This document shows positions 1 through 64,000 of a stretch of 64,000 nucleotides of DNA, one piece after another. Below the pieces are notes generated by a model. That model had not been told where the DNA came from. It worked only from the letters and a program-made list of their open reading frames with translations, and made no database searches. Every line of letters starts with the position of its first letter. The stretch's first letter is position 1. The translations under genes and the position numbers were made by a program. The DNA lies in contig PCWN01000007.1 in the NCBI GenBank assembly GCA_002787355.1, positions 315,552 through 379,551 on the forward strand. Direction: 5' to 3'. The stretch comes from Candidatus Magasanikbacteria bacterium CG11_big_fil_rev_8_21_14_0_20_39_34. GTDB taxonomy: Bacteria > Patescibacteriota > Patescibacteriia > Magasanikbacterales > UBA922.

Positions 1-24
1 TTTCGCACTTTCTTCCCTCTTTTC

Positions 25-936
25 ATGTTTCCAAAGCAGCCGCAAAATACCACAAAAACGCCCTTTTGTCAAGATGTGTACCTAATAAAAAATATGCAAA
101 ATGAAAATAATGTAAAGAAGTCAGAACACCCTTCCCTTTTGGCAAAAGAAATCATTCCTATTGCACAACAAGCGGGAGAAATTTTGAGACACTTTTTTAA
201 AAAAGATTTTTCTTTAGAATTAAAAAACAATGATACTTTTGATCCAGTTACTTCTGCAGACAAGCAATCCGACGCCTTGATGAGAAAGTTACTTCATGAA
301 AAATTTCCTGATGATCTGATTCTGTCTGAAGAAAATGAAAATATTCCCACAGACTACACCAAACGAATCTGGATGGTAGATCCCCTGGACGGCACAAAGG
401 ATTTTATAAAAGGAAAAGATGGATTTGCCATCCATATTGGTCTTTTTTCCAATAATGAAATTCTTTTTGGGCTTGTCTATGCACCAATACAAAATAAGCT
501 TTTTTGGGCAGAAAAAGGAAAAGGCGCTTATATGCAACAAGAAGATGACTTCCAAAAAATACAGGTAAGTCCTATAACTTCCCTCTTGGAATCAAGAGTA
601 ATTACCAGAAGTCCGGGATCAGATGCAAGAGCGCTTGACGAAGTGGTTTTACAACTTAAATGTCGTGAGTATATTCATGATAGTGCTCTCAAAGTACCTA
701 AAATTGCCTGTGGTCAAGCAGAAGCACACATCAACACAAACTTTCGTGCAAGCAAGTGGGACACTTTGGCACCACAAATTATTCTTGAAGAGGCAGGAGG
801 AATAATGACCGACCTCGATGGCAATCTACTTGACTATACTCAAAAGGAACTTCGCTGGGAACGTTCCTATATTGCTACAAGCAATAAAGAAATACATAAT
901 GAAGTTTTACAAGCAATAAAAAAACACCTTCCTTAG
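25..936 (+). CDS. Inositol monophosphatase / 3'(2'),5'-bisphosphate nucleotidase family (CysQ/SuhB-like)
   Basis: IMPase signature WMVDPLDGTKDF and the C-terminal WDTLAPQIILEEAGG motif. An alternative in-frame start lies at 94 (MQNENN). Confidence 0.75.
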   Translation: MFPKQPQNTTKTPFCQDVYLIKNMQNENNVKKSEHPSLLAKEIIPIAQQAGEILRHFFKKDFSLELKNNDTFDPVTSADKQSDALMRKLLHEKFPDDLILSEENENIPTDYTKRIWMVDPLDGTKDFIKGKDGFAIHIGLFSNNEILFGLVYAPIQNKLFWAEKGKGAYMQQEDDFQKIQVSPITSLLESRVITRSPGSDARALDEVVLQLKCREYIHDSALKVPKIACGQAEAHINTNFRASKWDTLAPQIILEEAGGIMTDLDGNLLDYTQKELRWERSYIATSNKEIHNEVLQAIKKHLP

Positions 937-1478
937 GTGTGTTGTTTGGTCGCCCATGTTTGGTGGGTATACAATGGGAAAAGCACAGGCGACGCCTGGG
1001 TAATAGAGGTGAGTTAGACCAACAGAGCCCAGTCTACTACTGCAAAGAGCTGCCTTGGGTCAGAGCGATCCCCACACAAGGCAGAAAAGACTGGGAAGAG
1101 ATGTAGGAGGATACCTGGCCGATTGCGCAGGGCACCTTGGAAAAGTTGCTCCACGAGTGCAACCCGCAAGGCGGCGGCAGACCCTTCAGTGTCCAGCTCA
1201 CTCCCCAATGCGGCCCTTTGCAGCTCAACTTGAATTTGTGCGCGCCTTTGGGCGGTACACTCCAAGTCCCTTGCCTCTTGAAGGAGTCCCCAAATAGTCC
1301 GTTGCTGCACAACCACTCCTTACCGGAAGTCCAGATCTCACTGGTTCTATATTCTACACGAAAGCCCCTCTATTGAAAAGCCCCCTTGTTTACAAAGTTT
1401 TTATTAAAAACTATAATGAAATAATAACAATTTTTTTACGCATAAAATAACTTCATAATTTAACTACTCCAAAATATC

Positions 1479-2270
1479 ATGTCAGAACAGCCTTTCTTTC
1501 AAGGAGAACAGCTTCTACAGGAAATGAATAAAACCCCCGGTGAGTGGAAGGTTTTTCTTAACCCCATTGCAGACGGACAAGAAACAAAAACAAGAGTTTA
1601 TATTACACACAAAACCCCAATTGCAGGAGGTGAGAATGAAAGTCGTGGAGCGTATGGCATTGTCTATTCAGTTGATGTTCAACTCGAAGGAAGTGAAAAA
1701 ACGTATCCTTTTGCACTTAAAGAATTTCATGATTACAAAAAAGATGAAACAAAAAATGCACTTGAAAACCATAGACGTGCTAAACATGCTGGTCTAAAAG
1801 TTTGGAATACCTATAGAATAAGTGAGGATGGAAGCAGCATACTCATGTCTACCGGAGATGTAAAAGGTTGGGAAATATTAGGTCAAAAAACAATACTTTC
1901 CAAAGAAAAACGTGAAACAACTCTCCCATTTGAAAATTTTCAAAACTTTCTTTCTGAATACTACTCCCAGGCGCAAAAAGCTGCAGAACATAATATTGCA
2001 ATTGCAGGTGACGTCCCTTTTTTAAAAATACGAGAACATGAACTGGACTTTGTATTAGGAGATATGGATTTACTGGAACCATCTTCACAGACAAACCAAC
2101 TTACAATCCAAAGACAGAATGTTCAGAACCTGCACTCAACACTGGTATATTTTCTTGAAAAGAATTTTGGAGAACAAGCCCAAATATATATTGACCAGTC
2201 CGAACAATATATCTCTCAAACTTTTTCTGGCCAAACCGTAAAAAAATATGGGGGCGAAGTTGAAAAATAA
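1479..2270 (+). CDS. Hypothetical protein, possibly an atypical kinase-like fold
   Basis: 263-aa ORF with AT-rich codon usage like its neighbours. It has a weak glycine-loop-like GAYGIVYSV followed by FALKEF (VAIK-like). There is no strong family signature. Confidence 0.35.
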   Translation: MSEQPFFQGEQLLQEMNKTPGEWKVFLNPIADGQETKTRVYITHKTPIAGGENESRGAYGIVYSVDVQLEGSEKTYPFALKEFHDYKKDETKNALENHRRAKHAGLKVWNTYRISEDGSSILMSTGDVKGWEILGQKTILSKEKRETTLPFENFQNFLSEYYSQAQKAAEHNIAIAGDVPFLKIREHELDFVLGDMDLLEPSSQTNQLTIQRQNVQNLHSTLVYFLEKNFGEQAQIYIDQSEQYISQTFSGQTVKKYGGEVEK

Positions 2271-2289
2271 TGTATAACATCACATCCTT

Positions 2290-2706
2290 ATGAACATGCA
2301 GGTCTCCCCTATTACGCAAGAAGACAAAAATTTTATTGAAGTTGGAATGGAAATGGCAAATGAGATTGTATATCATTACATACCAAGTTGGAGCGGCGGT
2401 GAAATAACGCACTTGCTTCTCGATCAGGTTTTTGCAGCATGGCTCAAAGAACAGACAGCCTATGAACCAAATATGATTGTCAATTCTCTGGGCATAGCAC
2501 TTGGTGAATACATGGTTGCTCAGCTTGGTATGAACTGGGTCATCGTGAACGACCAGTATGGCACTGCTATGGCTGTACGACATGAAAATCCTGAATGGAC
2601 AACTTTTCCTTTTGATGCTATACAAAAACGTATACAATCAAAGGAAGTTCCTTTTTTTGCTTTCCTTTTTGGGGATGCAGAAAAATGTATTCACAATAAT
2701 AACTAA
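2290..2706 (+). CDS. Hypothetical protein
   Basis: 138-aa ORF packed tightly against the next gene. No recognisable motif. Confidence 0.4.
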   Translation: MNMQVSPITQEDKNFIEVGMEMANEIVYHYIPSWSGGEITHLLLDQVFAAWLKEQTAYEPNMIVNSLGIALGEYMVAQLGMNWVIVNDQYGTAMAVRHENPEWTTFPFDAIQKRIQSKEVPFFAFLFGDAEKCIHNNN

Positions 2707-2710
2707 CCTT

Positions 2711-3166
2711 ATGAATGATCTCTTCGTTTTTTTAGAATCACAAAAACTGATCACACTCTCACCAAAAAGTAGTGAACCTTGGATTGCAAACGCATTTTAT
2801 GGAGTTACTCCGGATTGTACATTCTATTTTGTCTCCAGTACAGAAACAAAACACAGCCAACAAATCCTTCAAGATGGTACTGTTGCATTTAACATAGCCT
2901 GGTATAATCCAAACAACCATACCGACCGAAAAGCAGTACAAGGTGTTGGAACCTGTATGATAGCAAGCACACAAGAAGAAATTGAACTTGGGGTATCACT
3001 CCATAACTCACGTTTTCCAGAATTTGCAAAACGCATTACAAAGGAATGGATAGAAGATGACGCAAATTCCGGAAAAATATGGATTCTTAAACCAAGTTTC
3101 ATAAAATTTTGGAATGACGAGTTGTACAAGGATGATGAAAGTAAAGAATTTACCTTTGAAAAATAA
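2711..3166 (+). CDS. Pyridoxamine 5'-phosphate oxidase-like (FMN-binding split-barrel) protein
   Basis: About 150 aa of general PNPOx-like character. The start at 2711 was chosen because it abuts the upstream stop; the ORF track extends it to 2558. A terminator follows. Confidence 0.4.
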   Translation: MNDLFVFLESQKLITLSPKSSEPWIANAFYGVTPDCTFYFVSSTETKHSQQILQDGTVAFNIAWYNPNNHTDRKAVQGVGTCMIASTQEEIELGVSLHNSRFPEFAKRITKEWIEDDANSGKIWILKPSFIKFWNDELYKDDESKEFTFEK

Positions 3167-3192
3167 AATGCCTTTCTCAGGCATTTTTTATT
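3166..3192 (+). terminator. Rho-independent terminator (atgcc-N8-ggcat + T6)
   Basis: A GC stem with a TTTTTT run lies directly after the stop at 3166. It forms the left edge of the GC-rich islet. Confidence 0.6.
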
Positions 3193-3257
3193 GATGTGAT
3201 TTTCCCTCCGTGAACGCGGTCGGGTAGACATGCACGGAGGATGGGGGGGTGAGTGGT

Positions 3258-3503
3258 TTACACGGTGGTGCGAGTGCGTACTTCCTCGCGGATGCGGATC
3301 ACCTCCGTGATGAACGCATCCACCTGCGCCGGCGTCATCTCATGAAGGGTTTCCCAGAAGCGTACGATCACACCAATCTGGTTGTCGGTCCAGTTGGTGT
3401 TCATCTCGCAGGTTTTGAGGACCACACCATCCGGACCAATCAGCCGCACCTGGAATGCGACCGGTTGGTGGATGAAGTAGGTTACCCCCAGCTTCTCATC
3501 CAT
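3258..3503 (-). CDS. Hypothetical 81-aa protein encoded inside a GC-rich islet
   Basis: It is the only clean ORF in the roughly 62% GC segment 3190-3565. Its codon usage differs from the host's. No family was recognised. Confidence 0.3.
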   Translation of the reverse strand: MDEKLGVTYFIHQPVAFQVRLIGPDGVVLKTCEMNTNWTDNQIGVIVRFWETLHEMTPAQVDAFITEVIRIREEVRTRTTV

Positions 3504-3570
3504 TATCGTTCTCCCGAGGCTAGACTTTCACTAGCCTATCACGCGGTATTTTATATTGTCAAATAAAAAA

Positions 3571-3598
3571 GGTGCTTATAAGTTTACTTATAAGCACC
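3571..3598. terminator. Perfect 13-bp palindromic hairpin flanked by A and T tracts (bidirectional terminator-like)
   Basis: ggtgcttataagt-tt-acttataagcacc, preceded by aaataaaaaa and followed by ttt. It forms the right edge of the GC-rich islet. Confidence 0.55.
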
Positions 3599-3709
3599 TT
3601 TCAAAAATTTTATTTTTTGTCAATCTTTCTTTCCTCTTCCCTTGAGTATATAGAGATAGGGTGTTACAATACAGATAGGTCCTGGTACCCTTTCTTTTGT
3701 GTGAGCATT

Positions 3710-4669
3710 ATGAACAAAATTGTAGAATCCTGCTCCTATGTAGCAGAACACTCTTCCTTTATACAGATAGACTTACAAAAAATTGATGCGTTTTGTGATT
3801 CCTTTGCCCAAATACCGGCAAAACACTGGATTGATGCATCACCTATTGATCTAAAAGCCCTTTCCCCAAGGAACTGTGTTCATTTCCTTTTGGTTTTTAA
3901 CTCCATAAGTTTTTCCTACTGGGGTAATCCAAAATGGAAAATTGATTATCAAGGAAATGAGGTAGATGGTGCCTTTGGGATGCTTTCTGCTCTCAAAAAA
4001 GCCCATGAGAATGGGTTCCCTATTTTGGATCCTCATTATCTTGCTCAAATCTCAGAAAAAGACTTTGAAAAAATTTTGGAAGGAAATGTAGATATCCCCC
4101 TCTTTGAAGAAAGAAGACAAATCCTTCATGAAATTGGAAAAACATTAATTGAAAAATTTGATGGGAACTTTTTCAATGTACTTTCACAGGCAAATCAGAA
4201 TGCCCTTGAACTTCTTGATCTTATTGTAAAGAATTTTCCATCTTTTCATGACTCTTCAGAATACAAAGGAAAAACCATTTATTTTTATAAAAGAGCACAA
4301 CTTCTCGTGGCAGACATTTTTCAAGCCCTCCAAAATGAAGAACCTGGTAAACTTAAAAATATTTCTGAACTTACCGCCTGTGCAGATTATAAACTTCCCA
4401 TGGTATTACGAAGACTTGGTATCTTTTCCTACGAAAAAACACTTGCAGAAAAAATTGATAAAAAAATTGAGCTACAAAAAGATAGTGAAGAAGAAGTAGA
4501 AATTCGTGCCAATACTATATATGCAGTTGAAAAGATAAAAGAAAAGCTTCAAGAAAAAATACCTGGAAAATATTTATCTCTTCTTATCAATGATCATCTC
4601 TGGCTTTTGGGTCAAGAAAAGCACAAAGATGATAAACCCTATCATCTCACCCGGACAACTGCGTACTAA
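3710..4669 (+). CDS. Queuosine salvage family protein (DUF2419 / Qng1-like)
   Basis: Family-typical segments FYKRAQLLVADIF and HENGFPILDPHYLAQISEKDFEKIL. The start is moved to the ATG at 3710 because the region upstream of it is the hairpin/islet. Confidence 0.55.
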   Translation: MNKIVESCSYVAEHSSFIQIDLQKIDAFCDSFAQIPAKHWIDASPIDLKALSPRNCVHFLLVFNSISFSYWGNPKWKIDYQGNEVDGAFGMLSALKKAHENGFPILDPHYLAQISEKDFEKILEGNVDIPLFEERRQILHEIGKTLIEKFDGNFFNVLSQANQNALELLDLIVKNFPSFHDSSEYKGKTIYFYKRAQLLVADIFQALQNEEPGKLKNISELTACADYKLPMVLRRLGIFSYEKTLAEKIDKKIELQKDSEEEVEIRANTIYAVEKIKEKLQEKIPGKYLSLLINDHLWLLGQEKHKDDKPYHLTRTTAY

Positions 4670-4680
4670 AGGTCTCCTTT

Positions 4681-6066
4681 ATGAATCACGGAAAATCCAT
4701 ACAATTAAAACGAAATTCCAAAAAATTATTTTTCCTGATTCATGGATACACCGGAAGTCCAACAGATTTCAATGAACTTCCTGATTACCTCTCCACACAC
4801 CATGATGCAGATATTGAAATTATGCTTTTGCACGGTCATGGGACTAGGATTGAAGACCTAGATGCTTTACGGTTTCAAAACTTTTTGGATCAGGTAGAAG
4901 GAGGGCTACAAAAAAAACTGCAAGAATACGATCAAATTATCCTTGGGGGTGTTTCTTTTGGAGCGCAACTCGCCCTTATACTTGCATCTCGATACCCAGT
5001 ACAAGGTGTGTTTCATGTCTGTATTCCCTATCAACTTCGGTTCCCCTTTAACCTTTCCTTGCTGAGTTTAGTTGGATATTTTAAAAAATATTGGCCAAAA
5101 TCTATACCAAAAGATGAGAAAAAGCTTCGAGAAAAGGCATTTCACTACAAAGCAATGCATATCAATGGACTCCGTATTGTTCATGAGGCAAACCAAGAAA
5201 TAGAAAAATCTCTTGAAAATATCCGTTGCCCCGTTATTACGGTCCACTCCAGTAATGATCCCCTAAGCGACTATAAGGCTATTCACTCTCTTGAAGATCG
5301 CCTTCGTGTTCCCTATCAAAAAGAAATTCTTCACGACAAAAACCATAATATCTTTTTCTCGGAAAGCCGTTTTGAAGTCTATAAAATTATTCTCAATTTT
5401 TTTCAAAAAAACATTCAGACAAGAGAAAAAGATACTGTAGCCGCGATTGTCCCCGCCTACAACGAAGCCAAGCGTATTTCTTCTGTACTTACGGCACTTT
5501 CACAAACAAAAATTCTTGATGAAATCATTGTGGTAGACGATGGATCACATGACAATACTGAAGAAGTAGTATCCCATTTTCCATCCGTAAAATTTTTGAA
5601 AAATCAAAAGAACATAGGAAAAGCAGAATCTCTTCAGAGAGGCGTCGACTCCACTCAAGCGAATGTTCTCTTTTTTTGTGATGCCGACCTTCAAAACATT
5701 ACTCCGGAAATTATTACAGAGATTATCTCTCCCGTTCTGACACATGCATATGATATGTTTATAGGAATCCGAGACAATATTATGCAAAAAAGTGTTCCTC
5801 TTTTTGCAATAAATTCTGGCGAACGAGCACTTAGGCGTGAACTTTGGGAAAAACTTCCAAAATCTTTCAAACACCGGTACCGCATAGAAGCCGGCCTTAA
5901 CTTCATAGCAAAACATAAGGGAAAGGGATTTGGATATAAAAAATTTCCCTACTACCAAACGCTCAAAGAAAAAAAATATGGCTTTTTTAAGGGAACTATG
6001 TTACGATGGTGGATGAATTTTGACGTTGCTACTGCATATTTTTTGGCCCTACTTTTTAAAAAATAG
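4681..6066 (+). CDS. Fusion protein: N-terminal alpha/beta-hydrolase (esterase, GxSxG) + C-terminal family-2 glycosyltransferase (DPM/DPG-synthase-like)
   Basis: N-terminal HGYTGSP and GGVSFGAQLAL (a GxSxG nucleophile elbow). From about aa 250 the GT2 signatures IVPAYNEAKRI and VVDDGSHDNTEEV appear. It is a single uninterrupted 461-aa frame. Confidence 0.65.
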   Translation: MNHGKSIQLKRNSKKLFFLIHGYTGSPTDFNELPDYLSTHHDADIEIMLLHGHGTRIEDLDALRFQNFLDQVEGGLQKKLQEYDQIILGGVSFGAQLALILASRYPVQGVFHVCIPYQLRFPFNLSLLSLVGYFKKYWPKSIPKDEKKLREKAFHYKAMHINGLRIVHEANQEIEKSLENIRCPVITVHSSNDPLSDYKAIHSLEDRLRVPYQKEILHDKNHNIFFSESRFEVYKIILNFFQKNIQTREKDTVAAIVPAYNEAKRISSVLTALSQTKILDEIIVVDDGSHDNTEEVVSHFPSVKFLKNQKNIGKAESLQRGVDSTQANVLFFCDADLQNITPEIITEIISPVLTHAYDMFIGIRDNIMQKSVPLFAINSGERALRRELWEKLPKSFKHRYRIEAGLNFIAKHKGKGFGYKKFPYYQTLKEKKYGFFKGTMLRWWMNFDVATAYFLALLFKK

Positions 6067-6084
6067 TAGCAAGTCTTTTTTATT

Positions 6085-6702
6085 ATGAATTACTTTAACC
6101 ATATTTTGGCTCTTATCCAAAGTTTTTCAATTTTTGGGTATCTTATCATTTTTTTTCTTGCCTTCTTTGAATCATTTGCTTTCATAGGACTCATCATCCC
6201 CGGAAGTGTTGCGGTGATTGTAGGAGGTTTTTTGGTTGCTCAAGGAACACTTGACATTGGAGACCTTTTTTTCTTTGCCACTGCTGGAGCCATTTTGGGC
6301 GATAGTTTTAGTTTTTATATGGGAAAAAAGGGGCTTATTACTTTCAAGGAAGAAAATAAAATATTCAAACCAAGCCTCCTATATAAAGGAGAATTTTTTT
6401 TTAAGAAATATGGTGATAAAAGTGTCTTCATTGGTCGGTTTATTGGTTGGGTCCGCCCCATAGTTCCCTTTATTGCTGGTGTTTTTAATTTGGATAGAAA
6501 AACTTTCCTCCTATGGAATATTTTAAGTGGAATTTTTTGGTCTGCATCTCATATTGCCCTTGGATATTTCTTTGGTCAAGCGTTTCAAACACTTTTCAAG
6601 TGGTCATCACGAATTGGCATCTATACAGGAATTATTGTCGTTGTTTTTTTTCTTCTGTATCTTTTTAAGCTTTTTGTTGTAAAAAAAAGAAAACTTATCT
6701 AA
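6085..6702 (+). CDS. DedA/SNARE-associated family membrane protein
   Basis: Multi-TM protein with DedA-like segments IIPGSVAVIVGGFLVAQG and GRFIGWVRPIVPFIAGV. Confidence 0.65.
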   Translation: MNYFNHILALIQSFSIFGYLIIFFLAFFESFAFIGLIIPGSVAVIVGGFLVAQGTLDIGDLFFFATAGAILGDSFSFYMGKKGLITFKEENKIFKPSLLYKGEFFFKKYGDKSVFIGRFIGWVRPIVPFIAGVFNLDRKTFLLWNILSGIFWSASHIALGYFFGQAFQTLFKWSSRIGIYTGIIVVVFFLLYLFKLFVVKKRKLI

Positions 6703-6971
6703 CAAAATATGAAAAAAACTTGGTTTGAAAAAAGTGGCTGGATATACCCTCCTATATCTTTTGAAGGTACGCTCATGTTTTCTCTCTGTATTCTTTTTTG
6801 CTTTCATATCTTTTTCTTTTTTGACCAAAAGTCTCAGTCTATTTCAGATACACTTTATGCAGTGTTCCCCTACGTTCCCTCAATATTTCTTTTCTATACA
6901 TGGATAACATCAGAAAAAGAAAAAAAATAACCTTACTTATTTATTCATTTTTATTTATTTAAAAATATAAT

Positions 6972-7334
6972 ATGGAACTATATTTGCAACCATTTAAAAA
7001 ATATGCCGTTTTTGAAGGACGTGCCAGTCGAGCCGAATACTGGGGCTTTATATTGATAATTTTTATTCTTGCCATAATTATTTTACTGCCAATTTCCCTT
7101 ATGACCGGGGCAGCATATGAAACGGTTGTGAATATCTTTGCAGTATTTCTTTTTCTTCCTTCTCTTGCAGTAACCGTACGAAGACTTCACGATATCAACA
7201 AGAGTGGCTGGTATGTTCTTTTAAACCTTATCCCTTTTATTGGAGGTCTTATTTTGTTTATCTTTGCAGTAAAATCTGGGGATCAAGGTGATAATAAGTA
7301 TGGCCCCTCACCAAAACAAATGACATCAACCTAA
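6972..7334 (+). CDS. DUF805 (YhaH-like) inner-membrane protein
   Basis: A GRASRAEYWGF opening and the RRLHDINKSGW motif are characteristic of DUF805. It has three TM segments. Confidence 0.7.
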   Translation: MELYLQPFKKYAVFEGRASRAEYWGFILIIFILAIIILLPISLMTGAAYETVVNIFAVFLFLPSLAVTVRRLHDINKSGWYVLLNLIPFIGGLILFIFAVKSGDQGDNKYGPSPKQMTST

Positions 7335-7349
7335 AAAACACAACCTTAA

Positions 7350-7371
7350 CCGCCCTAACGGGCGGTTTTTT
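7350..7371 (+). terminator. Rho-independent terminator (ccgccc-taac-gggcgg + T6)
   Basis: A GC hairpin plus a T-run lies immediately after the DUF805 stop. Confidence 0.7.
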
Positions 7372-7594
7372 ATTTGCAAGAAAATCCTTTATGGAATTCA
7401 AAGCAAAAATATGTTACGATAGACAAAAATGTATTTTTTATACGCATATTTTATATTGCAACAGAAACATGAAAAATACTCTTTTTATTGAAAAACTCAA
7501 ATGTAAAGACATCATTTTTTTATTTGGTATTAGTTTTCTTTTTTACGATTTTCTTCTCAAAGGCTTAGGAGTTGCAATCCCCGTATAAAAATAT

Positions 7595-8515
7595 ATGAAA
7601 TCAAAAAATATCATTGAAATTACGGATTTCACACAAAAGGAGCTCTCTCATCTTCTCCAACGTACTCTCTATTTTAAGAAACACGAGAAAAAAATATTTT
7701 CCTTTCTCAAGAATAAACGCGTAGGTTTGCTCTTTGACTCTGCTTCTCTGAGAACAAAGCTTACTTTTGAAATTGCTACTCACAAACTTGGTGGGTTCCC
7801 CTACTTTGTCGATATAAATGCCATTACCCATGAAGACGGTATAGCCCGAGAAAGTTATGAAGATATTGTAGATACATTAGATAAATTTGTAGATGTATAT
7901 GTTGTACGAGACTATTCCCAAAATATTCTTAATGTTCTCAAAAGAAAAACCTCCCCACCAATAATAAATGGCTTTTCGATCACCGGGCATCCCAGTCAAG
8001 CTCTTGCAGACCTATCAACTATACTCTACAAGAAAAAGACGCTTGAAACACTTCAAATATGTACTGTATGCCCTTCCAATGGAAGTGGTGTGATGGAATC
8101 TTTCATTTATGGAGTATTAATGCTTGGTGGAAATATTACCATGATAACTCCAACCGGAAAATTTTTGGGAAAAAATAAAAATTTTTTTGATGTCATTAAA
8201 AACCTTTCCGGACAATTGCACATAACAAATAAAGTTGACCCTACCATTTCCACTATGGATGTTCTCTATGTAGATGAATGGTGGTTTCATAGTCCAAAGT
8301 TCCTTCAAAAGAAACCACCCCAAAAATATAGAGTTGATTCAACGTTTTTAAAGAATGCAAAAGAAGACATTATGATCCTTCACTGCCTCCCCGCACATCA
8401 TGATCGTGAAATAAGTCATGAGGTTTTCAATTCTCCCAATTCCGCTGTTTTTGAAGAAGCGGAATTTCGGGTCTACTCCGCCATGGCACTCCTTGAATAC
8501 CTTTCTAAAGGATAA
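7595..8515 (+). CDS. Aspartate/ornithine carbamoyltransferase family protein (OTCase-like)
   Basis: A carbamoyl-phosphate-binding S-x-R-T motif (SASLRTKLTFE), the HPSQALADL (HPxQ) motif, and HCLPAHHDRE (HCLP). Confidence 0.75.
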   Translation: MKSKNIIEITDFTQKELSHLLQRTLYFKKHEKKIFSFLKNKRVGLLFDSASLRTKLTFEIATHKLGGFPYFVDINAITHEDGIARESYEDIVDTLDKFVDVYVVRDYSQNILNVLKRKTSPPIINGFSITGHPSQALADLSTILYKKKTLETLQICTVCPSNGSGVMESFIYGVLMLGGNITMITPTGKFLGKNKNFFDVIKNLSGQLHITNKVDPTISTMDVLYVDEWWFHSPKFLQKKPPQKYRVDSTFLKNAKEDIMILHCLPAHHDREISHEVFNSPNSAVFEEAEFRVYSAMALLEYLSKG

Positions 8516-8596
8516 ATTGGCAGTATTCCTCTTTTCTGGTATCATAAAAATACCTCTAGCATTAAAGGTACCTTATTCACTTCTTGATATTCCCAT

Positions 8597-9286
8597 ATGA
8601 AAAACATGATCCTTGTCGTGGTACTCATAATACTTGCCATAATTGCTGTGGCCATGGTCCTGCCCCGACAGAAGCAAAAAAAAAATAATCCCCCTTCTCA
8701 ACCTCATTCAAATGAAGAAACTCTTATGCTCGAACCTGTTCCCTCAACAACCCTCAAAGCGACCTTCTCTGGTGGCTGCTTCTGGTGCATGGAACCTGCC
8801 TTTGAAAAAATTGATGGTACGTATAATGTGTTATCTGGATATACTGGAGATAGTAAAGAAACAGCAGAATATTACAAAGTGGGAAGCGGAAAGACACAAC
8901 ATCGTGAATCTATAGAAATGGATTATGATCCTGCCAAAGTTACCTATGACCATCTGGTTGAAGTTTATTTTTGGCAAATTGATCCAACCGATGGCGATGG
9001 ACAGTTTGCAGACCGCGGATATCAGTATTCTCCTGCAATATACTATCATACTGAAGAACAAAGAAAGATTGCGGAAGACTATATTAGAATGCTTGAAGAT
9101 TCTCACAAATTTGATAAACCCATAGCCGTTGAAGTACTTCCAGCGATGCCATTTTACTCTGCAGAAATTTACCATCAGGATTTTTACAAAAAAAATCCAA
9201 CAGAATACAACCGATATAAGAAAGGTTCTGGAAGAGTTGACTATATTGAAAAAACTTGGCCAGAAGGACATCCAGACGGCATGTAA
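8597..9286 (+). CDS. msrA: Peptide methionine sulfoxide reductase MsrA, membrane-anchored
   Basis: An N-terminal TM helix followed by the MsrA active-site motif GGCFWCME and conserved YHQDFY. Confidence 0.85.
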   Translation: MKNMILVVVLIILAIIAVAMVLPRQKQKKNNPPSQPHSNEETLMLEPVPSTTLKATFSGGCFWCMEPAFEKIDGTYNVLSGYTGDSKETAEYYKVGSGKTQHRESIEMDYDPAKVTYDHLVEVYFWQIDPTDGDGQFADRGYQYSPAIYYHTEEQRKIAEDYIRMLEDSHKFDKPIAVEVLPAMPFYSAEIYHQDFYKKNPTEYNRYKKGSGRVDYIEKTWPEGHPDGM

Positions 9287-9319
9287 TTTCTCTTACTCCA
9301 TGCGTTTATCCACCAACAT

Positions 9320-9904
9320 ATGAAAAGATGTAGCTGGGTGTCTTTGGATCCACTCTATATTCAATATCACGATAAAGAATGGGGCGTTCCCATTTTTCAG
9401 GACAGAAAACTCTTTGAACTTCTTATCCTAGAAGGAGCTCAAGCAGGTCTCTCTTGGTTTACCGTACTCAAAAAGAGAAAAAATTATCAAAAAGCCTTTG
9501 ATAATTTTAACTACAAAAAAATAGCCCTCTACTCTAAAAAACAGGAGCAAGCACTCCTAAAAAATGAAGGGATAATCCGTAACAAGTTAAAGATTTCATC
9601 CACCATTAAAAATGCTCAAGTTTTTCTGGATATTCAGAAGGAATTTGGAAGTTTTCATAATTATCTTTGGGGTTATGTCCAGGGGAAACCTCTTCAAAAC
9701 AAAAGAAAAAGTACACGTGAAATTCCAGCATCCACTCCTCTTTCCGATACCATATCACGTGATCTCAAAAAGAGAGGTATGAACTTTGTGGGATCTACCA
9801 TCATCTATGCTTATCTACAAGCAATAGGTATTGTGAATGACCACGAAGTAAGCTGCTTTCGATATAAACAATTAAAAAATAGCAAAACAGAAATTATTAG
9901 ATAA
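9320..9904 (+). CDS. tag: DNA-3-methyladenine glycosylase I
   Basis: Tag family hallmarks: CSWVSLDPLYIQYHDKEWGVP, EGAQAGLSW, and CFRY near the C-terminus. Confidence 0.8.
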   Translation: MKRCSWVSLDPLYIQYHDKEWGVPIFQDRKLFELLILEGAQAGLSWFTVLKKRKNYQKAFDNFNYKKIALYSKKQEQALLKNEGIIRNKLKISSTIKNAQVFLDIQKEFGSFHNYLWGYVQGKPLQNKRKSTREIPASTPLSDTISRDLKKRGMNFVGSTIIYAYLQAIGIVNDHEVSCFRYKQLKNSKTEIIR

Positions 9905-9966
9905 TTTTTTCTTTTTCTGCTATAATATACCCATAAATTAGACCTTACTGAACTTTTGCATTCTTT

Positions 9967-10518
9967 ATGCAATATAAAGACAACGATCCAAATCCTCAAA
10001 AGGCATACCCATCTGCTGAAACACAACCATCCGCACCAGAACGGCAGGAATTTACAGAAAAAGCTCCTAACACAGCAAAACAAGAATTTGCTGATTTTGC
10101 TGTAGAACAAAAAGAATCCAAAGAAAACTCAGAAAAAGAAAACAATTTTTTAGGTGATGCACTTCGAGAAATCCGAAATAAACTTTCCAGAAACCAAAAG
10201 AAAAAAACTGTTGTTTTTCCAAAACATAAAGACCAACTTACTGAAGAAATAGAAAAAATTATGTCAGAAGGCCTTGGTGATACCTTCAAACAACTGGATC
10301 GTGTACAACAGATGGAATTTAAACTTAAGGGTGAAGAAACTGCCTATAAAATCCGTCAAATTCTTCAATCTTCCCATGTCCGAATGAAAAACATTTTTCG
10401 ACTTCTCCTCGAATGGCTCAAAATGCTTCCTGGAATAAACCGTTTTTTCCTGGAACAAGAAGCAAAAATTAAAGCAGAACACCTCCTTCATTTGCGCGAA
10501 AAGCATAAAAAGCACTGA
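9967..10518 (+). CDS. Hypothetical charged/coiled protein, first gene of the ATPase operon
   Basis: 183 aa, rich in K/E. Its stop lies 3 nt before the next start. Confidence 0.4.
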   Translation: MQYKDNDPNPQKAYPSAETQPSAPERQEFTEKAPNTAKQEFADFAVEQKESKENSEKENNFLGDALREIRNKLSRNQKKKTVVFPKHKDQLTEEIEKIMSEGLGDTFKQLDRVQQMEFKLKGEETAYKIRQILQSSHVRMKNIFRLLLEWLKMLPGINRFFLEQEAKIKAEHLLHLREKHKKH

Positions 10519-10520
10519 GT

Positions 10521-13106
10521 ATGTCCTTTTTTCTTGTTAATTTCACCCTTTCTTCATCTAACCTTGCAAACGCGCAAACAGTTCTTCGTGATCCACTCAC
10601 TTTGAACCTCATTATCTTAGCAGGAATAGTTATTCTCTTTTTGACTCTTCTCTTTTTGCTTAGATCAATCCTCCATGCTTCAGCACGACAAAAAAGAATT
10701 TTTGATCGTGTTATACTGCAGGTTTTAGTACCAAAGGAAAGAAAATCTGAAGGACAAGGTGGTCAAGTTGGTCAAGAAGACCGGCTTGAGCATATCAAAG
10801 AAGAAGTTGGAATTACTGAAACCTTTCTTTCTACCATTGCAGGAATTAAATCCCAACGAGGCTTTATCCGTTGGCTTACCGGATCCAATGATTACTTTTC
10901 TTTTGAGATTGTAGCTAAAAATGGTCTTATCTATTTTTATATTGATACACCAAAAAAGAAAAAGAATCTCATTGAACAACAAGTACATGCCCAATTCCCC
11001 TATGCGCAAATTGATCAAATGATAGACTATAACCTTTTTGAAAAAGACAGTACCGTGGTAGGAGGATATCTCACCACAACAAACAAAGAATTTCTTCCTA
11101 TAAAAACCTACAAGGATCTTGATTCTGATCCCATGGCATCCATCCTGAACTCTCTTGCAAAAATTACTGGGAATGCACAAGGTTCTGCCGCGGTTCAATA
11201 CGTCGTGCGAAGTGCGTCAAAGAGTTGGAGAAGAAAAGGAGCATCAGTAGTTCGTGAAGTAAAAAAAGGAGAAAAATTTGAAAATGTCCTAAACGCATCT
11301 TCTTTTGGAAAAATTTTTAGTACTCTTTTTAAAGAACTCGGAGAATTGGCAAGCCCCAAAAAGAATGACCCAACGGATAAAGAAGAAAAATATCAGCTTT
11401 CTTCCATGGAAGAAGAAATGCTCAAAAAGATTGAAGAAAAACTTACCAAAGGTGGATTAAGCATCACCGTTCGCATCCTCAGTGTATCCAATAATACAGA
11501 AACTGCACAGATCAACCTCGATAACCTTATTAACTCTTTTTCGCAGCTTAATCTATACCGGTTTGGAAATAGTTTTCAAGCCGTTATCCCACGAAACCAA
11601 ACAAAACTCATTCGTGATTTTATTTACAGAACTTTTGACGAAAAACGAAAAATTCTCCTCAATACTGAAGAGTTTTCTTCTATATGGCATCTTCCACTCC
11701 ACTCTACCGAAACACCAAATATCAAATGGCTTGGTGGTCGCAAATCCCCTCCTCCCCCAAACCTTCCCAAAGAAGGCCTCCTTATGGGTCATATTCCATA
11801 CCGTAGTACCGATACCCAAGTGTTCATGAAAGAGGCAGATAGAAGACGCCATCTCTATATCATTGGAAAGTCTGGTTCCGGAAAATCCGTCCTGATTTCA
11901 AACCTTGCTATACAAGACATTCAAAATAATAAGGGTGTCTGTGTTGTAGACCCTCATGGAGATCTGGTAGAAGATATCCTTGGACATATTCCCAAACACA
12001 GAGTTGATGATGTTATCGTATTTAACCCTTCTGATCTTGAACGACCTATTGGGCTCAATATGCTTGAAGCAAGGAGTGATGACCAAAAAGACTTTGCTGT
12101 TCAAGAAATGATTGGAATTTTTTATAAGCTCTTTCCACCAGAAATGATTGGTCCAATGTTTGAGCACCAAATGAGAAATGTGATGCTTACCCTTATGGCA
12201 GATTTGGAGAATCCTGGAACAGTTATTGATATTCCCCGTATGTTTACCGATGACTCGTATGTAAAACAATATCTCGTAAAATTAAAAGATCCGGTGGTCC
12301 GTGCCTTCTGGGAAAAAGAAATGGCCAAAACCAGTGATTTTCATAAATCAGAAATGCTTGGATATCTGGTTTCAAAAGTAGGACGTTTTGTTGGAAATGA
12401 AATGATGAGAAACATCATGGGACAACAAAGATCCGGATTTAGTTTCCGGGATGCTATGGACCAACAAAAGATTCTTCTGGTAAATTTGGCAAAAGGGACA
12501 ACCGGAGAAGTAAATTCCAAGCTTATTGGTCTTATTGTAGTGGCAAAATTACAAATGGCAGCTATGGGTCGTGCAGACATGGATGAAAGTATGCGTAAAG
12601 ATTTTTATCTCTATATAGATGAGTTCCAAAACTTTACCACCGACTCTATTTCCACTATTCTTTCTGAGGCTCGTAAATATCGCCTTGATCTTATTATTGC
12701 CCATCAATATATGGGCCAGCTTATAGATGACAAAGGAAAATCAGATATCAAAGATGCCGTTCTTGGAAACGTTGGTACCATGTGTGTAGGACGTATTGGT
12801 CCAGAAGATGCAGATATTCTTGCAAAGGAGTTTGCTCCCACTTTTGGTGCCTATGACCTCCTCAATCCACCGCAGTACTCCTACTATGCAAAAGTACTCA
12901 TAGATAATGAAACGACCCGTCCTTTTAATATGCTCGCCTATCCGCCCAAGGAAGGAAACCGAGAACTCGCCAAGGCTATAAAAGAGCTCTCACGCTTGAA
13001 ATATGGGCGTGATAGACGTATAGTAGAGGCAGAGATACTTGAACGAACAAAATTGGGACAATCTGAAGGCGCCGCAAAGACAGATATGATAGAAGCTTCA
13101 CTCTAA
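10521..13106 (+). CDS. Membrane-anchored FtsK/HerA/TrwB-superfamily P-loop ATPase (type IV coupling protein VirD4/TraD/TraG-like)
   Basis: N-terminal TM helix. Walker A IIGKSGSGKS is followed by VVDPHGD. Walker B is LYIDEFQNF. SEARKYRLDLIIAHQYMGQL resembles the TrwB/TraD EARKFG...QS..QL motif. Confidence 0.6.
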   Translation: MSFFLVNFTLSSSNLANAQTVLRDPLTLNLIILAGIVILFLTLLFLLRSILHASARQKRIFDRVILQVLVPKERKSEGQGGQVGQEDRLEHIKEEVGITETFLSTIAGIKSQRGFIRWLTGSNDYFSFEIVAKNGLIYFYIDTPKKKKNLIEQQVHAQFPYAQIDQMIDYNLFEKDSTVVGGYLTTTNKEFLPIKTYKDLDSDPMASILNSLAKITGNAQGSAAVQYVVRSASKSWRRKGASVVREVKKGEKFENVLNASSFGKIFSTLFKELGELASPKKNDPTDKEEKYQLSSMEEEMLKKIEEKLTKGGLSITVRILSVSNNTETAQINLDNLINSFSQLNLYRFGNSFQAVIPRNQTKLIRDFIYRTFDEKRKILLNTEEFSSIWHLPLHSTETPNIKWLGGRKSPPPPNLPKEGLLMGHIPYRSTDTQVFMKEADRRRHLYIIGKSGSGKSVLISNLAIQDIQNNKGVCVVDPHGDLVEDILGHIPKHRVDDVIVFNPSDLERPIGLNMLEARSDDQKDFAVQEMIGIFYKLFPPEMIGPMFEHQMRNVMLTLMADLENPGTVIDIPRMFTDDSYVKQYLVKLKDPVVRAFWEKEMAKTSDFHKSEMLGYLVSKVGRFVGNEMMRNIMGQQRSGFSFRDAMDQQKILLVNLAKGTTGEVNSKLIGLIVVAKLQMAAMGRADMDESMRKDFYLYIDEFQNFTTDSISTILSEARKYRLDLIIAHQYMGQLIDDKGKSDIKDAVLGNVGTMCVGRIGPEDADILAKEFAPTFGAYDLLNPPQYSYYAKVLIDNETTRPFNMLAYPPKEGNRELAKAIKELSRLKYGRDRRIVEAEILERTKLGQSEGAAKTDMIEASL

Positions 13107-13136
13107 TATTAAAAATGTTTTAAAATAAAAACAAAT

Positions 13137-13844
13137 ATGCAAAACACAAACCCAAATAACGATTTTTTTTCTGACGACTCATCCTCTTTTCTCTCAACTC
13201 CTCCACAGACACTTCCCCCAGATGACCAAATAATGGAATCATCTTCAATGCCGGTAATGCAAAATTTTATATCCCCCGAACCTGCCTCTGTTATTTCGGC
13301 AGAACCTTCAGAAAATAATCAGAACGAAGTGGTGGACACCCATGAGTTTGTCTCCATGATTCACGGAATGCAGGATCAACTTGATGCCATGTTGAAGATG
13401 ATTTCCGGTCGCTCCATTCCACGAATAAAGAATTCCAAACAAAAAATACACGCTGAAGACTTTTCATCCAACGAACGCATAGTAGAAGGAGTATTTAATG
13501 GTGAAAAGATGGTTGGTCCAGATGGAGAAGAATTTTCTATTCCACCAAACTACGCCAGTAAATCAAAACTGGTTGAAGGGGATCTCATGAAACTTACCAT
13601 TTCTCAAAATGGAAGCTTTATTTATAAACAAACCAGTCCTGTTCCACGAAAAAGATTAGTTGGAGAACTGGTATCCAATAGCGATAACGGTCACTGGAAT
13701 GCTATCGCCTCCGGACGAACGTATCAACTCCTTACCGCATCCGTGACTTTCTTCAAAGGCAAGCCCGGAGATGAAGTTATCCTTTTGGTGCCAGAAGATG
13801 GTCAAAGTTCCTGGGCGGCAGTAGAAAATATAATCAATAAGTAG
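13137..13844 (+). CDS. Hypothetical protein (low-complexity N-terminus, beta-rich C-terminal domain)
   Basis: 235 aa, co-directional and tightly linked to the ATPase. No family recognised. Confidence 0.4.
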   Translation: MQNTNPNNDFFSDDSSSFLSTPPQTLPPDDQIMESSSMPVMQNFISPEPASVISAEPSENNQNEVVDTHEFVSMIHGMQDQLDAMLKMISGRSIPRIKNSKQKIHAEDFSSNERIVEGVFNGEKMVGPDGEEFSIPPNYASKSKLVEGDLMKLTISQNGSFIYKQTSPVPRKRLVGELVSNSDNGHWNAIASGRTYQLLTASVTFFKGKPGDEVILLVPEDGQSSWAAVENIINK

Positions 13845-13847
13845 TCC

Positions 13848-14672
13848 ATGAAAGAATCAAGAGAGATTCAAAAAAAACTCCAAACATTGCTTACCCCACA
13901 CAATGTCCTCCTCGGAGGAAGTCTGATACGCGGGGAATCAACACCCCACTCGGATGTTGATTTTTTTGTCGTGCCCAAAAATCTTTGGTCACTTTTTTTT
14001 ATTATCAGAAAAAAGCAAAGCATTCAAAAGCTTGCAGAACTTCATGTATGCTTTCCCAAATGGATTCAAAAGCACTTTTACTATGTGTATGGAAAGAATG
14101 TAGATGGCATGCTCACAAAGATTACTCCCCTGCCCCATGTTGCAGCATATAACTGTGCCATGATGTGCACTATTTTGCTCATGGAAGCCTCTATTGCCCT
14201 TGTGGATAACCACCTTACTGAAGCCAATCATATTTCTCAAAAACTCAAAAAAAATGTTCTGCTCTTAAAATATTTTCTTCAGATGAAAGAAGACAAAAAA
14301 TTGGAAAAAGGAGGACCTCTTTTTAACTTTGAACAAGATGATATTTTTTCTTTGTCTACACTCTCAAATCTCACGACAAAAGAAATTGATGTACTATTTT
14401 CTGAAATAAACTCAAAAAAAATAAAGGAAGTTTCTACCTATGTAACTCGTATTTTAGAGACTTATTTTTTGCACAAAAAGTCTCCTCTTCTTTTGGAATC
14501 ATTTTCAACTTTGGACCTCCTCCGCAAAGGAGACTTTCACACTCCCAAACGCTACTTTAATAAAAAGTGGGTTGAAAAAATAAATACAGCAATACAAAAT
14601 GAACAACACAATGAAATAAAAACATACCTAAGCCTAGCACAAAAAAAGCTCATCCACTGGATTACAATATAA
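13848..14672 (+). CDS. Pol-beta-superfamily nucleotidyltransferase domain protein
   Basis: GGSLIRGESTPHSDVDFFVV is a GS...DxD minimal nucleotidyltransferase motif. The C-terminus is helical. It starts 4 nt after the previous stop. Confidence 0.55.
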   Translation: MKESREIQKKLQTLLTPHNVLLGGSLIRGESTPHSDVDFFVVPKNLWSLFFIIRKKQSIQKLAELHVCFPKWIQKHFYYVYGKNVDGMLTKITPLPHVAAYNCAMMCTILLMEASIALVDNHLTEANHISQKLKKNVLLLKYFLQMKEDKKLEKGGPLFNFEQDDIFSLSTLSNLTTKEIDVLFSEINSKKIKEVSTYVTRILETYFLHKKSPLLLESFSTLDLLRKGDFHTPKRYFNKKWVEKINTAIQNEQHNEIKTYLSLAQKKLIHWITI

Positions 14673-14698
14673 AAAAGCCCCAAATGGGGCTTTTTCTA
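14673..14698. terminator. Bidirectional terminator hairpin (aagcccc-aaat-ggggctt, A/T flanks)
   Basis: It lies between the convergent NTase (+) and SWIB (-) genes. Confidence 0.6.
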
Positions 14699-14709
14699 TG
14701 GATTCAATC

Positions 14710-14979
14710 TTATTTTTTGTCTGGATCAGTAATGTGTGGAGTAACCAGTTTGGTCATTTCAAACATGGTAACTTCTTTCTTTCCAAAAAGAGGCATCAAA
14801 AGATCATCTGCAAAAATGTTTCTTTTGTTCTTTGGGTTCTGAAGATCATGCTTCTTAATGTATTCCCAAAGTTTCTTTACAACTTGAGAACGTGGCATTG
14901 GACCTTTTCCAACAACTGCCTCAAGCTCTGGTGATAGATTAAGTGGCTTGAGCAAAGCAGGGTTTGCTTTTCTTGGCAT
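14710..14979 (-). CDS. SWIB/MDM2 domain protein
   Basis: 89 aa with PSPELEAVVG...RSQVVKKLWEYIKKHDLQNP...IFADDLLMPLFGK, a typical SWIB domain. Confidence 0.75.
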   Translation of the reverse strand: MPRKANPALLKPLNLSPELEAVVGKGPMPRSQVVKKLWEYIKKHDLQNPKNKRNIFADDLLMPLFGKKEVTMFEMTKLVTPHITDPDKK

Positions 14980-15152
14980 AAAAAAGACATTAAAAATGAA
15001 TTACACTATTTCGCATAGAGTATAGCATGGGAAAGAAATCCTGACAAGTGACCCTGTATATTCCCCTGCTTTACGAACCATTTCTTTTCCTATATACTTT
15101 GAAGAGTAACAACCAAAAATGAAGGAGACTCAAGCCTGATTTTTACCTGATT

Positions 15153-16730
15153 TTGAACCCTATGGCCCTCTACCACAAGCACAGACCACAATCTTTTCAT
15201 GATATTGCAGGACAACTTCACATTGTTCAGACCATTACAAACCAAATCAAATCAAATAAGATTTCCCATGCCTATCTTTTTTCAGGTCCTCGTGGAGTTG
15301 GAAAAACAACACTGGCACGTGTATTTGCAAAATCCATCAACTGCAAAAAAATGGATGGCTCAGAATTTGAACCGGATAATACCACCCAAGATGCCATAGA
15401 AATTACCTCAGGCAGATCCATTGATGTGATTGAGATAGATGCTGCCAGTAACACGGGTGTAGATAATGTCCGTGAGAATATCATTGAGAATGTTCAATTT
15501 CGCCCTACAAAGCTTCCCTACAAGGTTTTCATCATAGATGAGGTCCACATGCTCTCAACTAGTGCATTTAATGCCCTTCTCAAAACATTGGAGGAACCCC
15601 CCAAGCATGCCATATTTATTTTGGCGACGACAGAAATTCATAAACTTCCCAAAACGATTGTTTCTCGTTGTCAGGTCTTTCAATTTGAAAAACTCTCTTT
15701 CCCGGTCCTCAAAGAGTATCTTCTCAAAATTGCAAAGGAAGAAGATATCACCCTTGAGGATGCACTCCTGGACGCTATTATTTACAAAAGTGATGGATGT
15801 GCAAGAGACGCCATAAATCTATTGGATCAAATGATGTCTACTGGTGAAAAAAATATCACTTTTGATATTGCTTCCGCACTTTTGCCAAGTGCATCTAAAA
15901 ACGATATTCTAAAACTTCTTTTTTCACTTTCTCAAAAAGATCTTCGTGAATCCGTTGAAGCCATACACGCGCTCCAAGCACAAAATATTCATGTAAATTT
16001 TGCTTTTGAAGAATCCATCACCATTTTGCGACATGCACTCTTACTCAGTATTAATCAAAATGATTCAGAATACATAAAACTTGAGTACGAACAAACCGCT
16101 CTTTCTCTTCTCACACAGATTGTAGATCATCTTTCCCGTCAAGATATGATTTGCCTTCTTGATCTTCTCCTCAAACGAAAAACAGAAACCAAAACGGCAC
16201 CTATCCCCTATCTCCCGCTGGAAATTCTTGCCGTGGAATGGTGTGAACCCGTAACCACGAAGACCAAACCTCCCGAAATACAAACTCCTGTACCCAAGAA
16301 AACGGAATCCAAAATAGAAAAGCTGGTCCACAAGGTAGAAGAAAAAGTGGAAGAAATAGTTGCTTCACCTCCCCCCGACAAAATAGAACCACTTTCTTCT
16401 CAACCTTCCTCTGTCTTACTTTCTGATGTTCAAAAAAAATGGCCTGAGTTTTTGAAACTGGTAGAAAAAGAAGCACCCTCACTGTGTTTTATCCTCCAAA
16501 ATTCAGAGATTCTCTCTCTTGAAAATAATACCATACAGGTTTCTGTAGAATATGCTTTTCACAGAGACAAGATAGAACAGGTTCAAACCAAACAAAAACT
16601 TGAAAAGGCGCTTGCGGAGGCCATAGGAGCTACATTGTATATTGAGCCACAAGTTCTTATGAAAGATGCAGAAAAACAAAAAAAAGAACTTGATGGACTT
16701 GCCAACCTTATTGGTGGTGAAGTCCTTTAG
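15153..16730 (+). CDS. dnaX: DNA polymerase III subunit gamma/tau
   Basis: YHKHRPQSFHDIAGQ, Walker A GPRGVGKTT, the SRC motif (TIVSRCQVFQF) and a Zn-module CxxC region. Confidence 0.9.
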   Translation: MNPMALYHKHRPQSFHDIAGQLHIVQTITNQIKSNKISHAYLFSGPRGVGKTTLARVFAKSINCKKMDGSEFEPDNTTQDAIEITSGRSIDVIEIDAASNTGVDNVRENIIENVQFRPTKLPYKVFIIDEVHMLSTSAFNALLKTLEEPPKHAIFILATTEIHKLPKTIVSRCQVFQFEKLSFPVLKEYLLKIAKEEDITLEDALLDAIIYKSDGCARDAINLLDQMMSTGEKNITFDIASALLPSASKNDILKLLFSLSQKDLRESVEAIHALQAQNIHVNFAFEESITILRHALLLSINQNDSEYIKLEYEQTALSLLTQIVDHLSRQDMICLLDLLLKRKTETKTAPIPYLPLEILAVEWCEPVTTKTKPPEIQTPVPKKTESKIEKLVHKVEEKVEEIVASPPPDKIEPLSSQPSSVLLSDVQKKWPEFLKLVEKEAPSLCFILQNSEILSLENNTIQVSVEYAFHRDKIEQVQTKQKLEKALAEAIGATLYIEPQVLMKDAEKQKKELDGLANLIGGEVL

Positions 16731-16738
16731 AGAAAAAC

Positions 16739-17725
16739 ATGAAATCCTCCATTCTTACTTTATGTATAATTTTCTGTGCCCTCTTTGGAGGTATTTCTTT
16801 TGTGTCTGCAACAAATTTACCCGTACCCTTTACCATACAAGCCCCCGATGAACACTGGAGAGAGCCTTGGGAAAATGCCTGTGAAGAAGCCACACTCACG
16901 ATGGTAAACCTCTATTACCAAATGGCAATACCACAAAGAACTATACCTGTAGATCAGGCCATTGCAGAGATTCTTCGTGTTTTTCGTATAAAAAATGCTA
17001 CTCTTGGCACCAGTTTTGATGAGAATGCAGAAAAAATAACTTTTCTTATAAATAACTATTTCCCTTTTGAAGCCTACACGGTAGAAAACCCAACCCTGGA
17101 ACAGATAAAGGCAGAAATAGATGCTCAAAGACCGGTTATAGGACTCTTCTATGGACGAGATCTTCACAACCAATATTTTCGTGATGGTGGACCTGCGTAC
17201 CATACCTTCCCCATAAGTGGTTATGATGATGAAAAACAGGAGTTTATTGTTCAAGAGACGGGTACACGCCATGGTCTTGACTTTCGCTATTCTTATGCTA
17301 CAATAATGCGTGCTATCCACGATTTTGTGCCCCACAATGTACAAAATAGTCCCAAAAGGATCATCTTTACCCGCACCATGACCGCGGAAACTCGTAATCT
17401 GGATGCAGATAAAGATGGACTTTCAAAAAGTGAAGAAATACTGTCAGGAACGGATATGTTTCTTCCCGATACGGACTTTGACGGATTTTCGGATGGTATT
17501 GAGGTAAAATATGACTACTCTCCAAAAATTGCAGAGTTGAAACTTCCCACAGGAACCCTCATAAAAAGCAAACATGCTCCAAGTGTGTATCTCCTTGACG
17601 GAAGGAGCAAAAGATTGATTCTCTCTGAAAAAGCTTTTTTAGAGAGAGGATATAAATGGGAAAATATTTTAGATGTCAGTGATGGATTTTTGCGTAGGCT
17701 CAGTGATGGAGCCAATATAGAATAA
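16739..17725 (+). CDS. Secreted papain-like cysteine peptidase (Peptidase_C39-like) with C-terminal extension
   Basis: Signal peptide. A catalytic Cys context NACEEATLTMVNLYY and a downstream GGPAYHTFPISGYDD (His). The C-terminus is D-rich. Confidence 0.55.
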   Translation: MKSSILTLCIIFCALFGGISFVSATNLPVPFTIQAPDEHWREPWENACEEATLTMVNLYYQMAIPQRTIPVDQAIAEILRVFRIKNATLGTSFDENAEKITFLINNYFPFEAYTVENPTLEQIKAEIDAQRPVIGLFYGRDLHNQYFRDGGPAYHTFPISGYDDEKQEFIVQETGTRHGLDFRYSYATIMRAIHDFVPHNVQNSPKRIIFTRTMTAETRNLDADKDGLSKSEEILSGTDMFLPDTDFDGFSDGIEVKYDYSPKIAELKLPTGTLIKSKHAPSVYLLDGRSKRLILSEKAFLERGYKWENILDVSDGFLRRLSDGANIE

Positions 17726-17734
17726 CAACATTAT

Positions 17735-17805
17735 TCGGGGATCGTCTAATGGTAGGACTCCAGGTTCTGGTCCTGGCTATCGGGGTTCGAGTCCCTGTCC
17801 CCGAG
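17735..17805 (+). tRNA. tRNA-Gln (anticodon CTG)
   Basis: Hand-folded cloverleaf. Acceptor stem TCGGGGA/TCCCCGA with U1:A72 and G73. 4-bp D-stem with a GG loop. Anticodon stem CCAGG/CCTGG with loop TTCTGGT. T-arm CGGGG-TTCGAGT-CCCTG. Confidence 0.85.
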
Positions 17806-17820
17806 CAAGCAAGGGTGAGC

Positions 17821-17845
17821 AGGCACGAGAGTGCCTGTTTTCTTG
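17821..17845 (+). terminator. Hairpin + T-run after the tRNA
   Basis: aggcac-gaga-gtgcct followed by gttttcttg. Confidence 0.5.
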
Positions 17846-17863
17846 TATTCTGAGCCATTTTTT

Positions 17864-17879
17864 AGAAGTTCGGAAGTTG
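17864..17879. repeat. Direct repeat copy 1 (AGAAGTTCGGAAGTTG), candidate att-like island boundary
   Basis: It matches 24918-24933 at 15 of 16 positions, with 13 of 13 in the core. It sits about 60 nt past the tRNA-Gln 3' end. Confidence 0.4.
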
Positions 17880-17930
17880 CGTTTAGCTTGGGCATCCATT
17901 CAGCCAAAAACTGATATGCTGGTGTCGCTG

Positions 17931-18254
17931 TTACGTGTACTTCGCGTTCAAGCGTGAGTTCCATATGAGAGAAAAAACGGGACAATAAGAGACGTTTTTC
18001 TTCGGGTGAGGTTTGTCTTCTCGTGCGTTAAATGCGAGCCTGTGAATCTCTAGCCCTACTTCGTAGTAGTTATCGACCCGATCTTCGAGATTTTCAAGCT
18101 GTTTCAAAATAGAGCGTTTCTCACGTTTGTAATCATCCGCTTTTCTCTTGTAATACTCGTCGGTTATCACGCCGTCCAGCCTGTCCTCGTACATTTTGTC
18201 GAGACGACCCTCGAGCCTCTCTATAGCCTCGTTGAGCTGTTTGCGTGATGTCAT
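17931..18254 (-). pseudogene. Recombinase-like remnant (coiled-coil segment resembling the C-terminal region of large serine recombinases); likely a decayed integrase
   Basis: 107 aa with LEGRLDKMYEDRLDGVITDEYYKRKADDYKREKRSILKQLENLE. It has no catalytic domain. The surrounding roughly 900 bp has about 50% GC and only fragmentary ORFs. Confidence 0.3.
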
Positions 18255-18343
18255 GGAATAATCCGTCTTGTCTTGGTTCTTTTCCTTGAGAGCCTCGTTA
18301 TGTGATTGTTTATACAGACACCAGCGAGAAGAGAGGTCAAGCG

Positions 18344-18517
18344 TTATCGTTTATGCTTGGTCTTGTCGACCAATGTAAACTTCTTCGCTTCACCTGCATA
18401 CGGCGGAGCTGTTTCACCTTTGGTCAACGTGATTTCACGTCTAGTTCCTGACGGTCGATATTGACCCGAAACAGGTGCTTTGTGCCCCGTCGATGTTGTT
18501 ACCTTTTTGTTAGGCAT
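18344..18517 (-). CDS. Small basic hypothetical ORF (57 aa) in the island's decayed region
   Basis: Hand-translated MPNKKVTTSTGHKAPVSGQYRPSGTRREITLTKGETAPPYAGEAKKFTLVDKTKHKR. It falls below the ORF-track length cutoff. Confidence 0.2.
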   Translation of the reverse strand: MPNKKVTTSTGHKAPVSGQYRPSGTRREITLTKGETAPPYAGEAKKFTLVDKTKHKR

Positions 18518-18697
18518 ACATTTTCGGTTAGCCGATGAATAAAACGGGTAGCGTCCGACTTTTACTCCGCCCCGCGGAGTAAAAACCTCAATAGATTTGC
18601 ACTCCGGAGGGGGTAAAGTGAGCTGATCCGAGAGTATTCAAAGGGGGCTGAAATTATCTCGCTGGCATCTATATAAACAACTGATTGGAATGAACGC

Positions 18698-19297
18698 TTA
18701 CAAATTTCTGATGACCTTTACGACCACACCCTGCACGTCTACCTGTCTATGATACGTTGGCTCGTATTTCCCATTGGCCGGCTGTAGCCGTATCCTGTTC
18801 TGCTCTTGGTATATCCGCTTTAATGTCGCCTCGCTGTCTTCGAGAAGTGCAACGACCGTATCGCCATTGTCCGCACTCTTTTGCTGTTTTGCGATGATAA
18901 TATCTCCGTCGAGGATACCGTCTTCAATCATGGAATCGCCTTTGGCTCTTAGAGCGAATAGCCTACCTCGCAGAGCGTACTCCCTGGCGACTTTGACTGT
19001 TGTATCGTCGTATTCCTCAAGAGCTTCAATGGGTGAACCGCATGAAATAGTCCCTTTTATGGGAACCTCGATATAATCCGTGCGTTTTTTGGGCAGTGAG
19101 AGGCCTCTTTCTCGACGGTCGTACCGTTTGAGGAAGCCTTTATCCACCAAAGCCGAAACACGGTCGTGTACGGTTGATATGGCGGATAATTCAAAATGAT
19201 CTCGGATGTCATCGAAAGAGGGGGCGTACCCGTTCTGGTCGATGTACGAGGTGATGTAGTCGAGCGTTTCTCGTTGTCTTTTCGTCAGCGTGTTCAT
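18698..19297 (-). CDS. lexA: LexA-family transcriptional repressor (wHTH + S24 autopeptidase)
   Basis: N-terminal LexA DNA-binding domain (LTKRQRETLDYITSYIDQNGYAPSFDDI). Catalytic Ser in AKGDSMIEDGI and Lys in ATLKRIY. An Ala-Gly cleavage-site-like RAKG is present. The start is taken at MNTL. Confidence 0.8.
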   Translation of the reverse strand: MNTLTKRQRETLDYITSYIDQNGYAPSFDDIRDHFELSAISTVHDRVSALVDKGFLKRYDRRERGLSLPKKRTDYIEVPIKGTISCGSPIEALEEYDDTTVKVAREYALRGRLFALRAKGDSMIEDGILDGDIIIAKQQKSADNGDTVVALLEDSEATLKRIYQEQNRIRLQPANGKYEPTYHRQVDVQGVVVKVIRNL

Positions 19298-19346
19298 GTG
19301 GTATATTATAACCGAAGAAAATCCGAATAGCAAATCCGAAAAAGTG

Positions 19347-19375
19347 TGGACAAGTGCTCAAAAAAGGAGTATCAT
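19347..19375 (+). promoter_or_regulatory. Putative sigma70-type promoter for the mod operon (TGGACA-N17-TATCAT), inside the divergent lexA-mod intergenic region
   Basis: Hexamers read directly from the sequence. The adjacent direct repeat AAATCCGAA x2 at about 19321-19346 is a possible operator. Confidence 0.3.
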
Positions 19376-19405
19376 ATAAATCGTTAGACAAAACCCGTAC
19401 TAATT

Positions 19406-20953
19406 ATGCCTACACTCAACTGGATCGGTAAAGAGGCAGTAGTCAATCATGACAAAGAAGTCCCTTTCAAGCTCCTCAAAAAAGTAAAATCTCAATCAGT
19501 AGGTGAAAATTCACACAATCTGATTATCCATGGCGATAACCTAGAGGCATTAAAAGCATTAATGCCTTATTATGTTGGAAAAATAAAATGTATCTACATT
19601 GATCCCCCTTACAACACTGGAAACGAGGGGTGGGTTTATAACGATAAGGTTAATTCGCCAAAAATAAAAAAGTGGCTTGGAAAGGTTGTAGGTAATGAAC
19701 CTACAGACCTCTGTAGACATGATAAGTGGTTGTGCATGATGTATCCACGCTTAAAACTTTTGCGTGATCTTTTGCGTGATGATGGTGCTATTTTTATATC
19801 TATTGATGACAACGAACATTGTCATTTGAAAATGATTTTAGATGAAATGTTTGGCATTGAAAATTTTGTTACAAACATCATTTGGCAAAAAAAATATACA
19901 CAAAGTAATGATGCAAAATATTTTTCATCTACGCATGATTTTATAGTGTGCTATGCAAAAAATATTAAGAATGCGGATTTCAAAATAAATCTTTTAGAAA
20001 GAACGGAGAAACAGAACGCACGTTACAAAAATTTGGATAATGACCCACGGGGGCCATGGATGACACAGCCCCTACATGCAAAAAGTGGAAATGACAAAAC
20101 CTATACGTTTACATTTCAAAATGGTGTTAAATGGAAGCCCCCAGCAGGTACTTTTCCGAGATATAGTTTAGACACTTTGCGGAAGGCTGAGATGAACGGT
20201 GAAATATGGTTTGGAGCAAAAGGGACTGCCGTGCCACGTCTTAAAAAATACTTGAATGAAATGAAAGACGGCGTTATACCTAAAACAATTTGGCTTTATG
20301 ATGAGGTTGGTAGTAATGACGATGCAAAAAAAGAATTAAAGAATGTTTTTGACGACAATCCCTTTGCGACACCAAAGCCAACAAAACTATTGAAAACAAT
20401 TTTTAAAATTTCATCAGGGAAAGACGATATTGTATTAGATTCATTTGCTGGATCAGGCACTGCTGGACATTCAATTTTGGATCTCAATAAAGAAGACGGC
20501 GGAAAAAGAAAATTTATTCTTGTAGAAATGGAAGATGATATTGCTAAAAATATCACCGCCGAAAGAATAAGACGAGTGTGCAAAACAAATGAATATTCAG
20601 ATGGTTTTGAATATTGTGAGCTTACAAAACCACTTTTTGATGAAAATGGTCAAATAGAGAAAGAGTGTGACTTCAATCAGTTTGCCACATATATCTATTT
20701 TACCGAAACGCAGACAAACATCGACAAGGCAAAAATCAATAAGAATTTTATCGGTGAATACAGCGACACACATTTTTATCTTATCTACAAAGAGAAAGGC
20801 AAAAATGTTCTTACCAAAACTTTTTTACGACAGCTCAAAAAAGACGGTGCGAGAAAAATCGTTTATGCTGATCGCTGTATGGTTGACGATGATATTCTTG
20901 AAGAATACAACATTGTATTTAAGCAAATCCCTTACGAGGTAAAAGTTTACTAA
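19406..20953 (+). CDS. mod: Type III restriction-modification system methyltransferase (Mod), N6-adenine beta-class
   Basis: Motif IV DPPY (CIYIDPPYNTG) precedes motif I FAGSGTAGHS. The N-terminus is Mod-like (IIHGDNLEALKAL). Confidence 0.8.
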   Translation: MPTLNWIGKEAVVNHDKEVPFKLLKKVKSQSVGENSHNLIIHGDNLEALKALMPYYVGKIKCIYIDPPYNTGNEGWVYNDKVNSPKIKKWLGKVVGNEPTDLCRHDKWLCMMYPRLKLLRDLLRDDGAIFISIDDNEHCHLKMILDEMFGIENFVTNIIWQKKYTQSNDAKYFSSTHDFIVCYAKNIKNADFKINLLERTEKQNARYKNLDNDPRGPWMTQPLHAKSGNDKTYTFTFQNGVKWKPPAGTFPRYSLDTLRKAEMNGEIWFGAKGTAVPRLKKYLNEMKDGVIPKTIWLYDEVGSNDDAKKELKNVFDDNPFATPKPTKLLKTIFKISSGKDDIVLDSFAGSGTAGHSILDLNKEDGGKRKFILVEMEDDIAKNITAERIRRVCKTNEYSDGFEYCELTKPLFDENGQIEKECDFNQFATYIYFTETQTNIDKAKINKNFIGEYSDTHFYLIYKEKGKNVLTKTFLRQLKKDGARKIVYADRCMVDDDILEEYNIVFKQIPYEVKVY

Positions 20954-20957
20954 TCCT

Positions 20958-23222
20958 ATGCAACTAAAAACCTATCAGCAACAAGCCCTTGAGACGTTGC
21001 AAAACTACCTCGAGGAAATGAAGAAAGTCGGCTCAAAATATGCGTTCATGGGCACGACTGATACGCCGTACAATAGTGAGTATTTTGGTGAAACACCTTT
21101 TGTCTGTATCAAGATTCCGACCGGTGGTGGAAAGACAATGGTCGGTTGTCATGCAACGGTTGAAATCATGCGTAAAGCCCTTGCTTATAAAATGGAGCGC
21201 GGTATTGTAATGTGGTTTGTACCGTCAGAAGCAATCAAGACACAGACATTGCGTAAATTCAAAGACCGAAATGACTGGCACAGACGTATCCTTGATGAGA
21301 GTTTTGAAAATGGCGTGCGTATTTTTTCAAATGAAGAAGCACTCCGTATTCGCAAAGAAGATGTTGACGACAACCTCTGTATTATCATTTCAAGCCTTGA
21401 GGCGTTCCGAAAAGAAAAGAAGCTCCAAAACAAATACAAGGTTTATCAGGAGAACGGTGCACTTCTTAGCTTTTTTGAACATATCAAGAGTGAAGACGGG
21501 TTAGAAAAAGATGAAGAAGGAACGGTTATCAATTCACTTGCAAACGTCATCCGCATGGATAATCCACTTATCGTTATTGATGAGGGGCATAAAACACAAA
21601 CAAAACTCTCTATCGACTTTTTGAGCGACCTCAATCCGTCCTTTATTGTGGAATATACCGCTACTCCTCGCAAGGGTAGTAATATACTCGTGGATATTTC
21701 TGCGTCTGCTCTCAAGGAAGAAAACATGGTGAAAATCCCTATTGTCCTTGAAAGTAGTAACCAATGGGGCAATGCCATTGTACGAGGTATGGAGCAGCGG
21801 GATGAGCTGGAAAAAGAGGCAAAGAAATTAAAATCCGAGTATATTCGACCGATTGCTCTTATTCAAGCACAGCCACATAGCAAGACACAAAAGAACGTTA
21901 CGGTAGAAGAAGTCAAAGACTTTCTTCTCAGGGCGAAAATCCCCGAGGATCAAATCGCAACTAAAACATCCAATACAAATGAACTCGAGGGCGTAGACTT
22001 GTTTAGTAAAAAGTGTAAAATTCGTTATATCATCACCGTAAGCGCGCTTGCTGAGGGTTGGGATTGTTCCTTTGCGTATGCGCTTATCTCTGTTGCGAAC
22101 GTGGGATCAAAAATTGCTGTTGAGCAGATTATCGGACGTATCTTACGTATGCCATACGCCGAGAAAAAAACTATCGAAAGCCTCAATCGTTCATATATTT
22201 TTGCGTCGGCAAAAAACTTTAACGAGGCGGCAACTCAGATTATCTCCGGCTTAGAAGCTAACGGATACAGTAAACACGACTTGGTAAGTAGATCAAATAA
22301 AGACGAGAAATACGAACTTGAAGTAGAGCGAACAGTAGACGAAGACTTTGCTATACCAATGATGAGCCTAGACGGTGACAAACTCTCGTTTGAAGATCTT
22401 GTAGGAGAAAAATTTGAACTTGCAAAACAAAACCCTGACTTTGACTTTGATATTCACTGGGATAGCGACGGTCGCGCGATTATTGATATTGAAGGTGACA
22501 AATGGACGAAAGGACGACAACTAATGCTACACCTCACATACAGGGATAAAAACTTCTCTCGAGAAGAATTGACCCAATGGCTCGACAAAAAGCTCCGTTT
22601 TACACTCCTTGATAAGCAGGACAAAGTGGCATTTATTAAAAAAGTTATTGACGGACAGCTCAAGCAGAAATCTCTTGCCGACTTATCAGTCAATCGTTAT
22701 CTATTCCGTGATCGTCTTGATAAAGCAATCAACGATATTTTAGAGGAATACGCAAAGAAACAATTTGACGCACAAATGAAAAAAGGAGAGGTGAAACTTA
22801 AGAAGTTTGAAGCGTTCCCTGCCTCTATCATACTCGGGCAAGAAATACCGCAGTCGTTCAACAAAAGCTACTACGAAAAAGTAGACAAACTCAATAAAGA
22901 AGAATTGAACTTTATCGAACGCCTTGACCTAGATACGTTGCCAAACATAGAATTTTGGATTAGAAACCGAGAAAAAAGAGATCCATTCTATATTCAAGGC
23001 TGGCGTAAAGGAAAATTCTATCCCGACTTTATCGTAAAAACAAAAAAAGGAAATATTGTTGCGCTTGAATGGAAAGGTGAAGACCGTATATCAAATGACG
23101 ATACAGAATACAAAGTTGCTATTGGTGAAACGTGGCAGGATTTGAGCAAGGGTAAATTACACTTCTTTCTTGTTCATAATGGGAATGTGGAGGAGGTTTT
23201 GAATGAACTAAAACAAAAATAA
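20958..23222 (+). CDS. res: Type III restriction enzyme Res subunit (SF2 helicase + PD-(D/E)xK nuclease)
   Basis: Walker A PTGGGKT, DEAH-like VIDEGHK, and a C-terminal PDF...EWKGE nuclease-like motif. It starts 4 nt after mod. Confidence 0.8.
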   Translation: MQLKTYQQQALETLQNYLEEMKKVGSKYAFMGTTDTPYNSEYFGETPFVCIKIPTGGGKTMVGCHATVEIMRKALAYKMERGIVMWFVPSEAIKTQTLRKFKDRNDWHRRILDESFENGVRIFSNEEALRIRKEDVDDNLCIIISSLEAFRKEKKLQNKYKVYQENGALLSFFEHIKSEDGLEKDEEGTVINSLANVIRMDNPLIVIDEGHKTQTKLSIDFLSDLNPSFIVEYTATPRKGSNILVDISASALKEENMVKIPIVLESSNQWGNAIVRGMEQRDELEKEAKKLKSEYIRPIALIQAQPHSKTQKNVTVEEVKDFLLRAKIPEDQIATKTSNTNELEGVDLFSKKCKIRYIITVSALAEGWDCSFAYALISVANVGSKIAVEQIIGRILRMPYAEKKTIESLNRSYIFASAKNFNEAATQIISGLEANGYSKHDLVSRSNKDEKYELEVERTVDEDFAIPMMSLDGDKLSFEDLVGEKFELAKQNPDFDFDIHWDSDGRAIIDIEGDKWTKGRQLMLHLTYRDKNFSREELTQWLDKKLRFTLLDKQDKVAFIKKVIDGQLKQKSLADLSVNRYLFRDRLDKAINDILEEYAKKQFDAQMKKGEVKLKKFEAFPASIILGQEIPQSFNKSYYEKVDKLNKEELNFIERLDLDTLPNIEFWIRNREKRDPFYIQGWRKGKFYPDFIVKTKKGNIVALEWKGEDRISNDDTEYKVAIGETWQDLSKGKLHFFLVHNGNVEEVLNELKQK

Positions 23223-23235
23223 CAGACAAAATTGT

Positions 23236-24132
23236 ATGTCATGGGAAGATACATTTAAATCGTGGGGGGCTGCCCCAGGTACAACAGAACAGCAAAAAAT
23301 GGAAAATGCTGAGAATGCTGTTCGTAAGGCAATTAACGCTGAAACTGTGCTTAAAAACATGGATATTTCGATTATCCCGCAGGGCTCATACAAGTCTCGA
23401 ACGAATGTAAGGCAAGATAGTGATGTGGATATTTGTATTTGTCTGAACTCTACTTTTTTTCCAAGATATCCGATTGGTAAGACAAAAGAAGATTATGGCA
23501 ATATCGATGGCAGTATAAACTTTGATGAGTATAGAAATCTGGTGCAAAGAGCCTTGCAGAATTATTTTGGAACAGAATATGTTACACCTGGCAATAAAGC
23601 ATTTGATATACACTCAAATACATCTAGAGTTGATGCTGATGTTGTACCTGCATTTGCCTACCGGTATTATCATGGAGAGGGTGAAAACGATTATCAACAA
23701 CCACTCGGCATCGCTTTTCTGACAAATAACGAGAAAAAAAAGATAATAAATTGGCCTCATCATACTTATGATAACGGCAAAGAAAAACAGCAACGTACAG
23801 GACAACGCTATAAAAAAGTGGTTAGAATCATCAAAAAATTGAGAAATAAAATGCAAGAAGAAAGTATTTCAGAATCACAGGATATAGCATCTTTTTTGAT
23901 AGAAAGTATGGTTTGGAATGCACCAGATAGTCATTTCAATCGTGATACTTATACTGCAGACGTGCGTGCTGTTCTGGCATATTGTTTTAATGAAACTTTA
24001 CCCAATGGGAGTCATGGAAAGCTTGGGGAGGTAAATGATTTTAAGTATTTATTTGGGGATCACCAGCCATGGTCAAGAGAACGAGCTCATAAATTTTTTT
24101 CTTCAGCCTGGGATTATTTAGGATTTGAATAA
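23236..24132 (+). CDS. cGAS/DncV-like nucleotidyltransferase (CD-NTase / SMODS-type)
   Basis: GS-x11-DVD motif (QGSYKSRTNVRQDSDVDICI) plus a third acidic residue in DADVVPAF. Its size is about 300 aa. It starts 13 nt after res. Confidence 0.65.
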   Translation: MSWEDTFKSWGAAPGTTEQQKMENAENAVRKAINAETVLKNMDISIIPQGSYKSRTNVRQDSDVDICICLNSTFFPRYPIGKTKEDYGNIDGSINFDEYRNLVQRALQNYFGTEYVTPGNKAFDIHSNTSRVDADVVPAFAYRYYHGEGENDYQQPLGIAFLTNNEKKKIINWPHHTYDNGKEKQQRTGQRYKKVVRIIKKLRNKMQEESISESQDIASFLIESMVWNAPDSHFNRDTYTADVRAVLAYCFNETLPNGSHGKLGEVNDFKYLFGDHQPWSRERAHKFFSSAWDYLGFE

Positions 24133-24134
24133 AT

Positions 24135-24752
24135 ATGGAAAAAGTTGATAGGAAAATAAGAGCATATTCTCAGGTGATTACTTTTTTAGTAGTATGGTTT
24201 GTTGTTGTTATTCTGACTAACTCATACTCTACGACTGACTTGCTCCCCGCCATTAAAAGAATCCCTTTAGCTATATCAATTTATGTAATTCTTGCAAGTA
24301 TTTTTGTAAAGTGGATATGGCGTTGGAAAATTTTTCAAGGTTGGTTAATAAAAGTGCCTGATCTACAAGGCACATGGGAAGGTGAATTAAAAAGTGATTG
24401 GATAAATCCCGAAACAGGAAAAGGTATTGATCCAATTCCTATGCTATTAGTGATAAAACAAACCTTTACTTCCATAAATTGTACATTGATGACAAAAGAA
24501 TCTACCAGCTATAGTACGACTGCGGACTTTGAATATGTTCATGGAGGTGACGCTGTTTATCTAACATATAATTATACAAACCGGCCTAAAGCAACTATAA
24601 GAGATAGAAGTGCTATACACGACGGTGCTGCAATTTTGAAAGTAATTAAGGATCCTGAACGCAGACTTGAGGGTGAATATTGGACAAGTAGAAAAACACG
24701 GGGCGATATTAGTATACATTTTGGTTCAAAGGATTTGGCTGAAAGATTTTAA
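24135..24752 (+). CDS. 2TM membrane effector (Cap15-like / SLATT-like) partnered with the CD-NTase
   Basis: Two N-terminal TM helices and an approximately 130-aa soluble beta-rich C-terminal domain. It starts 2 nt after the NTase stop. Confidence 0.55.
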   Translation: MEKVDRKIRAYSQVITFLVVWFVVVILTNSYSTTDLLPAIKRIPLAISIYVILASIFVKWIWRWKIFQGWLIKVPDLQGTWEGELKSDWINPETGKGIDPIPMLLVIKQTFTSINCTLMTKESTSYSTTADFEYVHGGDAVYLTYNYTNRPKATIRDRSAIHDGAAILKVIKDPERRLEGEYWTSRKTRGDISIHFGSKDLAERF

Positions 24753-24917
24753 GAGTTATGTACGATAAAATTTGGTATTTTTACCCCCTCAAATTCTCAA
24801 AAAAAATATATAGTAGCGAGAGTAAAATTCTTTGCTAATACGCAAACACCTGAATATGCCGTTGTGCTCGGCTCTTTAGATGAAAGACTCACCCCATTTC
24901 AATCGACTCTCTAAAAG

Positions 24918-24933
24918 AAAAGTTCGGAAGTTG
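24918..24933. repeat. Direct repeat copy 2 (AAAAGTTCGGAAGTTG)
   Basis: Partner of 17864-17879. It lies just before a bidirectional terminator. Confidence 0.4.
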
Positions 24934-24952
24934 TCCAAGTAGCAGAGCAAAA

Positions 24953-24984
24953 AAACTCAAACTCGTAATGGTTTGAGTTTTTTG
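24953..24984. terminator. Bidirectional terminator hairpin (aaactcaaac-N8-gtttgagttt + T-run)
   Basis: Read directly from the sequence. It closes the island on the right. Confidence 0.55.
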
Positions 24985-25022
24985 ATATAATAAATGCATT
25001 ATTATTATTCTAAATAGAATAT

Positions 25023-25640
25023 ATGAAAAAGTATTTCTTTATTATGGCATTTGCACTTATTGGATTTGCCTATGCAGGAACTGCTTCTGCACAAATGGGT
25101 ATGATGAATACCAATGGCTCTGTGCATAATGAAGCCATAGACGCAATGATTTTACAAATAACAGAAAGCCAAAATATTACTGATCCAACACAGATAGACT
25201 GTAGTAAAGTTTCCAATGAACAATTTGAAAGTCTGGGAGATGCGTTCATGCAAACCATGGCAAGCAATGACAAGCAACATGAAGCAATGGACTCAATGAT
25301 GGGTGGGGAAGGTTCTGAAAGCCTCACACAAGCACACAGAAATATGGGGCAATCCTACCTTGGCTGTAGCACAGGACGAACTGCAGTAGCCATGCCTATG
25401 ATGGCAAATAATGGAATGATGCAAGGTATGCAATTCCAAGGAATTGAACAACGATTCCCACATCAAAATACAAATATGAACTGGGACAATATGAACCGGG
25501 GAAATATGAAATGGCATGGACAGGGAACATACGCTTTTTCAGCCTTACATATTATTTGTGCAGTGATTACCACGCTTCTTGTCTGGACACTCCTTGTAGT
25601 ATGGATTCTTACTCTTCTTAAGGGACTCAGGAAAAAATAG
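25023..25640 (+). CDS. Secreted, C-terminally membrane-anchored Met-rich protein (possible Cu/metal-binding)
   Basis: Signal peptide. Many Met clusters (MGMMNTNG, MDSMMGG, MPMMANNGMMQGMQFQG). A C-terminal TM helix. Confidence 0.5.
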   Translation: MKKYFFIMAFALIGFAYAGTASAQMGMMNTNGSVHNEAIDAMILQITESQNITDPTQIDCSKVSNEQFESLGDAFMQTMASNDKQHEAMDSMMGGEGSESLTQAHRNMGQSYLGCSTGRTAVAMPMMANNGMMQGMQFQGIEQRFPHQNTNMNWDNMNRGNMKWHGQGTYAFSALHIICAVITTLLVWTLLVVWILTLLKGLRKK

Positions 25641-25744
25641 GGAAATATATTCTACAAAAAAATAGCGCCTTTGTGGCGCTATTTTAGCTTTACATGTACC
25701 GTTTGAAAATGATAAAATATTTGCGTTATTCATCATATTTTTTT

Positions 25745-26116
25745 ATGAAAAAAACAAAAATTCTTTTTTGGGTCACTACCACCATTATCTTTCTTTTTGA
25801 AGGAGTACTTACCGCATTTACCTCTCAAAGTGATATGGCAAGAGAAAGCATACAACACCTTGGATACCCGATCTACTTTGGTACCATGCTTGCCGTGTTT
25901 AAAGTTTTGGGTGCATTGGTTCTTATCATTCCAGCCATTCCAAAACGTTTCAAAGAGTGGGCCTATGTAGGTTTTGGAATTGATTTTATTGCTGCACTCG
26001 TTAGTCTTTGGGCGGTAGATGGTTTCAACGCATCCCTTGTACTCCCCGTAGTCTTCATGGCACTCCTTGCCATTTCCTACACCTCTTATCATAAGATGAT
26101 GCCAGAAAAAGCATAA
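25745..26116 (+). CDS. DoxX-family membrane protein
   Basis: About 125 aa with 4 TM. The start could instead be 25694. A terminator follows. Confidence 0.5.
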   Translation: MKKTKILFWVTTTIIFLFEGVLTAFTSQSDMARESIQHLGYPIYFGTMLAVFKVLGALVLIIPAIPKRFKEWAYVGFGIDFIAALVSLWAVDGFNASLVLPVVFMALLAISYTSYHKMMPEKA

Positions 26117-26132
26117 AATCTTTTTCCCAAAA

Positions 26133-26165
26133 ACCATCCGCTCAGAAACGGGTGGTTTTTTATTT
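26133..26165 (+). terminator. Rho-independent terminator
   Basis: ccatccgc-tcagaaa-cgggtgg followed by tttttt. Confidence 0.65.
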
Positions 26166-26216
26166 CTTTCAAAGTTGGAAAAAAATTGTTATACTATATC
26201 CATTCACATAAAAAAT

Positions 26217-26702
26217 ATGAAAAGATTAAAACACCCACTCAAACTTATCCTTTTTATTATCCTTTGTCACCTTGCAGGAATTTTTGGATCTATCTTTACC
26301 GCCATGAATGTTCAGACCTGGTATACAGAGTTGTATAAACCATGGTTTACACCTCCTGCGTGGGTTTTTGCACCCGTTTGGTTTATTCTCTATACCCTCA
26401 TGGGAATAGCTATTTTCCTCATTTATGAAAAGCGCGTTCTTCTCAAAAGAAAATATAAACACCTTGCTATAGCTTTTTTTTGGGCACAGCTTTTACTCAA
26501 TACTATTTGGTCCCCTATTTTCTTTGGTCTTCAGGACCCAATGCTTGCTTTTTTTGAAATTATACTCCTCCTCATTGTGCTTATAATTACCATCTTCTTC
26601 TTTACCAAAGTAGAGAGAAAAGCTGCATTTTTGCTCTTCCCCTACCTTATCTGGGCATGTTTTGCTGCCGCACTCAATGCAGGAATTTGGCTTCTCAACT
26701 AA
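26217..26702 (+). CDS. tspO: TspO/MBR tryptophan-rich sensory protein
   Basis: WYTELYKPWFTPPAWVFAPVWFILYTLMGIA matches the TspO N-terminal consensus. It has 5 TM. Confidence 0.8.
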   Translation: MKRLKHPLKLILFIILCHLAGIFGSIFTAMNVQTWYTELYKPWFTPPAWVFAPVWFILYTLMGIAIFLIYEKRVLLKRKYKHLAIAFFWAQLLLNTIWSPIFFGLQDPMLAFFEIILLLIVLIITIFFFTKVERKAAFLLFPYLIWACFAAALNAGIWLLN

Positions 26703-26759
26703 AAGGATTGATTTTTTTCCTTTTTTGCTCTATACTAAGGGTGTTTTTAAGTTTTTTCC

Positions 26760-27620
26760 ATGGCAAAAATAATAGATGGGAAGGCAATTGCAGCGCAAAT
26801 ACACTCCCAATCTCAAAAACGTATTGCAAAAATGAAAAGCAGCCCCAAACTTGCGGTTGTTTTGGTAGGCAACAATAAAGCATCAGAGCGGTATGTAAAA
26901 CATAAGGAAATTGCAGCAAAAGAAATTGGAATGGAATCTACTGTTTTTCCCTTTAAAAGCACTATTACCGCAAAAGAACTTCGAGTTGAAATAGAAAAAA
27001 TTCAAAAAAAATATAAACCCAGTGGAATTATTGTACAGCTCCCTCTTCCACAGAAACTCCGTTCAAAAACTCAAGAAATACTCAATGCCGTGAATCCTGT
27101 TTCAGATGTGGACTGTTTGACGCAAAACAATATTGGAAGACTTGTTACCAATGACTCCCCTTTTGTTCCACCAACTGTTGCAGCTATCATGCATATTTTG
27201 GAAAAAGAGGAAAAGGTTGATCTTAAAGAAAAATATGTAGTCATTGTAGGAGCTGGGATATTGGTAGGAAAACCACTTACTATGCTCATGCTTCACCATG
27301 AAGCAACCGTAACCGTTTGCAATAAATATACAAAAAATCTCAAAAAATTAACGAAGCATGCAGATATTTTAATTACCGCTGTTGGACAAAAACATATTAT
27401 CCGTGCAAACATGATAAAAAAAGGTGCTATTGTTATTGATGTTGGAGTCAGCATAGAAGGGACAAAAATTTATGGGGATGCAAAGTTTGAAGATGTCAAA
27501 AAAAGAGCAAAATCCATTACACCTACTCCTGGAGGTATTGGACCTATCACGGTTGCATACCTTCTCTCCAATACCATAGATGCACAAGAAAATAGGCTCT
27601 CTCAAAAGAGGAAAAAATAA
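26760..27620 (+). CDS. folD: Bifunctional methylenetetrahydrofolate dehydrogenase/cyclohydrolase
   Basis: MAKIIDGKAIAAQI, PKLAVVLVGNN, IVQLPLP, VIVGAGILVGKPL and TPTPGGIGPITVA. Confidence 0.9.
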   Translation: MAKIIDGKAIAAQIHSQSQKRIAKMKSSPKLAVVLVGNNKASERYVKHKEIAAKEIGMESTVFPFKSTITAKELRVEIEKIQKKYKPSGIIVQLPLPQKLRSKTQEILNAVNPVSDVDCLTQNNIGRLVTNDSPFVPPTVAAIMHILEKEEKVDLKEKYVVIVGAGILVGKPLTMLMLHHEATVTVCNKYTKNLKKLTKHADILITAVGQKHIIRANMIKKGAIVIDVGVSIEGTKIYGDAKFEDVKKRAKSITPTPGGIGPITVAYLLSNTIDAQENRLSQKRKK

Positions 27621-27641
27621 CTTGGCACCAAAAATTGTTCC

Positions 27642-28358
27642 ATGAAAACCGTTATAGTAATTCCCACATACAATGAAGCAAAGAATATCGGTCCACTTCT
27701 TGAGGCAATTTTTCACTTCAATAAAGAAAATCTTTCCGTCCTGGTGGTAGATGATAACTCTCCTGATGGGACGGCAAAAAAAGTGGAAGCACTTCAGGAT
27801 ACCTATCCTGTTACTCTTATCAAAAGAGAAGGAAAATTTGGCCTTGGTTCTGCCTATAGAAAAGGCTTTGAGGAAGCTCTCAAAATGAATGCAGAACTTA
27901 TTTTTGAAATGGATGCTGATTTTTCTCATGCACCGGAAGATATTCCAAAAATGATACTGGCGGCCCAAAATGGAGCTGATCTTGTTGTTGGTTCTCGAAA
28001 AGTTGAGGGAGGAAAAATTCTTGGTTGGGGACCACTTCGTCTTCTTATGAGCAACGGTGCCATGCATTTTTCTCGTATTATCTTAGACCTCAAAACAAAA
28101 GATGTTACAGCAGGATTCCGCTGCTTCAAGGCAAATACACTCCAAAGTATTCCATTGCAAAAAATAAAAAGTAATGGATATGCTTTTCAAGAAGAAATAC
28201 TTTTTTTAGTAGAAAAGAAAAATTTTCAAGTTACTGAGGTCCCCGTTACCTTCAATGATAGAACGCAAGGAAAATCAAAACTCTCCAAAAAAGATATTGT
28301 TGAATTTTTTCTTGTAATGTTTAAACTCAAATTTACAAAAAGAAAAGATTTACTTTAA
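27642..28358 (+). CDS. Polyprenol/dolichol-phosphate sugar synthase-like GT2 (DPM1-like)
   Basis: VIPTYNEAKNI, VVDDNSPDGT and EMDADFSH (a DAD motif). Confidence 0.75.
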   Translation: MKTVIVIPTYNEAKNIGPLLEAIFHFNKENLSVLVVDDNSPDGTAKKVEALQDTYPVTLIKREGKFGLGSAYRKGFEEALKMNAELIFEMDADFSHAPEDIPKMILAAQNGADLVVGSRKVEGGKILGWGPLRLLMSNGAMHFSRIILDLKTKDVTAGFRCFKANTLQSIPLQKIKSNGYAFQEEILFLVEKKNFQVTEVPVTFNDRTQGKSKLSKKDIVEFFLVMFKLKFTKRKDLL

Positions 28359-28362
28359 TCTA

Positions 28363-28758
28363 CTACTCTACATCAAAGGGAAAAACATCATCTGCGCTTC
28401 TTAGGGGGTGATTGCTCAAAAAAACAATTACCGCTTCTTCTTCACCAACATTTTTGGTGGAAAATGCCACATATTCTGGAACATGTACTGCCTTCTTTCC
28501 AGGTTGAAAAAGAATCTGTTTCCGTTCACCTGTGTTTACCTGAACAAAAGTGGCTAAAACTGGATTATTTCCTACATAAAACATTATTCGTGTTTTTTTG
28601 TGATAATAATTTCCGCTTGTAACTCCTGGATCCAAAACAAGTCGAGACATATACGTGTCCCCTATTCTTGCAGTAGAAAGAACTCTTCCTTCTTTACTAG
28701 TATCTTGTTGAAAATGAAAGATCTTTATAAAATCTTCTCCCCCTCCGGAATTTCCCAT
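28363..28758 (-). CDS. Small cupin-fold protein (sugar epimerase/isomerase-like, WxcM-like)
   Basis: 131-aa beta-rich ORF sitting among sugar-metabolism genes. The family assignment is tentative. Confidence 0.35.
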   Translation of the reverse strand: MGNSGGGEDFIKIFHFQQDTSKEGRVLSTARIGDTYMSRLVLDPGVTSGNYYHKKTRIMFYVGNNPVLATFVQVNTGERKQILFQPGKKAVHVPEYVAFSTKNVGEEEAVIVFLSNHPLRSADDVFPFDVE

Positions 28759-28774
28759 ATATTTTCTTTAAAAA

Positions 28775-29311
28775 TTAATCTTTCGTTTTTTGACTATAGA
28801 TTACCCATGCCGCAAGTGCAAAACCATCAAGGAGCTCACCATTTTTTATACTTTCCTCAACTTTTTGTTTGCTCATTTTTACGGTAGTGAGTTTTTCTGT
28901 TTCGTCAAAATGCACTGCCCCCTCATGGAGACCGTGAGCAAGGAAGAGAAAACATTTTTCACGTATAATACCATTATTTGGTTCAAAACTTCCAAGTGGT
29001 GTTAAATTATCACAAGTCATTCCAGTTTCTTCTTGTAATTCTCGTGCCGCAGCATCAAGGGGTTCTTCTCCCAACTTCATTCCACCAACAGGAAAAGTCA
29101 ATCTTTCACCGTTTACAAGATATTTATATTCATTTACCAAAACATACTCTCCAGAATCCATTCGTGGAATTATCATGACAGAACCAGGTGTATCTCCATA
29201 GTAATAGTTCCCTATTCCAATACCATCCGGAAGCACATAGGTATCATGTTTATATGTCCACCATGGATTCTCATGAATTGTTTCTTCCGAAAGTTTTTCA
29301 AATGGATTCAT
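28775..29311 (-). CDS. NUDIX hydrolase (ADP-ribose pyrophosphatase-like)
   Basis: Nudix box GGMKLGEEPLDAAARELQEETG. Confidence 0.8.
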   Translation of the reverse strand: MNPFEKLSEETIHENPWWTYKHDTYVLPDGIGIGNYYYGDTPGSVMIIPRMDSGEYVLVNEYKYLVNGERLTFPVGGMKLGEEPLDAAARELQEETGMTCDNLTPLGSFEPNNGIIREKCFLFLAHGLHEGAVHFDETEKLTTVKMSKQKVEESIKNGELLDGFALAAWVIYSQKTKD

Positions 29312-29317
29312 AGGTAA

Positions 29318-29722
29318 TCATTTAAAAAGTAGTGCTAAATCCTCCAATGGAACATCTGACGGGTTCTTGACAATGGAATGAAGACTCCCCCCTCCATCAT
29401 TTTCCCAACGTGGAATAATATGAACATGTAAATACGGTACGCTTTGACCTGCAACGGGACCATCATTAATTCCAATATTGAATCCATCCGGTTGAAGAAC
29501 TGCTTTTATTTTTGCCATAGCCTGTTTTACGCCAGGAAGAAGCCCCATCAAATCTTCATCAGAATAATCTAAAAGTGAAGTTGATCCTTTTTTGGGAATC
29601 ACCACAGTGTGCCCCTTTGAAAGAGGAAATATGTCCAAAAATGCTAAAACATTTTCATCCTCGTAAACAGTATAGTTTGGAATTTCTCCAGAAAGAATTT
29701 TGTCAAAAATAGTATCTGTCAT
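29318..29722 (-). CDS. HIT-family (histidine triad) protein
   Basis: Histidine triad HLHVHIIPR. Confidence 0.85.
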   Translation of the reverse strand: MTDTIFDKILSGEIPNYTVYEDENVLAFLDIFPLSKGHTVVIPKKGSTSLLDYSDEDLMGLLPGVKQAMAKIKAVLQPDGFNIGINDGPVAGQSVPYLHVHIIPRWENDGGGSLHSIVKNPSDVPLEDLALLFK

Positions 29723-29792
29723 AAAAAAAGTTTAAACTCACTATTTACTATACAAGAGAGAAAAAATACGTCAAGCGTGTATATAACTCCTT

Positions 29793-31412
29793 TTATATTT
29801 TTTCAACCTTATACAAAATATGAGGAGGATTTTTGTATGTTTCTATGAGTTGTAAGCCATAATTTTTAAATCTCTCTTCCAACTCAGCTTGATCATTTTC
29901 AGCTAACTCAATGGTAAAATAATATATCGGAAAATTATTTTCTGTAAGGTATGCAAGCGAGTTCATGATATCTGGATCGGAAACATTCTTCATCACTTGA
30001 AACTGGGGCCAAAAAAATTTGTCCTCGTGTTCACTGGCTATAATGGAAAGTTTAGGGATTTTTTTCATTACCTCATTGTGTACCGTTTGAACATGAAACA
30101 AATTATCTCTTGTTTGCAGGAAACCATCCGGATTGAACCATACCGCCTCAAAAGAAAATATGACAAACAAGAATATACAAGAAGCAGAAAACCAATAAGA
30201 AAATATTTTTCCATCAAATCGTTCTACCATTTTTGTATAGACATATGCTGCATAAATACTAAAAAAAAGGAAAATAGGAAGAAAATATCTATGATAGGAA
30301 ATACCAATGGTATGAAGTTGTCGTGAAACATCATCAAAGCTTCCATAAAAAAGGAGTATATACAGAGAGATCACTAAAGATACTGAAAAGAAACAGATTA
30401 ACCTTTTTGAAAGAGTTTTTTTCGCGATTTGATAGATAAACGCTATTCCTCCAATAAACGCAGGAAAGGCAATCCACCAATATGACGTTATAATATAATC
30501 CCAAAAAATACTTATTATGAGCCGTGGATGAACTCCAAATGGAAAGAACAGTTGATACCATTTTCCGGCGGTATGAGAAGTAGATTGAATATAGGCTACA
30601 GAGGCACCTCCGTACAAAGAAGTATTAATCGTGTAGTAAAGGAAGCCAACAAAAATCCCAGGAATCAACCAAACCAAAATTTTATACCAGTCAAAAACCT
30701 TTCGATAAAAAAGAATGACAACCAAAAACCCAACCGCAATCCACCAAAACTCACTCGGACGGATGAGTAATGCCAATCCAATACAAAAACTTCCTAAAAA
30801 GTCATCCACATAGCGAGTAACACGACCACTTATTTTTGATGCTGATAAAAGCCATTTTGATACAGGCTGTGTCAAAATGAACATGAATCCTAAAATGAGA
30901 AAACTTAAAAAGGGAACATTTGGAAAAAGCCCTCTTGCACTATAGTACCACCAAGCAGGATGAAGTGAAAAAAGAAGAGCAGAAACAAGTGCTATTCTTC
31001 TTGAAAATATATCATTTTTTTCATCCTTTTCTAAAAAAATAAACTTTACCAGCCTATAAAAAGCAAATACAGCAAAAACTGCCAAAAGAGGTGTAAAAAA
31101 TTTTACCAAACTCTCCCCTAACAATTTCGTCACACCTCCATACATCCATGAAAGCCCCCAAAAACCGACAGGAAGAATAACTTCTCCATCACTGTAGGTA
31201 CTTCGAGGAAATACAAATTTTTGAACCAATCCATAGTTATAATCATATTCATACCAAAGTCTGCTTTGGTGTGAATATTCTTGAAGAAAAACAAAATTGG
31301 CCGTTTCATCCGGAGAATTAAAAACTTGTACAGGAACAAAAGCAAAAAAAGAATACAAAACAATAAGCGTTGCAAAAAGGAAAAGTTGTATACATTTTTT
31401 CTGTATATTCAT
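29793..31412 (-). CDS. GT-C fold membrane glycosyltransferase (PMT/ArnT-like, family 39/83-like)
   Basis: More than 10 TM segments. An N-terminal first-loop DE motif (NSPDETANF). Confidence 0.55.
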   Translation of the reverse strand: MNIQKKCIQLFLFATLIVLYSFFAFVPVQVFNSPDETANFVFLQEYSHQSRLWYEYDYNYGLVQKFVFPRSTYSDGEVILPVGFWGLSWMYGGVTKLLGESLVKFFTPLLAVFAVFAFYRLVKFIFLEKDEKNDIFSRRIALVSALLFSLHPAWWYYSARGLFPNVPFLSFLILGFMFILTQPVSKWLLSASKISGRVTRYVDDFLGSFCIGLALLIRPSEFWWIAVGFLVVILFYRKVFDWYKILVWLIPGIFVGFLYYTINTSLYGGASVAYIQSTSHTAGKWYQLFFPFGVHPRLIISIFWDYIITSYWWIAFPAFIGGIAFIYQIAKKTLSKRLICFFSVSLVISLYILLFYGSFDDVSRQLHTIGISYHRYFLPIFLFFSIYAAYVYTKMVERFDGKIFSYWFSASCIFLFVIFSFEAVWFNPDGFLQTRDNLFHVQTVHNEVMKKIPKLSIIASEHEDKFFWPQFQVMKNVSDPDIMNSLAYLTENNFPIYYFTIELAENDQAELEERFKNYGLQLIETYKNPPHILYKVEKI

Positions 31413-31435
31413 ACTTTATCTTTATCTAAAAAATT

Positions 31436-32062
31436 CTATACTCCCTGAGCAAACAAACTGAGTATAGCAAACCCAATGGCAAAACCAAATATCCATCCGG
31501 CAATATGAAGTAAAAGAGGAAAATCCAATAAAAGTGCCATAAGTGTGAGAAAAACAGCTAAAACCTGGAGAATCATCTTGAGCTTCCCCCACAAATTGGC
31601 CATTCTCACTGTTCTAAACTTTGCTTTTGCAACAAGCGCGCTCAAAATAAAAGCTATCTCCAAAAAAAGAATGGAAAATCCAATCCAGAAATCAAAGTAC
31701 CGAAATACCAAGAGTAAAACCATAGATCCTATAAGAAGTTTATCTGCCAAAGGGTCAAAAAGCATCCCAAATTTGGTTACCTGATTTCTTGTTCTTGCCA
31801 TAGCACCATCTATGGCATCCGTAAAGGCCACTCCCAAAAAAATCAAAACCCCCATTTTATAATGGGCAAACCCAACCAAAAGTAAGATAACCGGTGTCAT
31901 AAGGATCCGAAACATGGTGACACGATTGGGAGTTACCGGATATGGCAGGAACCACAAAAAGAGCTTCTCTATGAAACGGTCATGCAAATGAATATGTTCT
32001 GCTTTTTGGTAGTAAAAAAGCTCTGGATCCTTTTTTTTAAGGATATTGATTATTTTCTCCAT
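31436..32062 (-). CDS. CDP-alcohol phosphatidyltransferase family protein
   Basis: D-x2-DG-x2-AR...G-x3-D-x3-D motif: DAIDGAMARTRNQVTKFGMLFDPLADK. Confidence 0.8.
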   Translation of the reverse strand: MEKIINILKKKDPELFYYQKAEHIHLHDRFIEKLFLWFLPYPVTPNRVTMFRILMTPVILLLVGFAHYKMGVLIFLGVAFTDAIDGAMARTRNQVTKFGMLFDPLADKLLIGSMVLLLVFRYFDFWIGFSILFLEIAFILSALVAKAKFRTVRMANLWGKLKMILQVLAVFLTLMALLLDFPLLLHIAGWIFGFAIGFAILSLFAQGV

Positions 32063-32113
32063 TTTCTATATTATAACACTATAATTGTACCTAATTTTTG
32101 CCTAAATTTCAAT

Positions 32114-34243
32114 ATGAAAGGAATGCCACGGTATATCCAAATTTCTTTTGCCAGTGTCCTGCTTTTGGTGGTCAATTTTTTTGTTTTTCAAAATTCATTT
32201 TTTGGAGGTGTTGTTTTCTTCCTCTCTATTTTTGGGCTCATTATACATCTTGCAAAACTTTTTTATCCCAATAAAACTTCTGGAGAAAGATACCTCTTTT
32301 CTGCCCTCTTTCTTTTTTCAATGCTTACCATTGTAAACTCTGTTCTCTACTATCTTTATAAAATTACTCCTACCACTTCCCTTTTGGTATTTATAAGTTT
32401 TTCCCTACTCTTTTTTATTCCTCTCAAAAAAACAGAACTGGTTATTTCTCGAGTCATGAGAAGATTTCACCGCCTGAGTAAATATGTAAAGCCATTTCAA
32501 AAAAAGTACTTTGACTACCAAGTATTTACTTTTCTTGCTTTGGAAATTTTTCTCTTTTTTCTTGTATTTCACTATTCTACTACAGAAATTCTTGTTTCTC
32601 CTTGGAATAAAACAACCCCCCTCTTCTTTATTCTCTACGCTTTGACCACTTTTTTTCTGTTTTCTCTTATTCTTTTTTCCAAAATAGAACTGAAAACAAA
32701 ACTCGTCTGTACAATATCTCATCTCTTTTTTACTTTTTCCATTGCCGCTATCATGTACAAACTGGGCTACGGATATGATGGTTTTATTCATAGAGCCACA
32801 GAAGAATGGATCCAACAGAATGGCTTTATTACCCCAAAAAATCCATACTACATCGGGCAGTACAGTATGATTGTTTGGATTTCCAATCTCTCATTTATTC
32901 CTATTTTTTTTATTGATGTATACTTTGTACCCTTTCTTGCGGCCCTTTCGTTGCCCTTTGCCACCATGTATGCCCTCAAAAATATCTGGGATATACCCAA
33001 AAACATTGCACTTGCTCTAACCTTTGTATTTCCTTTTCTTTTTTTCCTTTCACTTCAACTCACCACCCCGCATAACCTTCTTATCCTTCTTTTCCTGATC
33101 ACTATTCTCCTGAGCCTTTTTGCCACAAAAGAAAAAAAAGGAATTGTTCTCCTCTTTCTCCTCTGCGTTACAGGTATGTTTACCCATCCTCTTTTGGGAG
33201 CCCCTCTCCTTATCTTCATTTTTACCAAACTACTCTTAAAAAAGATTCCTTCCATCAAACTTCAAATTTCCGTTATTATCCTCTTTTTTCTTGTGATTAC
33301 CTTTCTTTTCACTTTTTTGTTTGCACTCAATAATTACCTTGGAGGCTATGGGCTCCCACACATTGGCAACCCCATCACAAATTTTCCACTTTTTCTCAAA
33401 TTATTCCAGAGACCCTTCTGGTATATAAAAAACGTTTCATTTATTTTTGATACTCTTTATTTTTTTCAAGCACTTATCGCCCCACTCGTCTTTCTTCTGG
33501 CAATATATGGCCTCATCAAAACAAAAAAATTTCTACAACACCATTTACTCTACCTTATAGGTTTTGTTGCATTCTTGTGTGCAGCTTGGTTTCTTCATAG
33601 TTCTATTCACTTTGAGGGTCTTGGCGCTTTTGAGCAGGGAGAATATCCTATGCGACTTGTAAAATCCAGTATACTCTTTCTCCTTCCCTTTTCTATGTTT
33701 GGAGTATATCAACTTGGAATGTATTTAAAAAAATGGAAAAAAGCATCTCCAATTTTTCTTCTCTTTGCCTCTTTTCTTGTAATGCTTGCTCTGTACTTTG
33801 CCTACCCCCAAAATAATCCAAAAGTGCGCTTTCCAGGCTTCAATGTCACGGCACATGATTTTCATGCGGTAGAAATGATCCAAAAACAGGCTCACGGCGT
33901 TCCCTATATTACCCTCTCCAATTCTCTTGTTTGTGCCGCAACACTTACAAAGTATGGCTTTATCCATTACTATGATGTAGATGGCTTTTCACAATTTTAT
34001 TGTTCCATGCCATCCGGAAGTCCTTTATACATCCTGTACCAAAAAATGGTCTATGAGGGCACCAAGCGTGAGTATATGGAAAAAGCCATGCAGGATACAG
34101 GAGTTGACAAAGCATTTTTTGTTATAAATAAATACTGGTCCAACTTCCCAAAAATCGTAGAAAATGCTAAAATGAACAGTGATGCATGGTTCTCAGTAGA
34201 TAATGAAGAACTTTTCGTTTTTGAATATGATAGAAGAAAATAA
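32114..34243 (+). CDS. Large polytopic membrane protein (probable GT-C type glycosyltransferase/YfhO-like)
   Basis: About 710 aa with more than 12 TM segments. The start is moved to the MKGMPRY ATG at 32114 because the ORF-track start overlaps the upstream gene. Confidence 0.4.
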   Translation: MKGMPRYIQISFASVLLLVVNFFVFQNSFFGGVVFFLSIFGLIIHLAKLFYPNKTSGERYLFSALFLFSMLTIVNSVLYYLYKITPTTSLLVFISFSLLFFIPLKKTELVISRVMRRFHRLSKYVKPFQKKYFDYQVFTFLALEIFLFFLVFHYSTTEILVSPWNKTTPLFFILYALTTFFLFSLILFSKIELKTKLVCTISHLFFTFSIAAIMYKLGYGYDGFIHRATEEWIQQNGFITPKNPYYIGQYSMIVWISNLSFIPIFFIDVYFVPFLAALSLPFATMYALKNIWDIPKNIALALTFVFPFLFFLSLQLTTPHNLLILLFLITILLSLFATKEKKGIVLLFLLCVTGMFTHPLLGAPLLIFIFTKLLLKKIPSIKLQISVIILFFLVITFLFTFLFALNNYLGGYGLPHIGNPITNFPLFLKLFQRPFWYIKNVSFIFDTLYFFQALIAPLVFLLAIYGLIKTKKFLQHHLLYLIGFVAFLCAAWFLHSSIHFEGLGAFEQGEYPMRLVKSSILFLLPFSMFGVYQLGMYLKKWKKASPIFLLFASFLVMLALYFAYPQNNPKVRFPGFNVTAHDFHAVEMIQKQAHGVPYITLSNSLVCAATLTKYGFIHYYDVDGFSQFYCSMPSGSPLYILYQKMVYEGTKREYMEKAMQDTGVDKAFFVINKYWSNFPKIVENAKMNSDAWFSVDNEELFVFEYDRRK

Positions 34244-35432
34244 TAAAAGTACAAAAATTTTTATATTTGTCTACCTCTTTTTATCCATCCTCGCCGCGAT
34301 CCTTGCTTTCTCACTGGTTTTTTTTCATACAGGCAATAATAAAAATGCCCAAGCCAAACAACCTACATTAATTGTCGAAAAAGAAATCCAAATTGGAGTT
34401 ATCCTGCCTATGTCTGGATCTCTCTCAAACTGGGGAAGAACCATAAAAGACGGCATTGACCTTGCACTTGAGAAGACACAAAAACCTTTTAAAATTCATC
34501 TCCAAGACAGTGGTTGTGATCCTCAAAAAGCCAAACTTGCCGCAAAGCAACTCCTTGAACAGGAACACGTAAAAATTATTATTGGCCCTGCCTGTGTTAC
34601 GGAAGTTGCAGCAATAGCAGACATAGTAAATCAGCAACATGCCATAATGTTTTCTACCGGGCTGTTGGACAACTCAGTATTTGGGCTTACTTCCAATATC
34701 ATTAATCTTTCTACAGAAATATCAACAGAAGTGGATTTCATACTCAAGCACCTGACTCTCAATGAAAAGTCACACATTGCTGTGGTGTCTTCTGCAAACT
34801 ATTTTGGAAAAGAATATACGAGAAGTATAAAGGAACTTGCACCAAAGTATGGCATAGATGTTGTGCTCGTAGATGAAACTCCCATTGATGCGATTGATTT
34901 TTCTTCTGAAATAAAAGACATCCGAGGAAAAAAAATTGATGCACTTTTCATTCAGCAATCAGAAGTTGGCACCATCGAGTTTCTAAAACAGTTGAAAAAG
35001 AGTCCTTATCACTTTGATATCTATACCAGCTCGGGAATAGAAAATCAGTCTATGTTGGAGGGATACCAAGATTTGTTGGAAGGTGTCCTCTTTACTGCCC
35101 CATATAATGTGAATGAAGGAAGCGAAGAAAAGATTGCACTCGAGAAAAGTTACAACCGTCTTACTGATGCAAAACGTGTCCCATCGGCGACAACTTTTGC
35201 AGTCTATGATGGCATCCTTCTTCTGGATAGTGCTTTAAAAAAATGTTCTGAAATGGATGTCCCATGTATTAAACAGGAATTTGTAAACCTTGGAAAACAT
35301 GCTGGAATGTCTGGCGAAATGCTCTTTCACCCAGATGGAAGCAATACTCGTCCGTTTGGAATAAAGCAAATACACAACGGCTTTTTTGAATGGAAGGTTC
35401 AAGATATTACAAACCAAAATATAACGCCGTAA
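34203..35432 (+). CDS. Type I periplasmic binding protein (Leu/Ile/Val-binding LivJ-like ABC substrate-binding protein)
   Basis: N-terminal anchor. IQIGVILPMSGSLSNWGRTIKDGIDLA is typical of the PBP1 branched-chain amino acid family. The start may instead be 34227. Confidence 0.6.
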   Translation: MKNFSFLNMIEENNKSTKIFIFVYLFLSILAAILAFSLVFFHTGNNKNAQAKQPTLIVEKEIQIGVILPMSGSLSNWGRTIKDGIDLALEKTQKPFKIHLQDSGCDPQKAKLAAKQLLEQEHVKIIIGPACVTEVAAIADIVNQQHAIMFSTGLLDNSVFGLTSNIINLSTEISTEVDFILKHLTLNEKSHIAVVSSANYFGKEYTRSIKELAPKYGIDVVLVDETPIDAIDFSSEIKDIRGKKIDALFIQQSEVGTIEFLKQLKKSPYHFDIYTSSGIENQSMLEGYQDLLEGVLFTAPYNVNEGSEEKIALEKSYNRLTDAKRVPSATTFAVYDGILLLDSALKKCSEMDVPCIKQEFVNLGKHAGMSGEMLFHPDGSNTRPFGIKQIHNGFFEWKVQDITNQNITP

Positions 35433-36591
35433 TCCGCTGTATATAATCTTCCTTTATAAGGTCTTTCAAGACCTTTTTTGTTTTTTCTTGCATGGCCTCA
35501 ATGGAGTGAAAATGCTCTACGCACCACAGTAACTTTTCAGATAGAGATTCAACATCTCCCGCACAAAAAGTAAAACCATTTTCATTGGAACGGATAAGCT
35601 CTGCAATCCCCTCAATATCACTTGCCAAGACAGGTACTCCAAAAGAAAGACTTTCAAAGATTACCGTCGGTGAATTTTCGTAACAGAGTGATGGTACCAC
35701 GGTAAGATGAACTCCAGAAATAAGCTCTGGTAATTTTTCACGTGTCATATAACCATGAACCAAAATTCTTGGATCATTCTGAGACATCTCCTGTACCCTC
35801 TCCAGTAAAGACCCCGTACCTACAATATGCAACTCAACCGGAATAAAAAAAGTAAGTTTTATAAATGCATCCAAAAGCAAAAGAATCCCCTTATGATTTT
35901 CAATTTGTCCAAGGTAAAGAATTCTACACACATGATCACTTCTCTCTTTTCTTTCCTGTGTGAAAAAAGTCATAGGGTTTCTCACAACTTCCATTTGTGA
36001 GTGAGGAAAAAATCCTCGTGAAGTATAAAAATCCAAAAGAAATTGTGATGGAGAAATAATCACATCAGGAGATCCCATAAGACGTTTCATAAGTGCTGTG
36101 TACATCCTTGTAGGAAGGCCATTATAACGCCAAGAATGCTCTTTCTGCTTGAGTATAAGTCCACTTGGCTCTACCAGTTGAACATCATGTACGGTGTGAA
36201 TATGCCGCAGTGAAAGCTTCTGAATCACTCTTGGAATAAGAAAACTCAATCCCATAAGATTATGGGTATGCACAACCTGTGGTTTTTCTTGTTCCAAAAT
36301 ATTTTTTACCCACGATGCCACACCAAAATTAAAAGTATCCAAAATATGCCATAAGAGTCGAGAAAGAAAGAAATGTTTGTGTGCCTGCGTATAAAAAAAG
36401 AGATTGAAGGGCTTTTTTCTATAAATGGTCAAATTTTTCATAGATTCCTTTTCATCCCCTTTTGGGCTACTGGTTAACAAAACCACCTCATGCCCTGCTT
36501 TAATAAGGCCTTCCACAGTTTTGCGAACCACTTGCTCGGCACCTCCCCTTTCGTAGGGAGGGTAGATATTGTTGATAATACAGATCTTCAT
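35407..36591 (-). CDS. Glycosyltransferase family 4
   Basis: GT4 N-terminal MKICIINNIYPPYERGGAEQ. The C-terminal E-x7-E region contains GVPVLASDIEGIAELI. Confidence 0.75.
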   Translation of the reverse strand: MKICIINNIYPPYERGGAEQVVRKTVEGLIKAGHEVVLLTSSPKGDEKESMKNLTIYRKKPFNLFFYTQAHKHFFLSRLLWHILDTFNFGVASWVKNILEQEKPQVVHTHNLMGLSFLIPRVIQKLSLRHIHTVHDVQLVEPSGLILKQKEHSWRYNGLPTRMYTALMKRLMGSPDVIISPSQFLLDFYTSRGFFPHSQMEVVRNPMTFFTQERKERSDHVCRILYLGQIENHKGILLLLDAFIKLTFFIPVELHIVGTGSLLERVQEMSQNDPRILVHGYMTREKLPELISGVHLTVVPSLCYENSPTVIFESLSFGVPVLASDIEGIAELIRSNENGFTFCAGDVESLSEKLLWCVEHFHSIEAMQEKTKKVLKDLIKEDYIQRITALYFGL

Positions 36592-36750
36592 AGGATCAAA
36601 AAGCTCATTTCTTTTCAGTTCACATATTATACTAAAATAAGCGAAAAATCAAATCCACAGGACATTCACAGCTTATACAGATATCATTTGATGTATATGG
36701 TAATTTAAGGTAATATAGGAATACCCTCTTTTTAGGGCAAAAAACCTCAT

Positions 36751-38166
36751 TTGGAAAGATATATGGAAAGACTGCCTCCACAAAGCGTAGATGCAGAAAT
36801 GTCCCTTCTTGGGTCAATTCTTATTGATAAGGAAGCAATGCTGAAAATTGCGGATTCTATTGACCCAACGGACTTCTACAAGCCTTCACACAAAATGATC
36901 TATGAGTCTATGCTTGAGCTTGCTCAAAAAAGCGAGCCTATAGACGTTCTCACTCTGAGCAATCGCTTGGAGGAAAAGGATACCTTGGAAAAGATTGGTG
37001 GACGAACGTATCTTGCCAAACTTTCCAATGCCGTCCCGACTTCTACCAATATAGAACACTATGCCAATATTGTACGAAAAAAGGCTATTTTACGAAAACT
37101 TATTGTTGCTGCAGGGAGCATTGACCAGTTGGGATATTCCGAAGAAGAAGATGTAGATCAAATACTCGATGAAGCACAACAAATGATGTATCAGGTTACC
37201 CAAAAACACCTCAAACAAAGCTTTACGTCCATTCGCCATGTACTTTCCGATGCATTTGAACGTATAGATACGCTTCACAAAGATAAAGGCAAGCTCCGTG
37301 GAGTTCCTACCGGATTTAAAGAACTTGATAATTTGCTTGCAGGATTCCAAAAATCTGACCTTATTATCCTTGCAGCACGACCCTCTGTAGGAAAAACTTC
37401 ACTTGCACTGGATTTTGCCAGACATGCCGCAGTAAATGCAAATGTTCCAGTTGGAGTCTTTTCTCTTGAAATGAGTAAAGAGCAGCTCGTGGATCGTCTT
37501 TTGTGTGCTCAAGCGGGAGTAAACCTCTGGAAGATGCGTACCGGAAACCTTTCTGACTCTCCCAATAGCCAGGATTTTCCTCGCATTGGTCAGGCAATGG
37601 GTATTCTCTCTGAAGCACCCATATACATAGATGATACTGCTTCAAGCAATGTAATGCAGATAAAAACCAAAGCACGCCGACTCCAAATAGAATATGGTCT
37701 TGGTCTTATTATTGTAGACTATCTTCAGCTCATGGATCCACCTGGAAAACGCAATGATAACCGTGTTCAGGAGGTTTCTGAAATGAGTCGTCAACTGAAA
37801 CTTATTGCAAAAGAGCTAAACATACCAATTATTTGTCTTTCTCAGCTTTCCCGTGCCGTTGAACAAACCAAACCGGCCATTCCAAAGTTGTCACATTTGC
37901 GTGAATCTGGTAGTATCGAGCAAGATGCGGACGTGGTAATGTTTATCTATAGAAAAGCAGCCGATAGAAATTACCGTCTGGAAGACATTCCTCCAGATGA
38001 ACGCAATATGGGAGAAATTCATATCGCCAAACACAGAAATGGGCCAACGGGAACTGTAAAAATCTTTTTTGATGCAGATACGGCAAGTTATAAGGATATT
38101 GATCTCAGACATGCAGGGACAACTCCCCCACCGTTACAAGGATCTGAGGCAATACCACAAATGTAA
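36751..38166 (+). CDS. dnaB: Replicative DNA helicase
   Basis: DnaB N-terminal PPQSVDAEMSLLGSIL. Walker A AARPSVGKTSLAL. RecA-like H3/H4 motifs. Confidence 0.9.
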   Translation: MERYMERLPPQSVDAEMSLLGSILIDKEAMLKIADSIDPTDFYKPSHKMIYESMLELAQKSEPIDVLTLSNRLEEKDTLEKIGGRTYLAKLSNAVPTSTNIEHYANIVRKKAILRKLIVAAGSIDQLGYSEEEDVDQILDEAQQMMYQVTQKHLKQSFTSIRHVLSDAFERIDTLHKDKGKLRGVPTGFKELDNLLAGFQKSDLIILAARPSVGKTSLALDFARHAAVNANVPVGVFSLEMSKEQLVDRLLCAQAGVNLWKMRTGNLSDSPNSQDFPRIGQAMGILSEAPIYIDDTASSNVMQIKTKARRLQIEYGLGLIIVDYLQLMDPPGKRNDNRVQEVSEMSRQLKLIAKELNIPIICLSQLSRAVEQTKPAIPKLSHLRESGSIEQDADVVMFIYRKAADRNYRLEDIPPDERNMGEIHIAKHRNGPTGTVKIFFDADTASYKDIDLRHAGTTPPPLQGSEAIPQM

Positions 38167-38201
38167 TAGGTTTACTACTTTTATTCTTAATAGACACATA
38201 T

Positions 38202-38504
38202 ATGTTGAATAAACTCAAACAGTTTAAAGACTTAAGACAACAGGCCAAACAACTTCAAGATGCTCTTGGAGAGGAAAGTGTAACCGTAACCGCAGCGGGA
38301 AATAATGTTACTATGACCATGAACGGGAATCTTCAGCTTACTGGACTTTCCATTGATGAGTCTCTCCTCAGTCCTTCTCAGAAAGATAAACTTCAAGAAG
38401 CCATAAAAGATGCTCATAAAGAAGCCCTCAAAAAAATGCAAAGAACTATGGCCATGAAAATGAAAGAAATGGGTGGTATGCCAAATATTCCAGGGCTCTC
38501 ATAA
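38202..38504 (+). CDS. ybaB: Nucleoid-associated protein YbaB/EbfC
   Basis: 100 aa with an MLNKLKQFKDLRQQAKQLQ opening and a mid-region tetrad typical of YbaB. Confidence 0.8.
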   Translation: MLNKLKQFKDLRQQAKQLQDALGEESVTVTAAGNNVTMTMNGNLQLTGLSIDESLLSPSQKDKLQEAIKDAHKEALKKMQRTMAMKMKEMGGMPNIPGLS

Positions 38505-38508
38505 TCTC

Positions 38509-39102
38509 ATGTACTCCCCATCGATTGAAAACTTGATTAAGGCTTTTTCTAAGCTTCCCACAGTAGGAAAAAGAACCGCGGAAAGATTTGTGTTCTATCT
38601 TTTGCAGTCCGGAAAAAAAGATGTTGCAGAACTCACCATAGCTCTCAAACAACTTATCGAAAATGTAAAAAGTTGTGAGATGTGTTGGAACTTTACCGAG
38701 ACTTCTCCCTGCAAAATTTGCTCCGACCAAAAAAGAAATCCTTCACTTTTATGTGTGACCACAACTCCACAGGATCTTGAAGTATTGGAATCTACCCGTC
38801 AATTCAATGGACGGTATCATCTTCTGCGTGGAGTGGTGAAATCAGAGTCACAAGAAAGCTTAGAAAGAACAAAGATCCCTCAACTTCTTGCTCGTATACA
38901 AAAAGAACCTATCACCGAAATACTCTTGGCTCTCAACCATAATCTTGATGGAGAAATCACCATGATGTATTTGGAAAAGAAGATTCAATCTATAAACAGT
39001 GAAATAAAAATTACCCGTTTAGCACGAGGACTCCCCATGGGTTCAGACCTCCAGTATGCAGATGAGATAACGCTCAAAAGTGCTATAGAAAATAGAAGGT
39101 AA
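38509..39102 (+). CDS. recR: Recombination protein RecR
   Basis: IENLIKAFSKLPTVGKRTAERF, a C4 zinc finger (CEMC...CKIC), and a Toprim region. Confidence 0.85.
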   Translation: MYSPSIENLIKAFSKLPTVGKRTAERFVFYLLQSGKKDVAELTIALKQLIENVKSCEMCWNFTETSPCKICSDQKRNPSLLCVTTTPQDLEVLESTRQFNGRYHLLRGVVKSESQESLERTKIPQLLARIQKEPITEILLALNHNLDGEITMMYLEKKIQSINSEIKITRLARGLPMGSDLQYADEITLKSAIENRR

Positions 39103-39107
39103 AAAAA

Positions 39108-39134
39108 ATCGACCGTATCGGTCGATTTTTTTTA
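39108..39134. terminator. Bidirectional terminator (atcgaccg-tat-cggtcgat with A8/T9 flanks)
   Basis: It lies between convergent recR and rplU. Confidence 0.7.
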
Positions 39135-39446
39135 TTTTACTTCTGAAATTTTTACTTTACTGAAGTGTTGTCTGTGTCCGTTTGCTCGTTTGTAACGAAC
39201 CTTTCTCTTATACTTTACAACGCGAACTTTTCTTGATCTTCCTTGTTGTTCAAGAAGTGCTTCTACGGTAACACCTTCCAAGTATGGTGTACCAATCTTT
39301 ACTTCTTTTCCTTCGGAATCTGCAAGAAGAAGAACTTTATCGAAGGTAACTTTGTCACCCTCTACTCCTTCAAGTTTTTCAACTTTCAGTGAGGATCCAT
39401 CAGTAACAATGTACTGCTTTCCTCCTGTTTCAATAACTGCTAACAT
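39132..39446 (-). CDS. rplU: 50S ribosomal protein L21
   Basis: MLAVIETGGKQY...RKVRVVKYKRKVRYKRANGHRQHFSKVKI. Confidence 0.9.
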   Translation of the reverse strand: MLAVIETGGKQYIVTDGSSLKVEKLEGVEGDKVTFDKVLLLADSEGKEVKIGTPYLEGVTVEALLEQQGRSRKVRVVKYKRKVRYKRANGHRQHFSKVKISEVK

Positions 39447-39569
39447 AGAGTTGTTTGGTTTAGGAAAATATATACGGTAGTGACCACATATCACTTTGAA
39501 ACCCTATATACTACCTCTCCCAAAGGGAGATAATATGTGGCATGATTATAGTCGTTTTTGCAAAAAAAG

Positions 39570-40652
39570 TCAAGTACCCCCCTGGATATCATTTTTTTGC
39601 CTTTCTTTAGCGGAAAACCATACCCCTACCAAAAGCATGAGGATAAAGAGAAGGATTAAGGCAACCAACTTTTGATGTGACTGTAAAAACAAGGCACTCA
39701 TCCCAAAAAGGAGTGATATTCCATATAAAAGATATACCGTCTGCCTGTGTCCCAACCCCATATCAACCAACAGAAAATGGAGGTGTTCCCTGTCTCCGAC
39801 AAAAATAGATTTCCTTTTTTGCATTCTTCGAATGATAACACGAAAAACATCCAATGCAGGAATCCCCATTACCAGAAGCGTAGTCGCAATTTTTCCCCCT
39901 GAAATAATAGCCATGCATCCCAAAAGGAATCCCAAAAAAAGACTTCCACCTTCTCCCAAAAATATTTTTGCCGGGTGAAAATTCCAAAAAAGGAACCCCA
40001 AAATAGCCCCCACAAAAATAATAGAAATCATAGACATCTCCGGCTGAAACCAGGCAGCCTGCCTACTTAAAAAGAAAAGGACAAGTGCGCCAATACAAAC
40101 CATTCCTGCGGCCAACCCATCCAAGCCATCCAAAAATTTTGTGGTAAACATCATTCCCATGAGCCAAAAGAATACTAAAAAATCTGCAAAAAGCACGAGA
40201 TTGCCAATATTTCCCACAGATATTTCTACTGCTGAGAGATCTATCATTCCACCAAATGGATTGGTCACCCTATGCGGTCCAATACCAAAAGCAAGAATGG
40301 TAATGGCAGCAAGAACTGGGAAAATAAACTGATACTGAGGTGATAGACTATATTTGTCGTCTATAACACCACCCAACATCAAAAATGCCCCTCCCAATCC
40401 CATGCCAATCAAACTTCTTCCAGATATAAGCGCTCCAACTTCACCATCATAATAGGTAAGCAGGAGAACCAAAAAAAATGACAAAAAAATTGCCATTCCC
40501 CCTCCAAGCGGTATAACTTTTTTATGCTTTTTTCTTTGCTCAGTTCGAGGCCTATCTACAATATCCAAACGTCTCATCAAAAGCATGAGAAGAAAGGTAA
40601 TGATAAAACTCAGAACAAAGCTTAGAATGAAAAAACCAATATATGTGCTCAT
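39570..40652 (-). CDS. MraY/WecA-family polyprenyl-phosphate N-acetylhexosamine-1-phosphate transferase
   Basis: 10 TM segments. LDGLDGLAAG and a Mg-binding D-rich region. MraY cannot be distinguished from WecA by eye. Confidence 0.65.
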   Translation of the reverse strand: MSTYIGFFILSFVLSFIITFLLMLLMRRLDIVDRPRTEQRKKHKKVIPLGGGMAIFLSFFLVLLLTYYDGEVGALISGRSLIGMGLGGAFLMLGGVIDDKYSLSPQYQFIFPVLAAITILAFGIGPHRVTNPFGGMIDLSAVEISVGNIGNLVLFADFLVFFWLMGMMFTTKFLDGLDGLAAGMVCIGALVLFFLSRQAAWFQPEMSMISIIFVGAILGFLFWNFHPAKIFLGEGGSLFLGFLLGCMAIISGGKIATTLLVMGIPALDVFRVIIRRMQKRKSIFVGDREHLHFLLVDMGLGHRQTVYLLYGISLLFGMSALFLQSHQKLVALILLFILMLLVGVWFSAKERQKNDIQGGT

Positions 40653-40715
40653 AAAAAGTCTTCCTTTATACAGGAAGACTAACAAATTTGAGAGAAAATA
40701 TCAACCAAGTAAAAA

Positions 40716-43475
40716 TTAAGAACTTTTTACAAAGATTTTGTCTTTTCCTTCAAAAACAATCGTATCTCTCCTTTGAAGTTTCCCGGAAAGAAGAAGCTCG
40801 GCAAGTTTGTTTTCTACCAGATCTTGAACCGCACGTCGCATGGGTCTTGCACCAAATTCCGGATTGTATCCTATCTCTAAAAGATCCTCAATCGCCTGAT
40901 CTGTAACCTCAAAAGTCATCCCCTTATTCTCAAGGTCTTTTTCAACTCGTTTCAACATAAGTCGTGCAATCTTTGCTACATCTTCCCGAGCAAGGGGTTT
41001 AAAAAGAACAATTCCATCAAAACGATTTAAAAATTCAGGACGGTAAAATTTTTGAAGCTCACCATGAATAATGTCCTGACGAATATTTTCCAAAGACTCC
41101 CCTTTTCCAATCTCTGCCTGCACATAGGAAGTTCCAGCATTTGATGTGGCAATTATAATACTATTGGTAAAATCAATTTTTCTTCCAACGCTATCTGTCA
41201 GATGTCCTTCATCAAATACTTGCAAAAAGAGATTCAGAATATCCGGATCGGCCTTTTCTAGCTCATCTAAAAGGATAAGAGAAAATGGCTGCTGACGTAC
41301 AGCCTCTGTAAGAATTCCAGTCCCTTGATTGCCTGGGGTCCCAATAAGCCTATACAGTGATGACTTATCCTGATATTCACTCATGTCAATTCGTATCATA
41401 CGATCTTCTGCCCCAAAATAAACATCTGCAATGGTTTTGGCCAACTCGGTTTTTCCTACTCCCGTAGGGCCCAAAAAGAGAAAGTTCGCAATTGGTTTCT
41501 TCGTAGAACGAATTTCTGCCCGTGCCCTCCGAAGCGCATTGGCAACCAACACTACCGCTTCATCTTGACCTATCACTCGTTTATGAAGTTCTTGTTCAAG
41601 TTGAAGAAGTTTTTCTGATTCCTTCTGAGTTATACTGGTTACCGGAATTCCCGTTTTTTGACTGACTACTGAGCCCACATCTTCTGGCAGTACCAAAGAT
41701 TCAACTCCTCTTTTGGTACGAGCAAAACTCCCAGACTCTGTTAAAAGTTCAACGGCACTTTCTGGAAGATTTTTGTCATGAAAAAACCTTTTTGCAAACT
41801 TCACAGCAGACTCAAGTGAAGTGTATGAAAAGAAAACCTTTAATTTGTATTCCATGTACGGAACTTTTGATTCAAGTACTTGTATTGCCTGATTTACATC
41901 CACTTCTTCTATATCTATTCGTGTAAATACTGAACCCACTTCTGAATTGATAATATGCTTATTGTATCCTTGGGTGGTTGTCGTCGCAAAAACCAAGAAG
42001 TTTCCTCCTTGAAGATATTCTGCCAAGGTTCCCGACACATCCAAGCCCTCCTGCCCTCCTGAAGCGCCAATAAGGTCCTGAAGGTTATTAATAAACAAAA
42101 TAATGTTCTTTGCTCGAGATACTTCATGCATGATACGGATAAGACGTTCCTGAGCTCCTGAAATAGTTGTACCTGCCAAAAGCGCAGAAATAGATAGCTG
42201 TACAAATCTTTTATCTGCCAAACGACTTGGGACATGTTCCTGAACCATTTTCTGTGCTACTCCCTCGATTATACTCATTTTTCCAACACCTGGTTCTCCC
42301 ACAAGGAGGATATTGCTAGACCCTGCCTCCACAACGCGAAAAATTTCCTCTAATTCTTTCTCACGTGCTACACATGGGCTCAAATTCCCATACTGTGCCG
42401 CCAGCGTTAGGTCCTGGCTAAAGTTATTTAAGTAGGGAGTTGCAATTGCGGTCATTGCCCTATCCAAACCATATTTGTTCCGCGTCTGAGCCATATGACG
42501 AAGTCGTTTTTGTTCATTACGAATATACTCTTGAATACGCAACCATTCCACAACATTGTAGAGCTTTGCTTGATCAATCCCTAAGTCATACAAAAACTCT
42601 TGTATTTGAGGAGAACGCCCCACAGTCGCCACCAAGAGTTCCGTAACATGAATATAGGTTTGCTGCGCCTTATATGCCAAAATGTATGAATGAATAAGGA
42701 TTTGCGCAGCATCATCCCCAATCCCCGGAGCACATTCTCTATCTCCCGGGGTTAATCCATCCGATATAACTTTTTTTATATCTTCAATTGGAAACCCAAG
42801 CCGAACAAAGATAGTTCGAATCTTTTGTGAGTCCAAAAGTGCATAAAAAAAGTGTAAAGGAGTAATCGTGGTATGATTTTTTTGATCCGCAAAAAAGTAT
42901 GCTTCTTCTATAACCTTTTTTACATCATCCGTAAACGCCTCTGAAAAATCGAATAGCTTTTTCTTACTCATACTCAATACCTCAGACCAGTCTGCCTGTA
43001 GCGGAGCCCCAGCAAGCTGTTCAAGAGAAATTTCCTCTTGTGCATAATCTTTAGGAAACTCTATACCTTTAAACTCCCTATGATCAAGGATAACCCTATA
43101 AATTAAGTAAGACCAAAAAAAGATCCCCAAAACAAAGGATAGTTTTGAAATAAATGGCATGGAAAGCCACGTTGTACTGGAAAAAAGAAGTGACAATGAA
43201 TGTGTTAGAAAAAGTTCCCAAACAAAAATTCCTAAAAAGATACATCCAAACAAAAGTGAAAAAAGAATTCGAATATGATTAAGCCGTCTACGTGCACGTT
43301 TGAGATTAATCTGAAAACGAGTAAGTGGCTGACCAAAATATACAAACTTACCATTAAAGACAATCCCCATACTTTTTGTATGACAAGTAGGACATGGCCT
43401 TCGATGCATGTAACCCGTACCATGACATGTCTGACAAAAGAGTATATTGAGTGATGGACTGGAATCAAACATCAT
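40716..43475 (-). CDS. ClpA/B/C-family AAA+ chaperone with N-terminal zinc-ribbon and two TM helices
   Basis: N-terminal CxxC...CxxC followed by two hydrophobic helices, then a Clp_N-like domain. Two AAA modules (GEPGVGKM and GPTGVGKT). Confidence 0.75.
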   Translation of the reverse strand: MMFDSSPSLNILFCQTCHGTGYMHRRPCPTCHTKSMGIVFNGKFVYFGQPLTRFQINLKRARRRLNHIRILFSLLFGCIFLGIFVWELFLTHSLSLLFSSTTWLSMPFISKLSFVLGIFFWSYLIYRVILDHREFKGIEFPKDYAQEEISLEQLAGAPLQADWSEVLSMSKKKLFDFSEAFTDDVKKVIEEAYFFADQKNHTTITPLHFFYALLDSQKIRTIFVRLGFPIEDIKKVISDGLTPGDRECAPGIGDDAAQILIHSYILAYKAQQTYIHVTELLVATVGRSPQIQEFLYDLGIDQAKLYNVVEWLRIQEYIRNEQKRLRHMAQTRNKYGLDRAMTAIATPYLNNFSQDLTLAAQYGNLSPCVAREKELEEIFRVVEAGSSNILLVGEPGVGKMSIIEGVAQKMVQEHVPSRLADKRFVQLSISALLAGTTISGAQERLIRIMHEVSRAKNIILFINNLQDLIGASGGQEGLDVSGTLAEYLQGGNFLVFATTTTQGYNKHIINSEVGSVFTRIDIEEVDVNQAIQVLESKVPYMEYKLKVFFSYTSLESAVKFAKRFFHDKNLPESAVELLTESGSFARTKRGVESLVLPEDVGSVVSQKTGIPVTSITQKESEKLLQLEQELHKRVIGQDEAVVLVANALRRARAEIRSTKKPIANFLFLGPTGVGKTELAKTIADVYFGAEDRMIRIDMSEYQDKSSLYRLIGTPGNQGTGILTEAVRQQPFSLILLDELEKADPDILNLFLQVFDEGHLTDSVGRKIDFTNSIIIATSNAGTSYVQAEIGKGESLENIRQDIIHGELQKFYRPEFLNRFDGIVLFKPLAREDVAKIARLMLKRVEKDLENKGMTFEVTDQAIEDLLEIGYNPEFGARPMRRAVQDLVENKLAELLLSGKLQRRDTIVFEGKDKIFVKSS

Positions 43476-43484
43476 AATAACTCA

Positions 43485-43832
43485 TTAGGAGAGGAAAAGA
43501 AATAAAATCAGAAGAATTGGTAATAAAAACCAAAAAATAACTACCATGGCAAGAAACAGAACCGCAAATACCAGAGCAAAAAAACGTCCAAATACATTTA
43601 TCATGCGAATAAAAATACTTACCAATCTCCCCTGCAAATCAGTCTGACCATACATGGGTACAAATATATTTTTCAGCCACAAAAAAGGAGCAAACCGATA
43701 ATTTGCCTCCGAAACACTATGAAGAAACCATCTTCCAACAAACAAAATTCCGCCTGTATACCACCAAAGAGGAAAATACAAAAAATCAAGGAGAAACTCC
43801 CAAGCCATTCTTTGAAATATAAGCATCCACAT
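43485..43832 (-). CDS. Hypothetical small membrane protein
   Basis: 115 aa with 3 TM. Confidence 0.4.
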   Translation of the reverse strand: MWMLIFQRMAWEFLLDFLYFPLWWYTGGILFVGRWFLHSVSEANYRFAPFLWLKNIFVPMYGQTDLQGRLVSIFIRMINVFGRFFALVFAVLFLAMVVIFWFLLPILLILFLFLS

Positions 43833-43921
43833 AATTGAGCATTAAAAAAACAATCACTCCTCTCTCATTTTACCATAAAACAAAAAAACCCCAAAGGGGA
43901 ATTTTTTTATTGAATGATTTT

Positions 43922-44266
43922 TTAATTGCGAACAGCGACGCTTCCACCTGCAAATGGTAAATATTCTGGGGAGTCCATACTGACAAAATTCATACCAATT
44001 AATCTCTCTTGAACATTTGAAAGCGAACGATATTCGGCAACTTCTGACTGAAGCCGTTCATAATCGTTCTCAAGCCCAGAGAGCTCTTTTTGAAGATCTG
44101 ACATCTTGTAACCCTGTGTTGAAGAGGCACTCATCTGCATGGTGTATAAAAGGCCAAAAACACCTATACAAGCCAAAAGCCCTACTCGGAAACTACAACT
44201 AAAAATAAACTCCTTTGCACGCAGTTTCTTTTCTCTCATGGTTTTTTTTGTTCCAAAATTTTTCAT
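43922..44266 (-). CDS. ftsL: Cell division protein FtsL-like (single TM + coiled coil)
   Basis: Single TM and a coiled coil. It lies immediately downstream of rsmH, and its start overlaps the rsmH stop. Confidence 0.6.
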   Translation of the reverse strand: MKNFGTKKTMREKKLRAKEFIFSCSFRVGLLACIGVFGLLYTMQMSASSTQGYKMSDLQKELSGLENDYERLQSEVAEYRSLSNVQERLIGMNFVSMDSPEYLPFAGGSVAVRN

Positions 44267-45177
44267 AACTTCTTTGCAACACGTAATTTTGCACTGCGAG
44301 AACGAGGGTTTTCTTCCTGTTCTTTGGTATTTGGGATAATAGGCTTCTTCGTTAGAATTTCTATTTGTTTTTTGCTTTCTGATTTGAAGAAGTGTTTGAC
44401 AATTCTATCTTCCAGTGAATGAAAGCTGATAATTGCTATAATTCCTCCTGGATCCAATATATCCACGGCAGTTTTTAAAAAAGATTCTAACCTATGAAGT
44501 TCATCGTTCACAGCTATCCGCAATGCTTGAAAAACCTTTGTTGCTGGATGCAGTCCCCCAATCCAAGGAACTTCTTTATCTGTTTTGAGTTTCTTTCGAT
44601 AAACCGTAAGGACCACTTCTACAAGATCCTGAACTTTTTCAAAGGACTTTTCTTTCCTCTGCATTACAACCGCCTCTGCAATTTCTTTACTCAATTTTTC
44701 CTCTCCATAAACATGAAATATTCGTGCAAGTTCTATTTCTTCCATTTCGTTCAATATTTCTGATGCAGAATGTTGTCCTTGTGAGGATGAACCAGAAAAT
44801 CTCATATCCAAACGCTCATCCATCTTTTGAAAACTAAATCCTCTTCCTCTTTGCTCAAACTGTGGGCTTGACCATCCTAAGTCTGCAAGTATTCCTCCAA
44901 CATTCTGAAAATGTGTACTTTCAACAATTTCCTTTAATTCATCAAAATACCCACGAAAAAATACACAACGCTTTTCATCCTTTTGTAAATAATGTTTTGC
45001 ACGCAAGATTGCCTCTGGATCGGCATCAATCCCCAACAATTTTCCCTGTGGAGCAATCTTTTCCAGTATTCTTTCTGAATGACCACCATCACCAAGTGTG
45101 GCATCAATTATGTTTTTATTGGGTGATAACTCAAGTGATTGAACCACTTCTTCCAAAAGTACCGGAACATGACGCAT
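44263..45177 (-). CDS. rsmH: 16S rRNA (cytosine1402-N4)-methyltransferase
   Basis: HVPVLLEEV, DATLGDGGHS and ISFHSLEDRIVK. Confidence 0.9.
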   Translation of the reverse strand: MRHVPVLLEEVVQSLELSPNKNIIDATLGDGGHSERILEKIAPQGKLLGIDADPEAILRAKHYLQKDEKRCVFFRGYFDELKEIVESTHFQNVGGILADLGWSSPQFEQRGRGFSFQKMDERLDMRFSGSSSQGQHSASEILNEMEEIELARIFHVYGEEKLSKEIAEAVVMQRKEKSFEKVQDLVEVVLTVYRKKLKTDKEVPWIGGLHPATKVFQALRIAVNDELHRLESFLKTAVDILDPGGIIAIISFHSLEDRIVKHFFKSESKKQIEILTKKPIIPNTKEQEENPRSRSAKLRVAKKL

Positions 45178-45231
45178 ATCGTAGATATCCTAAATCATAA
45201 ATCTTAAACGCTAATCTTTAGCATGTAAGAT

Positions 45232-45672
45232 TTATATTCCAAGATCTGCCATCTGTTCTGCAATATCATTACTCTTTGACTCGGTACGTTTCTTGTATAC
45301 TTCCCAAGAAGCGCTGTCCCAAAGTTCGAGGCGGTTGTAAAGACCAGCCACGACCACAGCTTTCCCAAGGGACGCAAATTTTCTCAAATATTCAGGTAAA
45401 ATGATTCTTCCTTGTTTATCTAATTTCACATCCATTGCACCCGCAAGCATGAGACGAGCAAATGCTCGGGTATTCGCTTGTGAAAAAGGTAAGCTTGAAA
45501 GTTTTTCTGCCAGCTTCTCCCATTCTTTTTTTGTGTAAAAGAACAAACAATTATCCAGGCCTCGAGTGACTACTCCTCCAACCTTAAATGAGGCATGAAA
45601 TTTCTTGGGAATTGCCAAACGTCCTTTATCATCAAGATTGTGGAAATATTCCCCTATGAACATAGGATTCAA
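45232..45672 (-). CDS. mraZ: Transcriptional regulator MraZ
   Basis: Duplicated DxxxR motifs: DDKGRLAIPKKF and DKQGRIILPEYL. Confidence 0.9.
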   Translation of the reverse strand: MNPMFIGEYFHNLDDKGRLAIPKKFHASFKVGGVVTRGLDNCLFFYTKKEWEKLAEKLSSLPFSQANTRAFARLMLAGAMDVKLDKQGRIILPEYLRKFASLGKAVVVAGLYNRLELWDSASWEVYKKRTESKSNDIAEQMADLGI

Positions 45673-45938
45673 GAGTAAAGCCTGTTTTATAATGCAAAGT
45701 GACTGGGATATAAAACAAGCTTTTCATTAATAGATAGACAAGCATTGTAACTATTAATGTCCTCCCAGTTGAAGAAAAATTCCCCACTTTTCCCCACTTG
45801 CTTCCATTATATACCACTTGTAGACACGAATCAACCATAATTATCCACAAGGGAAGCTTTTCACCCTGAAAGAGCAATACCACGGAAAAACAAAAAAGAA
45901 GCCTTCCTTGGCTTCTTTTTTCCTTCTCTTTGTTTATC

Positions 45939-47234
45939 TTATGTTTCAAGCCACTTTTGTCCCTGACGAACCAAAAGAGTCTTAGCAGCAAGTGGTTCTG
46001 CCATAATTTCTTTCACAATGCGCTCCATCCGAACACCTTGAGAACCTTTTATCAAAATGGTGTCACCAGATTTTATAAAGTCTTGCAAAAAACGGCCAGC
46101 ATCTAGTGAATTTGCAAAACTTACTACGGACTCATCTTTCATTCCACCTTTTTTTGCAGCAAGAGCAGCTGCTTTCATAGCCTCTCCAACAGTAATAAAG
46201 TAGTCAACTCTTTTTTCTGCTACACACAACCCAATTTGACGATGTTCTCTTTGTGTTTGTGCACCCAACTCAAGCATATCACCCAATACAGCAATACGTC
46301 TTCCCTTATGTTTTTGGTTACAACATAATACCAGTGCATCCAACGCCTTGAGTGTTGCCTTTGGAGATGCATTATACGTATCATCAATAATCATAGTCTC
46401 CTTTACTCCGGGTAGGATACGCATTCTTCCCGGCATCATCTCAACCGTTTGTAGAGCTTGACTGATTTCAACCAAATGCATCCCCAACATGAGTCCGATG
46501 CTCGTTCCTACTAGAACGGAATAGACAAAATGATCACCAATAACTCCTTTGAGAAAAATAGGAACGACACTTCCTTTGTAATCCACTTTAAAAATTAATC
46601 CTTCTGGCCAACCGGTTTGTGAAGAAAATCGTACTTGCACGTCTGTTGCTCGTACATGTGCTTGTTCATGAAATCCGTACGTAATAACTTCCGCATCAGT
46701 TTTTGTACGCATGCCATACACATTTTCATCATCACGATTAAGCACCGCTACTCCACTTTTATCCAAACAACCAACAACTTTTTGTTTTTCACGAATAAGT
46801 TTTTTTATAGTTTTAAAAAATTCCATGTGTGCTGGGGCAATCGCGGTAACCACTCCCACAGATGGTGGTGCTATCCCCGTAAGATAACTGATATCTCCCG
46901 GATGATCGGCTCCCATTTCCAATACAAGAATTTCTGGATAATTTGGGTCTTTTCGCAAAAGGAGGGCCGTGGCATGTAAAAAAACAGAACACCAACCCAA
47001 AAGAGATTTCCCTGGATTCTCTTTCCCAATAATGGTAAGAGGGAGTCCGATTTCATTATTGTAGTTCCCAACGCTACCACGCACGACAAACTTGGAAGCC
47101 AAAATCCGAGTCGTCATTTCCTTGGCACTCGTTTTCCCAACCGATCCGGTAATACCTACCACTTCAGGTTGATATTTTTTGATTATTCTCTTAGAGAAAA
47201 AGCGTAATTTTTTTTCAAGTATTATTTTAATCAT
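45939..47234 (-). CDS. murF: UDP-N-acetylmuramoyl-tripeptide--D-alanyl-D-alanine ligase
   Basis: Mur ligase P-loop ITGSVGKTS and a C-terminal domain. Confidence 0.8.
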   Translation of the reverse strand: MIKIILEKKLRFFSKRIIKKYQPEVVGITGSVGKTSAKEMTTRILASKFVVRGSVGNYNNEIGLPLTIIGKENPGKSLLGWCSVFLHATALLLRKDPNYPEILVLEMGADHPGDISYLTGIAPPSVGVVTAIAPAHMEFFKTIKKLIREKQKVVGCLDKSGVAVLNRDDENVYGMRTKTDAEVITYGFHEQAHVRATDVQVRFSSQTGWPEGLIFKVDYKGSVVPIFLKGVIGDHFVYSVLVGTSIGLMLGMHLVEISQALQTVEMMPGRMRILPGVKETMIIDDTYNASPKATLKALDALVLCCNQKHKGRRIAVLGDMLELGAQTQREHRQIGLCVAEKRVDYFITVGEAMKAAALAAKKGGMKDESVVSFANSLDAGRFLQDFIKSGDTILIKGSQGVRMERIVKEIMAEPLAAKTLLVRQGQKWLET

Positions 47235-47240
47235 AGAATT

Positions 47241-49025
47241 TTATTCTCGTGTAGGAGGAATCCTATAGTATTTAAGCATAAAATCGGCTAATTTGCTAAA
47301 AACCGGTGCAGAGGTATTGGAGGAGTACGCTCTTTCCGGTTTTTCAAATTTTACTAAAATCACAAACTTTGGATTATCAACCGGACCAAATCCTAAAAAG
47401 GTGTGGTTCGTCTCATCCGTATATCCACCGGGACCAGCAATCTGTGCCGTACCGGTTTTACCAGCAACATAATATCCATGCACTTGTGCTGCTGTCGCAT
47501 GTCCTTTGTCTACCACACTCACCAACATTCCACTTATAAGAGAAGCCGTTCTTCTATCTAATATTCTTTCTATAACTTCACGTTTGGTTTTTTCTCGTTT
47601 TCCATTTGGGTAGCGAACCTCCTGTACAATATATGGTCGTAATAACTCTCCACCATTTGCCAAGACGGAAAAAGCAGATACCATCTGTAATGGAGTGACC
47701 GTTATACCCTGTCCAAAAGATGCCGTTGCCGTATAACAATCAATTTTGTCACCGGAATTTTTATATAGGGAATCAATAGTACCGGCGCTTTCCGTATCGA
47801 GACGAATTCCTGTTTTTAAACCGAAACCATATTTTTCAACATATTGAGTAAATTTCATCTTTCCCAACTTTGTTGCCACATACACCATACCGGTATTGAT
47901 AGAATTATCTAAAATACCCGTCATGTCAGTATCCTCGTATTTTTTTCCGTCTGCATTTTGAATTTTTTTCTGACAACTTGCATCTACACTCCCACTATCA
48001 AAAAAATAAGAATTTGGTTCAACCAAACCTTCATTTATGGCTGCTGCCATAATAAGCGGCTTAAATACCGAACCCGGTTCATAGGGAGTAAATATCGCAG
48101 AGTTATTAAAAACTGAAGAGTCTTCAACACGGTTATATTCATTGGGATCAAACTCTGGAAGCGAGCACATACTCAAAATTGCTCCAGTACCTGGATCCAT
48201 AGCAATGAGAGTAGCACTTTTGGCATTATATTCCTTCATCGCATCCGTAAGTCTACTGCATAAGCCATATTGGAGCGCTCTATCAATGGTCAGTAAAAGA
48301 TCCGCACCATCTTCTGCAGGTTGCAATGAAAGATGTGCAAAAGCAATTAAACCTCCAGAACCACTTCGTGTTCCTTCCAAAAATCCACCGGAACCAGCTA
48401 ATATCTTTTGCCAATATCCCTCCAAACCATAACGCCCAACATCTAAACCTTCACTATTTTTTCCAAGAAATCCTACAACTGAAGATGCGAGTTGCTTTTC
48501 GGGGTAATACCTATAGGGAAGACGTGTATAATATATCCCTTCTAAATTTTCTGCCTTTATCAAATCTATCAAAGATTCATCTACTTTTGATTCTATGGGT
48601 TCATAGGGATCATTTCTTTTATTGAGTTTTAAAAAAAGCGCTAATTTTTTTTCATCATCATAATGCAGTATTTCAGAAAGTTTTTCTGCATCTGTATTTG
48701 CCTGATCATCAGTCAAAATTTCCCTTGTATTTGCGTACAACGTAAAATAATTCTTATTCATGGCCAAAGGAAATTCCTCACCAGTACGCGTATCCTGTAT
48801 AAATATATTTCCTCTTTTAGGAAAAAGTTGAGAATATATTTCATGGGAACCAATGGCTAACTGATTATAAAAATCATGCTCCAAAATCATAAGCACAAAC
48901 AGACGCACACAGACCACAAAAAAAGCACCCGCAACAGCAATCGCAACAACACGAAGACGAAGGTCGTTGCGACGACCTTCGTTGAGTTTCATTTTTTCCT
49001 TCCGTATTGTCTGTGTAAGGAGCAT
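47241..49025 (-). CDS. ftsI: Penicillin-binding protein (class B transpeptidase, FtsI/PBP2-like)
   Basis: N-terminal TM. SxxK (SVFK), SxN (SIN) and KTG(T) (KTGTAQ) motifs. Confidence 0.85.
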   Translation of the reverse strand: MLLTQTIRKEKMKLNEGRRNDLRLRVVAIAVAGAFFVVCVRLFVLMILEHDFYNQLAIGSHEIYSQLFPKRGNIFIQDTRTGEEFPLAMNKNYFTLYANTREILTDDQANTDAEKLSEILHYDDEKKLALFLKLNKRNDPYEPIESKVDESLIDLIKAENLEGIYYTRLPYRYYPEKQLASSVVGFLGKNSEGLDVGRYGLEGYWQKILAGSGGFLEGTRSGSGGLIAFAHLSLQPAEDGADLLLTIDRALQYGLCSRLTDAMKEYNAKSATLIAMDPGTGAILSMCSLPEFDPNEYNRVEDSSVFNNSAIFTPYEPGSVFKPLIMAAAINEGLVEPNSYFFDSGSVDASCQKKIQNADGKKYEDTDMTGILDNSINTGMVYVATKLGKMKFTQYVEKYGFGLKTGIRLDTESAGTIDSLYKNSGDKIDCYTATASFGQGITVTPLQMVSAFSVLANGGELLRPYIVQEVRYPNGKREKTKREVIERILDRRTASLISGMLVSVVDKGHATAAQVHGYYVAGKTGTAQIAGPGGYTDETNHTFLGFGPVDNPKFVILVKFEKPERAYSSNTSAPVFSKLADFMLKYYRIPPTRE

Positions 49026-49048
49026 AAAAAAACTTGAAAATGATGCTT

Positions 49049-50083
49049 CTATATTTTTCGTTGTCTTCCCACACGCTTCTCTGCTACATCTTCTTCTATC
49101 AAATCACTCTTTAATAAAGCTTTAACCGCATTTTCCATGGTGACCATTCCCTCTTTCATACCAGTCTGCATGGCACTTTCAATTTGTGCAATATTATTTT
49201 CACGAATAAGATTAGAAACTGCAGGAGTATTTACTAAAATTTCTCGAGCTGCCACACGTTTTCCATCTTTTCCTGGTAAAAGTTGTTGCGCAATTACTCC
49301 TCGCAATACTGCACCCAACTGAATAAGCACCTGCTTTTGTTTGGCACCATCAAAGACATCTACAATACGCTCAACCGCCTCAGCTGCAGATGATGTATGC
49401 AAAGTTGAAAATACAAGGTGTCCGGTTTCCGCTGCAGTGAGTACAGTTGCAATGGTCTCTGGATCTCGCATTTCTCCAACCAAAATAACATTGGGATCCT
49501 GACGTAAAACATGCTTAAGTGCGGCAGAAAAAGATTTGGTGTCCTCACCAATTTCTCTTTGTTCAATAAGTGACTCTTTATTTTCAAAGACAAACTCAAT
49601 TGGATCTTCTACCGTAATAATATGCGCCTTTCTTTTTTGATTAATTTGCTCAATCATACATGCCAATGTCGTTGATTTTCCATTTCCCGTTGGACCAACG
49701 ACAAGTACTAAGCCATCTAAAAGTTCTGTAAAATGATAAAGTGGTTCCTCAAAACCCAATTCCTCTGGAGTGGGAATATTCTCAGGAATAAGACGCGCTG
49801 CCATACCCAACACCCCTTTTTGTTTATGCAAGTTTACACGAAAACGAACATTTTCTTGTTCATAGGAAAAATCTAATTCAAAGCTTTCCTGAAAACGTTT
49901 TTTTTGATCAGCATTCAGAAGAGACATAATAGCAACCTCTAAATCCTTCGCTGAGAGAGCACCACCTTCTAACTCTACCAGATTTCCATCAATTCGGAGC
50001 ATGGGAACTTCTTCGGCAACAAGATGCAAATCAGATGCACCATTTTCAATTGCAGACTTAAAATATGCTTTTATTTGTTTCAT
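49049..50083 (-). CDS. pilT: Type IV pilus retraction ATPase PilT
   Basis: SDLHLVAEEVPMLRIDG, Walker A GPTGNGKSTT and the Asp box ITVEDPIEF. Its size is 344 aa. Confidence 0.85.
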   Translation of the reverse strand: MKQIKAYFKSAIENGASDLHLVAEEVPMLRIDGNLVELEGGALSAKDLEVAIMSLLNADQKKRFQESFELDFSYEQENVRFRVNLHKQKGVLGMAARLIPENIPTPEELGFEEPLYHFTELLDGLVLVVGPTGNGKSTTLACMIEQINQKRKAHIITVEDPIEFVFENKESLIEQREIGEDTKSFSAALKHVLRQDPNVILVGEMRDPETIATVLTAAETGHLVFSTLHTSSAAEAVERIVDVFDGAKQKQVLIQLGAVLRGVIAQQLLPGKDGKRVAAREILVNTPAVSNLIRENNIAQIESAMQTGMKEGMVTMENAVKALLKSDLIEEDVAEKRVGRQRKI

Positions 50084-50095
50084 AAAATTTTTTTC

Positions 50096-50425
50096 CTATT
50101 GCTTTTTTAACTTTTGAATTTCCTTTTGGAATGTTCCCCATTGTGAACTGACTAACTTCACAATCATGTTTTTTACCGAAACAGCCCACTTGTGTTCTTT
50201 CGCAAATTTTTCTACTACCTCACGAACTTCACATACAAATTCTTGTTTACCCATTTTTTTCCATGCATCGGATTTCAAAATTTTTGATTGCACCTCTTCA
50301 TAAATGTCACTTGAAAAATCAAGCATTTGATCTCTTGTCTCACGTCCCTTTTTGGTGGTACTCATCCAAGTCATGGACGCACCCAAAAGAGCTCCTAAAA
50401 ACAGTCCTTTTTTAAATTTTCCCAT
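50096..50425 (-). CDS. YtxH-like small protein
   Basis: N-terminal glycine-zipper hydrophobic segment (GLFLGALLGASM) followed by an amphipathic helix. Confidence 0.4.
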   Translation of the reverse strand: MGKFKKGLFLGALLGASMTWMSTTKKGRETRDQMLDFSSDIYEEVQSKILKSDAWKKMGKQEFVCEVREVVEKFAKEHKWAVSVKNMIVKLVSSQWGTFQKEIQKLKKQ

Positions 50426-50487
50426 ATTTTTTTGGCTAATGATAAATGTTTTTTTATTTTTTCTACTTCTCTCTAGTATAACAAAAT

Positions 50488-51639
50488 TTATACCTTCCTC
50501 ACAAGTTTTTCATACTCTTGCTGAAACCTGCCGGCTATATGCTCCCAACTAAACTTGTCCTCTGCAAGTTCCCGTACACGTCTTGCCCACAAGCCTTTTG
50601 TGGTAATATTTTCCTGGAAGTAATCCGCTATTGCACTTGCCAACTCCAGCTCATGAGCAGCAGGAACAACCACTCCCCCCTGATTGGCAATACTCCGTAC
50701 TCCCGGGAGGTCACTGGCTACAACAGGAACTCCTGATGCAAAACTCTCCAAAAGAACCATTCCAAAAGCCTCTGAGATGTCAATTGATGGGAGAACAAAG
50801 AGGTCTGCCAGCCTATAATAGGATGGAAGCTGCTCTGCAGAAACTTTTCCCACAAAACGCACCCATGTTTTTAAAAACAATGCACCACACACCCTTTCAT
50901 ACTCACCCTTCATATCTCCATCTCCCACAAATATGGCTTGAAAAGGAACTCTTTTTTTTTTCAAAAGAGACAATGCCCGTAAAAGGACTGGTATTCCCTT
51001 GAAATAATGTGCCCTATCCATTCCCCCAACAAAAAGAACCGTTGGGATATCTCTTTGAAGCCCAAGTTCATCCAATAAAGCACTTTCTTTTTCTCCTGGA
51101 AAAAATCTGTGTATATCCACACCAAAGGGAATTTCAATCCATTTTTCCTTATTTTCTTTATAAATTTTTTCTGCACCACTTTGGAGAAGGTAGTCAAATG
51201 AAGCAGATACTAAAAGATCCGCACTTCTGAGAACCCGCGGCATGTAATACTTTGCATACATCTGAAAAAGAAGCCCCTTCCAACCCGAACCACGTGGATC
51301 CATGTGATAGGTAATCACCAAAGGAATCTTTGGGTTGTCTTTCTTGAAACGATAAACCATGCCTGCAGTACCAAAAAAAGGATAGTGCAAGTGCACCAAA
51401 TCATACCCGGAGAGGATACTTTTCACCTGAGGCAAAACAGCTGCATTTCCATAGGAAAATCGAGGATCAAGACGCCTCACATATTCCATTTTCTCTGAAT
51501 CGGTATCTTTTTGATACTGTGGGGTAATCACTTCTACATCATGTCCCAAATCAATCAATCCTTTTGAAAGTTCATAGACAGAATTCCCCATGCCTCCATA
51601 ATAGGGTGGAAAAGTACAAACAATCTGTGCTATCTTCAT
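50488..51639 (-). CDS. Glycosyltransferase family 4
   Basis: MKIAQIVCTFPPYYGGMGN. A C-terminal FVLPSIDISEAFGMVLLESFASGVPVVASD motif. Confidence 0.75.
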   Translation of the reverse strand: MKIAQIVCTFPPYYGGMGNSVYELSKGLIDLGHDVEVITPQYQKDTDSEKMEYVRRLDPRFSYGNAAVLPQVKSILSGYDLVHLHYPFFGTAGMVYRFKKDNPKIPLVITYHMDPRGSGWKGLLFQMYAKYYMPRVLRSADLLVSASFDYLLQSGAEKIYKENKEKWIEIPFGVDIHRFFPGEKESALLDELGLQRDIPTVLFVGGMDRAHYFKGIPVLLRALSLLKKKRVPFQAIFVGDGDMKGEYERVCGALFLKTWVRFVGKVSAEQLPSYYRLADLFVLPSIDISEAFGMVLLESFASGVPVVASDLPGVRSIANQGGVVVPAAHELELASAIADYFQENITTKGLWARRVRELAEDKFSWEHIAGRFQQEYEKLVRKV

Positions 51640-51652
51640 AATTTTTTGTTTT

Positions 51653-51982
51653 TCAGGATTTTTCTTGCAGGGAGTCGCGTCGAACAATCTTTGTAATATT
51701 TTTATTCATGTTTTCAATTTTTATATGCAAACGAAAAAGGAGAAAAAATAAAAGCGCAACAGAAATATACAATACAAAATCACTTCCACGACCAATCCCA
51801 AAAGTATCTGCCAACATCTGTACCGTCGTAGGCCATAATACTACCACAATAACGGCGCACCAAAAAAAGGACCAAAACAAAGCTCCGAGAAGACCCAAGC
51901 TTCCCCCCTTTTTTCTTTGAAAGATCCCAAAGATGTTATAAAGGGAAAAAACGATAAAAAGCAATTTAAAGACGATAAGCAT
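51653..51982 (-). CDS. DUF2304-like small membrane protein (GT2 partner)
   Basis: 109 aa with 3 TM, translationally coupled to the upstream GT2. Confidence 0.45.
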   Translation of the reverse strand: MLIVFKLLFIVFSLYNIFGIFQRKKGGSLGLLGALFWSFFWCAVIVVVLWPTTVQMLADTFGIGRGSDFVLYISVALLFFLLFRLHIKIENMNKNITKIVRRDSLQEKS

Positions 51983-51997
51983 AAAGAGATATTAGAA

Positions 51998-52660
51998 CTA
52001 TTTATGAAGAAAGAAGCCTAAAATAAGGTCTTTTACCACATTTATCCCCCCAAAAAGATTTTGTCCATATTCATGATACGTCACTTTTACCGGAAATTCA
52101 ATGTATGTCAACTTATTTTTCTTCACTAATCGGGGAATCTCCGTAGCATGTGCCATTCCCTCATGTGTGATGACAATTGAACGAAGAGCTCGCTTGGAAA
52201 GAATACGAAACCCATTATGTGCGTCCGTGAGCTTTAACCCACCAAATAAAAAATCCACCACTCGAGATATGGGGGATAATATATATCTTTTCGTAAACGG
52301 AATATTAGAACGATTGTCTAGATAACGTGAACCCACCAAAATATCTGCCTTTGATTCTTGAAGTGCGTGAAAGGCAGGAACAATATCTTGAATATCAAAC
52401 TGAAGATCTGCATCAAAATGCAATACATAGTCTGCACCTATTTTTCTGGCATATTCGTGACCGGTTTCTAGCGCCGCTCCCTGTCCCCTATTAATTTTGT
52501 GGGATAAAACCACAGCTCCTGCCTGTTTTGCTTTTTGTGCCGTAGCATCAGTTGATCCATCATCTACCACAATCACTGAATCAACGCATGATAAAAGTTC
52601 TTTTACAACACGCTCTATGGTACGCCCTTCATTGTATGCCGGCACAATAGCTACAAACAT
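51998..52660 (-). CDS. Family-2 glycosyltransferase (polyprenol-phosphate sugar synthase-like)
   Basis: IVPAYNEGRTI, VVDDGSTDAT and a DAD motif (HFDADLQFD). Confidence 0.75.
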   Translation of the reverse strand: MFVAIVPAYNEGRTIERVVKELLSCVDSVIVVDDGSTDATAQKAKQAGAVVLSHKINRGQGAALETGHEYARKIGADYVLHFDADLQFDIQDIVPAFHALQESKADILVGSRYLDNRSNIPFTKRYILSPISRVVDFLFGGLKLTDAHNGFRILSKRALRSIVITHEGMAHATEIPRLVKKNKLTYIEFPVKVTYHEYGQNLFGGINVVKDLILGFFLHK

Positions 52661-52680
52661 ATCTCCCTTTTTTATTTTCT

Positions 52681-53712
52681 TCAGGAATAATTTCCACCAA
52701 ATCGTAACATTTCTTTACTCGCGATAGTGTAATCAATGGTCTGTTGCAAACCATCTGAAAGTCGTATGAGTGGAAGCCAACCCAATATTTCCTTTGCTCT
52801 TTGCAAATCAGGCATACCTTTCTTTGTAAGGAAGGCAAGTGGTTGTTCAAAACGGACCTGAGATAGAGAACCTGTCATTTCAATAATTTTATGGGCAACA
52901 TCCACCATTTTTACTTTTTCATCTGATCCTATATTTACCAATGATACATTTGGACCACTACGCATAAGCCGAATAAGTCCATCAATCATATCACTTACAT
53001 AACACAAGGATTGTTCCAAGTCCTCATCTCCATATATCACAACATCCTTCCCATCTATGGCACTGATGATAAAATCAGGAATAAGAAGTCCATCATCCAG
53101 TCTCATACGCGGCCCATAGGTAGAAAAAATTCGCGCAATCTTTGCGTCTACATTATATACTTGCCTATAGGTATCTACACACGTTTCAGCAAAACGTTTC
53201 CCTTCATCATAACAAGATCGTGGGGCAAGATGATTTACTTTTCCTTCATCATCTTCTTTAAAGAAAACATGATCCTCAGATACAGACCCATATACAACAG
53301 AACTGGAAGCAAAGACATATTTTGCACGATATTTTACCGAAAGATCCAAAGTATTCAACATTGCTTTTGAATTGGCCCACAAAGAATGAATTTTGAGATG
53401 CTCAAAATTTTTCGGACTCGTAGGACAGGCAAGATGATAAATTTCTTGCACCCCCTGGAACTGTACTTTAAACTTATCCAGCTCCTCAAAAGAAGAAAGA
53501 TCTATAGGACTGGTGACATCATAACGAATAAACTCAAAATTTGGGTACTGCAAAAGATGATCAATATTTTGTATGCTTGAATTGGAAAAATCATCCATAC
53601 AAATAACGTTGGCATCAGCAAGAAGCTTCTCACACAGATGCGAGCCTAAAAACCCCGCTCCTCCGGTTACCAACACGTTCTTTTTTTCAAAAATGGGTGT
53701 TTCGTACATCAT
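52681..53712 (-). CDS. UDP-glucuronate decarboxylase (UXS/ArnA-type extended SDR)
   Basis: VTGGAGFLGSHL and the signature SCYDEGKRFAE. Confidence 0.7.
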   Translation of the reverse strand: MMYETPIFEKKNVLVTGGAGFLGSHLCEKLLADANVICMDDFSNSSIQNIDHLLQYPNFEFIRYDVTSPIDLSSFEELDKFKVQFQGVQEIYHLACPTSPKNFEHLKIHSLWANSKAMLNTLDLSVKYRAKYVFASSSVVYGSVSEDHVFFKEDDEGKVNHLAPRSCYDEGKRFAETCVDTYRQVYNVDAKIARIFSTYGPRMRLDDGLLIPDFIISAIDGKDVVIYGDEDLEQSLCYVSDMIDGLIRLMRSGPNVSLVNIGSDEKVKMVDVAHKIIEMTGSLSQVRFEQPLAFLTKKGMPDLQRAKEILGWLPLIRLSDGLQQTIDYTIASKEMLRFGGNYS

Positions 53713-53776
53713 ATGTATTCAAAATCTTTCTAAAAAGGGATCCCCCTTCATAAATAATAGCAAAAAAATGCTTTTT

Positions 53777-55783
53777 TTACAACGCGTAAATTCGGATGAA
53801 ATGATCTTGATTATCAAAGAAAGAAAATTCATCGGTCTTTTTTCCATCAAGTGTATATACTCTTCCGGGAAATTGTGCCGAATCAAAATAGGTAAGAAGC
53901 TTTATATCATTTCCTGATTGGGATAAATCTATTTCCAACCTTAATTCCCCTTCTCCAAGATGTGAAAAAGGGAAAAATCCACCACTTTTATTTCCAGTGG
54001 CATCATAACTGGCAATATAGGGAAGATTTCCAATTGTGCCCGAGACAAAAAACTTTTTCTGAAAATCATCAGTGACTACAAAATCTGAAACGGAAGAAAG
54101 TGAAGAAAGCAAGATTGTATTCTTTAACGTAAATTCATCTGAAAAAGTTTGGATGGAAAAGTCTCCATTTTTTTTCTCTTCCAGAATAGCGATTAAACCT
54201 TTTTGTTCATATAACGAGATGCCCTTGACCTGTGAATTAAGTGTGAAAGATCCTTCTAAAATGCCGTTAAGCTTGTACTTTCTCACTTCAAAACTTCCAT
54301 CTTCTAACTCTACCAAAAGAATGAGGTCTTGTGGATCAGAAATCACCAGTGTATCGACTACTCGACGTGCACGTACAGAAAATCTACGTATTCTTTCTCC
54401 TTTTTGATTATATTCAAAAATTCTATGGTAACCATCTGTTCCCTCAGATGTCCCAATAAAATTCACTCCATCCAAAGTCTTATATGGGAGAACATTACTC
54501 ATTCCCTTCCAAAAAGATTGAAGTTCGGAAAAACTATCCTTTTGAACCGGATTTTTGTAGCGAGCGGTAAAAAGTCCTCCCTCAAGTCCAAAGGCAACAT
54601 AACCAAGATCTTGTTCATATAAATGAGCTGATGCCTTTAATGCATAGTTCACCGCAGCACGCACTTGTAATAACCCAGCACCATAGAGCTGTCTATAGGC
54701 ATCTTCATCTTTGGGAGGAGTCTTGGAAACCGATTCAAGTAAAGCTCTATTAATCTCACGAGCACCCCAAGAAGGTTGGATAGATTTTATAAGCGCTGCT
54801 GCCCCGCTTACATGTGGAGCAGCAAAAGAAGTCCCTGAAAAAGATCCGCCATAATGTTTTTCGAGTTGTAGCTCTGGAGCATAAAAAAGAAGACCATTAA
54901 TATCTACTCCAGGCGCTGCAATATCTATACAATCATCTCCAGCATTAGAAAAACTTGCAAAATATCGTGAGGGTTCAATAGCACTTACTCCAATTACCTT
55001 TACTTCAGATTCTCCTTCATCACTACACACAGGATACCTCGGTGATTCATTCAGATTCACACGATCATTTCCAGCAGCCGCTACAATAACGACCCCACGG
55101 GAATATGCATAGTCTATAGCTACTTTCAGTTCAGGGATAGATTCAAAACCTACCAAGGAAATGTTAATAACATCAGCACCATTGTCTGTCGCATAATAAA
55201 TAGCACGCACAAGTGGCTCCATTTCCCCTTCTCCATGAGAGTCAACTGCACGTATATTCATAAGGCGTACCTTCCAGTTCATTCCTGCCATATCCAGTCC
55301 ATTGTTCCCTACCGCTCCAATGATACTCGCGACAACGGTAGCATGATGAACCGTTCCTTGTTCTCTTTCTAAATCCGTAATATTGGAAGGGTCCGGTCGA
55401 GGGTTGTTATTTCCAAAATTTTCCTGTTCATCAACAGTACCATCATCATTAAAATCCGTTGGAACAAAATTCCACCCCCATACGTCATCTATATAGCCAT
55501 TGTGGTCATCATCTATTCCATTATCCGGGATTTCCCCTTCATTTTTCCAAACATTATCACGAAGATCCCGATGAAGCATGTCAAAACCATTATCAATTAT
55601 GGCAACCACCACGTCACGAGATCCAGTTGCCTCATCCCAAGCATCGTAAACGTGAACCATATTATAGTTCCATTGTCTTGCATAGGAATCATTGCTTGAT
55701 GCAGCCAAAATAGGTTGAGCGCATGAAATACCCAAAATCACAAGGGAATAAAATAATTTTTGAAATAATGATTTTTTTCGCAT
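53777..55783 (-). CDS. Secreted subtilisin-like serine peptidase (S8) with long C-terminal beta-rich extension
   Basis: Signal peptide. Asp in AIIDNGFD, His in VHHATVVASIIGA, Ser in GTSFAAPHVSGAAALI. Confidence 0.8.
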   Translation of the reverse strand: MRKKSLFQKLFYSLVILGISCAQPILAASSNDSYARQWNYNMVHVYDAWDEATGSRDVVVAIIDNGFDMLHRDLRDNVWKNEGEIPDNGIDDDHNGYIDDVWGWNFVPTDFNDDGTVDEQENFGNNNPRPDPSNITDLEREQGTVHHATVVASIIGAVGNNGLDMAGMNWKVRLMNIRAVDSHGEGEMEPLVRAIYYATDNGADVINISLVGFESIPELKVAIDYAYSRGVVIVAAAGNDRVNLNESPRYPVCSDEGESEVKVIGVSAIEPSRYFASFSNAGDDCIDIAAPGVDINGLLFYAPELQLEKHYGGSFSGTSFAAPHVSGAAALIKSIQPSWGAREINRALLESVSKTPPKDEDAYRQLYGAGLLQVRAAVNYALKASAHLYEQDLGYVAFGLEGGLFTARYKNPVQKDSFSELQSFWKGMSNVLPYKTLDGVNFIGTSEGTDGYHRIFEYNQKGERIRRFSVRARRVVDTLVISDPQDLILLVELEDGSFEVRKYKLNGILEGSFTLNSQVKGISLYEQKGLIAILEEKKNGDFSIQTFSDEFTLKNTILLSSLSSVSDFVVTDDFQKKFFVSGTIGNLPYIASYDATGNKSGGFFPFSHLGEGELRLEIDLSQSGNDIKLLTYFDSAQFPGRVYTLDGKKTDEFSFFDNQDHFIRIYAL

Positions 55784-55786
55784 ATA

Positions 55787-57571
55787 TCAAAGTGGGATGA
55801 TAGTGCCACCAACACGCCTTGTTGGAAAGCTACTATCTTTGGATGATGCCGTCTTCTTAACACTTTGTGGAAGGGTATATGCAGGGTGAATGATAAAATA
55901 TTTTTGAGCCCCCTTTGCCACTGATGAATTTACCTTGTCCACCAAAGCACCCTTAGGAAATTCAAACGCTTCATCTGGAAGAGTTGTAATGCTTTGAGAG
56001 CCCACGGGTGAACGTCCTTGAAGAATTTCCTTGGCGTCATCAACACCATCAAAGTCTGTGTCTTTTGAAATTGGATTACTCAGCCAAACAAAAATTTCCT
56101 CGTAGTCACTGAGGGTGTCCCCGTCTGAATCAGCATTACTATCCAGTGATCCATACTCTTGCTCTACTGATAATTCCACTCCATCGTGATCTCGATCCAC
56201 AATATTTTCATCATTGTTTTGAATGCTTTGGCTTTCCATAACATAAAATGCTTTCAATTCATTGGGCAAACGAAGAATCCGCTCATTCCAGAGATCCCCA
56301 TATACAAGACGCGCTTCAACGGCAGAGCGGATTTGACGTAGGACACATCCAGGCTCTACAGCATACACGTTTGTATCCCCTGAAAATTGAATCAGAAATG
56401 TTCCCGGACGAACACAGACGGGATCACCAACCGGATACTGAGACAGTTTTATATCACTCACAAAGTTTACACTAGAAAAATCTGCATACCAAGAATGATA
56501 AATTGACATTTGTGAAAATGGATGAATTTTATCATCAAAACCCAAATAGTAAATTCCAGAACCAGGACTCTTTAGGAGTGTTCCCCCCTTAAGACCTCCT
56601 TCCTTTGGTATATAATTGATAGTATCCACAACATTACCTTCTCTCCCCTGTGAATCAAGATAGTAAACATAAACTGTCTTTCTTCCCTTCCCATCTGAAA
56701 GAATCCACGGAATTTCCTTTTGGACTGGGACAAAATCAATAGCATCAAGCACACTCTTTGAATTACTGTTGCTTACTTTTATTCCTTCTACTCCGTCTGT
56801 ATTACTCAATTGGAGTAATACAGACCGACTGGAAGTATCACCCGTTCCAGAATTAATATTCATTTTCATATCTACCAATGAAACCGGTTCAAATTTTATG
56901 ATATCACTATACACTTTTCCTTCTTGCAAAAGCTCATCACGAAACTGGACATACACGGTTTTCTCAATACCTTCATCAAAACCAAGATTCCATTTCAAAC
57001 TGGATTTATATGGACGCCACCCAACTCTTTCTAAACCATTCAAAGAATTTGCAATACGCATATCCTTCATCCCCTTTGGCTTGGTAATGTAGAGGGTTAC
57101 TTGGCGGTATTTTGTACTCGCTTGTGAGCCATTAATACGAATATAGGTTTTATTTTTTTCTGCTTCGGTCTCTTCCCGTAAAATAATGCTATCACTATAA
57201 ATAAGACTATTTACATTTTCCTTATCGCGAAACTGAACATAAACGGTTTTTTCTTCATAACTAAATGGGAGTGTCCAATTTACACGAGAAGTATAACTTC
57301 TCCATGTGGCATGCAAGAGATCATCCAAGTCATTTCCAATACGCATTTGTACCGCTCCGGTAGGTCTACTTATACTCAAAACTACATGTTTACTCGTGGT
57401 GTATGTAGCACCTCCATCAATAGAGAGGTATTTACTTCGCAGATATTCTGAAAAAGCCTTTCCCGGAGAAAGAATCAGCAAAAGAAACAAAATGGTAGTG
57501 CTCCAAAGAAAAGCACGCCGTGAAACTTGAAATTTGGCCATAATTATGATTAAATAAAGCAAGAATTTCAT
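55787..57571 (-). CDS. Secreted repeat protein with C-terminal thrombospondin-type-3-like Ca-binding Asp-rich repeats
   Basis: An N-terminal hydrophobic anchor. About four tandem ~100-aa domains (a recurring TVYVQFRD motif). C-terminal DxDxDG-type repeats. Confidence 0.5.
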   Translation of the reverse strand: MKFLLYLIIIMAKFQVSRRAFLWSTTILFLLLILSPGKAFSEYLRSKYLSIDGGATYTTSKHVVLSISRPTGAVQMRIGNDLDDLLHATWRSYTSRVNWTLPFSYEEKTVYVQFRDKENVNSLIYSDSIILREETEAEKNKTYIRINGSQASTKYRQVTLYITKPKGMKDMRIANSLNGLERVGWRPYKSSLKWNLGFDEGIEKTVYVQFRDELLQEGKVYSDIIKFEPVSLVDMKMNINSGTGDTSSRSVLLQLSNTDGVEGIKVSNSNSKSVLDAIDFVPVQKEIPWILSDGKGRKTVYVYYLDSQGREGNVVDTINYIPKEGGLKGGTLLKSPGSGIYYLGFDDKIHPFSQMSIYHSWYADFSSVNFVSDIKLSQYPVGDPVCVRPGTFLIQFSGDTNVYAVEPGCVLRQIRSAVEARLVYGDLWNERILRLPNELKAFYVMESQSIQNNDENIVDRDHDGVELSVEQEYGSLDSNADSDGDTLSDYEEIFVWLSNPISKDTDFDGVDDAKEILQGRSPVGSQSITTLPDEAFEFPKGALVDKVNSSVAKGAQKYFIIHPAYTLPQSVKKTASSKDSSFPTRRVGGTIIPL

Positions 57572-57616
57572 CTCTAGTATACCACACACTGCTAAAGAAC
57601 AAAATGGACCTTTTTT

Positions 57617-59002
57617 ATGAACCTCATGTATCGTAGTAAACAGATTCTTTTAATATTGGGAGACCTTCTTATTTTTGTGTTTTCTCTCTGGTTGAGTATT
57701 TCCGTACGACATTTTTCCGTACCCAGTTCTGATACATTTTTTCTCCATTTGCATTACTTTTTTTTCATTCTTTTGACAAGTGTTGTCATCAACTACATAA
57801 ATGGACTCTATGACTTAGATGATGACCTCCGTGGAAAACGACTCTTACGCAGAATATTGGAGACATCCAGTGTATCCCTGGTTGCAACCATTGCATACTT
57901 CTATGTAATAGATACTTCAGAGATTACCCCAAAGACGCTTCTCCTCCTCAATATTTTCTTTGCATACTCTCTCATCTTTTTTTGGAGAAATTTATTCCGA
58001 CATATTGCTCGCTTTGAAAGGCTTACCAATAATATTGTTTTTGTAGGTCTTCCCAAAGAAACAGAAGAATTGATACAACATATTGAAACAAAAGAAGGAA
58101 AAGGATACAAAGTTGTTGCTATCATCAACGAAATAAAAGAAAAAGATAAGTCATATCCTTGTGAAGTATACACAGATATTACAAAAATTCGCGCTATCAT
58201 CACTACAAAAAAAGCACATACTATTGTAGTGGCACCGCATCTCAAAAATACTCTTGATATCAATCGAGAGCTCTATGAACTTCTGTTTTGGGATGTTCGA
58301 GTAGTAGACCTTTCTTCATTTTATGAAAATATGATGGGGCGCGTTCCACCATTTACCTTTTCTGAAAGTTGGTTTTTGCAAAATTTGGGACACAAGGATA
58401 ATCCTATTTATTTGCGTATTCGTAAGGCATTGGATTATATTACCGGTATTCTTCTTTTTGGTATATTTCTCTTATTGCTTCCTGTTGTTGCTGTTCTCAT
58501 CAAGCTTGACTCAAAGGGGCCGGTTTTCTTTTCACAAAACCGAATAGGAAAATTTGGAAATACCTTTAGAATTTTCAAGTTTCGATCCATGTTTGCACTT
58601 TCCGAAGATGGAAGTGCAGAAGTTGATGGAGCACAATTTGCCATAAAAAATGACAAACGGGTGACCCGCATTGGGAGATTCCTCAGAAAAACACGCATAG
58701 ATGAACTTCCTCAATGTATTAATATTCTCAAAGGTGAACTCACACTTGTAGGTCCTCGTCCGGAACGTCCCCAAATTGTAGAAAAGTTGGAACTCCAAAT
58801 GCCATACTATTCCCTGCGTCACATAGTGAAACCTGGAATCACCGGTTGGGCCGTTATTCATCAAAATTATACGGATAATTTGGAAACATCCTTACAGAAA
58901 CTTCAATATGATCTCTATTACATAAAAAACAGATCCATTCTTTTGGACCTGTCTATTCTTCTACGGACGGTAAATGTTATCATGCGCTTTCGGGGGCAAT
59001 AA
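57617..59002 (+). CDS. Polyprenyl glycosylphosphotransferase (WbaP/WcaJ 'bacterial sugar transferase' family)
   Basis: N-terminal TMs. The C-terminal domain contains PVFFSQNRIGKFG...FKFRSM and DELPQCINILKGELTLVGPRPERP. Confidence 0.85.
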   Translation: MNLMYRSKQILLILGDLLIFVFSLWLSISVRHFSVPSSDTFFLHLHYFFFILLTSVVINYINGLYDLDDDLRGKRLLRRILETSSVSLVATIAYFYVIDTSEITPKTLLLLNIFFAYSLIFFWRNLFRHIARFERLTNNIVFVGLPKETEELIQHIETKEGKGYKVVAIINEIKEKDKSYPCEVYTDITKIRAIITTKKAHTIVVAPHLKNTLDINRELYELLFWDVRVVDLSSFYENMMGRVPPFTFSESWFLQNLGHKDNPIYLRIRKALDYITGILLFGIFLLLLPVVAVLIKLDSKGPVFFSQNRIGKFGNTFRIFKFRSMFALSEDGSAEVDGAQFAIKNDKRVTRIGRFLRKTRIDELPQCINILKGELTLVGPRPERPQIVEKLELQMPYYSLRHIVKPGITGWAVIHQNYTDNLETSLQKLQYDLYYIKNRSILLDLSILLRTVNVIMRFRGQ

Positions 59003-59009
59003 AACTATT

Positions 59010-59924
59010 TTACGCAATCCCCCATTCTTCTTTTAACTTTGCAATACCCTCCTCGAGCGCTATGGTAGGCTCCCAACCAAGCAATTCTTTTGCTTTTGTA
59101 ATGTCTGCTTCCATAAAACGAACATCTCCCGGGCGTGGATCAATGTTTACCGATTCTCCACCAATAAGTTTTACAATGTCATTTACGGAATGTGGATTAT
59201 GATTTCCAATATTTATGATTTCACCATTTCCAACATTTTCTTTTGTCATAGCAAGAATATTGGCACGGACCACGTCATTTACATGAGTGTAGTCTCGATA
59301 GTACTCTCCATCTCCACAAACGGTCATTGGTTCTGCATCTTTTACTTGTTTCAAAAATTTTCCAATAACCAATGCATACGCACCATTTGGATCACAATAT
59401 GGTCCATAAATATTAAAGTAAACAAGGCTTACGGTTTGGAGTCCATAGAGCCCTGCAAAAAGTCTACAATAATGTTCACCAATAAATTTGTGCAATGCAT
59501 ATGGGGCAATAGGAAGTTTTTCTAAGCCATCCTCTTTTACCGGGTAAACTTCTTGGTTTCCATAAGAAGAAGATGAGGAAGAAAATACCACACGTTTGAC
59601 TCCGTTGTCTCGAGCTGCCAAGAGAACTTGAAGCGTTCCATTTACATTGACATCATGAGTTTCTTCAGGATTTTCCACCGAAAAAGTCACACGAGGAAGC
59701 GCCGCCATATGAAAAACTCCGTCCACCCCTTGCATAGCCTTATCCAGATCTTCACGTTTACGAATATCCCCATCTATATAGGTAATATTTTCTTGGATAC
59801 GACTCTCCATCTTTCCACCCGCATAGTTATCCAATACAACCACTTCATGGCCTTGTTTTTTAAGTTCAATTGCAAGATTTGTTCCTATAAAACCAGCACC
59901 ACCGGTAATAAGATATTTTGACAT
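59010..59924 (-). CDS. NAD-dependent epimerase/dehydratase (GalE-like UDP-sugar 4-epimerase)
   Basis: ITGGAGFIGTNL and the YxxxK motif (YALHK). Confidence 0.7.
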   Translation of the reverse strand: MSKYLITGGAGFIGTNLAIELKKQGHEVVVLDNYAGGKMESRIQENITYIDGDIRKREDLDKAMQGVDGVFHMAALPRVTFSVENPEETHDVNVNGTLQVLLAARDNGVKRVVFSSSSSSYGNQEVYPVKEDGLEKLPIAPYALHKFIGEHYCRLFAGLYGLQTVSLVYFNIYGPYCDPNGAYALVIGKFLKQVKDAEPMTVCGDGEYYRDYTHVNDVVRANILAMTKENVGNGEIINIGNHNPHSVNDIVKLIGGESVNIDPRPGDVRFMEADITKAKELLGWEPTIALEEGIAKLKEEWGIA

Positions 59925-59967
59925 ACATTCTTAAATTAAAGCTAAGTCGTATAAATGTAAGAGTTGA

Positions 59968-61272
59968 CTACATGGACCAATACCGCATGCCCTCATCTTC
60001 AATGTCCTGCTTTGAATACAGTCTTTTGATATCTACCAAAAGAAGATTTTCATGATTCATAAGAGCACGCAGATCCTTTGGGGTCATGTCTTTATATTCA
60101 TCATGTGCCACGGCTACAATGAGAGTATCTGCATTCACAAGATCTTCTTTTTTGGCAAGATGAATTCCATATTCGTGAAAAACCTCTTGCTCATCTGCAA
60201 TAGGATCATAAACAATAGGTTCAACACCAAAATCTTTGAGTTCCAAAATAAGTTCCGCAACCTTAGAGTTTCGAATATCTTTTACATTTTCTTTGAAGGT
60301 AATTCCCAGCACAGCAAATTTGGATTTACTGACATCTTTGCCCACTCGTACCATTTCTTTGATAATAGACTGTGCTATAAACTTATGCATGGAATCATTA
60401 ATTCCACGACCAGCTAAAATCATCTCCGGACGATGTCCAACTTCTTGTGCCTTAAAAGTAAGATAATACGGATCCACACCAATACAATGTCCTCCTACAA
60501 GACCTGGCAAAAATTTTAAAAAGTTCCATTTGGTTCCTGCTGCATCAAGCACATCATAAACAGAAATATCCATCTTAGAAAAGAGCATAGCAAGCTCATT
60601 CATGAGTGCAATGTTGATGTCACGCTGAGTGTTTTCAATTACCTTTGCGGCTTCTGCTACCCGAATGGATGCTGCTAAAAAGGTATTGGTAATGGCACCA
60701 TATACCTGTGCAATGACGTGTGAACTTTCTGCATCGGAGCCTGAAACCACTTTGGTAATTTTATCAATGGTATGTTCTTTGTCACCTGGATTTACACGCT
60801 CAGGTGAATATCCTACCCAAAAATTTTTCTTATGTGTTAAACCAGAAGTCTTCTCAAGAAGTGGTACACAAATATCTTCCGTAACACCCGGATACACCGT
60901 TGACTCAAACACAACAATGCTCCCCGCAGCCATGTTTGCTCCCACCATTTCACTGGCTCTTTTTACAATACCAAGGTCTGGAATATTATTTTTGTCTACC
61001 GGGGTTGGAACCGCCACAATAATGTAGCGCGCCTCTGAGATTCTCTTTTGATCACAGGTATAGTCCAACTGTACGGCTTTCAACTCATCTGAGGTAAGTT
61101 CATTCATCCTATCATACCCGGTTTTGAGTTGTTCTATCTTTTCTTGATCAATATCAAAACCTATCACATCAAAATGTTTTGCCAAAAGAACCGCCAGAGG
61201 AAGCCCAACATACCCAAGGCCTACCACACAAAGTTTCTCTTGTTTTGATTGTAATTGTTCAAAAGTTACCAT
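59968..61272 (-). CDS. Nucleotide-sugar dehydrogenase (UDP-GlcNAc/ManNAc/Glc 6-dehydrogenase family)
   Basis: N-terminal Rossmann motif VVGLGYVGLPLAV, a catalytic Cys region and a C-terminal UDPG_MGDP_dh domain. Confidence 0.8.
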   Translation of the reverse strand: MVTFEQLQSKQEKLCVVGLGYVGLPLAVLLAKHFDVIGFDIDQEKIEQLKTGYDRMNELTSDELKAVQLDYTCDQKRISEARYIIVAVPTPVDKNNIPDLGIVKRASEMVGANMAAGSIVVFESTVYPGVTEDICVPLLEKTSGLTHKKNFWVGYSPERVNPGDKEHTIDKITKVVSGSDAESSHVIAQVYGAITNTFLAASIRVAEAAKVIENTQRDINIALMNELAMLFSKMDISVYDVLDAAGTKWNFLKFLPGLVGGHCIGVDPYYLTFKAQEVGHRPEMILAGRGINDSMHKFIAQSIIKEMVRVGKDVSKSKFAVLGITFKENVKDIRNSKVAELILELKDFGVEPIVYDPIADEQEVFHEYGIHLAKKEDLVNADTLIVAVAHDEYKDMTPKDLRALMNHENLLLVDIKRLYSKQDIEDEGMRYWSM

Positions 61273-61406
61273 AATTTTTTTCTAATATGGAGATATTATA
61301 CATAGAATGATAAACCATTTCAAGCCCCCTCCATCAAATAGAGCTTTCCCAGACAAAGTACGATCCCTCTTCACAAAAGTGCCTAAATTGAGTACCATAG
61401 GGACAT

Positions 61407-62540
61407 ATGAAAATACTTTTTCTCATTACCAAAGCAGAAGTGGGGGGTGCACAAAAAATGACCCTCACCCTCTCCAAAGAGCTCAAACGTCGTGGCCATG
61501 AGGTCATGCTTGGTTTGGGAAAAAATACCGGAACTTTTTTGATTGATGAGCTTCAAAAAGAAGATATTCCCTTTCATACCTTTTCATACCTCTCAAGAAG
61601 CCTGAATCCCCTTTTGATTTTTCAATTTAAAAAAGAATTTTCTCAGTTTCTCAGTAAGAATTCTTTTGATGTTATTCATCTCAATAGCTCCAATACACTT
61701 CCCGCTGCAGAAGTTACGAAGAAAAAAAGTCCCAAAACAAAAACGGTGTTCACCTTTCGAGGGCTTTCCTATCTTGACCCGGGTTCAAAAAAATATCTTC
61801 TCAAATTCTTTTTTCAAAAATTTTATCTTCACTACCTCCCATTTATTGACCATCCCGTTTTCGTAAGTCAGACCAATCGTGAATATGCAAACAAAATTAA
61901 CCTCTGCAAAAGCCAAGAGGTTGTTTACAATGCTCCCGAAGTAGAATATCTCTCAAAACAGGAATCCGAGGAAGAACTTGAACGGCTTATCCATAAAGAA
62001 AAAGGATTTCTCAGAGAAAAACAAATTTTGGGATCCATAGGAAGGCTAGCATACCCAAAAAACTATGAACTTATATTCAAAGCCCTTCCAAAGCTTTTAC
62101 AGACAAATCCAAATATTCTGTTTTTTCTTTTTGGAAGTGGACCGGAATTTCAAAATTATCAGTCCATCATTCAAAAAGAAAATCTTTCTGAAAACGTTTT
62201 TATCCTCCAGGCGGAAAACGCTGCACAATACCTCAAGGGATTTCATATTTTTGTCCTCCCATCCCTCTATGAAGGGCTCTCGATTACACTCATTGAAGCG
62301 CTCCAAGCGCATATTCCCATAGTTGCCTCAGACGTAGGAGGAAGCCATGAAGTTCTCCATGATGATACAAATCAGCTCTTTGAAAGTGGTCATGAGACTG
62401 CTTTGTGTGAAAAAATAAAAGCATTTTTGGATAATAGAATGCTTTTTGAAGAAACTATAGAAAAAAACAAGGTTTTTTCAAAAGATTTTGGTGTCAAAAC
62501 CATGGTTGAGGATTATCTGAAAATATACACAAAAAAATAG
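61407..62540 (+). CDS. Glycosyltransferase family 4
   Basis: MKILFLITKAEVGGAQK and a C-terminal FVLPSLYEGLSITLIEALQAHIPIVASDVGGSHEV. Confidence 0.75.
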   Translation: MKILFLITKAEVGGAQKMTLTLSKELKRRGHEVMLGLGKNTGTFLIDELQKEDIPFHTFSYLSRSLNPLLIFQFKKEFSQFLSKNSFDVIHLNSSNTLPAAEVTKKKSPKTKTVFTFRGLSYLDPGSKKYLLKFFFQKFYLHYLPFIDHPVFVSQTNREYANKINLCKSQEVVYNAPEVEYLSKQESEEELERLIHKEKGFLREKQILGSIGRLAYPKNYELIFKALPKLLQTNPNILFFLFGSGPEFQNYQSIIQKENLSENVFILQAENAAQYLKGFHIFVLPSLYEGLSITLIEALQAHIPIVASDVGGSHEVLHDDTNQLFESGHETALCEKIKAFLDNRMLFEETIEKNKVFSKDFGVKTMVEDYLKIYTKK

Positions 62541-62572
62541 CTAAAATAAGATAAAAAATAAATTACATCGCA

Positions 62573-62596
62573 AGGCCTTGAAAAAGGCCTTTTTTA
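62573..62596 (+). terminator. Rho-independent terminator (aggcctt-gaaa-aaggcct + T6)
   Basis: Read directly from the sequence; it follows the GT4 gene. Confidence 0.65.
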
Positions 62597-62598
62597 TA

Positions 62599-62627
62599 TT
62601 GACAAAAGGGTCTTTTTTTGCTACAAT
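62599..62627 (+). promoter_or_regulatory. Near-consensus sigma70 promoter TTGACA-N17-TACAAT
   Basis: Both hexamers are perfect or near-perfect with 17-nt spacing. It sits about 290 nt upstream of the GC-rich lipoprotein ORF. Confidence 0.5.
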
Positions 62628-62685
62628 AGCCAGTTATTGTATATAGTGTACAATAGAGTGTTCTTTACAAAATCTCAGGCTCTAC

Positions 62686-62726
62686 AGGTAGGAAAAAATT
62701 GATATGCTGTCAATTTTTTCCTGCCT
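62686..62726 (+). other. 18-19 bp perfect RNA hairpin (with G-U pairs) in the 5' leader
   Basis: aggtaggaaaaaattgata / tgtcaattttttcctgcct, read from the sequence. It sits at the AT-rich/GC-rich junction. Confidence 0.5.
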
Positions 62727-62913
62727 AGCTCTCTCCGCTGTTGCGCGAAGGGCGGAAGTAGGGCTTGGGTCCCACAGCATGGGTCCTTCTCCGGTAATTT
62801 CTCCGGAGTGACGTTACCTTCCATGCACGGTAGTAATACTGGTGGGAAAAAGATGCAATGTGCGCTCTATCGGGAAAGGTGCCCGAGAAAGCGTAGGATA
62901 CAGGAGTCTTGTC

Positions 62914-64000
62914 ATGAACCGGTTTTTCACCCTGGTGGCGGCCTGCCTTTTTTCGTTCCTCCTGGGCGGCTGCTTGCCGTCCTTGGAGGACGAGTGCAAC
63001 TCGGACCGGGACTGCCCCCGGTTCGCCGAGGGGGCGACCTGCCGAGTGGGCATCTGCCTGCTCGGCACGGACGCCGCCCCGACCGACGCGGCGATGAATG
63101 ATGATGGTGCGGACGGGACGAACGTCCCGACCGACGCCGCCACCGACGCCGCCACCGACGCCACCCCCGACGCGGCGATGCCCGATGCCGAGGTGCCCGA
63201 TGCCGAGGTGCCCGATGCCGAGGTGCCCGATGCCGAGGTGCCCGACGCCACCCCCGACGCGGCGATGCCCGACGCCGCACTGACCGATGCCGACATTCCC
63301 GATTCCTCGCCACCGTGCGAGGACAGTCCGTCCTTCGGGGCGGACTGTGAGACGGGGATGCCCGGCGCCTGCGCCATCGGCACCATGGAGTGTGAGCTCG
63401 GTGAGCTGGCCTGCGTGCCCGCCACCGAGCCCACCGACGAGGTGTGCGACGGCCTGGACAACGACTGCGACGAGCAGATCGACGAGGGCTTCGACCTGCA
63501 GGCCGACCCCAGCCACTGCGGCGCCTGTGGCCGCACCTGCTCCTTCGAGCACGCCACCCCGGCCTGCGTGGCCGGGGTGTGTCAGATCGAGCAGTGTGAC
63601 CAGGGGCAAGTCGATCTCGACGAGCGGCCCGACAACGGCTGCGAGTACCACTGCACGCCCACCCAGGAGGGTGAGGCGTGCGGCGATGAGATCGACAACG
63701 ACTGCGATGGCTCGGTCGACGAGGAGTGCGCCTGCGATCCTCACACCTTCCAGCCGGCCCCCTGCAACGCGCAGGGTGAGGTCGGCGCCTGCCGCAACGG
63801 CACCTCACGGTGCCAGAACGGCAACGGCTCGCGTGTCGTCTGCGAGCCGTCGCAGCCCCAAGACGAGGCCTGCGACGGTATCGACAACGACTGCGATGGA
63901 AGCATCGACGAGGGCCTGCGCAACGCCTGCGGTGAGTGTGGCGAGGTGCCCGCGGAGACCTGCAACGGTCGCGATGACAACTGCGACGGGCAGATCGACG
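62914..64000 (+). CDS. Lipoprotein (partial, runs off the window) with tandem PDAEV repeats and MopE/myxobacterial-type Cys-rich CxxGxDNDCDGxxDE repeats
   Basis: Hand-translated. It has a signal peptide with a lipobox LLGGC, four exact PDAEV repeats, and at least four C-x2-G-x-DNDCD-x3-DE modules. GC content is about 68% with extreme GC3. The ORF track missed it because it has no stop inside the window. Confidence 0.7.
   Translation, partial: MNRFFTLVAACLFSFLLGGCLPSLEDECNSDRDCPRFAEGATCRVGICLLGTDAAPTDAAMNDDGADGTNVPTDAATDAATDATPDAAMPDAEVPDAEVPDAEVPDAEVPDATPDAAMPDAALTDADIPDSSPPCEDSPSFGADCETGMPGACAIGTMECELGELACVPATEPTDEVCDGLDNDCDEQIDEGFDLQADPSHCGACGRTCSFEHATPACVAGVCQIEQCDQGQVDLDERPDNGCEYHCTPTQEGEACGDEIDNDCDGSVDEECACDPHTFQPAPCNAQGEVGACRNGTSRCQNGNGSRVVCEPSQPQDEACDGIDNDCDGSIDEGLRNACGECGEVPAETCNGRDDNCDGQID
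63181..63240 (+). repeat. 4 x 15-bp perfect tandem repeat (cccgatgccgaggtg), coding for PDAEV
   Basis: Read directly from the sequence. It lies inside the lipoprotein ORF. Confidence 0.9.

Follow-up and report, generated by a model that had tools for sequence, protein, structure and literature searches.

Defense genes beside tRNA-Gln in a Patescibacteria genome: the probable relic of a LexA-headed filamentous prophage

We analyzed a 64-kb stretch of DNA (hereafter the window) from the Patescibacteria genome of Candidatus Magasanikbacteria bacterium CG11_big_fil_rev_8_21_14_0_20_39_34 (GCA_002787355.1, PCWN01000007.1:315552-379551). We found that a segment of approximately 7 kb beside tRNA-Gln is very probably the decayed remnant of an integrated filamentous (i.e., inovirus-like) prophage. 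The segment is without phage genes but retains a LexA-type repressor and an apparently intact operon of Type III restriction-modification (R-M) and CBASS genes. The parts are ordinary, as the Type III R-M and CdnE/Cap15 CBASS proteins are usual members of known families, and the informative result is the vehicle. Our data support the view that the segment is a Patescibacteria variant of the defense-carrying hypervariable regions known in Vibrio inoviruses. An earlier note, made from the sequence of the window, had described a tRNA-adjacent defense island. That description is supported here, as neither of the two outcomes that the note had named as contradicting it was seen, and refined, since the backbone reads as the two ends of an inovirus-like prophage with the core deleted, which is more specific than a defense island. 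All gene calls of the earlier note hold (tRNA-Gln, recombinase remnant, LexA, Mod, Res, the NTase, now a CdnE-type CD-NTase, and the 2TM effector, now Cap15).

The features of the segment, in window coordinates, are as follows.

17735-17806, + strand: tRNA-Gln (anticodon CTG), the integration landmark (ARAGORN; Rfam tRNA, 55.1 bits)
17817-17840, + strand: terminator-like hairpin between the tRNA and the att core (terminator scan)
17866-17879, + strand: left copy of the 14-bp direct repeat AAGTTCGGAAGTTG, candidate att core
17880-18297, - strand: large serine integrase remnant, last ~180 codons (tblastn, PHROG, six-frame reading)
17931-18254, - strand: 107-aa recombinase-tail ORF
18297-18298, no strand: putative deletion junction (identity breakpoints versus L026 and L030)
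18344-18517, - strand: 57-aa conserved phage gene
18560-18584, no strand: perfect 11-bp-stem hairpin in the lexA/57-aa intergenic region (read from the sequence)
18698-19297, - strand: lexA, full-length LexA-type repressor (TIGR00498, Pfam, PDB LexA alignments)
19305-19340, - strand: lexA promoter, -10 at 19305-19310 and -35 at 19328-19333 (promoter scan)
19345-19375, + strand: divergent cargo promoter (promoter scan)
19406-20953, + strand: Mod, Type III R-M methyltransferase (PADLOC, Pfam, PDB)
20958-23222, + strand: Res, Type III restriction subunit, SF2 helicase and C-terminal nuclease-like region (PADLOC, Pfam)
23236-24132, + strand: CBASS CD-NTase, CdnE type (PADLOC, PDB)
24135-24752, + strand: Cap15 effector, two N-terminal TM helices and a cyclic-dinucleotide receptor barrel (Pfam, PADLOC, PDB)
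24920-24933, + strand: right copy of the 14-bp direct repeat AAGTTCGGAAGTTG, candidate att core
24950-24983, no strand: bidirectional terminator hairpin just beyond the element (inverted repeat I18)

The backbone matches both ends of an inovirus-like phage family

We retrieved 13 related loci besides the window, and the surviving backbone of the window is homologous to both ends of the intact family members. Members of this family would infect Patescibacteria and share the order lexA, 57-aa gene, ~270-aa gene, small coat-size genes, ~560-aa gene, Zot/pI, rolling-circle Rep and large serine integrase, with the integrase end abutting a tRNA gene and a variable cargo slot upstream of, and divergent from, lexA. 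In locus L030 the core genes match inovirus markers for the Zot/M13 protein I (phrog_197, 1e-18; phrog_1675), for a rolling-circle initiator (phrog_3419, 1e-29) and for an integrase (phrog_95, 2e-83), and Zot, Rep and coat-size features are present in L026, L030, L033 and L117-L125. Among the seven close LexA homologues that we looked up (60-95% identity), the phage module lies past lexA at all six loci whose contig extends (L026, L030, L033, L123, L124 and L125), while the contig of L034 ends just past lexA. The family also includes six viral contigs of IMG/VR, and in five of these lexA stands at the head (LexA 56-61% identical). The family is presumed to form virions.

The cargo slot differs among members. 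The first gene beside lexA is divergent in 8/8 loci, and the slot holds R-M genes in five of the eight; L034 has Shedu and PDC-S57 there, and the window has CBASS. In L030 a copy of the repeated core lies just 263 bp upstream of lexA and the neighboring redox/metal genes sit between two further core copies, a layout which suggests tandem insertion as an alternative route.

We found that 1,043 bp of the window (19340-18298), covering lexA and the 57-aa gene, have 95% DNA identity to L026/L027, and that this identity stops exactly before the next phage gene. The 57-aa gene is 100% identical in L026/L027 and 63% identical in L030, and is found in L117 and L119 too. L026 and L034 conserve the intergenic region around the 18560-18584 hairpin; L030 and L033 conserve part of it.

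At the other end, what had been noticed as a decayed recombinase-like remnant corresponds to residues 371-547 of an L030-type integrase in two frames. Residues 371-469 of the 551-aa L030 integrase match window positions 18299-18003 (66% identity, tblastn) and residues 471-547 match 18012-17782 in a different frame (56% identity, tblastn), with a frameshift near 18003-18012. The tail has 67% DNA identity to L030, matches the PHROG 95 integrase (E 0.0011) and abuts the left repeat copy. The catalytic N-terminal two thirds are gone; neither the resolvase catalytic domain nor the recombinase domain is present, and the remnant has no Pfam match. The large serine recombinase gene is dead.

The identity to L026 ends at 18298 and the homology to the L030 integrase tail begins at 18297-18299. 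These breakpoints point to the loss of ~8 kb at 18297|18298, a stretch that starts with the 269-aa gene, takes in Zot and Rep and ends at integrase codon ~370. No Zot, Rep, 564-aa homologue or other phage-core gene occurs anywhere in the 64-kb window, and since Zot/pI, rolling-circle Rep and the small coat-size genes are all absent from it, the segment is a relic and not a prophage. A single deletion would have taken out the ~8-kb core together with the integrase catalytic domain, and the integrase tail would have been frameshifted later. Having lost both, the element would be unable to replicate, assemble or excise. The survivors would be what serves or does not harm the host, namely an autoregulated LexA-type repressor and a four-gene cargo operon.

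The cargo is an apparent Type III R-M and CBASS operon

The Type III mod and res calls of the earlier note are borne out. Mod matches PADLOC MTase_III over its full length (4.4e-187) and Pfam N6_N4_Mtase (4.3e-38), matches the Type III Mod 6k0w (3e-66) and EcoP15I Mod (1e-48) in PDB, and shows DPPY and FAGSGT motifs in its translation. The res gene follows on the same strand after a 4-bp gap; Res matches PADLOC REase_III (8e-89) and Pfam ResIII (7.6e-14) with TGGGKT and DEGH present. Its nuclease-like region has a weak TnsA-like match (residues 683-723, E 0.0078) with a PDF...LEWK motif read by eye, and the 754-aa protein has no sequence match to any solved structure. By family membership, Mod would methylate host DNA and Res would cut unmethylated incoming DNA.

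The CD-NTase gene begins 13 bp after res, and the Cap15 gene 2 bp after the CD-NTase gene. What had been called a CBASS-like NTase/2TM pair consists of a CdnE-type cyclase, not a housekeeping nucleotidyltransferase, and Cap15. The former matches a PADLOC cyclase model (6.3e-119) and the cyclic dipyrimidine nucleotide synthase 7x4f (1.5e-69) with GS...DxD and the third Asp aligned. The latter matches Pfam Cap15_CD_rec above its cutoff (2e-21), PADLOC 2TM over its full length (4.9e-78) and PDB Cap15 7n34 (1.2e-5), and its Cap15_TM match (1.1e-4, 23.3 bits) is under the 28.2-bit cutoff of that model. The interval from lexA to the right repeat has just four genes, with no unassigned ORF of a size suited to Cap2/Cap3 or HORMA/TRIP13, and none of these accessory genes was found there. 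Upon continuing infection, proteins of these families would be expected to act in sequence: the cyclase would make a cyclic dinucleotide, probably a dipyrimidine, and Cap15 would bind it, oligomerize, disrupt the membrane and abort infection.

The cargo promoter comprises the conserved TGTGGACAA element (-35 TGGACA at 19347-52), a 17-nt spacer and a -10 TATCAT at 19370-75. Read on the lexA strand, TTGTCCACA is kept without change by the window, L033, L034 and L117, and L026 and L030 have near-exact copies. Since this promoter lies just outside the candidate LexA box, the defense operon is most likely under constitutive expression, as a cargo of the lysogeny phase.

The GC mosaic of the earlier note was also seen in our data, with backbone genes at 46-49% (lexA 49.0%, 57-aa gene 46.6%, integrase tail 46.4%) and cargo genes at 35-40% (Mod 35.1%, Res 40.4%, CdnE 36.9%, Cap15 35.1%). 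The window mean is 38.7%, and therefore the outlier is the piece with lexA and the remnant, not the R-M/CBASS genes. It is the prophage backbone that looks foreign by its composition, while the R-M/CBASS genes match the host GC. Since the cargo differs in GC from the backbone and neither Type III R-M nor the inovirus-like phage accompanies the closest CdnE/Cap15 pairs (75-76% identity), the cargo may have been acquired separately from the backbone.

Separate acquisition could also mean two independent insertions, in which a prophage integrated beside tRNA-Gln and the Mod-Res-CdnE-Cap15 cassette arrived on its own, as an att-bearing cassette or by illegitimate recombination, and was never phage-carried. 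The GC difference would fit such a history, as would the nearest CdnE/Cap15 homologues, which are stand-alone pairs elsewhere (one of them, L115, in another serine-recombinase island), and the 6.6-kb cargo segment of L030, whose position between two extra core copies fits tandem insertion at the same att. We nevertheless consider it unlikely: the window has only two copies of the 14-bp repeat, which bracket backbone and cassette together, no core-like sequence lies between lexA and mod, and the cassette begins just past the conserved promoter element, as does the divergent cargo of other members.

The LexA-type repressor probably belongs with the phage family

The reading of the segment as a filamentous prophage relic places lexA at the head of the phage module. 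The protein has 199 aa from the ATG at 19297 (211 aa if translation began at a TTG further upstream, at 19333), and its assignment to the LexA family in the earlier note stands: it scores 173.5 bits against the TIGR00498 equivalog model (cutoff 110.95), carries Pfam LexA_DNA_bind and Peptidase_S24, and, in the PDB alignment to E. coli LexA, keeps the Ser (in GDSM) and the Lys (in TLKR). Its cleavage site is Cys-Gly at the position of E. coli Ala84-Gly85.

TTCGG direct repeats overlap the lexA promoter (CCGAA on the + strand at 19312-16, 19323-27 and 19336-40). TTCGG-N6-TTCGG occurs once per locus in 7/7 family loci, always abutting the lexA -10 and nowhere else in them. Among 78 distant lexA genes, 25 have a related TTCG-N7-TTCG upstream. 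The 64-kb window has one exact box, apart from a probable chance match inside res. The conserved TTCGG-N6-TTCGG is probably the LexA box (i.e., a candidate autoregulatory operator), and we offer it as a testable candidate for this group. As a member of its family, LexA would bind this box across its own promoter and would self-cleave at Cys-Gly upon RecA activation.

It could be argued that this LexA is the cell's own chromosomal SOS repressor, that family phages integrate beside host lexA genes, and that the insertions in the window are unrelated. The equivalog match and the kept self-cleavage residues agree with this, the candidate box is similar to repeats that precede distant lexA genes outside phages, and lexA is always at the edge of the phage module, so that gene order alone is unable to place it inside. 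However, none of the five relatives with a retained tRNA-Gln has lexA at the tRNA-Gln-folD locus, and the window lexA is 95% DNA-identical to that of L026 while everything on its other side is unrelated; the far-side genes differ in 8/8 loci. The module lies at tRNA-Gln in the window and at tRNA-Asn in L030, and lexA travels along with it; in L030 the repeated core lies to the outside of lexA. Furthermore, the module was found at none of 80 more distant lexA loci (41-53% identity). A host origin of lexA is already disfavored by these comparisons and appears highly improbable. Gene neighborhoods instead argue that LexA is a repressor of the phage family itself and not an independent passenger.

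We also put forward a broader possibility, as speculation that we think has a small chance of being right. The phage family as a whole may have acquired a LexA orthologue whose direct-repeat box is also that of host LexA, with the adjoining promoter serving as a socket for defense cassettes. The relic could then be domesticated as a DNA-damage-linked immunity module, with the phage-derived LexA joining or providing SOS control and LexA cleavage tuning R-M/CBASS. If this were true, filamentous phages would be a main route of immune-system delivery in these reduced-genome symbionts.

The integration site and its relatives

The filamentous relic would extend from about 17.81-17.88 kb to 24.93-24.95 kb and would be immobilized. 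ARAGORN and Rfam confirmed the tRNA-Gln at its left edge, and the same tRNA gene lies 3' of the C39-like gene in five relatives. The exact 14-bp direct repeat that brackets the segment has just two copies in 64 kb versus 0.05 expected. The left copy occupies a position homologous to the repeated core CATTTCCGAAC in L030, where this core brackets lexA through integrase. The hairpin at 17817-17840 is homologous (alignment A1) to the hairpin that adjoins tRNA-Asn in L030/L031, where the intact prophage ends with its integrase, and is probably derived from the element. The layout of the right junction (hairpin, TGCTC, 15 nt, TTCCGAAC) matches the far junction of L030/L031 (alignment A2). The exact crossover point is ambiguous between the TTCCGAAC core and TGCTC at the tRNA 3' end. 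The bidirectional terminator that had been placed at about 24.95 kb is a hairpin with 13-nt arms (100% complementary), an 8-nt loop and A6 and T6 flanks, and is possibly the original tRNA-Gln terminator. Within the 9-kb region a further exact 14-mer repeat (D12) arises by chance.

Five Patescibacteria relatives that keep tRNA-Gln conserve the order SWIB-dnaX-C39-tRNA-Gln; they are distant, with C39 proteins 46-51% identical. LexA, Mod, Res, NTase and Cap15 are absent from the tRNA-Gln locus in all five. Four of the five contigs reach folD, with tRNA-to-folD gaps of 0.14, 0.84, 1.6 and 6.3 kb versus 8.95 kb in the window. The earlier note had taken the flanking genes as housekeeping. In these flanks, dnaX, the C39-like gene and folD are syntenic in relatives; the Met-rich, DoxX and TspO genes are not. 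Within the population, 18/18 contigs match the window at 100% identity across their alignments and carry the element wherever they extend into the interval. Neither an empty site nor a circular junction was found, and the predicted attB has no exact match in the metagenome collection. Since there is no same-species empty site, mobility is argued from the repeats and from the comparison with relatives. The segment is thus tRNA-adjacent, bracketed by direct repeats, absent from relatives and of atypical composition (in the backbone only).

That the tRNA-Gln-folD interval is instead a fast-evolving variable region without a discrete mobile element, its 14-bp repeat coincidental, is already disfavored and scarcely credible: the interval does differ in every relative (0.14-6.3 kb, unrelated genes in each) and chance produced the D12 repeat, but the left repeat sits at a position homologous to the independently repeated core of L030/L031, the far junction geometry is common to the window and L030, the integrase remnant abuts the repeat, and so few copies of the 14-mer are expected by chance.

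Comparison with known systems

The genomes of Patescibacteria (CPR bacteria) are tiny and are regarded as poor in defense systems, and to our knowledge the route by which they acquire such systems is poorly known. The window and its 13 related loci offer a concrete vehicle, namely a family of filamentous phages that are headed by LexA, carry a serine integrase and have a fixed slot for cargo. The slot often holds R-M, Shedu or CBASS genes, and phage decay can leave the defense operon behind.

Individually, the components resemble known systems. As in EcoP15I-type Type III R-M, mod lies upstream of res, Mod matches EcoP15I Mod, and Res has a ResIII helicase domain and a PADLOC REase_III match; the window Res differs in being short (754 aa). 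The cyclase and effector resemble Type I CBASS with CdnE (PDB 7x4f, 7x4c, 7x4a) and Cap15 (7n34) in forming a two-gene pair with a 2-bp gap, in the aligned GS...DxD...D, in having Cap15_CD_rec and two TM helices, and in lacking Cap2/Cap3/HORMA. It differs from them in that the pair stands 13 bp after a Type III R-M pair, apparently in one operon, an R-M/CBASS fusion that the 75-76%-identical homologues do not have. LexA shares with chromosomal LexA/SOS repressors the two domains, the Ser-Lys dyad, a self-cleavage site and a candidate box overlapping its own promoter. It differs from them in heading a prophage module and moving with it, in a cleavage site that is Cys-Gly, as in UmuD, and not Ala-Gly, and in a box that is a direct repeat with an 11-nt period.

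In the defense hotspots of temperate phages and satellites (P2, P4), a fixed backbone position takes interchangeable cassettes that are expressed in the lysogen, a likeness to the window. Here the vehicle differs in being an ssDNA filamentous phage of a reduced-genome episymbiont lineage, and the slot is paired with the promoter of a LexA-type repressor.

A further parallel is with Vibrio. Vibrio CTX-I inoviruses have phage-encoded hypervariable regions (pHVRs) filled with anti-phage systems, R-M and CBASS included, and degraded Vibrio elements have lost phage functions and kept the cargo (PMC12715192). The likeness lies in a filamentous prophage with a variable defense slot and in the degraded, cargo-keeping state seen in the window (PMC12715192). 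The differences are several. The host is a member of Patescibacteria and not Vibrio; integration involves a large serine integrase beside a tRNA gene and not XerCD/dif with XafT; the slot is upstream of, and divergent from, the repressor gene, where Vibrio has it between zot and xafT; a full-length LexA orthologue takes the place of RstR as repressor; and the cargo is 5.3 kb, compared to about 1.9 kb on average in Vibrio (PMC12715192). Our data thus extend the recent description of Vibrio inoviruses to a very different lineage, with another integration and regulation module.

The element and its gene content

We found that the sole tRNA gene of the window is tRNA-Gln(CTG) at 17735-17806, and an Rfam search over 17-26 kb returned nothing besides this tRNA. 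The element beside it carries a backbone (integrase remnant, 57-aa gene and lexA) and a four-gene cargo operon that is divergent from lexA.

Features of the element (window coordinates, strand, identity and support)
17931-18254, minus strand, 107-aa ORF, recombinase remnant (ORF call)
18344-18517, minus strand, 57-aa ORF (ORF call)
18698-19297, minus strand, lexA (TIGR00498, 173.5 bits, cutoff 110.95; both Pfam domains)
19406-20953, divergent from lexA, Mod (PADLOC MTase_III 4.4e-187; PDB EcoP15I Mod 1e-48)
20958-23222, as Mod, Res (PADLOC REase_III 8e-89; Pfam ResIII)
23236-24132, as Mod, CD-NTase (PADLOC cyclase 6.3e-119; PDB 7x4f 1.5e-69, catalytic residues aligned)
24135-24752, as Mod, Cap15 effector (Cap15_CD_rec 2e-21; PADLOC 2TM 4.9e-78; PDB Cap15 7n34)
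24950-24983, hairpin with a perfect 13-bp stem and A and T runs at its sides

The four cargo genes are co-directional and separated by gaps of 4, 13 and 2 bp. The PDB match of the CD-NTase, 7x4f, is a cyclic dipyrimidine synthase (CdnE), while Res had zero matches among PDB sequences. Profile searches bore out every functional gene call of an earlier note made from the sequence alone (LexA, Mod, Res, CD-NTase and Cap15), and the Type III restriction-modification (R-M) and CdnE/Cap15 systems are ordinary members of their own families.

The same note had described the segment as compositionally mosaic. The mosaic is real, with a GC content of 46-49% in lexA, the 57-aa gene and the remnant, 35-40% in the R-M and CBASS genes and 38.7% on average across the window. 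It is the backbone that stands out, and we rejected the R-M and CBASS genes as the compositional outlier since their GC is host-like. The difference between cargo and backbone points to separate histories.

A filamentous prophage as the probable source of the backbone

Contigs carrying LexA homologues of 95% (L026-L029) and 69% (L030-L032) identity have one common gene order: lexA, a 57/69-aa gene, a 269-279-aa gene, small ORFs, a 559-571-aa gene, an 81-aa gene, Zot (PF05707), REP_ORF2-G2P (PF23343), a 55-aa gene and a large serine recombinase of 531-551 aa. The integrase end of this module is flanked by a tRNA-Asn on the opposite strand. In L030, an intact prophage, PHROG searches identified a Zot-like/M13 protein I (phrog_197, 1e-18, also phrog_1675), a rolling-circle initiator (phrog_3419, 1e-29) and the integrase (phrog_95, 2e-83). 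The predicted gene set of the module is that of an integrated filamentous phage. A 2019 survey of inoviruses lists the Candidate Phyla Radiation among their hosts and serine recombinases among their genes, and makes no mention of LexA (PMC6813254).

Both ends of a prophage of this type have DNA-level counterparts in the window. Positions 19340-18298 align with 8978-10016 of L026 at 95% DNA identity, ending exactly at the would-be start of the 269-aa gene, and positions 18299-17782 encode, split over two reading frames, residues 371-469 and 471-547 of the L030 integrase. Homologues of the 279-aa, 564-aa, Zot and Rep genes are absent from the whole window. Since both ends are matched and the core genes are absent, we infer that the two ends were joined at 18297/18298, with a predicted loss of approximately 8 kb that includes the integrase catalytic domain and leaves a frameshifted tail. 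It was the comparison with the L030 integrase that settled the identity of the 107-aa remnant, which gave no match by tblastn against 50,697 phage records, none in Pfam or PADLOC, and just a weak one to PHROG 95 (E 0.0011).

Candidate attachment site and boundaries

An exact 14-bp direct repeat, AAGTTCGGAAGTTG, occurs at 17866-17879 and 24920-24933, and no third copy was found in the window with one mismatch allowed (0.05 expected). The left copy sits where the integrase reading frame has its 3' end. In L030 and L031 a core, CATTTCCGAAC, is found at the homologous position, with further copies 263 bp upstream of lexA and another 6.6 kb out; a 34-bp hairpin segment beside the tRNA is repeated as well. 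The far junctions of the window and L030 have one common layout of hairpin, TGCTC, 15 nt and TTCCGAAC (alignment A2). Two crossover models fit these junctions: exchange within the TTCCGAAC core, or exchange at TGCTC, the sequence with which both tRNAs end on their 3' side, in which case the core would be a subterminal repeat. The choice between them changes the left boundary by up to 70 bp and the right one by up to 16 bp.

L030 (and likewise L031) contains three direct copies of the TTCCGAAC core together with the duplicated 34-bp hairpin (3105-3170, 9738-9748 and 19195-19272). The 6.6-kb segment between cores 1 and 2 encodes PAP2, a P-type ATPase, DsbA/DsbB, thioredoxin and DUF305, and the prophage lies between cores 2 and 3. 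This arrangement suggests that an integrase-less cargo island and the phage inserted in tandem at a single att site.

Placement of LexA within the phage family

Among seven LexA homologues of 60-95% identity, the module was present in all six whose contigs run past lexA (L026, L030, L033, L123, L124 and L125); the seventh contig, L034, breaks off approximately 90 bp beyond lexA, still within sequence homologous to the backbone. With the phage Rep as query we recovered six IMG/VR viral contigs of the family. In five of them the module is headed by a gene for a LexA of 56-61% identity, and three of these five start exactly with lexA. No lexA is seen on the sixth (L121), which is truncated upstream of the 564-aa gene. 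A search of IMG/VR with LexA peptide patterns gave no confirmed locus. At lexA loci of 41-53% identity the module was found in 0 of 80, contigs of 0.3-1.4 Mb included. Comparative sequence evidence thus places lexA inside the element as part of the phage family, because it moves with the module to different tRNAs (Gln in the window, Asn in L030), because the genes on its other side differ at every locus and because the repeated core of L030 lies outside lexA.

LexA keeps its self-cleavage machinery (Ser of GDSM and Lys of TLKR), with a UmuD-like Cys-Gly cleavage site replacing Ala-Gly. The sequence separating lexA from the 57-aa gene (18518-18697) is conserved across family members and holds a hairpin with a perfect 11-bp stem at 18560-18584. 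This region might act as a phage origin, as a packaging signal or as a second operator.

The regulatory region between lexA and the cargo

In each of the seven family loci whose contigs extend upstream of lexA, a TTCGG-N6-TTCGG direct repeat abuts the lexA -10, and the repeat is absent from the rest of these loci on both strands. L026 has three repeat copies; the window has its box at 19312-19327 and a third half-site, an extra CCGAA at 19336-19340. The looser TTCG-N7-TTCG occurs elsewhere in the 64-kb window once, inside res (~1.5 expected by chance). We propose the TTCGG-N6-TTCGG repeat as the candidate LexA box of the group, which would serve autorepression. Of 78 distant lexA genes (L035-L114), 25 also have TTCG-N7-TTCG within 130 nt upstream, four of them in the exact TTCGG form, and none of the 78 has the Gram-positive-type box GAAC-N4-GTTC upstream. 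Direct-repeat LexA boxes may be common across these lineages. Many of the distant upstream regions also have TTCGCCTGATTTTCG in common.

Just beyond the box, TTGTCCACA is conserved, and its other strand supplies the -35 (TGGACA) of a divergent promoter, whose -10 follows after a 17-nt spacer (window 19347-19375). The candidate box overlaps PlexA, and 7 bp separate its end from the cargo -35 downstream. We downgraded direct repression of the defence operon by LexA since the box stops short of this promoter, and constitutive expression of the cargo is more likely. The final part of res contains a promoter-like site (22924-22953) from which the CBASS pair might be transcribed on its own.

The cargo slot

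The first gene beside lexA is divergent in all eight loci, and R-M genes occupy the slot in five of them.

Contents of the slot beside lexA in the window and in related loci
Window: Type III R-M and CdnE/Cap15
L033: Type II R-M (1e-132, 1e-133) and a 1,052-aa protein
L034: Tsp45I-type Type II R-M, Shedu SduA (5e-15) and PDC-S57 (2e-65)
L123: methyltransferase and REase_II (3e-16), then an IS3 element
L125: Type I methyltransferase (2e-129); contig cut
L124: 1,300-aa GNAT protein
L026 and L030: thioredoxin, DsbA, DsbB and metal-ATPase genes

The closest CdnE/Cap15 pairs (75-76% identity) stand alone, without Type III R-M, and the four-gene operon is thus a local fusion of two modules. In L115 (5566-8832 and 9001-10523), the contig with the closest pair (76%), the pair is divergent from a thioredoxin/DsbA/188-aa cluster resembling the L030 cargo, and two large serine recombinases lie close by. 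Serine-recombinase elements in Patescibacteria seem to exchange the same cargo modules with one another. L124 also has a Fic-domain gene (10524-11474; PADLOC SoFic, 4.5e-46) inside the phage module, between the 271-aa and coat-size genes, and this site is a second cargo position of the phage family.

The insertion site in relatives and in the population

We compared the tRNA-Gln interval with seven loci encoding a C39-like protein of 40-51% identity, all from MAGs of other, distantly related Patescibacteria. The tRNA-Gln directly follows the C39-like gene in five (those of 46-51% identity), and all five keep the order SWIB-dnaX-C39-tRNA-Gln. None of the five holds LexA, Mod, Res, NTase or Cap15 at this locus, as expected of the integrated island that the earlier note had proposed. 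The contigs of four reach folD, two of these also showing GT2, and the gap from tRNA to folD is 0.14, 0.84, 1.6 and 6.3 kb versus 8.95 kb in the window. The interval contains unrelated genes in each relative (L020 11060-17370, with methyltransferase-like, kinase-like and aminotransferase-like ORFs; L021 10486-11271; L022 11199-12584), and in L019 it is just 136 bp. The tRNA-Gln-folD site is a recurrent variable spot of the lineage. Housekeeping flanks had been proposed on both sides: dnaX, C39 and folD are indeed kept, but the Met-rich and TspO genes, and DoxX, are missing from the relatives, so the right side is not conserved housekeeping sequence until folD.

The Met-rich protein (205 aa, 25023-25640) is secreted or membrane-anchored, has no family match and lies just outside the element beside DoxX and TspO, none of the three being syntenic in relatives. 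Its motifs (MGMMN, MDSMMGG and MPMMANNGMMQGMQ) suggest copper binding. Upstream of the dnaX region, an 861-aa DUF87/TrwB-TraG-like ATPase (~10520-13110; 3232-5817 of contig L002) is possibly the remnant of a DNA-transfer system unrelated to the element.

Exact-protein look-ups with both flanking genes gave 18 contigs with identical flanking proteins. All 18 are 100% identical to the window where aligned, with the element present wherever they reach it. No metagenome contig exactly matched the predicted attB (left flank, 14-bp core and right flank; 29 nt), and no circular form of the element was found. Given these contigs and the lack of an empty site, the element appears fixed in the population. 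Three contigs of this population (L003, L006 and L008), from three independent assemblies (two Logan contigs of SRR62407xx runs and one of SRR5487654), stop exactly at 17758, inside tRNA-Gln; this may be an assembly-graph branch, that is, a strain variant differing from the tRNA 3' half onward. The ENA contig L012 begins with 256 bp of unrelated AT-rich sequence (1-256) that joins the window at 24187, replacing the first 52 bp (~17 codons) of cap15, and L013 starts at the same break (24188). The break reflects either a chimeric assembly or a variant with disrupted cap15.

Proposed mechanism and known counterparts

In established members of these families, R-M and CdnE/Cap15 act by the following steps. 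Methylation by Mod would shield host DNA while unmodified invading DNA would be cut by Res. CdnE would sense infection and make a cyclic dinucleotide, which Cap15 would bind to permeabilise the membrane and abort the infection. Intact motifs and full-length profile matches are consistent with this mechanism here.

Vibrio CTX-I inoviruses have variable regions with defence systems, R-M and CBASS included, and degraded relics that keep the cargo alone (PMC12715192). The present element is likewise a decayed relic with a defence-carrying variable region and its cargo kept. It differs in host (Patescibacteria rather than Vibrio), in integration (a serine integrase beside a tRNA rather than Xer/dif), in its repressor, a LexA orthologue, in the slot upstream of that repressor, and in its larger, R-M-dominated cargo. 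The element is thus of the same kind as the Vibrio CTX-I cases, with different parts.

Follow-up and report, generated by a model that had tools for sequence, protein, structure and literature searches.

A LexA gene facing a restriction and CBASS operon in Candidatus Magasanikbacteria is probably the surviving head of a filamentous prophage

Lambda CI is the type of the S24 prophage repressors, and the filamentous phage CTXphi is under the control of its host's LexA. In CapH/CapP systems, DNA damage relieves a repressor that adjoins a CBASS operon. Restriction-modification (R-M) methyltransferases of the SsoII / Ecl18kI type autoregulate through an N-terminal DNA-binding domain, and C-protein controllers are also known. 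CPR bacteria have tiny genomes with few regulators, and their defence proceeds largely by R-M. A LexA/SOS repressor with a direct-repeat LexA box is said to have been described for Patescibacteria by Sanchez-Osuna, Barbe and Erill in 2017 (reportedly Environ Microbiol 19:3465).

Here, we analysed a 64-kb stretch of a Candidatus Magasanikbacteria genome (hereafter the window), in which a lexA gene lies divergent from genes for R-M and CBASS. On the sequence evidence, this lexA most likely does not serve the defence operon as a dedicated regulator, nor is it likely to be a housekeeping gene in its native position. We consider it probable that the gene is the surviving head of a degraded filamentous (inovirus-like) prophage at a tRNA gene, with a TTCGG repeat as its own operator.

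The LexA protein and its operator

The gene and its control elements are as follows.

18698 to 19297, minus strand: lexA, 199 aa, with a winged helix-turn-helix (HTH) at residues 1-65, a Cys86-Gly87 cleavage site and an S24 domain with Ser122/Lys160
19305 to 19333, minus strand: lexA promoter TTGCTA-N17-TATAAT, its -10 ending 7 nt before the ATG
19312 to 19340, minus strand: candidate LexA operator of three direct TTCGG half-sites (19336-40, 19323-27 and 19312-16) at spacings of 13 and 11 bp

The open reading frame spans 18698..19333 on the minus strand and, read from the ATG at 19297, encodes the 199-aa protein. Residues 1-65 match LexA_DNA_bind (Pfam PF01726, E=2.7e-16), residues 80-193 match Peptidase_S24 (PF00717, E=2.4e-27), and the NCBIfam equivalog model TIGR00498 (lexA) gives 173.8 bits, above its cut-off of 110.95. 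The winged HTH, the S24 domain and this score bear out the full LexA architecture claimed in a preliminary description of the locus, which had also proposed an Ala-Gly-like cleavage region. Indeed, Cys86-Gly87, the cleavage position throughout the phage-linked clade described below, aligns with Ala-Gly in other Patescibacteria LexAs; Cys-Gly is the natural cleavage site of E. coli UmuD. The Ser/Lys dyad motifs named at the same time, GDSM (S122) and TLKR (K160), are invariant in an alignment of 28 relatives. A protein search found relatives at 95, 91 and 79% identity, and the protein is 53-63% identical to named LexAs of Magasanikbacteria, Falkowbacteria and Parcubacteria. We take the product of 18698-19297 to be a genuine and intact LexA-family repressor, predicted to cleave itself and, as an orthologue, functional-looking.

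The lexA promoter (19333-19305, minus strand) was absent from the preliminary description. Since 7 nt separate its -10 from the ATG, the lexA mRNA would be leaderless or nearly so. The promoter geometry is conserved in the relative loci L007, L096, L092, L013 and others, and a conserved TTCGG-N6-TTCGG sits between -35 and -10. At 52 Patescibacteria loci, the lexA promoter contains this direct repeat, and from these promoters we built a position weight matrix (PWM) of the LexA box; 80 lexA upstream regions show TTTCGG-N5-TTTCGG, then TATAAT. TTCGG-N5-9-TTCGG occurs a single time in the 64 kb, at the lexA promoter, against 0.43 occurrences expected, and the PWM scores 24.3 bits at 19308-19330 compared to 11.8 bits at the second-best site of the window. 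In seven relatives, too, a strong site lies solely at lexA's own promoter. The PWM scan of the 64-kb window found no second LexA box, and no recA or uvr gene is present in it. Because the direct repeat recurs in 52 Patescibacteria lexA promoters and stands once in the window, we regard it as the LexA box of this lineage, predicted to be bound by LexA for autoregulation. Direct-repeat LexA motifs are credited in PMC7739468 to a 2017 Patescibacteria study, which PMC8565304 also cites.

The direct repeat first described as "AAATCCGAA x2" is thus real, but consists of three TTCGG half-sites on the lexA strand rather than two copies. It had been assigned to the region shared with the divergent gene mod; it lies between -35 and -10 of the lexA promoter, off the core of the mod promoter. 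Likewise, the stated lack of a classical SOS box holds for boxes of the E. coli or Bacillus type, whereas the direct repeat is itself the predicted SOS box of the lineage. A LexA dimer on the tandem half-sites, which cover -35, spacer and -10, would shut off its own near-leaderless transcript, and activated RecA would lift this repression by stimulating self-cleavage at Cys86-Gly87 via Ser122/Lys160.

A phage-linked LexA clade and an island at tRNA-Gln

Among the LexA relatives of 53-95% identity whose downstream DNA was available, every one heads an inovirus-like prophage with Zot, a rolling-circle Rep and a serine integrase. An intact element carries, all on one strand, lexA, a 57-aa ORF, a ~270-aa ORF, an 87-aa ORF, small coat-like ORFs, a ~560-aa ORF, an 81-aa ORF, Zot/pI, the rolling-circle Rep and a large serine integrase beside a tRNA, where Zot/pI, Rep and integrase were assigned by PHROGs. 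Zot/pI, Rep and small coat genes follow lexA in L007, L013, L092, L099 and L101/L102, and in nine of ten IMG/VR viral contigs with lexA; contigs that begin exactly at lexA may mirror trimming by gene content and are not independent proof of a phage gene. A search for circular IMG/VR phage genomes yielded none with terminal repeats. Anything LexA-like is found in 18 of 50,697 reference phage records, at identities of <=40%, and a literature search returned nothing on LexA in CPR inoviruses or on LexA-methyltransferase fusions.

The phage-linked LexAs fall into a single clade, whose sister group comprises stand-alone LexAs of the host type with ordinary neighbours such as Fur, AhpC and UvrB, and the integration flanks of the elements vary (tRNA-Asn, tRNA-Gln, HtrA, GIY-YIG). 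When the relatives were scanned, no convincing LexA box was found ahead of phage genes in intact elements. Since no other LexA box was found in these elements, LexA cleavage would in them also release the co-directional phage genes, by read-through from the lexA promoter.

In the window, the following features accompany lexA on its downstream side.

17735 to 17806, plus strand: tRNA-Gln(CTG), proposed integration site, without an insert in relative L103
17746 to 18254, minus strand: frameshifted serine integrase relic, the C-terminal ~160 codons, in two pieces 68% and 54% identical to L092/L093
18344 to 18517, minus strand: 57-aa ORF accompanying lexA, within a block of 95% identity, with a weak YjzC-like match

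The relic aligns with the end of the L092/L093 integrase, a 551-aa protein that matches phrog_95; the relic abuts tRNA-Gln here, and the intact integrase abuts tRNA-Asn in L092 and L013. The match of the 57-aa ORF to Pfam YjzC (E=0.0055) is below the cut-off, and its homologues come after lexA in L007, L092, L097 and L109. Zot/pI, rolling-circle Rep and small coat genes are missing from the window, i.e. the prophage here is a remnant. A displaced tRNA 3' fragment was sought in the window, L092, L093 and L013, and none was found. The preliminary description had mentioned neither tRNA-Gln nor the integrase relic, nor the G+C contrast of lexA given below.

In L103, the order is dnaX - C39 - tRNA-Gln - folD with no insert, from which we conclude that 17.8-26.7 kb is a variable island and that lexA appears to lie off any ancestral site. 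In a further relative, the same place is taken by a different insert. The preliminary description had allowed for a LexA paralog as well as for the chromosome's sole LexA. The observations on the relatives bear on the alternative that the gene is the host's own, only and vertically inherited LexA at its normal site, beside which prophage, R-M and CBASS genes have piled up. The protein does pass the TIGR00498 equivalog model. In addition, L023, L058 and L060 have a lexA or lexA-methyltransferase gene no more than a few kb from dnaX-tRNA-Gln; a native lexA site deduced from this dnaX synteny was considered and rejected, as tRNA-Gln stands between dnaX and lexA in all three and the site is empty in L103. 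An integration hot spot at tRNA-Gln accounts for the apparent synteny, and the two nearest relatives of the locus have no lexA between tRNA-Gln and folD.

Further points can be read in favour of a host gene. Among the best 80 loci, drawn from GTDB representatives other than the source genome, the L012 and L013 genomes have one lexA each and no second one, for which reason the phage-linked copy may be the cell's only LexA. Co-divergence of LexA with phage proteins is weak (Spearman 0.2-0.25), which would fit modular shuffling but also a host lexA next to which elements integrate repeatedly, and the DsbA / copper-ATPase block common to the divergent side of L007, L092 and L097 could be read as conserved host synteny. 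Against this stand the composition and the distribution of the gene: lexA has a G+C content of 0.49, 11 points above the 0.38 of host DNA (integrase relic, 0.46), and both of its flanks differ among clade members. A 1043-bp block (18298-19340) is 95% identical to L007, which stems from another metagenome, while the DNA on either side is unrelated and DsbA / copper-resistance genes occupy the divergent side in L007. A neighbouring host gene, in comparison, has no relative above 53% protein identity among 5.8 billion proteins, as opposed to the LexA relatives at 95, 91 and 79%. Altogether, we judge a vertically inherited host LexA to be distinctly unlikely.

The preferred reading, a prophage remnant, would thus have the following history. 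An inovirus-like integrative element inserting at tRNA-Gln would have brought lexA into the Candidatus Magasanikbacteria genome, and an internal deletion would then have removed the interior, sparing lexA together with its control region, as well as the 57-aa ORF and the final third of the integrase.

The outward promoter and the defence operon

On the other side of lexA, the window contains:

19345 to 19353, plus strand: DnaA-box-like 9-mer TGTGGACAA (TTGTCCACA on the lexA strand), containing TGGACA
19347 to 19375, plus strand: candidate outward promoter TGGACA-N17-TATCAT, facing mod, with an inferred start near 19382 and a 24-nt leader
19406 to 23222, plus strand: predicted type III R-M genes mod (19406-20953; N6_N4_Mtase, PF01555, 4.3e-38) and res (20958-23222; ResIII, PF04851, 7.6e-14)
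23236 to 24752, plus strand: minimal CBASS by profile matches, with CD-NTase (23236-24132) and Cap15 effector (24135-24752)

Our analysis agrees with the preliminary description on the 108-bp region shared by lexA and mod (19298-19405), on the TGGACA-N17-TATCAT promoter candidate (TGGACA 19347-19352 and TATCAT 19370-19375, plus strand, 10 of 12 consensus positions) and on the neighbours as an R-M/CBASS operon, with Mod (N6_N4_Mtase), Res (ResIII), CD-NTase and Cap15. The CD-NTase matches the DS2_2 anti-phage nucleotidyltransferase model NF053871 (2.3e-49) and CBASS cyclase models (1e-14), all below NCBIfam cut-offs, and the effector matches Cap15_CD_rec (2e-21) above its cut-off. Of 12 phage-clade loci, 7 have TGGACA-N17-TAnnnT at the offset seen here, compared to 0.23 expected in shuffles, and two of these seven also face R-M genes. 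In 37 of 80 loci, the 150 bp upstream of lexA contain the DnaA-box-like motif TT[AG]TCCACA, at a density of 3.11 per kb versus 0.022 per kb elsewhere.

Control of the neighbouring restriction/CBASS operon by LexA is possible. In the model of the preliminary description, LexA would directly repress the divergent mod-res-CD-NTase-cap15 operon, and DNA damage sensed by RecA would switch on restriction and abortive infection. Several features speak for this alternative: the outward promoter is conserved along with the rest of the lexA control region, its -35 begins 6 bp past the end of the outermost TTCGG half-site, and the A-rich DNA upstream of it is the operator itself. The window and L096 have identical 108-bp spacers before two unrelated R-M cassettes, and four independent assemblies break at 19386/19387, just past the promoter, as if cassettes were exchanged behind it. 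Moreover, the CBASS promoter of L055 (TTGACT-N18-TATAAT) would start within the LexA operator, one distant locus has CBASS divergent from lexA, and in most of the Patescibacteria loci examined an R-M methyltransferase is fused to LexA or encoded directly behind it. However, no LexA box overlaps -35, -10 or start of the mod promoter, and the PWM finds none in 19341-24752. The third half-site stands at a non-canonical spacing of 13 bp, and the usual geometry of the clade places 17 bp plus the lexA -35 between operator and outward promoter. The 95%-identical lexA module of L007 faces unrelated genes, as described above, and in 80 loci the genes adjoining lexA on its 5' side are for the most part ordinary housekeeping genes. 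Given positions of about -44 to -68 for the LexA sites relative to the mod start, LexA would at most modulate this promoter rather than block it, and we consider direct repression unlikely.

Alternatively, R-M and CBASS genes might be cargo of lexA's mobile element, expressed from the outward promoter in lysogeny like rexAB, which adjoins cI in lambda. This is in line with the conservation of the promoter and with a variable content on the divergent side: type III R-M and CBASS here, Tsp45I R-M and Shedu in L096, a methyltransferase and Endonuclease_7 in L101/L102, and DsbA / copper genes in L007 and L092. Also, no attL was found between lexA and the defence genes. Yet the G+C content of mod through cap15 (19406-24752) is 0.376, i.e. 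host-like and different from lexA or phage genes (0.44-0.49), 5.4 kb would be a large addition to a ~9.3-kb inovirus, and tandem accumulation of unrelated islands at tRNA genes gives the same pattern. We regard cargo as a rather unlikely explanation. Under the prophage-remnant reading, the type III R-M and CBASS operon would be a separate module of host-like G+C in the same tRNA-Gln island, its transcription probably starting at the outward promoter of the lexA control region.

Significance and relation to known systems

LexA is fused in frame to a type II R-M DNA methyltransferase in 49 of 70 representative Patescibacteria loci, and many LexA-methyltransferase loci also keep a convergent pair of HTH controller and REase. 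lexA is divergent from R-M/CBASS/Shedu genes in three loci. Housekeeping genes predominate among the 104 5'-side neighbours (80 GTDB representative loci plus L007), with defence genes scattered between them. We tentatively raise the possibility, short of favouring it, that the lexA control region serves throughout Patescibacteria as a docking and expression platform for defence cassettes, rendering methylation, restriction and, here, abortive infection responsive to RecA-sensed damage and perhaps, via the conserved DnaA-box-like site, also to DnaA. One use would be to provide more methylase at times when the cell suffers cuts in its own DNA.

If filamentous phages of CPR bacteria do carry a true LexA, one gene ties phage induction to the DNA-damage sensor of the host. 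LexA beside or fused to R-M methyltransferases, together with the three divergent defence loci, makes an SOS-linked control of defence testable, of a kind unlike CapH/CapP. For the window alone, neither lexA nor its operator is unusual within the lineage, and islands accumulating at a tRNA gene may have brought lexA next to the defence operon.

Compared to R-M systems controlled by SsoII / Ecl18kI type methyltransferases or C proteins, the relatives have LexA fused to or beside the methyltransferase, with the operator in the shared promoter. A predicted complete, cleavable LexA takes the place of a plain HTH as regulatory module, and in the window lexA is separate and divergent and the R-M system is of type III. 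With CapH/CapP, to which the preliminary description had likened it, the locus has in common the idea of a damage-relieved repressor beside a CBASS operon. A pair of HTH repressor and metallopeptidase of this type is, however, missing between 17.7 and 25 kb; the one-protein LexA has its operator on its own promoter instead of the CBASS promoter, and a complete R-M system lies between repressor and CD-NTase.

As in the lambda CI type, a self-cleaving, autoregulated S24 repressor heads a temperate phage, and inducibility by DNA damage is expected by analogy; as in CTXphi, a filamentous phage is wired to LexA. In contrast to both, the phage-borne repressor is a true LexA orthologue, with the LexA winged helix and not an XRE-type HTH, and all phage genes are co-directional behind a single predicted LexA-controlled promoter. 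Finally, the protein belongs to the same family as the direct-repeat LexA/SOS repressor of Patescibacteria, and its operator is of the kind credited to that repressor, a direct and not an inverted repeat in the lexA promoter; what differs is that the LexA clade described here is tied to an inovirus-like prophage and lies in a tRNA island.

LexA and its own promoter

The preliminary description assigned the gene a full LexA architecture (winged HTH, cleavage region, S24 GDSM/TLKR dyad), and Pfam, TIGR00498 and alignment all agree.

18698-19333, minus strand: lexA open reading frame; the ATG at 19297 gives a 199-aa product

The product matches LexA_DNA_bind (residues 1-65) and Peptidase_S24 (residues 80-193) and reaches 173.8 bits on the NCBIfam equivalog TIGR00498 (cut-off 110.95). 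An alignment with 27 relatives shows no variation at Ser122 (GDSM) or Lys160 (TLKR); in it, the cleavage position reads Cys86-Gly87 in this protein and Ala-Gly in more distant members. Cys-Gly is the natural cleavage site of E. coli UmuD, and Cys86-Gly87 is thus compatible with self-cleavage.

A direct repeat without a classical SOS box had been reported upstream. Read on the lexA strand (...cacTTGTCCACActttTTCGGATTTGCTATTCGGATTTTCTTCGGTTATAATataccacATG), the lexA-mod spacer contains three TTCGG half-sites at intervals of 13 and 11 bp, interleaved with TTGCTA-N17-TATAAT, a promoter match at 10 of 12 consensus positions; its -10 ends 7 nt before the ATG, and the lexA mRNA would therefore be leaderless or nearly so. 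TTCGG-N5-9-TTCGG occurs once in the 64-kb window (0.43 expected). Upstream regions of 80 lexA loci, taken from species-representative genomes, recurrently carry TTTCGG-N5-TTTCGG (variants TTTCTA, TTCGTA) between -35 and TATAAT. A LexA-box PWM built from 52 lexA-promoter sites, its information almost wholly in two TTCGG blocks, scores best at 19308-19330, with 24.3 bits versus 11.8 bits for the runner-up in the window. The direct repeat is thus real, but it sits on lexA's own promoter and is this lineage's predicted LexA box, positioned for autoregulation; for this reason, the absence of an SOS box holds only in the E. coli or Bacillus sense. A 2017 study of the Patescibacteria SOS response is cited in a passage of PMC7739468 among cases of LexA evolving to direct-repeat recognition.

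Two further motifs mark these promoters. The DnaA-box 9-mer TT[AG]TCCACA, perfect or near-perfect, occurs in the 150 bp upstream of lexA at 37 of the 80 loci (L012-L091), at a density of 3.11 per kb versus 0.022 per kb elsewhere (1.07 Mb of loci), a roughly 140-fold difference, and its orientation in LexAs heading inovirus-like prophages is unlike that in LexA-methyltransferase fusions. This suggests that a second regulator, perhaps DnaA, acts at lexA promoters in Patescibacteria. Separately, a strong reverse-strand promoter-like element, TTGACT-N16-18-TATAAT, is present in 24 of 79 loci (0.7 loci in shuffles; examples are L055:7472-7548, facing a CD-NTase gene, and L024, L031, L038, L043, L049 and L070). 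In 23 of the 24 it begins no more than 15 nt from the lexA ATG; the -10 of this element and the -10 of the lexA promoter overlap, and its transcript is predicted to start inside the LexA operator.

The tRNA-Gln island and an inovirus-like element

The DNA between lexA and the nearest tRNA gene holds the remains of an integrase.

17735-17806: tRNA-Gln, adjoining the integrase relic
17931-18254 and 17746-17985: integrase relic, two out-of-frame ORF pieces between tRNA-Gln and lexA

The pieces align at 68% and 54% identity with the C-terminal ~160 residues of a large serine integrase (551 aa; phrog_95) on the comparison contigs L092/L093. G+C is 0.49 in lexA and 0.46 in the relic, 0.376 from mod through cap15 and 0.38 in the rest of the window. 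At the window's end, the last ~1.3 kb (62700-64000) has a G+C of 0.65 versus 0.38 elsewhere and low-complexity, repeat-like ORFs on both strands, which could reflect a chimeric join or foreign DNA.

The window comes from a Candidatus Magasanikbacteria MAG. L103, the closest available relative at the locus, has DUF8128, SWIB, dnaX and C39 peptidase in the order of the window, followed by tRNA-Gln and directly folD, without insert (window 17807-26700 versus L103:10966-11228), and in a second relative this spot is taken by another insert of 6.7 kb (helicase/MazE). Hence, window 17.8-26.7 kb is a variable island at tRNA-Gln with lexA inside, and the tRNA-Gln to folD interval is, judging from these gene orders, a hypervariable hot spot in Magasanikbacteria. 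The island also carries a Met-rich secreted 205-aa protein (25023-25640), DoxX and TspO. Synteny with dnaX as a sign of an ancestral lexA site was rejected, the L103 interval being empty; tRNA-Gln beside dnaX is also occupied by lexA-bearing DNA in L023, L058 and L060, and is an insertion hot spot, which accounts for the synteny.

A 95%-identical LexA (P0001) is found on contigs L007-L011. The block common to L007 and the window runs from 18298 to 19340 exactly and comprises the operator, lexA and a 57-aa ORF, both flanks being unrelated; 3' of the block, L007 continues with a 269-aa ORF, an 87-aa ORF, small ORFs, a 559-591-aa ORF, an 81-aa ORF, Zot/pI (phrog_197, phrog_1675) and a rolling-circle Rep (phrog_3419). 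This phage set, collinear and co-directional, also follows lexA in every 53-95%-identity relative with downstream sequence (L012, L013, L092-L094, L097, L099, L101, L102, plus ten IMG/VR viral contigs, whose boundaries are gene-content predictions). A serine integrase closes the set where the contig is long enough and the gene not deleted; L101 has lost it. The integrase end adjoins tRNA-Asn (L092, L013), tRNA-Gln (window), HtrA (L102) or a GIY-YIG gene (L099), so insertion sites differ. A neighbour-joining tree groups the phage-linked LexAs in a single clade, sister to the stand-alone LexAs L015-L020, which lie among ordinary genes (Fur, AhpC, P-type ATPase, UvrB). In a collection of 5.8 billion proteins LexA has relatives at 95, 91 and 79% identity, unlike the neighbouring host C39 peptidase, which has none above 53%. 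Taken together, the shared block, the recurrent phage set, the LexA clade and the C39 contrast indicate that lexA most likely travels with an inovirus-like phage, of which the window holds an internally deleted copy. The unmapped left end of the element stands as a caveat on this reading, and co-divergence of LexA with the phage genes is weak. Inoviruses in CPR have been reported, LexA not being mentioned (Roux et al. 2019).

Among the representative lexA loci, neither the L012 nor the L013 genome yielded a second lexA, and the phage copy may therefore be the only LexA in these cells. The LexA of another inovirus contig, L113 (IMGVR_UViG_3300013138_000284), falls close to L019 among the host-type stand-alone LexAs and not in the phage clade, which hints at a second lexA capture or at lexA-module exchange.

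Intact elements have a single strong LexA site, that of the lexA promoter, and all phage genes lie downstream on the same strand. On the simplest reading, LexA would repress its own promoter, cleavage stimulated by RecA would open it, and read-through would increase phage gene expression; in the window copy the autoregulatory loop alone would remain.

The outward promoter and the defence operon

The R-M/CBASS neighbours are as the preliminary description had them, and both the 108-bp spacer and the promoter candidate in it are present.

19347-19375, plus strand: outward promoter candidate TGGACA-N17-TATCAT, facing mod
19345-19353: DnaA-box-like 9-mer, including this TGGACA
19406-20953: Mod
20958-23222: Res
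23236-24132: CD-NTase
24135-24752: Cap15

Direct repression of the mod-to-cap15 operon by LexA appears unlikely. The PWM finds no LexA site on the mod promoter core or anywhere within 19341-24752, the half-sites fall roughly at -44, -57 and -68 relative to a predicted start near 19382, the one nearest the mod promoter is at off-phase spacing, and the 95%-identical module in L007 faces DsbA and copper genes. Some modulation of the operon, by LexA or DnaA, is a little easier to credit. TGGACA-N17-TAnnnT recurs in 7 of 12 phage-clade loci (0.23 in shuffles), always 43-54 nt from the lexA ATG, which makes the outward promoter a part of lexA's control region. L096 (Logan SRR26425194, 104-4736; LexA 79% identical) likewise has a spacer of 108 bp, and its divergent genes encode a Tsp45I-family REase, an N6_N4 methyltransferase, a Shedu SduA_C protein and a T5orf172/GIY-YIG protein; in L101/L102 lexA faces a methyltransferase and Endonuclease_7. 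Contigs of four independent assemblies (L002, L003, L004, L006) stop at 19386/19387, just past the outward promoter. For three of these contigs the other end falls at 17290-17295, within the C39 peptidase gene; both breaks suggest assembly-graph branch points, with co-occurring strains differing just beyond them.

SOS coupling of the defence operon is plausible in outline, yet the predicted operator's placement does not support it. Altogether, the preliminary observation is confirmed and its interpretation supported in part: the gene is a real LexA with a lineage-typical predicted operator, most likely phage-borne and stranded in a tRNA-Gln island beside a type III R-M and CBASS operon.

LexA-methyltransferase fusions

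The ORF could be called at 70 of the representative Patescibacteria lexA loci, and at 49 of these LexA is continuous with an in-frame DNA methyltransferase, giving products of 470-640 aa.

Fusion loci: L014, L021, L023-L029, L031-L034, L036-L041, L043-L049, L051, L053-L062, L065, L070-L076, L079, L083, L084, L086
Examples: L027:5651-7222; L055:7549-9072

By domain match the extensions are N6_N4_Mtase (34), D12 (14), C5 (6) and Eco57I (1), and all eight fusions that were read from end to end retain the cleavage site and the Ser/Lys dyad. Behind the fusions lie type II REases (MvaI/BcnI, BglII, Bsp6I, TaqI, AlwI, TdeIII, PstI), often with a small HTH controller; L030 and L035 encode the methyltransferase as a gene of its own immediately after lexA, and the MAG CBDVEN01 carries two fusions (L021, L083). 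For one C5 fusion, the three-domain architecture is shared by at least 120 relatives in its cluster (identity 70% or higher), labelled "transcriptional repressor LexA" by NCBI and "DNA (cytosine-5)-methyltransferase 1" by JGI. Within the literature library searched, no paper was found on the fusions, on L055 or on the DnaA-box motif at lexA.

In L055 (JACRHY010000019, Parcubacteria group) a compact island at 5954-9981, of G+C 0.34-0.37 in a 0.50 host, sits between tRNA-Val and tRNA-Ala/Ile. Here a CD-NTase and a Cap15-like gene are divergent from a LexA-methyltransferase fusion, which is followed by a TaqI-family REase and an HTH_3 controller. L055 is a second, independent lexA/CBASS/R-M neighbourhood, and the linkage of LexA to R-M across the phylum makes SOS-defence coupling more interesting.

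Follow-up and report, generated by a model that had tools for sequence, protein, structure and literature searches.

Neighbouring Type III restriction–modification and CdnE-Cap15 CBASS genes in a probable defence-gene hotspot of a Candidatus Magasanikbacteria genome

Whether a restriction–modification (R-M) system and an abortive-infection-type system that follow each other on one strand form a single, purposely assembled immune unit, or are simply neighbours, is the question raised by four genes of a Candidatus Magasanikbacteria genome, found in a window (i.e. the whole stretch of DNA that was analysed) of 64 kb. The preliminary description had placed four co-directional open reading frames on the + strand at 19406-24752, spaced by 4 nt (mod/res), 13 nt (res/NTase) and 2 nt (NTase/2TM gene), and the list of open reading frames and the reading of the junctions agree with it. 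The features of the locus are the following:

17735..17806, + strand: tRNA-Gln (CTG) (ARAGORN, Rfam)
17866..17879, no strand: copy 1 of the 14-nt exact direct repeat AAGTTCGGAAGTTG (repeat search)
17931..18254, - strand: 107-aa ORF (ORF list)
18698..19297, - strand: LexA-type repressor, winged-helix DNA-binding domain and S24 autopeptidase (NCBIfam, Pfam)
19347..19375, + strand: promoter-like site TGGACA-17-TATCAT (consensus scan, 10/12 matches; a consensus match only)
19406..20953, + strand: mod, Type III R-M methyltransferase, 515 aa (PADLOC, Pfam, DPPY and FAGSG motifs)
20958..23222, + strand: res, Type III R-M restriction subunit, 754 aa (PADLOC, Pfam, motifs read from the translation)
23236..24132, + strand: cdnE, clade-E CD-NTase, the CBASS cyclase, 298 aa (PDB, PADLOC, motif residues)
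24135..24752, + strand: cap15, Cap15-type 2TM effector, 205 aa (Pfam, PADLOC, PDB, hydropathy)
24920..24933, no strand: copy 2 of AAGTTCGGAAGTTG (repeat search)
24950..24983, + strand: AT-rich hairpin and T-run (inverted repeat I16; fold energy)

The first two genes are confirmed as a Type III R-M pair. Mod matches PADLOC MTase_III over its full length (4.4e-187) and Pfam N6_N4_Mtase (4.3e-38), while Res matches PADLOC REase_III (8e-89) and Pfam ResIII (7.6e-14), carries the SF2 helicase motifs PTGGGKT, DEGH and QxxGRxxR and, at its C-terminus, a PD...ExK-like motif, with a weak TnsA-like nuclease match at residues 683-723. The pair resembles the EcoP15I/EcoP1I-type systems in having mod before res at a distance of 4 nt, in the DPPY and FxGxG motifs of its N6/N4 methyltransferase and in a Res that joins an SF2 helicase to a PD-ExK-like motif at the C-terminus, but departs from the Type III reference profiles in that its Res is shorter, matches them only over the N-terminal ~435 residues and is divergent in the nuclease region. 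Judging from the family, Mod would methylate host sites and the Mod-Res complex would cut unmodified incoming DNA.

The third and fourth genes, earlier proposed to be a minimal CBASS-like pair, form a minimal Type I CBASS. CdnE aligns over its full length with solved cyclic-dipyrimidine CdnE enzymes (PDB 7x4f, 1.5e-69; 7x4c, 9.5e-62; 6e0m, 1.4e-40) and with the PADLOC cyclase profile (6.3e-119); the GS-x11-DVD motif (G50 S51, D63 V64 D65) and the third acidic residue, D133, whose counterpart in the alignment with LpCdnE is the catalytic Asp, fit the CD-NTase architecture previously claimed. From the lid residue Asn172 and the pyrimidine motif Q277-P-W279, the meaning of the (R/Q)xW motif being taken from PMC10442399, the product is predicted to be a cyclic dipyrimidine such as cUU. 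The product of cap15, earlier described as Cap15-like with two N-terminal transmembrane helices and a soluble domain, matches Pfam Cap15_CD_rec (2e-21, above cutoff) and Cap15_TM (1.1e-4), the PADLOC 2TM effector (4.9e-78) and PDB Cap15 7n34 (1.2e-5), and shows two hydrophobic segments (~residues 10-32 and 40-62) before ~130 aa of soluble sequence, consistent with two helices and a predicted beta-barrel cyclic-dinucleotide receptor domain. That gene 3 encodes instead an ANT/KNTase-type nucleotidyltransferase acting on antibiotics or other small molecules, next to an unrelated membrane protein from gene 4, has a vanishingly small chance: a weak Pfam NTP_transf_2 match (E=0.0087, below the curated cutoff) speaks for it, but the matches that cover the whole length of solved CdnE enzymes and CBASS cyclase profiles, the partner's passing of the Pfam threshold for the Cap15 receptor domain and the retention of cyclase and 2TM gene as a unit in all relatives speak against it. 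The comparison that the preliminary description had named as able to overturn the CBASS identity thus left it standing, and the ANT/KNTase identity is effectively ruled out by the PADLOC cyclase and PDB CdnE/Cap15 matches.

Only one CdnE-Cap15 system has been characterised, and a structured phage RNA triggers it. By family, CdnE would be activated during infection and would make a cyclic dinucleotide, which the Cap15 beta-barrel would bind; signal-bound Cap15 would then oligomerise, disrupt the inner membrane and abort infection. The same two-gene layout, cyclase then 2TM and beta-barrel effector, is found in the LpCdnE, EfCdnE and ClCdnE operons (PMC10442399) and in the Staphylococcus schleiferi Ssc-CdnE03-Cap15 system (PMC10686824). 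Further likenesses to clade-E Cap15 CBASS are the catalytic GS / DxD / D residues, the lid Asn and the (R/Q)xW motif (here QPW), the match to solved enzymes over the full length, and a system free of Cap2/Cap3, HORMA or TRIP13 accessory genes. The differences are that the lid-2 residue is Thr177 (Asn in LpCdnE, His in EfCdnE/ClCdnE), that the system belongs to an uncultivated CPR bacterium, and that the pair has no evident promoter of its own, since only 13 nt of DNA precede it.

Transcription signals are consistent with a single unit, and one transcript over the four genes is plausible. The site at 19347-19375, 31 nt 5′ of mod, is the best candidate promoter for mod-res-cdnE-cap15; within 19406-24752 the sole + strand terminator-like match (19544-19568) lies inside mod, is weak and lacks a proper T-run, whereas the hairpin at 24950-24983 is perfect (13-14 bp; -14.6 kcal/mol; z-score -4.5; 0/200 shuffles equally stable) and is likely an intrinsic terminator ending the unit, which bears out the claim that a terminator first appears 3′ of the effector. 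Since no more than 13 nt of non-coding DNA precede the CBASS pair and no terminator parts it from res, it would most likely be read through from the mod promoter, as would most genes of this compact genome. The short gaps are not remarkable, because the 49 neighbouring co-directional gene pairs of the window have a median gap of 23 nt and 20/49 (41%) have one of <=15 nt; gaps of 4, 13 and 2 nt are within the background for this compact, streamlined genome. Tight packing of unrelated neighbours is exemplified in the window by dnaX and the C39 peptidase gene, 8 nt apart.

Conservation was followed in 80 Res-relative loci (57-93% identity; 55 dereplicated arrangements) and 13 cyclase-relative loci. 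The window's CdnE-Cap15 CBASS was found at none of the 80 Res-relative loci, and res lay directly upstream of the cyclase at none of the 13 cyclase-relative loci, 12 of which have no adjacent R-M. Cyclase and 2TM gene are adjacent in all 13 cyclase-relative loci where downstream sequence is present; upstream of the pair, an S24 repressor and/or DUF2188 is found in most, the CBASS pair beginning 3 nt after DUF2188, and the element that bears it includes a serine integrase, a TerS-like gene and a ParB-methyltransferase. On the R-M side, homology between the window and L021 (86% DNA identity) is restricted to res (window 20951-23212), and that between the closely related backbones L023/L025 (90%), L044/L045 (89-90%) and L044/L049 (87%) stops ~10-30 nt short of the res stop codon. 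The cargo after res varies from locus to locus, other near-identical backbones having post-res genes of no known identity:

L021: SAVED-HNH effector and CD-NTase (another CBASS)
L022: KAP NTPase
L023: RelA/SpoT-like PDC-S33
L045: Avs4
L050: HerA-like

A co-directional gene is found <=30 nt past the res stop in 18 of the 55 dereplicated arrangements (33%). The cargo start overlaps the res stop in L045 (gap -1) and L052 (gap -4), which indicates genuine translational or transcriptional coupling at these loci. The composition of the four genes is mosaic (GC3 0.31 in mod, 0.40 in res, 0.27 in the cyclase, 0.24 in the 2TM gene). All same-species contigs have an identical arrangement, an observation that runs counter to recent exchange, and no recent gain or loss of the arrangement within the species was seen among them.

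The wider setting is that of a variable interval, delimited on the left by tRNA-Gln, in a conserved order of dnaX, C39 peptidase gene, tRNA-Gln, variable interval and folD. Three related genomes, L117, L118 and L119, have the same tRNA 3′ of their C39 peptidase gene; the interval is empty (120 nt) in L117 and holds other cargo in L118 and in the P0002 contig. The 14-nt repeat, found post hoc, has two copies only in 64 kb (0.05 expected) and may mark an island boundary; it is absent from the relatives' empty sites. The 107-aa ORF is foreign in base composition (GC3 0.565) and has no match in Pfam, PHROGs, phage records or plasmid records.

That defence systems can lie inside an R-M system or at its end, in the same orientation and on a shared promoter, is known already. 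PrrC in EcoprrI is a restriction and abortive-infection system on one promoter. DarTG2 lies inside a Type I R-M system behind an RptR-controlled promoter (PMC12255303), and in the 'guilt-by-embedding' survey of Payne et al. 2024 (doi 10.1101/2024.01.29.577857), which spans Hma, BREX, DISARM and Type I R-M, embedded defence systems were in the same orientation (96.7%). The window resembles these in an abortive-infection-type system contiguous and co-oriented with R-M, apparently on one promoter, and in guest genes that are hypervariable among related host systems. It differs in that the guest follows the last R-M gene instead of being nested between R-M genes, and in that the host system is of Type III, outside the coverage of the survey. 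The fusion had been regarded as unusual, and as a purpose-built two-layer immune module; neither view is supported, in the light of typical gaps, a pairing that is not conserved (0/80 and 0/13 loci) and the precedents described.

A selected, integrated operon, in which restriction acts first and a co-regulated CBASS serves as abortive back-up, possibly triggered on restriction failure as PrrC is on EcoprrI inhibition, is quite unlikely. The close spacing of the four co-directional genes ahead of one terminator, the close post-res genes in a third of the Res-relative arrangements (several of abortive-infection type, among them another CBASS, not related to the window's, behind the 93%-identical Res) and the overlaps in L045 and L052 would favour it, but the tight-gap fraction of 33% does not exceed the window background (41% <=15 nt), the cargo is hypervariable, not conserved, the CBASS clade and the R-M family mostly or always occur apart (12/13 and 80/80), and each system holds every component known to be necessary for autonomous function. 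It may be added that the Res nearest to the window's (93% identical in amino acids, same metagenome) also has a CBASS, of a different type, following it within 1 nt, an observation that runs counter to chance pairing and could hint at selection for R-M with CBASS. In another reading, the four genes might be adjacent and not one transcription unit, the CBASS pair being served by its own promoter within the 3′ end of res. This is unlikely, though a promoter-like site (TTGACC-18-TAGAAT, 22924-22953, 10/12 matches) does lie inside res, 283 nt 5′ of cdnE, counter to read-through from the mod promoter, and a second lies at 23719-23747: such matches are barely above expectation in the region (33 vs 23.8 +/- 5.4 shuffled), the hexamers of the first survive nowhere but in the window and its nearest relative, having been eroded by synonymous changes in further res genes whose cargo likewise follows closely, and the pair behaves as a promoter-less cassette, because it starts 3 nt after DUF2188 in relatives.

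Some CBASS operons are preceded by divergently transcribed genes for regulators that respond to DNA damage, namely CapH/CapP, CapW and CapK/CapS. By analogy, the LexA-type S24 repressor might control the shared promoter region and render the R-M and CBASS operon inducible by DNA damage, a reading held to be very improbable. The gene (a 199-aa call taken from L109) encodes a protein matching NCBIfam TIGR00498 lexA (4.1e-51, above the curated cutoff), Pfam Peptidase_S24 (2.8e-27) and LexA_DNA_bind (3.2e-16); the gene is mod's direct upstream neighbour and is read in the opposite direction, promoter-like sites standing back to back between them at 19333-19305 (-) and 19347-19375 (+), the same divergent geometry as that of capH/capP upstream of CBASS (Lau et al., doi 10.1101/2022.04.27.489752). 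Its foreign composition (GC3 0.545 vs ~0.3 in core genes) makes it unlikely to be the site's ancestral chromosomal lexA, and an S24 repressor lies immediately 5′ of CdnE-Cap15 in at least 8 of the 13 relatives. Likeness to the Cap regulators extends to the damage-responsive type, the position and the promoter region common to repressor and target side, but the repressor is of another protein family, the R-M system separates it from the CBASS genes, and no palindromic operator was found in the lexA-mod intergenic region, which has only a 12-nt direct repeat overlapping the lexA -35 element. Moreover, the S24 gene of the relatives occupies the repressor slot of an integrase-bearing mobile element, beside terminase-like and ParB-methyltransferase genes, and is most simply that element's own repressor; lexA and mod have no long common history, because their GC3 differs strongly (0.55 vs 0.31); and a burst of Res with Mod kept repressed would carry a risk of self-restriction.

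The explanation preferred here, which is held to be probable as a whole, is that two self-sufficient, well-known antiviral systems are neighbours in a defence-gene hotspot of a CPR genome, their pairing being a one-off product of that hotspot, i.e. a recent and lineage-specific juxtaposition, and nothing indicates that the R-M system or the CBASS depends on the other. Recombination at the 3′ end of res would have produced the juxtaposition; it is at this position that the cargo genes of related R-M backbones, many and different, are found.

The four genes of the block stand on the + strand in the order mod, res, cdnE (the CD-NTase, or cyclase, gene) and cap15 (the gene of a two-TM effector), and the ORF positions and the junctions, when read, bear out the placement, the shared direction and the gaps of 4, 13 and 2 nt given in the preliminary description.

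The four-gene block and its transcription signals (window coordinates)
19347-19375, upstream of mod: best upstream promoter-like site, TGGACA-17-TATCAT (consensus scan)
19406-20953, + strand: mod, ORF
20958-23222, + strand: res, ORF
23236-24132, + strand: cdnE, nucleotidyltransferase gene, ORF
24135-24752, + strand: cap15, two-TM protein gene, ORF
24950-24983, 3' of cap15: perfect AT-rich hairpin with T-run, -14.6 kcal/mol, z-score -4.5

The claim that no terminator intervenes until after the effector gene also holds: a consensus scan of the + strand of the block gave no convincing site, the sole terminator-like match (19544-19568, in the 5' part of mod) being without a T-run. The hairpin 3' of cap15 was overlooked by a G+C-based terminator scan. 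No conserved promoter is apparent inside the res 3' end in an alignment of 13 such ends, where conservation does not go beyond coding needs. The four genes are probably carried on one transcript starting from the predicted promoter at about 19347-19375. Within mod, a 12-nt exact tandem duplication (CTTTTGCGTGAT x2, window 19757-19780) is in-frame, its translation being LLRDLLRD, and does not constitute a frameshifting phase-variation tract.

Genes 1 and 2 had been described as a Type III restriction-modification (R-M) system, and PADLOC and Pfam profiles as well as sequence motifs agree. Mod matches PADLOC MTase_III (4.4e-187, over positions 1-541 of the 542 of the profile) and Pfam N6_N4_Mtase (4.3e-38), with IDPPYNTG (motif IV, DPPY) upstream of DSFAGSGT (motif I, FxGxG). 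Res matches PADLOC REase_III (8e-89 and 5.7e-79) and Pfam ResIII (7.6e-14) and contains the SF2 helicase/ATPase motifs PTGGGKT, VIDEGH and QIIGRILR; at its C-terminus (about residues 695-720) YPDFIV...ALEWKG fits the PD-(D/E)xK pattern, and among the profiles a weak TnsA-like nuclease match (E=0.0078, below cutoff) alone speaks for it. The order, with mod directly 5' of res on the same strand (here after 4 nt), is shared by the Res-relative loci that have a detectable Mod relative. As in the family at large, Mod would methylate host DNA, and Mod-Res would cleave unmodified invaders. The spacing between the two genes is 2-12 nt in part of the family and 400-1,200 nt in many other loci (L033, L036-L038, L045, L048, L050-L052, L054, L055, L060-L064, L067-L069, L072, L083, L085, L086 and L099), and the wide spacing suggests that an extra gene is embedded between the subunits there.

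The third gene product is assigned by its sequence to the clade-E CD-NTases. It matches the PADLOC cyclase profile at 6.3e-119, and all five of its PDB sequence matches are CdnE enzymes (7x4f at 1.5e-69, 7x4c, 7x4a, 6e0m and 6e0k), the closest solved relatives being the cyclic-dipyrimidine synthases LpCdnE (7x4f), EfCdnE and ClCdnE. The catalytic motif and third acidic residue noted earlier are confirmed, LpCdnE having identical residues at the positions aligned with G50 S51, D63 V64 D65 and D133. The preliminary description had also named an ANT/KNTase-type antibiotic or small-molecule nucleotidyltransferase as the competing identity; in the profile and PDB sequence matches this is represented only by NTP_transf_2 (E=0.0087, below cutoff), and the strong matches are all to CD-NTases. 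Residues related to pyrimidine recognition are present, namely the acceptor-lid Asn172 and Q277-P-W279. The (R/Q)xW motif limits the donor pocket to pyrimidines (PMC10442399); since Q277-P-W279 matches this rule, a cUU-like product is the best prediction.

The gene 4 product matches Pfam Cap15_CD_rec (2e-21, 77 bits, cutoff 31.2), the PADLOC 2TM effector profile (4.9e-78) and the sequence of the Cap15 crystal structure 7n34 (1.2e-5), besides Pfam Cap15_TM below cutoff (1.1e-4). Together with hydrophobic helices at about residues 10-32 and 40-62, these matches sustain its description as a Cap15-type effector with two TM helices. Only 2 nt separate its gene from that of the cyclase. The pair is flanked by res upstream and, past the terminator, by an unrelated 205-aa protein without Pfam or PADLOC match; Cap2/Cap3, HORMA/TRIP13 and other signature CBASS accessory genes are absent beside it. 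What had been called a CBASS-like pair is thus, on profile and PDB sequence evidence, in which the matches to solved CdnE and Cap15 are decisive, and given the absence of accessory genes, a Type I CBASS. By family precedent, a phage escaping restriction would be sensed by CdnE, the trigger in the sole characterized CdnE-Cap15 system being structured phage RNA (PMC10686824); the cyclic dinucleotide would then bind Cap15, leading to membrane disruption (the Cap15 mechanism summarized in PMC10442399) and aborted infection.

Whether the tight packing of the block is special was judged by applying the same ORF-calling rules to the rest of the window, where the gap between co-directional neighbours has a median of 23 nt over 49 pairs and is at most 15 nt in 20 of them (41%); for instance, dnaX is followed after 8 nt by an unrelated C39 peptidase gene. 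The candidate phyla radiation (CPR), to which Candidatus Magasanikbacteria belongs, has small and compact genomes. Against this background, gaps of 4, 13 and 2 nt are ordinary, and the notion of an unusually tight fusion is not upheld. Such short gaps make read-through transcription likely, but they do not make the four genes a purpose-built unit.

Divergent from mod lies lexA (18698..19297, - strand), the gene of a LexA-type S24 repressor, and about 108 nt of promoter region are common to both. The repressor might additionally make the composite operon DNA-damage-responsive. The geometry is that of capH/capP upstream of CBASS operons (doi 10.1101/2022.04.27.489752), which speaks for SOS control of the block, as does the presence of S24 repressors beside the CdnE-Cap15 clade in relatives; in those relatives, however, the S24 gene looks like a mobile element's own repressor. 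Furthermore, lexA and mod differ greatly in composition, repression of Mod would be hazardous to the cell, and a palindromic operator is absent, the stretch 19270-19420 holding no inverted repeat and only a 12-nt direct repeat. Control of the composite operon by LexA is, on these grounds, very unlikely. The direct repeat (AGAAAATCCGAA / AGCAAATCCGAA, with 13-nt spacing, window 19316-19340) overlaps the -35 element of the lexA promoter, and the paired motif is found nowhere else in the window.

The preliminary description had treated the R-M genes and the CBASS as partners. A conserved partnership finds no support: the 80 metagenome loci that encode Res relatives of 57-93% identity all lack a relative of the window's cyclase or 2TM protein, and res stands directly upstream of the cyclase in none of 13 cyclase-relative loci. 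What follows res in the relatives was surveyed in 55 arrangements evaluable after dereplication. The next gene was co-directional within 30 nt in 18 of them, at 31-150 nt in 15 and more than 150 nt away in six; it was convergent in 15, and no ORF was called in one. Tight gaps after res (33%) are not above the background of 41%, so that the position stands out by content, not by spacing. The genes found there are almost all mutually unrelated, and wherever a name can be assigned it is that of a defence gene.

Cargo standing after res in related Type III R-M loci
L021: SAVED-HNH effector and AGS-C CD-NTase, a different CBASS
L022: KAP NTPase
L023: RelA/SpoT-like protein (PDC-S33)
L045: Avs4
L050: HerA-like ATPase

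Pairs of closely related loci, which differ in this cargo only, place the change of neighbour at the end of res. The window and L021, the Res of which is 93% identical to the window's and which comes from the same metagenome as one contig of the window organism, share 86% DNA identity with homology confined to res (window 20951-23212); homology stops about 30 nt before the res stop between L023 and L025 (90% DNA identity), L044 and L045 (89-90%) and L044 and L049 (87%), and an alignment of res 3' ends breaks at the same place. These breaks mark the res 3' end as a boundary of recombination within a defence hotspot; as far as such comparisons tell, it has many occupants, of which the window's CBASS is one. 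In L021 (552-5288) the SAVED-HNH effector gene begins 1 nt after res and is followed by the CD-NTase with its AGS-C domain; the ORF before res is not recognizably Mod.

It is in part supported by these comparisons that the res 3' end in this CPR Type III R-M family is a dedicated slot for promoter-less cargo, in which abortive-infection modules are swapped by recombination and expressed via R-M read-through; the proposal is a tentative one, and we consider it somewhat unlikely. The cargo known for the slot comprises two unrelated CBASS types, Avs4, a KAP NTPase and a RelA/SpoT-like enzyme, besides several recurrent large proteins without known domains. The latter, of 300-1,066 aa, directly follow res and have no Pfam or PADLOC match (L025 7313-10513, of 1,066 aa, also in L026-L029 and L040; L035 6124-8619 and L041 4260-6608, of about 800 aa; L049 8272-11458, a pair of 319 and 746 aa; L044 5992-6942); by their position they are candidate new defence genes.

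The relatives of the cyclase (12 genome loci and one IMG/VR contig) place the pair in another setting. Identity to the window cyclase is 43-71% over the full length in 12 of the 13, L020 holding an N-terminal cyclase fragment only; the hosts are CPR MAGs almost throughout, and the cyclase and 2TM genes remain adjacent. Directly 5' of the cyclase in most relatives is an S24 LexA-like repressor gene and/or a small DUF2188 gene. The carrier also holds a large serine integrase, a small-terminase-like gene, a ParB-methyltransferase and sometimes a large terminase, and looks like a prophage- or satellite-like CBASS carrier of candidate-phylum bacteria. In these elements the CBASS pair begins 3 nt after DUF2188, and would therefore ride in the repressor operon as a passenger that lacks a promoter of its own. 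The operon order S24 repressor, DUF2188, CdnE, Cap15, with the pair as the tail, is seen in L009 (3042-11514), L010, L011, L013, L014, L015, L018 and the IMG/VR locus L101. An origin of the cyclase in phage genomes was dropped as an explanation, a tblastn search of 50,697 phage records having given no match; the one IMG/VR contig does hold a relative.

Such elements adjoin restriction genes in two loci: a Type I hsdR in L009 and, in L014, a Type III res (60% identity to that of the window) at its 3' end, with the related mod-res about 7 kb from the cyclase relative. L014 could be an intermediate toward the res-CBASS junction of the window. In both, the serine integrase is convergent to, and abuts, the 3' end of the restriction gene (L014 6-4190, res; L009 27-4454, hsdR). 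Outside the CPR, a Vibrio nigripulchritudo plasmid (L120, NZ_AP027051.1, 6989-8520) encodes a cyclase 43% identical to the window's with a 2TM partner, in a co-directional island with a DEAD/DEAH helicase on one side and a SLATT and reverse-transcriptase pair on the other; similar co-oriented defence clustering thus exists in a cultivated bacterium.

The chromosomal surroundings are conserved, the order SWIB, dnaX, C39 peptidase, tRNA-Gln(CTG) and then folD being kept in related Magasanikbacteria. The tRNA-Gln-folD interval is variable: folD follows after only 120 nt in L117, a single EamA gene intervenes in L118 and L119, about 6.7 kb of different cargo stand there in another relative's contig (P0002), and the window has 8.95 kb (17806 to 26760), with a 107-aa ORF, a 57-aa ORF, lexA (-), the four defence genes and three small membrane-protein genes, in that order. 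The first three form a minus-strand block (17931-19297, the 57-aa ORF at 18344-18517) of foreign composition, with GC3 of 0.41-0.57 vs about 0.3 in core genes and GC of 0.46-0.49. GC3 is 0.31 in mod, 0.40 in res, 0.27 in cdnE and 0.24 in cap15, and this inequality fits a mosaic origin. The 107-aa ORF (17931-18254) was considered as a decayed serine recombinase and rejected, having no match in Pfam, in PHROGs, in tblastn of phage and plasmid collections or among the serine integrases of the related elements.

An exact 14-nt direct repeat (17866 and 24920), unique in the window, brackets the block and raises the possibility of an attachment site; as a pair of att sites it was set aside, being found post hoc and absent from the relatives' empty sites, with other exact 14-mers recurring by chance in the same 8.6 kb. 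Same-species contigs all show the identical arrangement, and exact-sequence look-ups of both flanking proteins for a strain-level empty site returned identically arranged contigs only. Several metagenome contigs of the same organism end at or near the lexA/mod boundary. At the window end, 62900-64000 has a GC of 0.71 vs 0.38 elsewhere and looks like a foreign or chimeric join; the protein encoded there has a signal peptide, PDA/PDAE repeats and repeats of a Cys-rich 'DNDCDG' type.

Nesting of defence genes within other defence systems has precedents. In Hma, BREX, DISARM and Type I R-M, 96.7% of nested genes have the same orientation, and co-regulation has been proposed (Payne et al., doi 10.1101/2024.01.29.577857); PrrC in EcoprrI, as cited there, combines restriction and abortive infection behind one promoter, and DarTG2 lies inside a Type I R-M system under an RptR-controlled promoter (PMC12255303). 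A restriction arm and an abortive-infection arm driven from one promoter are, in view of PrrC-EcoprrI and DarTG2, less exceptional than first supposed. The window's CBASS pair directly adjoins the R-M genes in the same orientation, as in the PrrC-EcoprrI type of arrangement, but its host is a Type III system, and it comes after the last R-M gene instead of lying between R-M genes. Both systems are typical of their families, and nothing suggests that either depends on the other. Gene content, catalytic and ligand-selecting residues, absence of internal terminators and mobility of the cargo are established.

Taken as described, the block is an ordinary defence island whose two systems, a Type III R-M and an adjacent Type I CBASS, were annotated correctly; its value is modest. 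It carries a caution for genome scans, a spacing of few nt between unrelated genes being the rule in compact genomes and, alone, no sign of functional fusion there. Closely related R-M backbones exchange what stands downstream of res precisely at its stop codon, which is a cheap place to seek new defence genes; a cargo slot there, if real, would carry 'guilt-by-embedding' over to Type III R-M systems and put forward such genes. For the organism and its kin, a CdnE-Cap15 CBASS is documented in an ultra-small CPR genome, its signal probably a cyclic dipyrimidine; in CPR relatives the same pair travels, downstream of an S24 repressor, with small elements that have a serine integrase.
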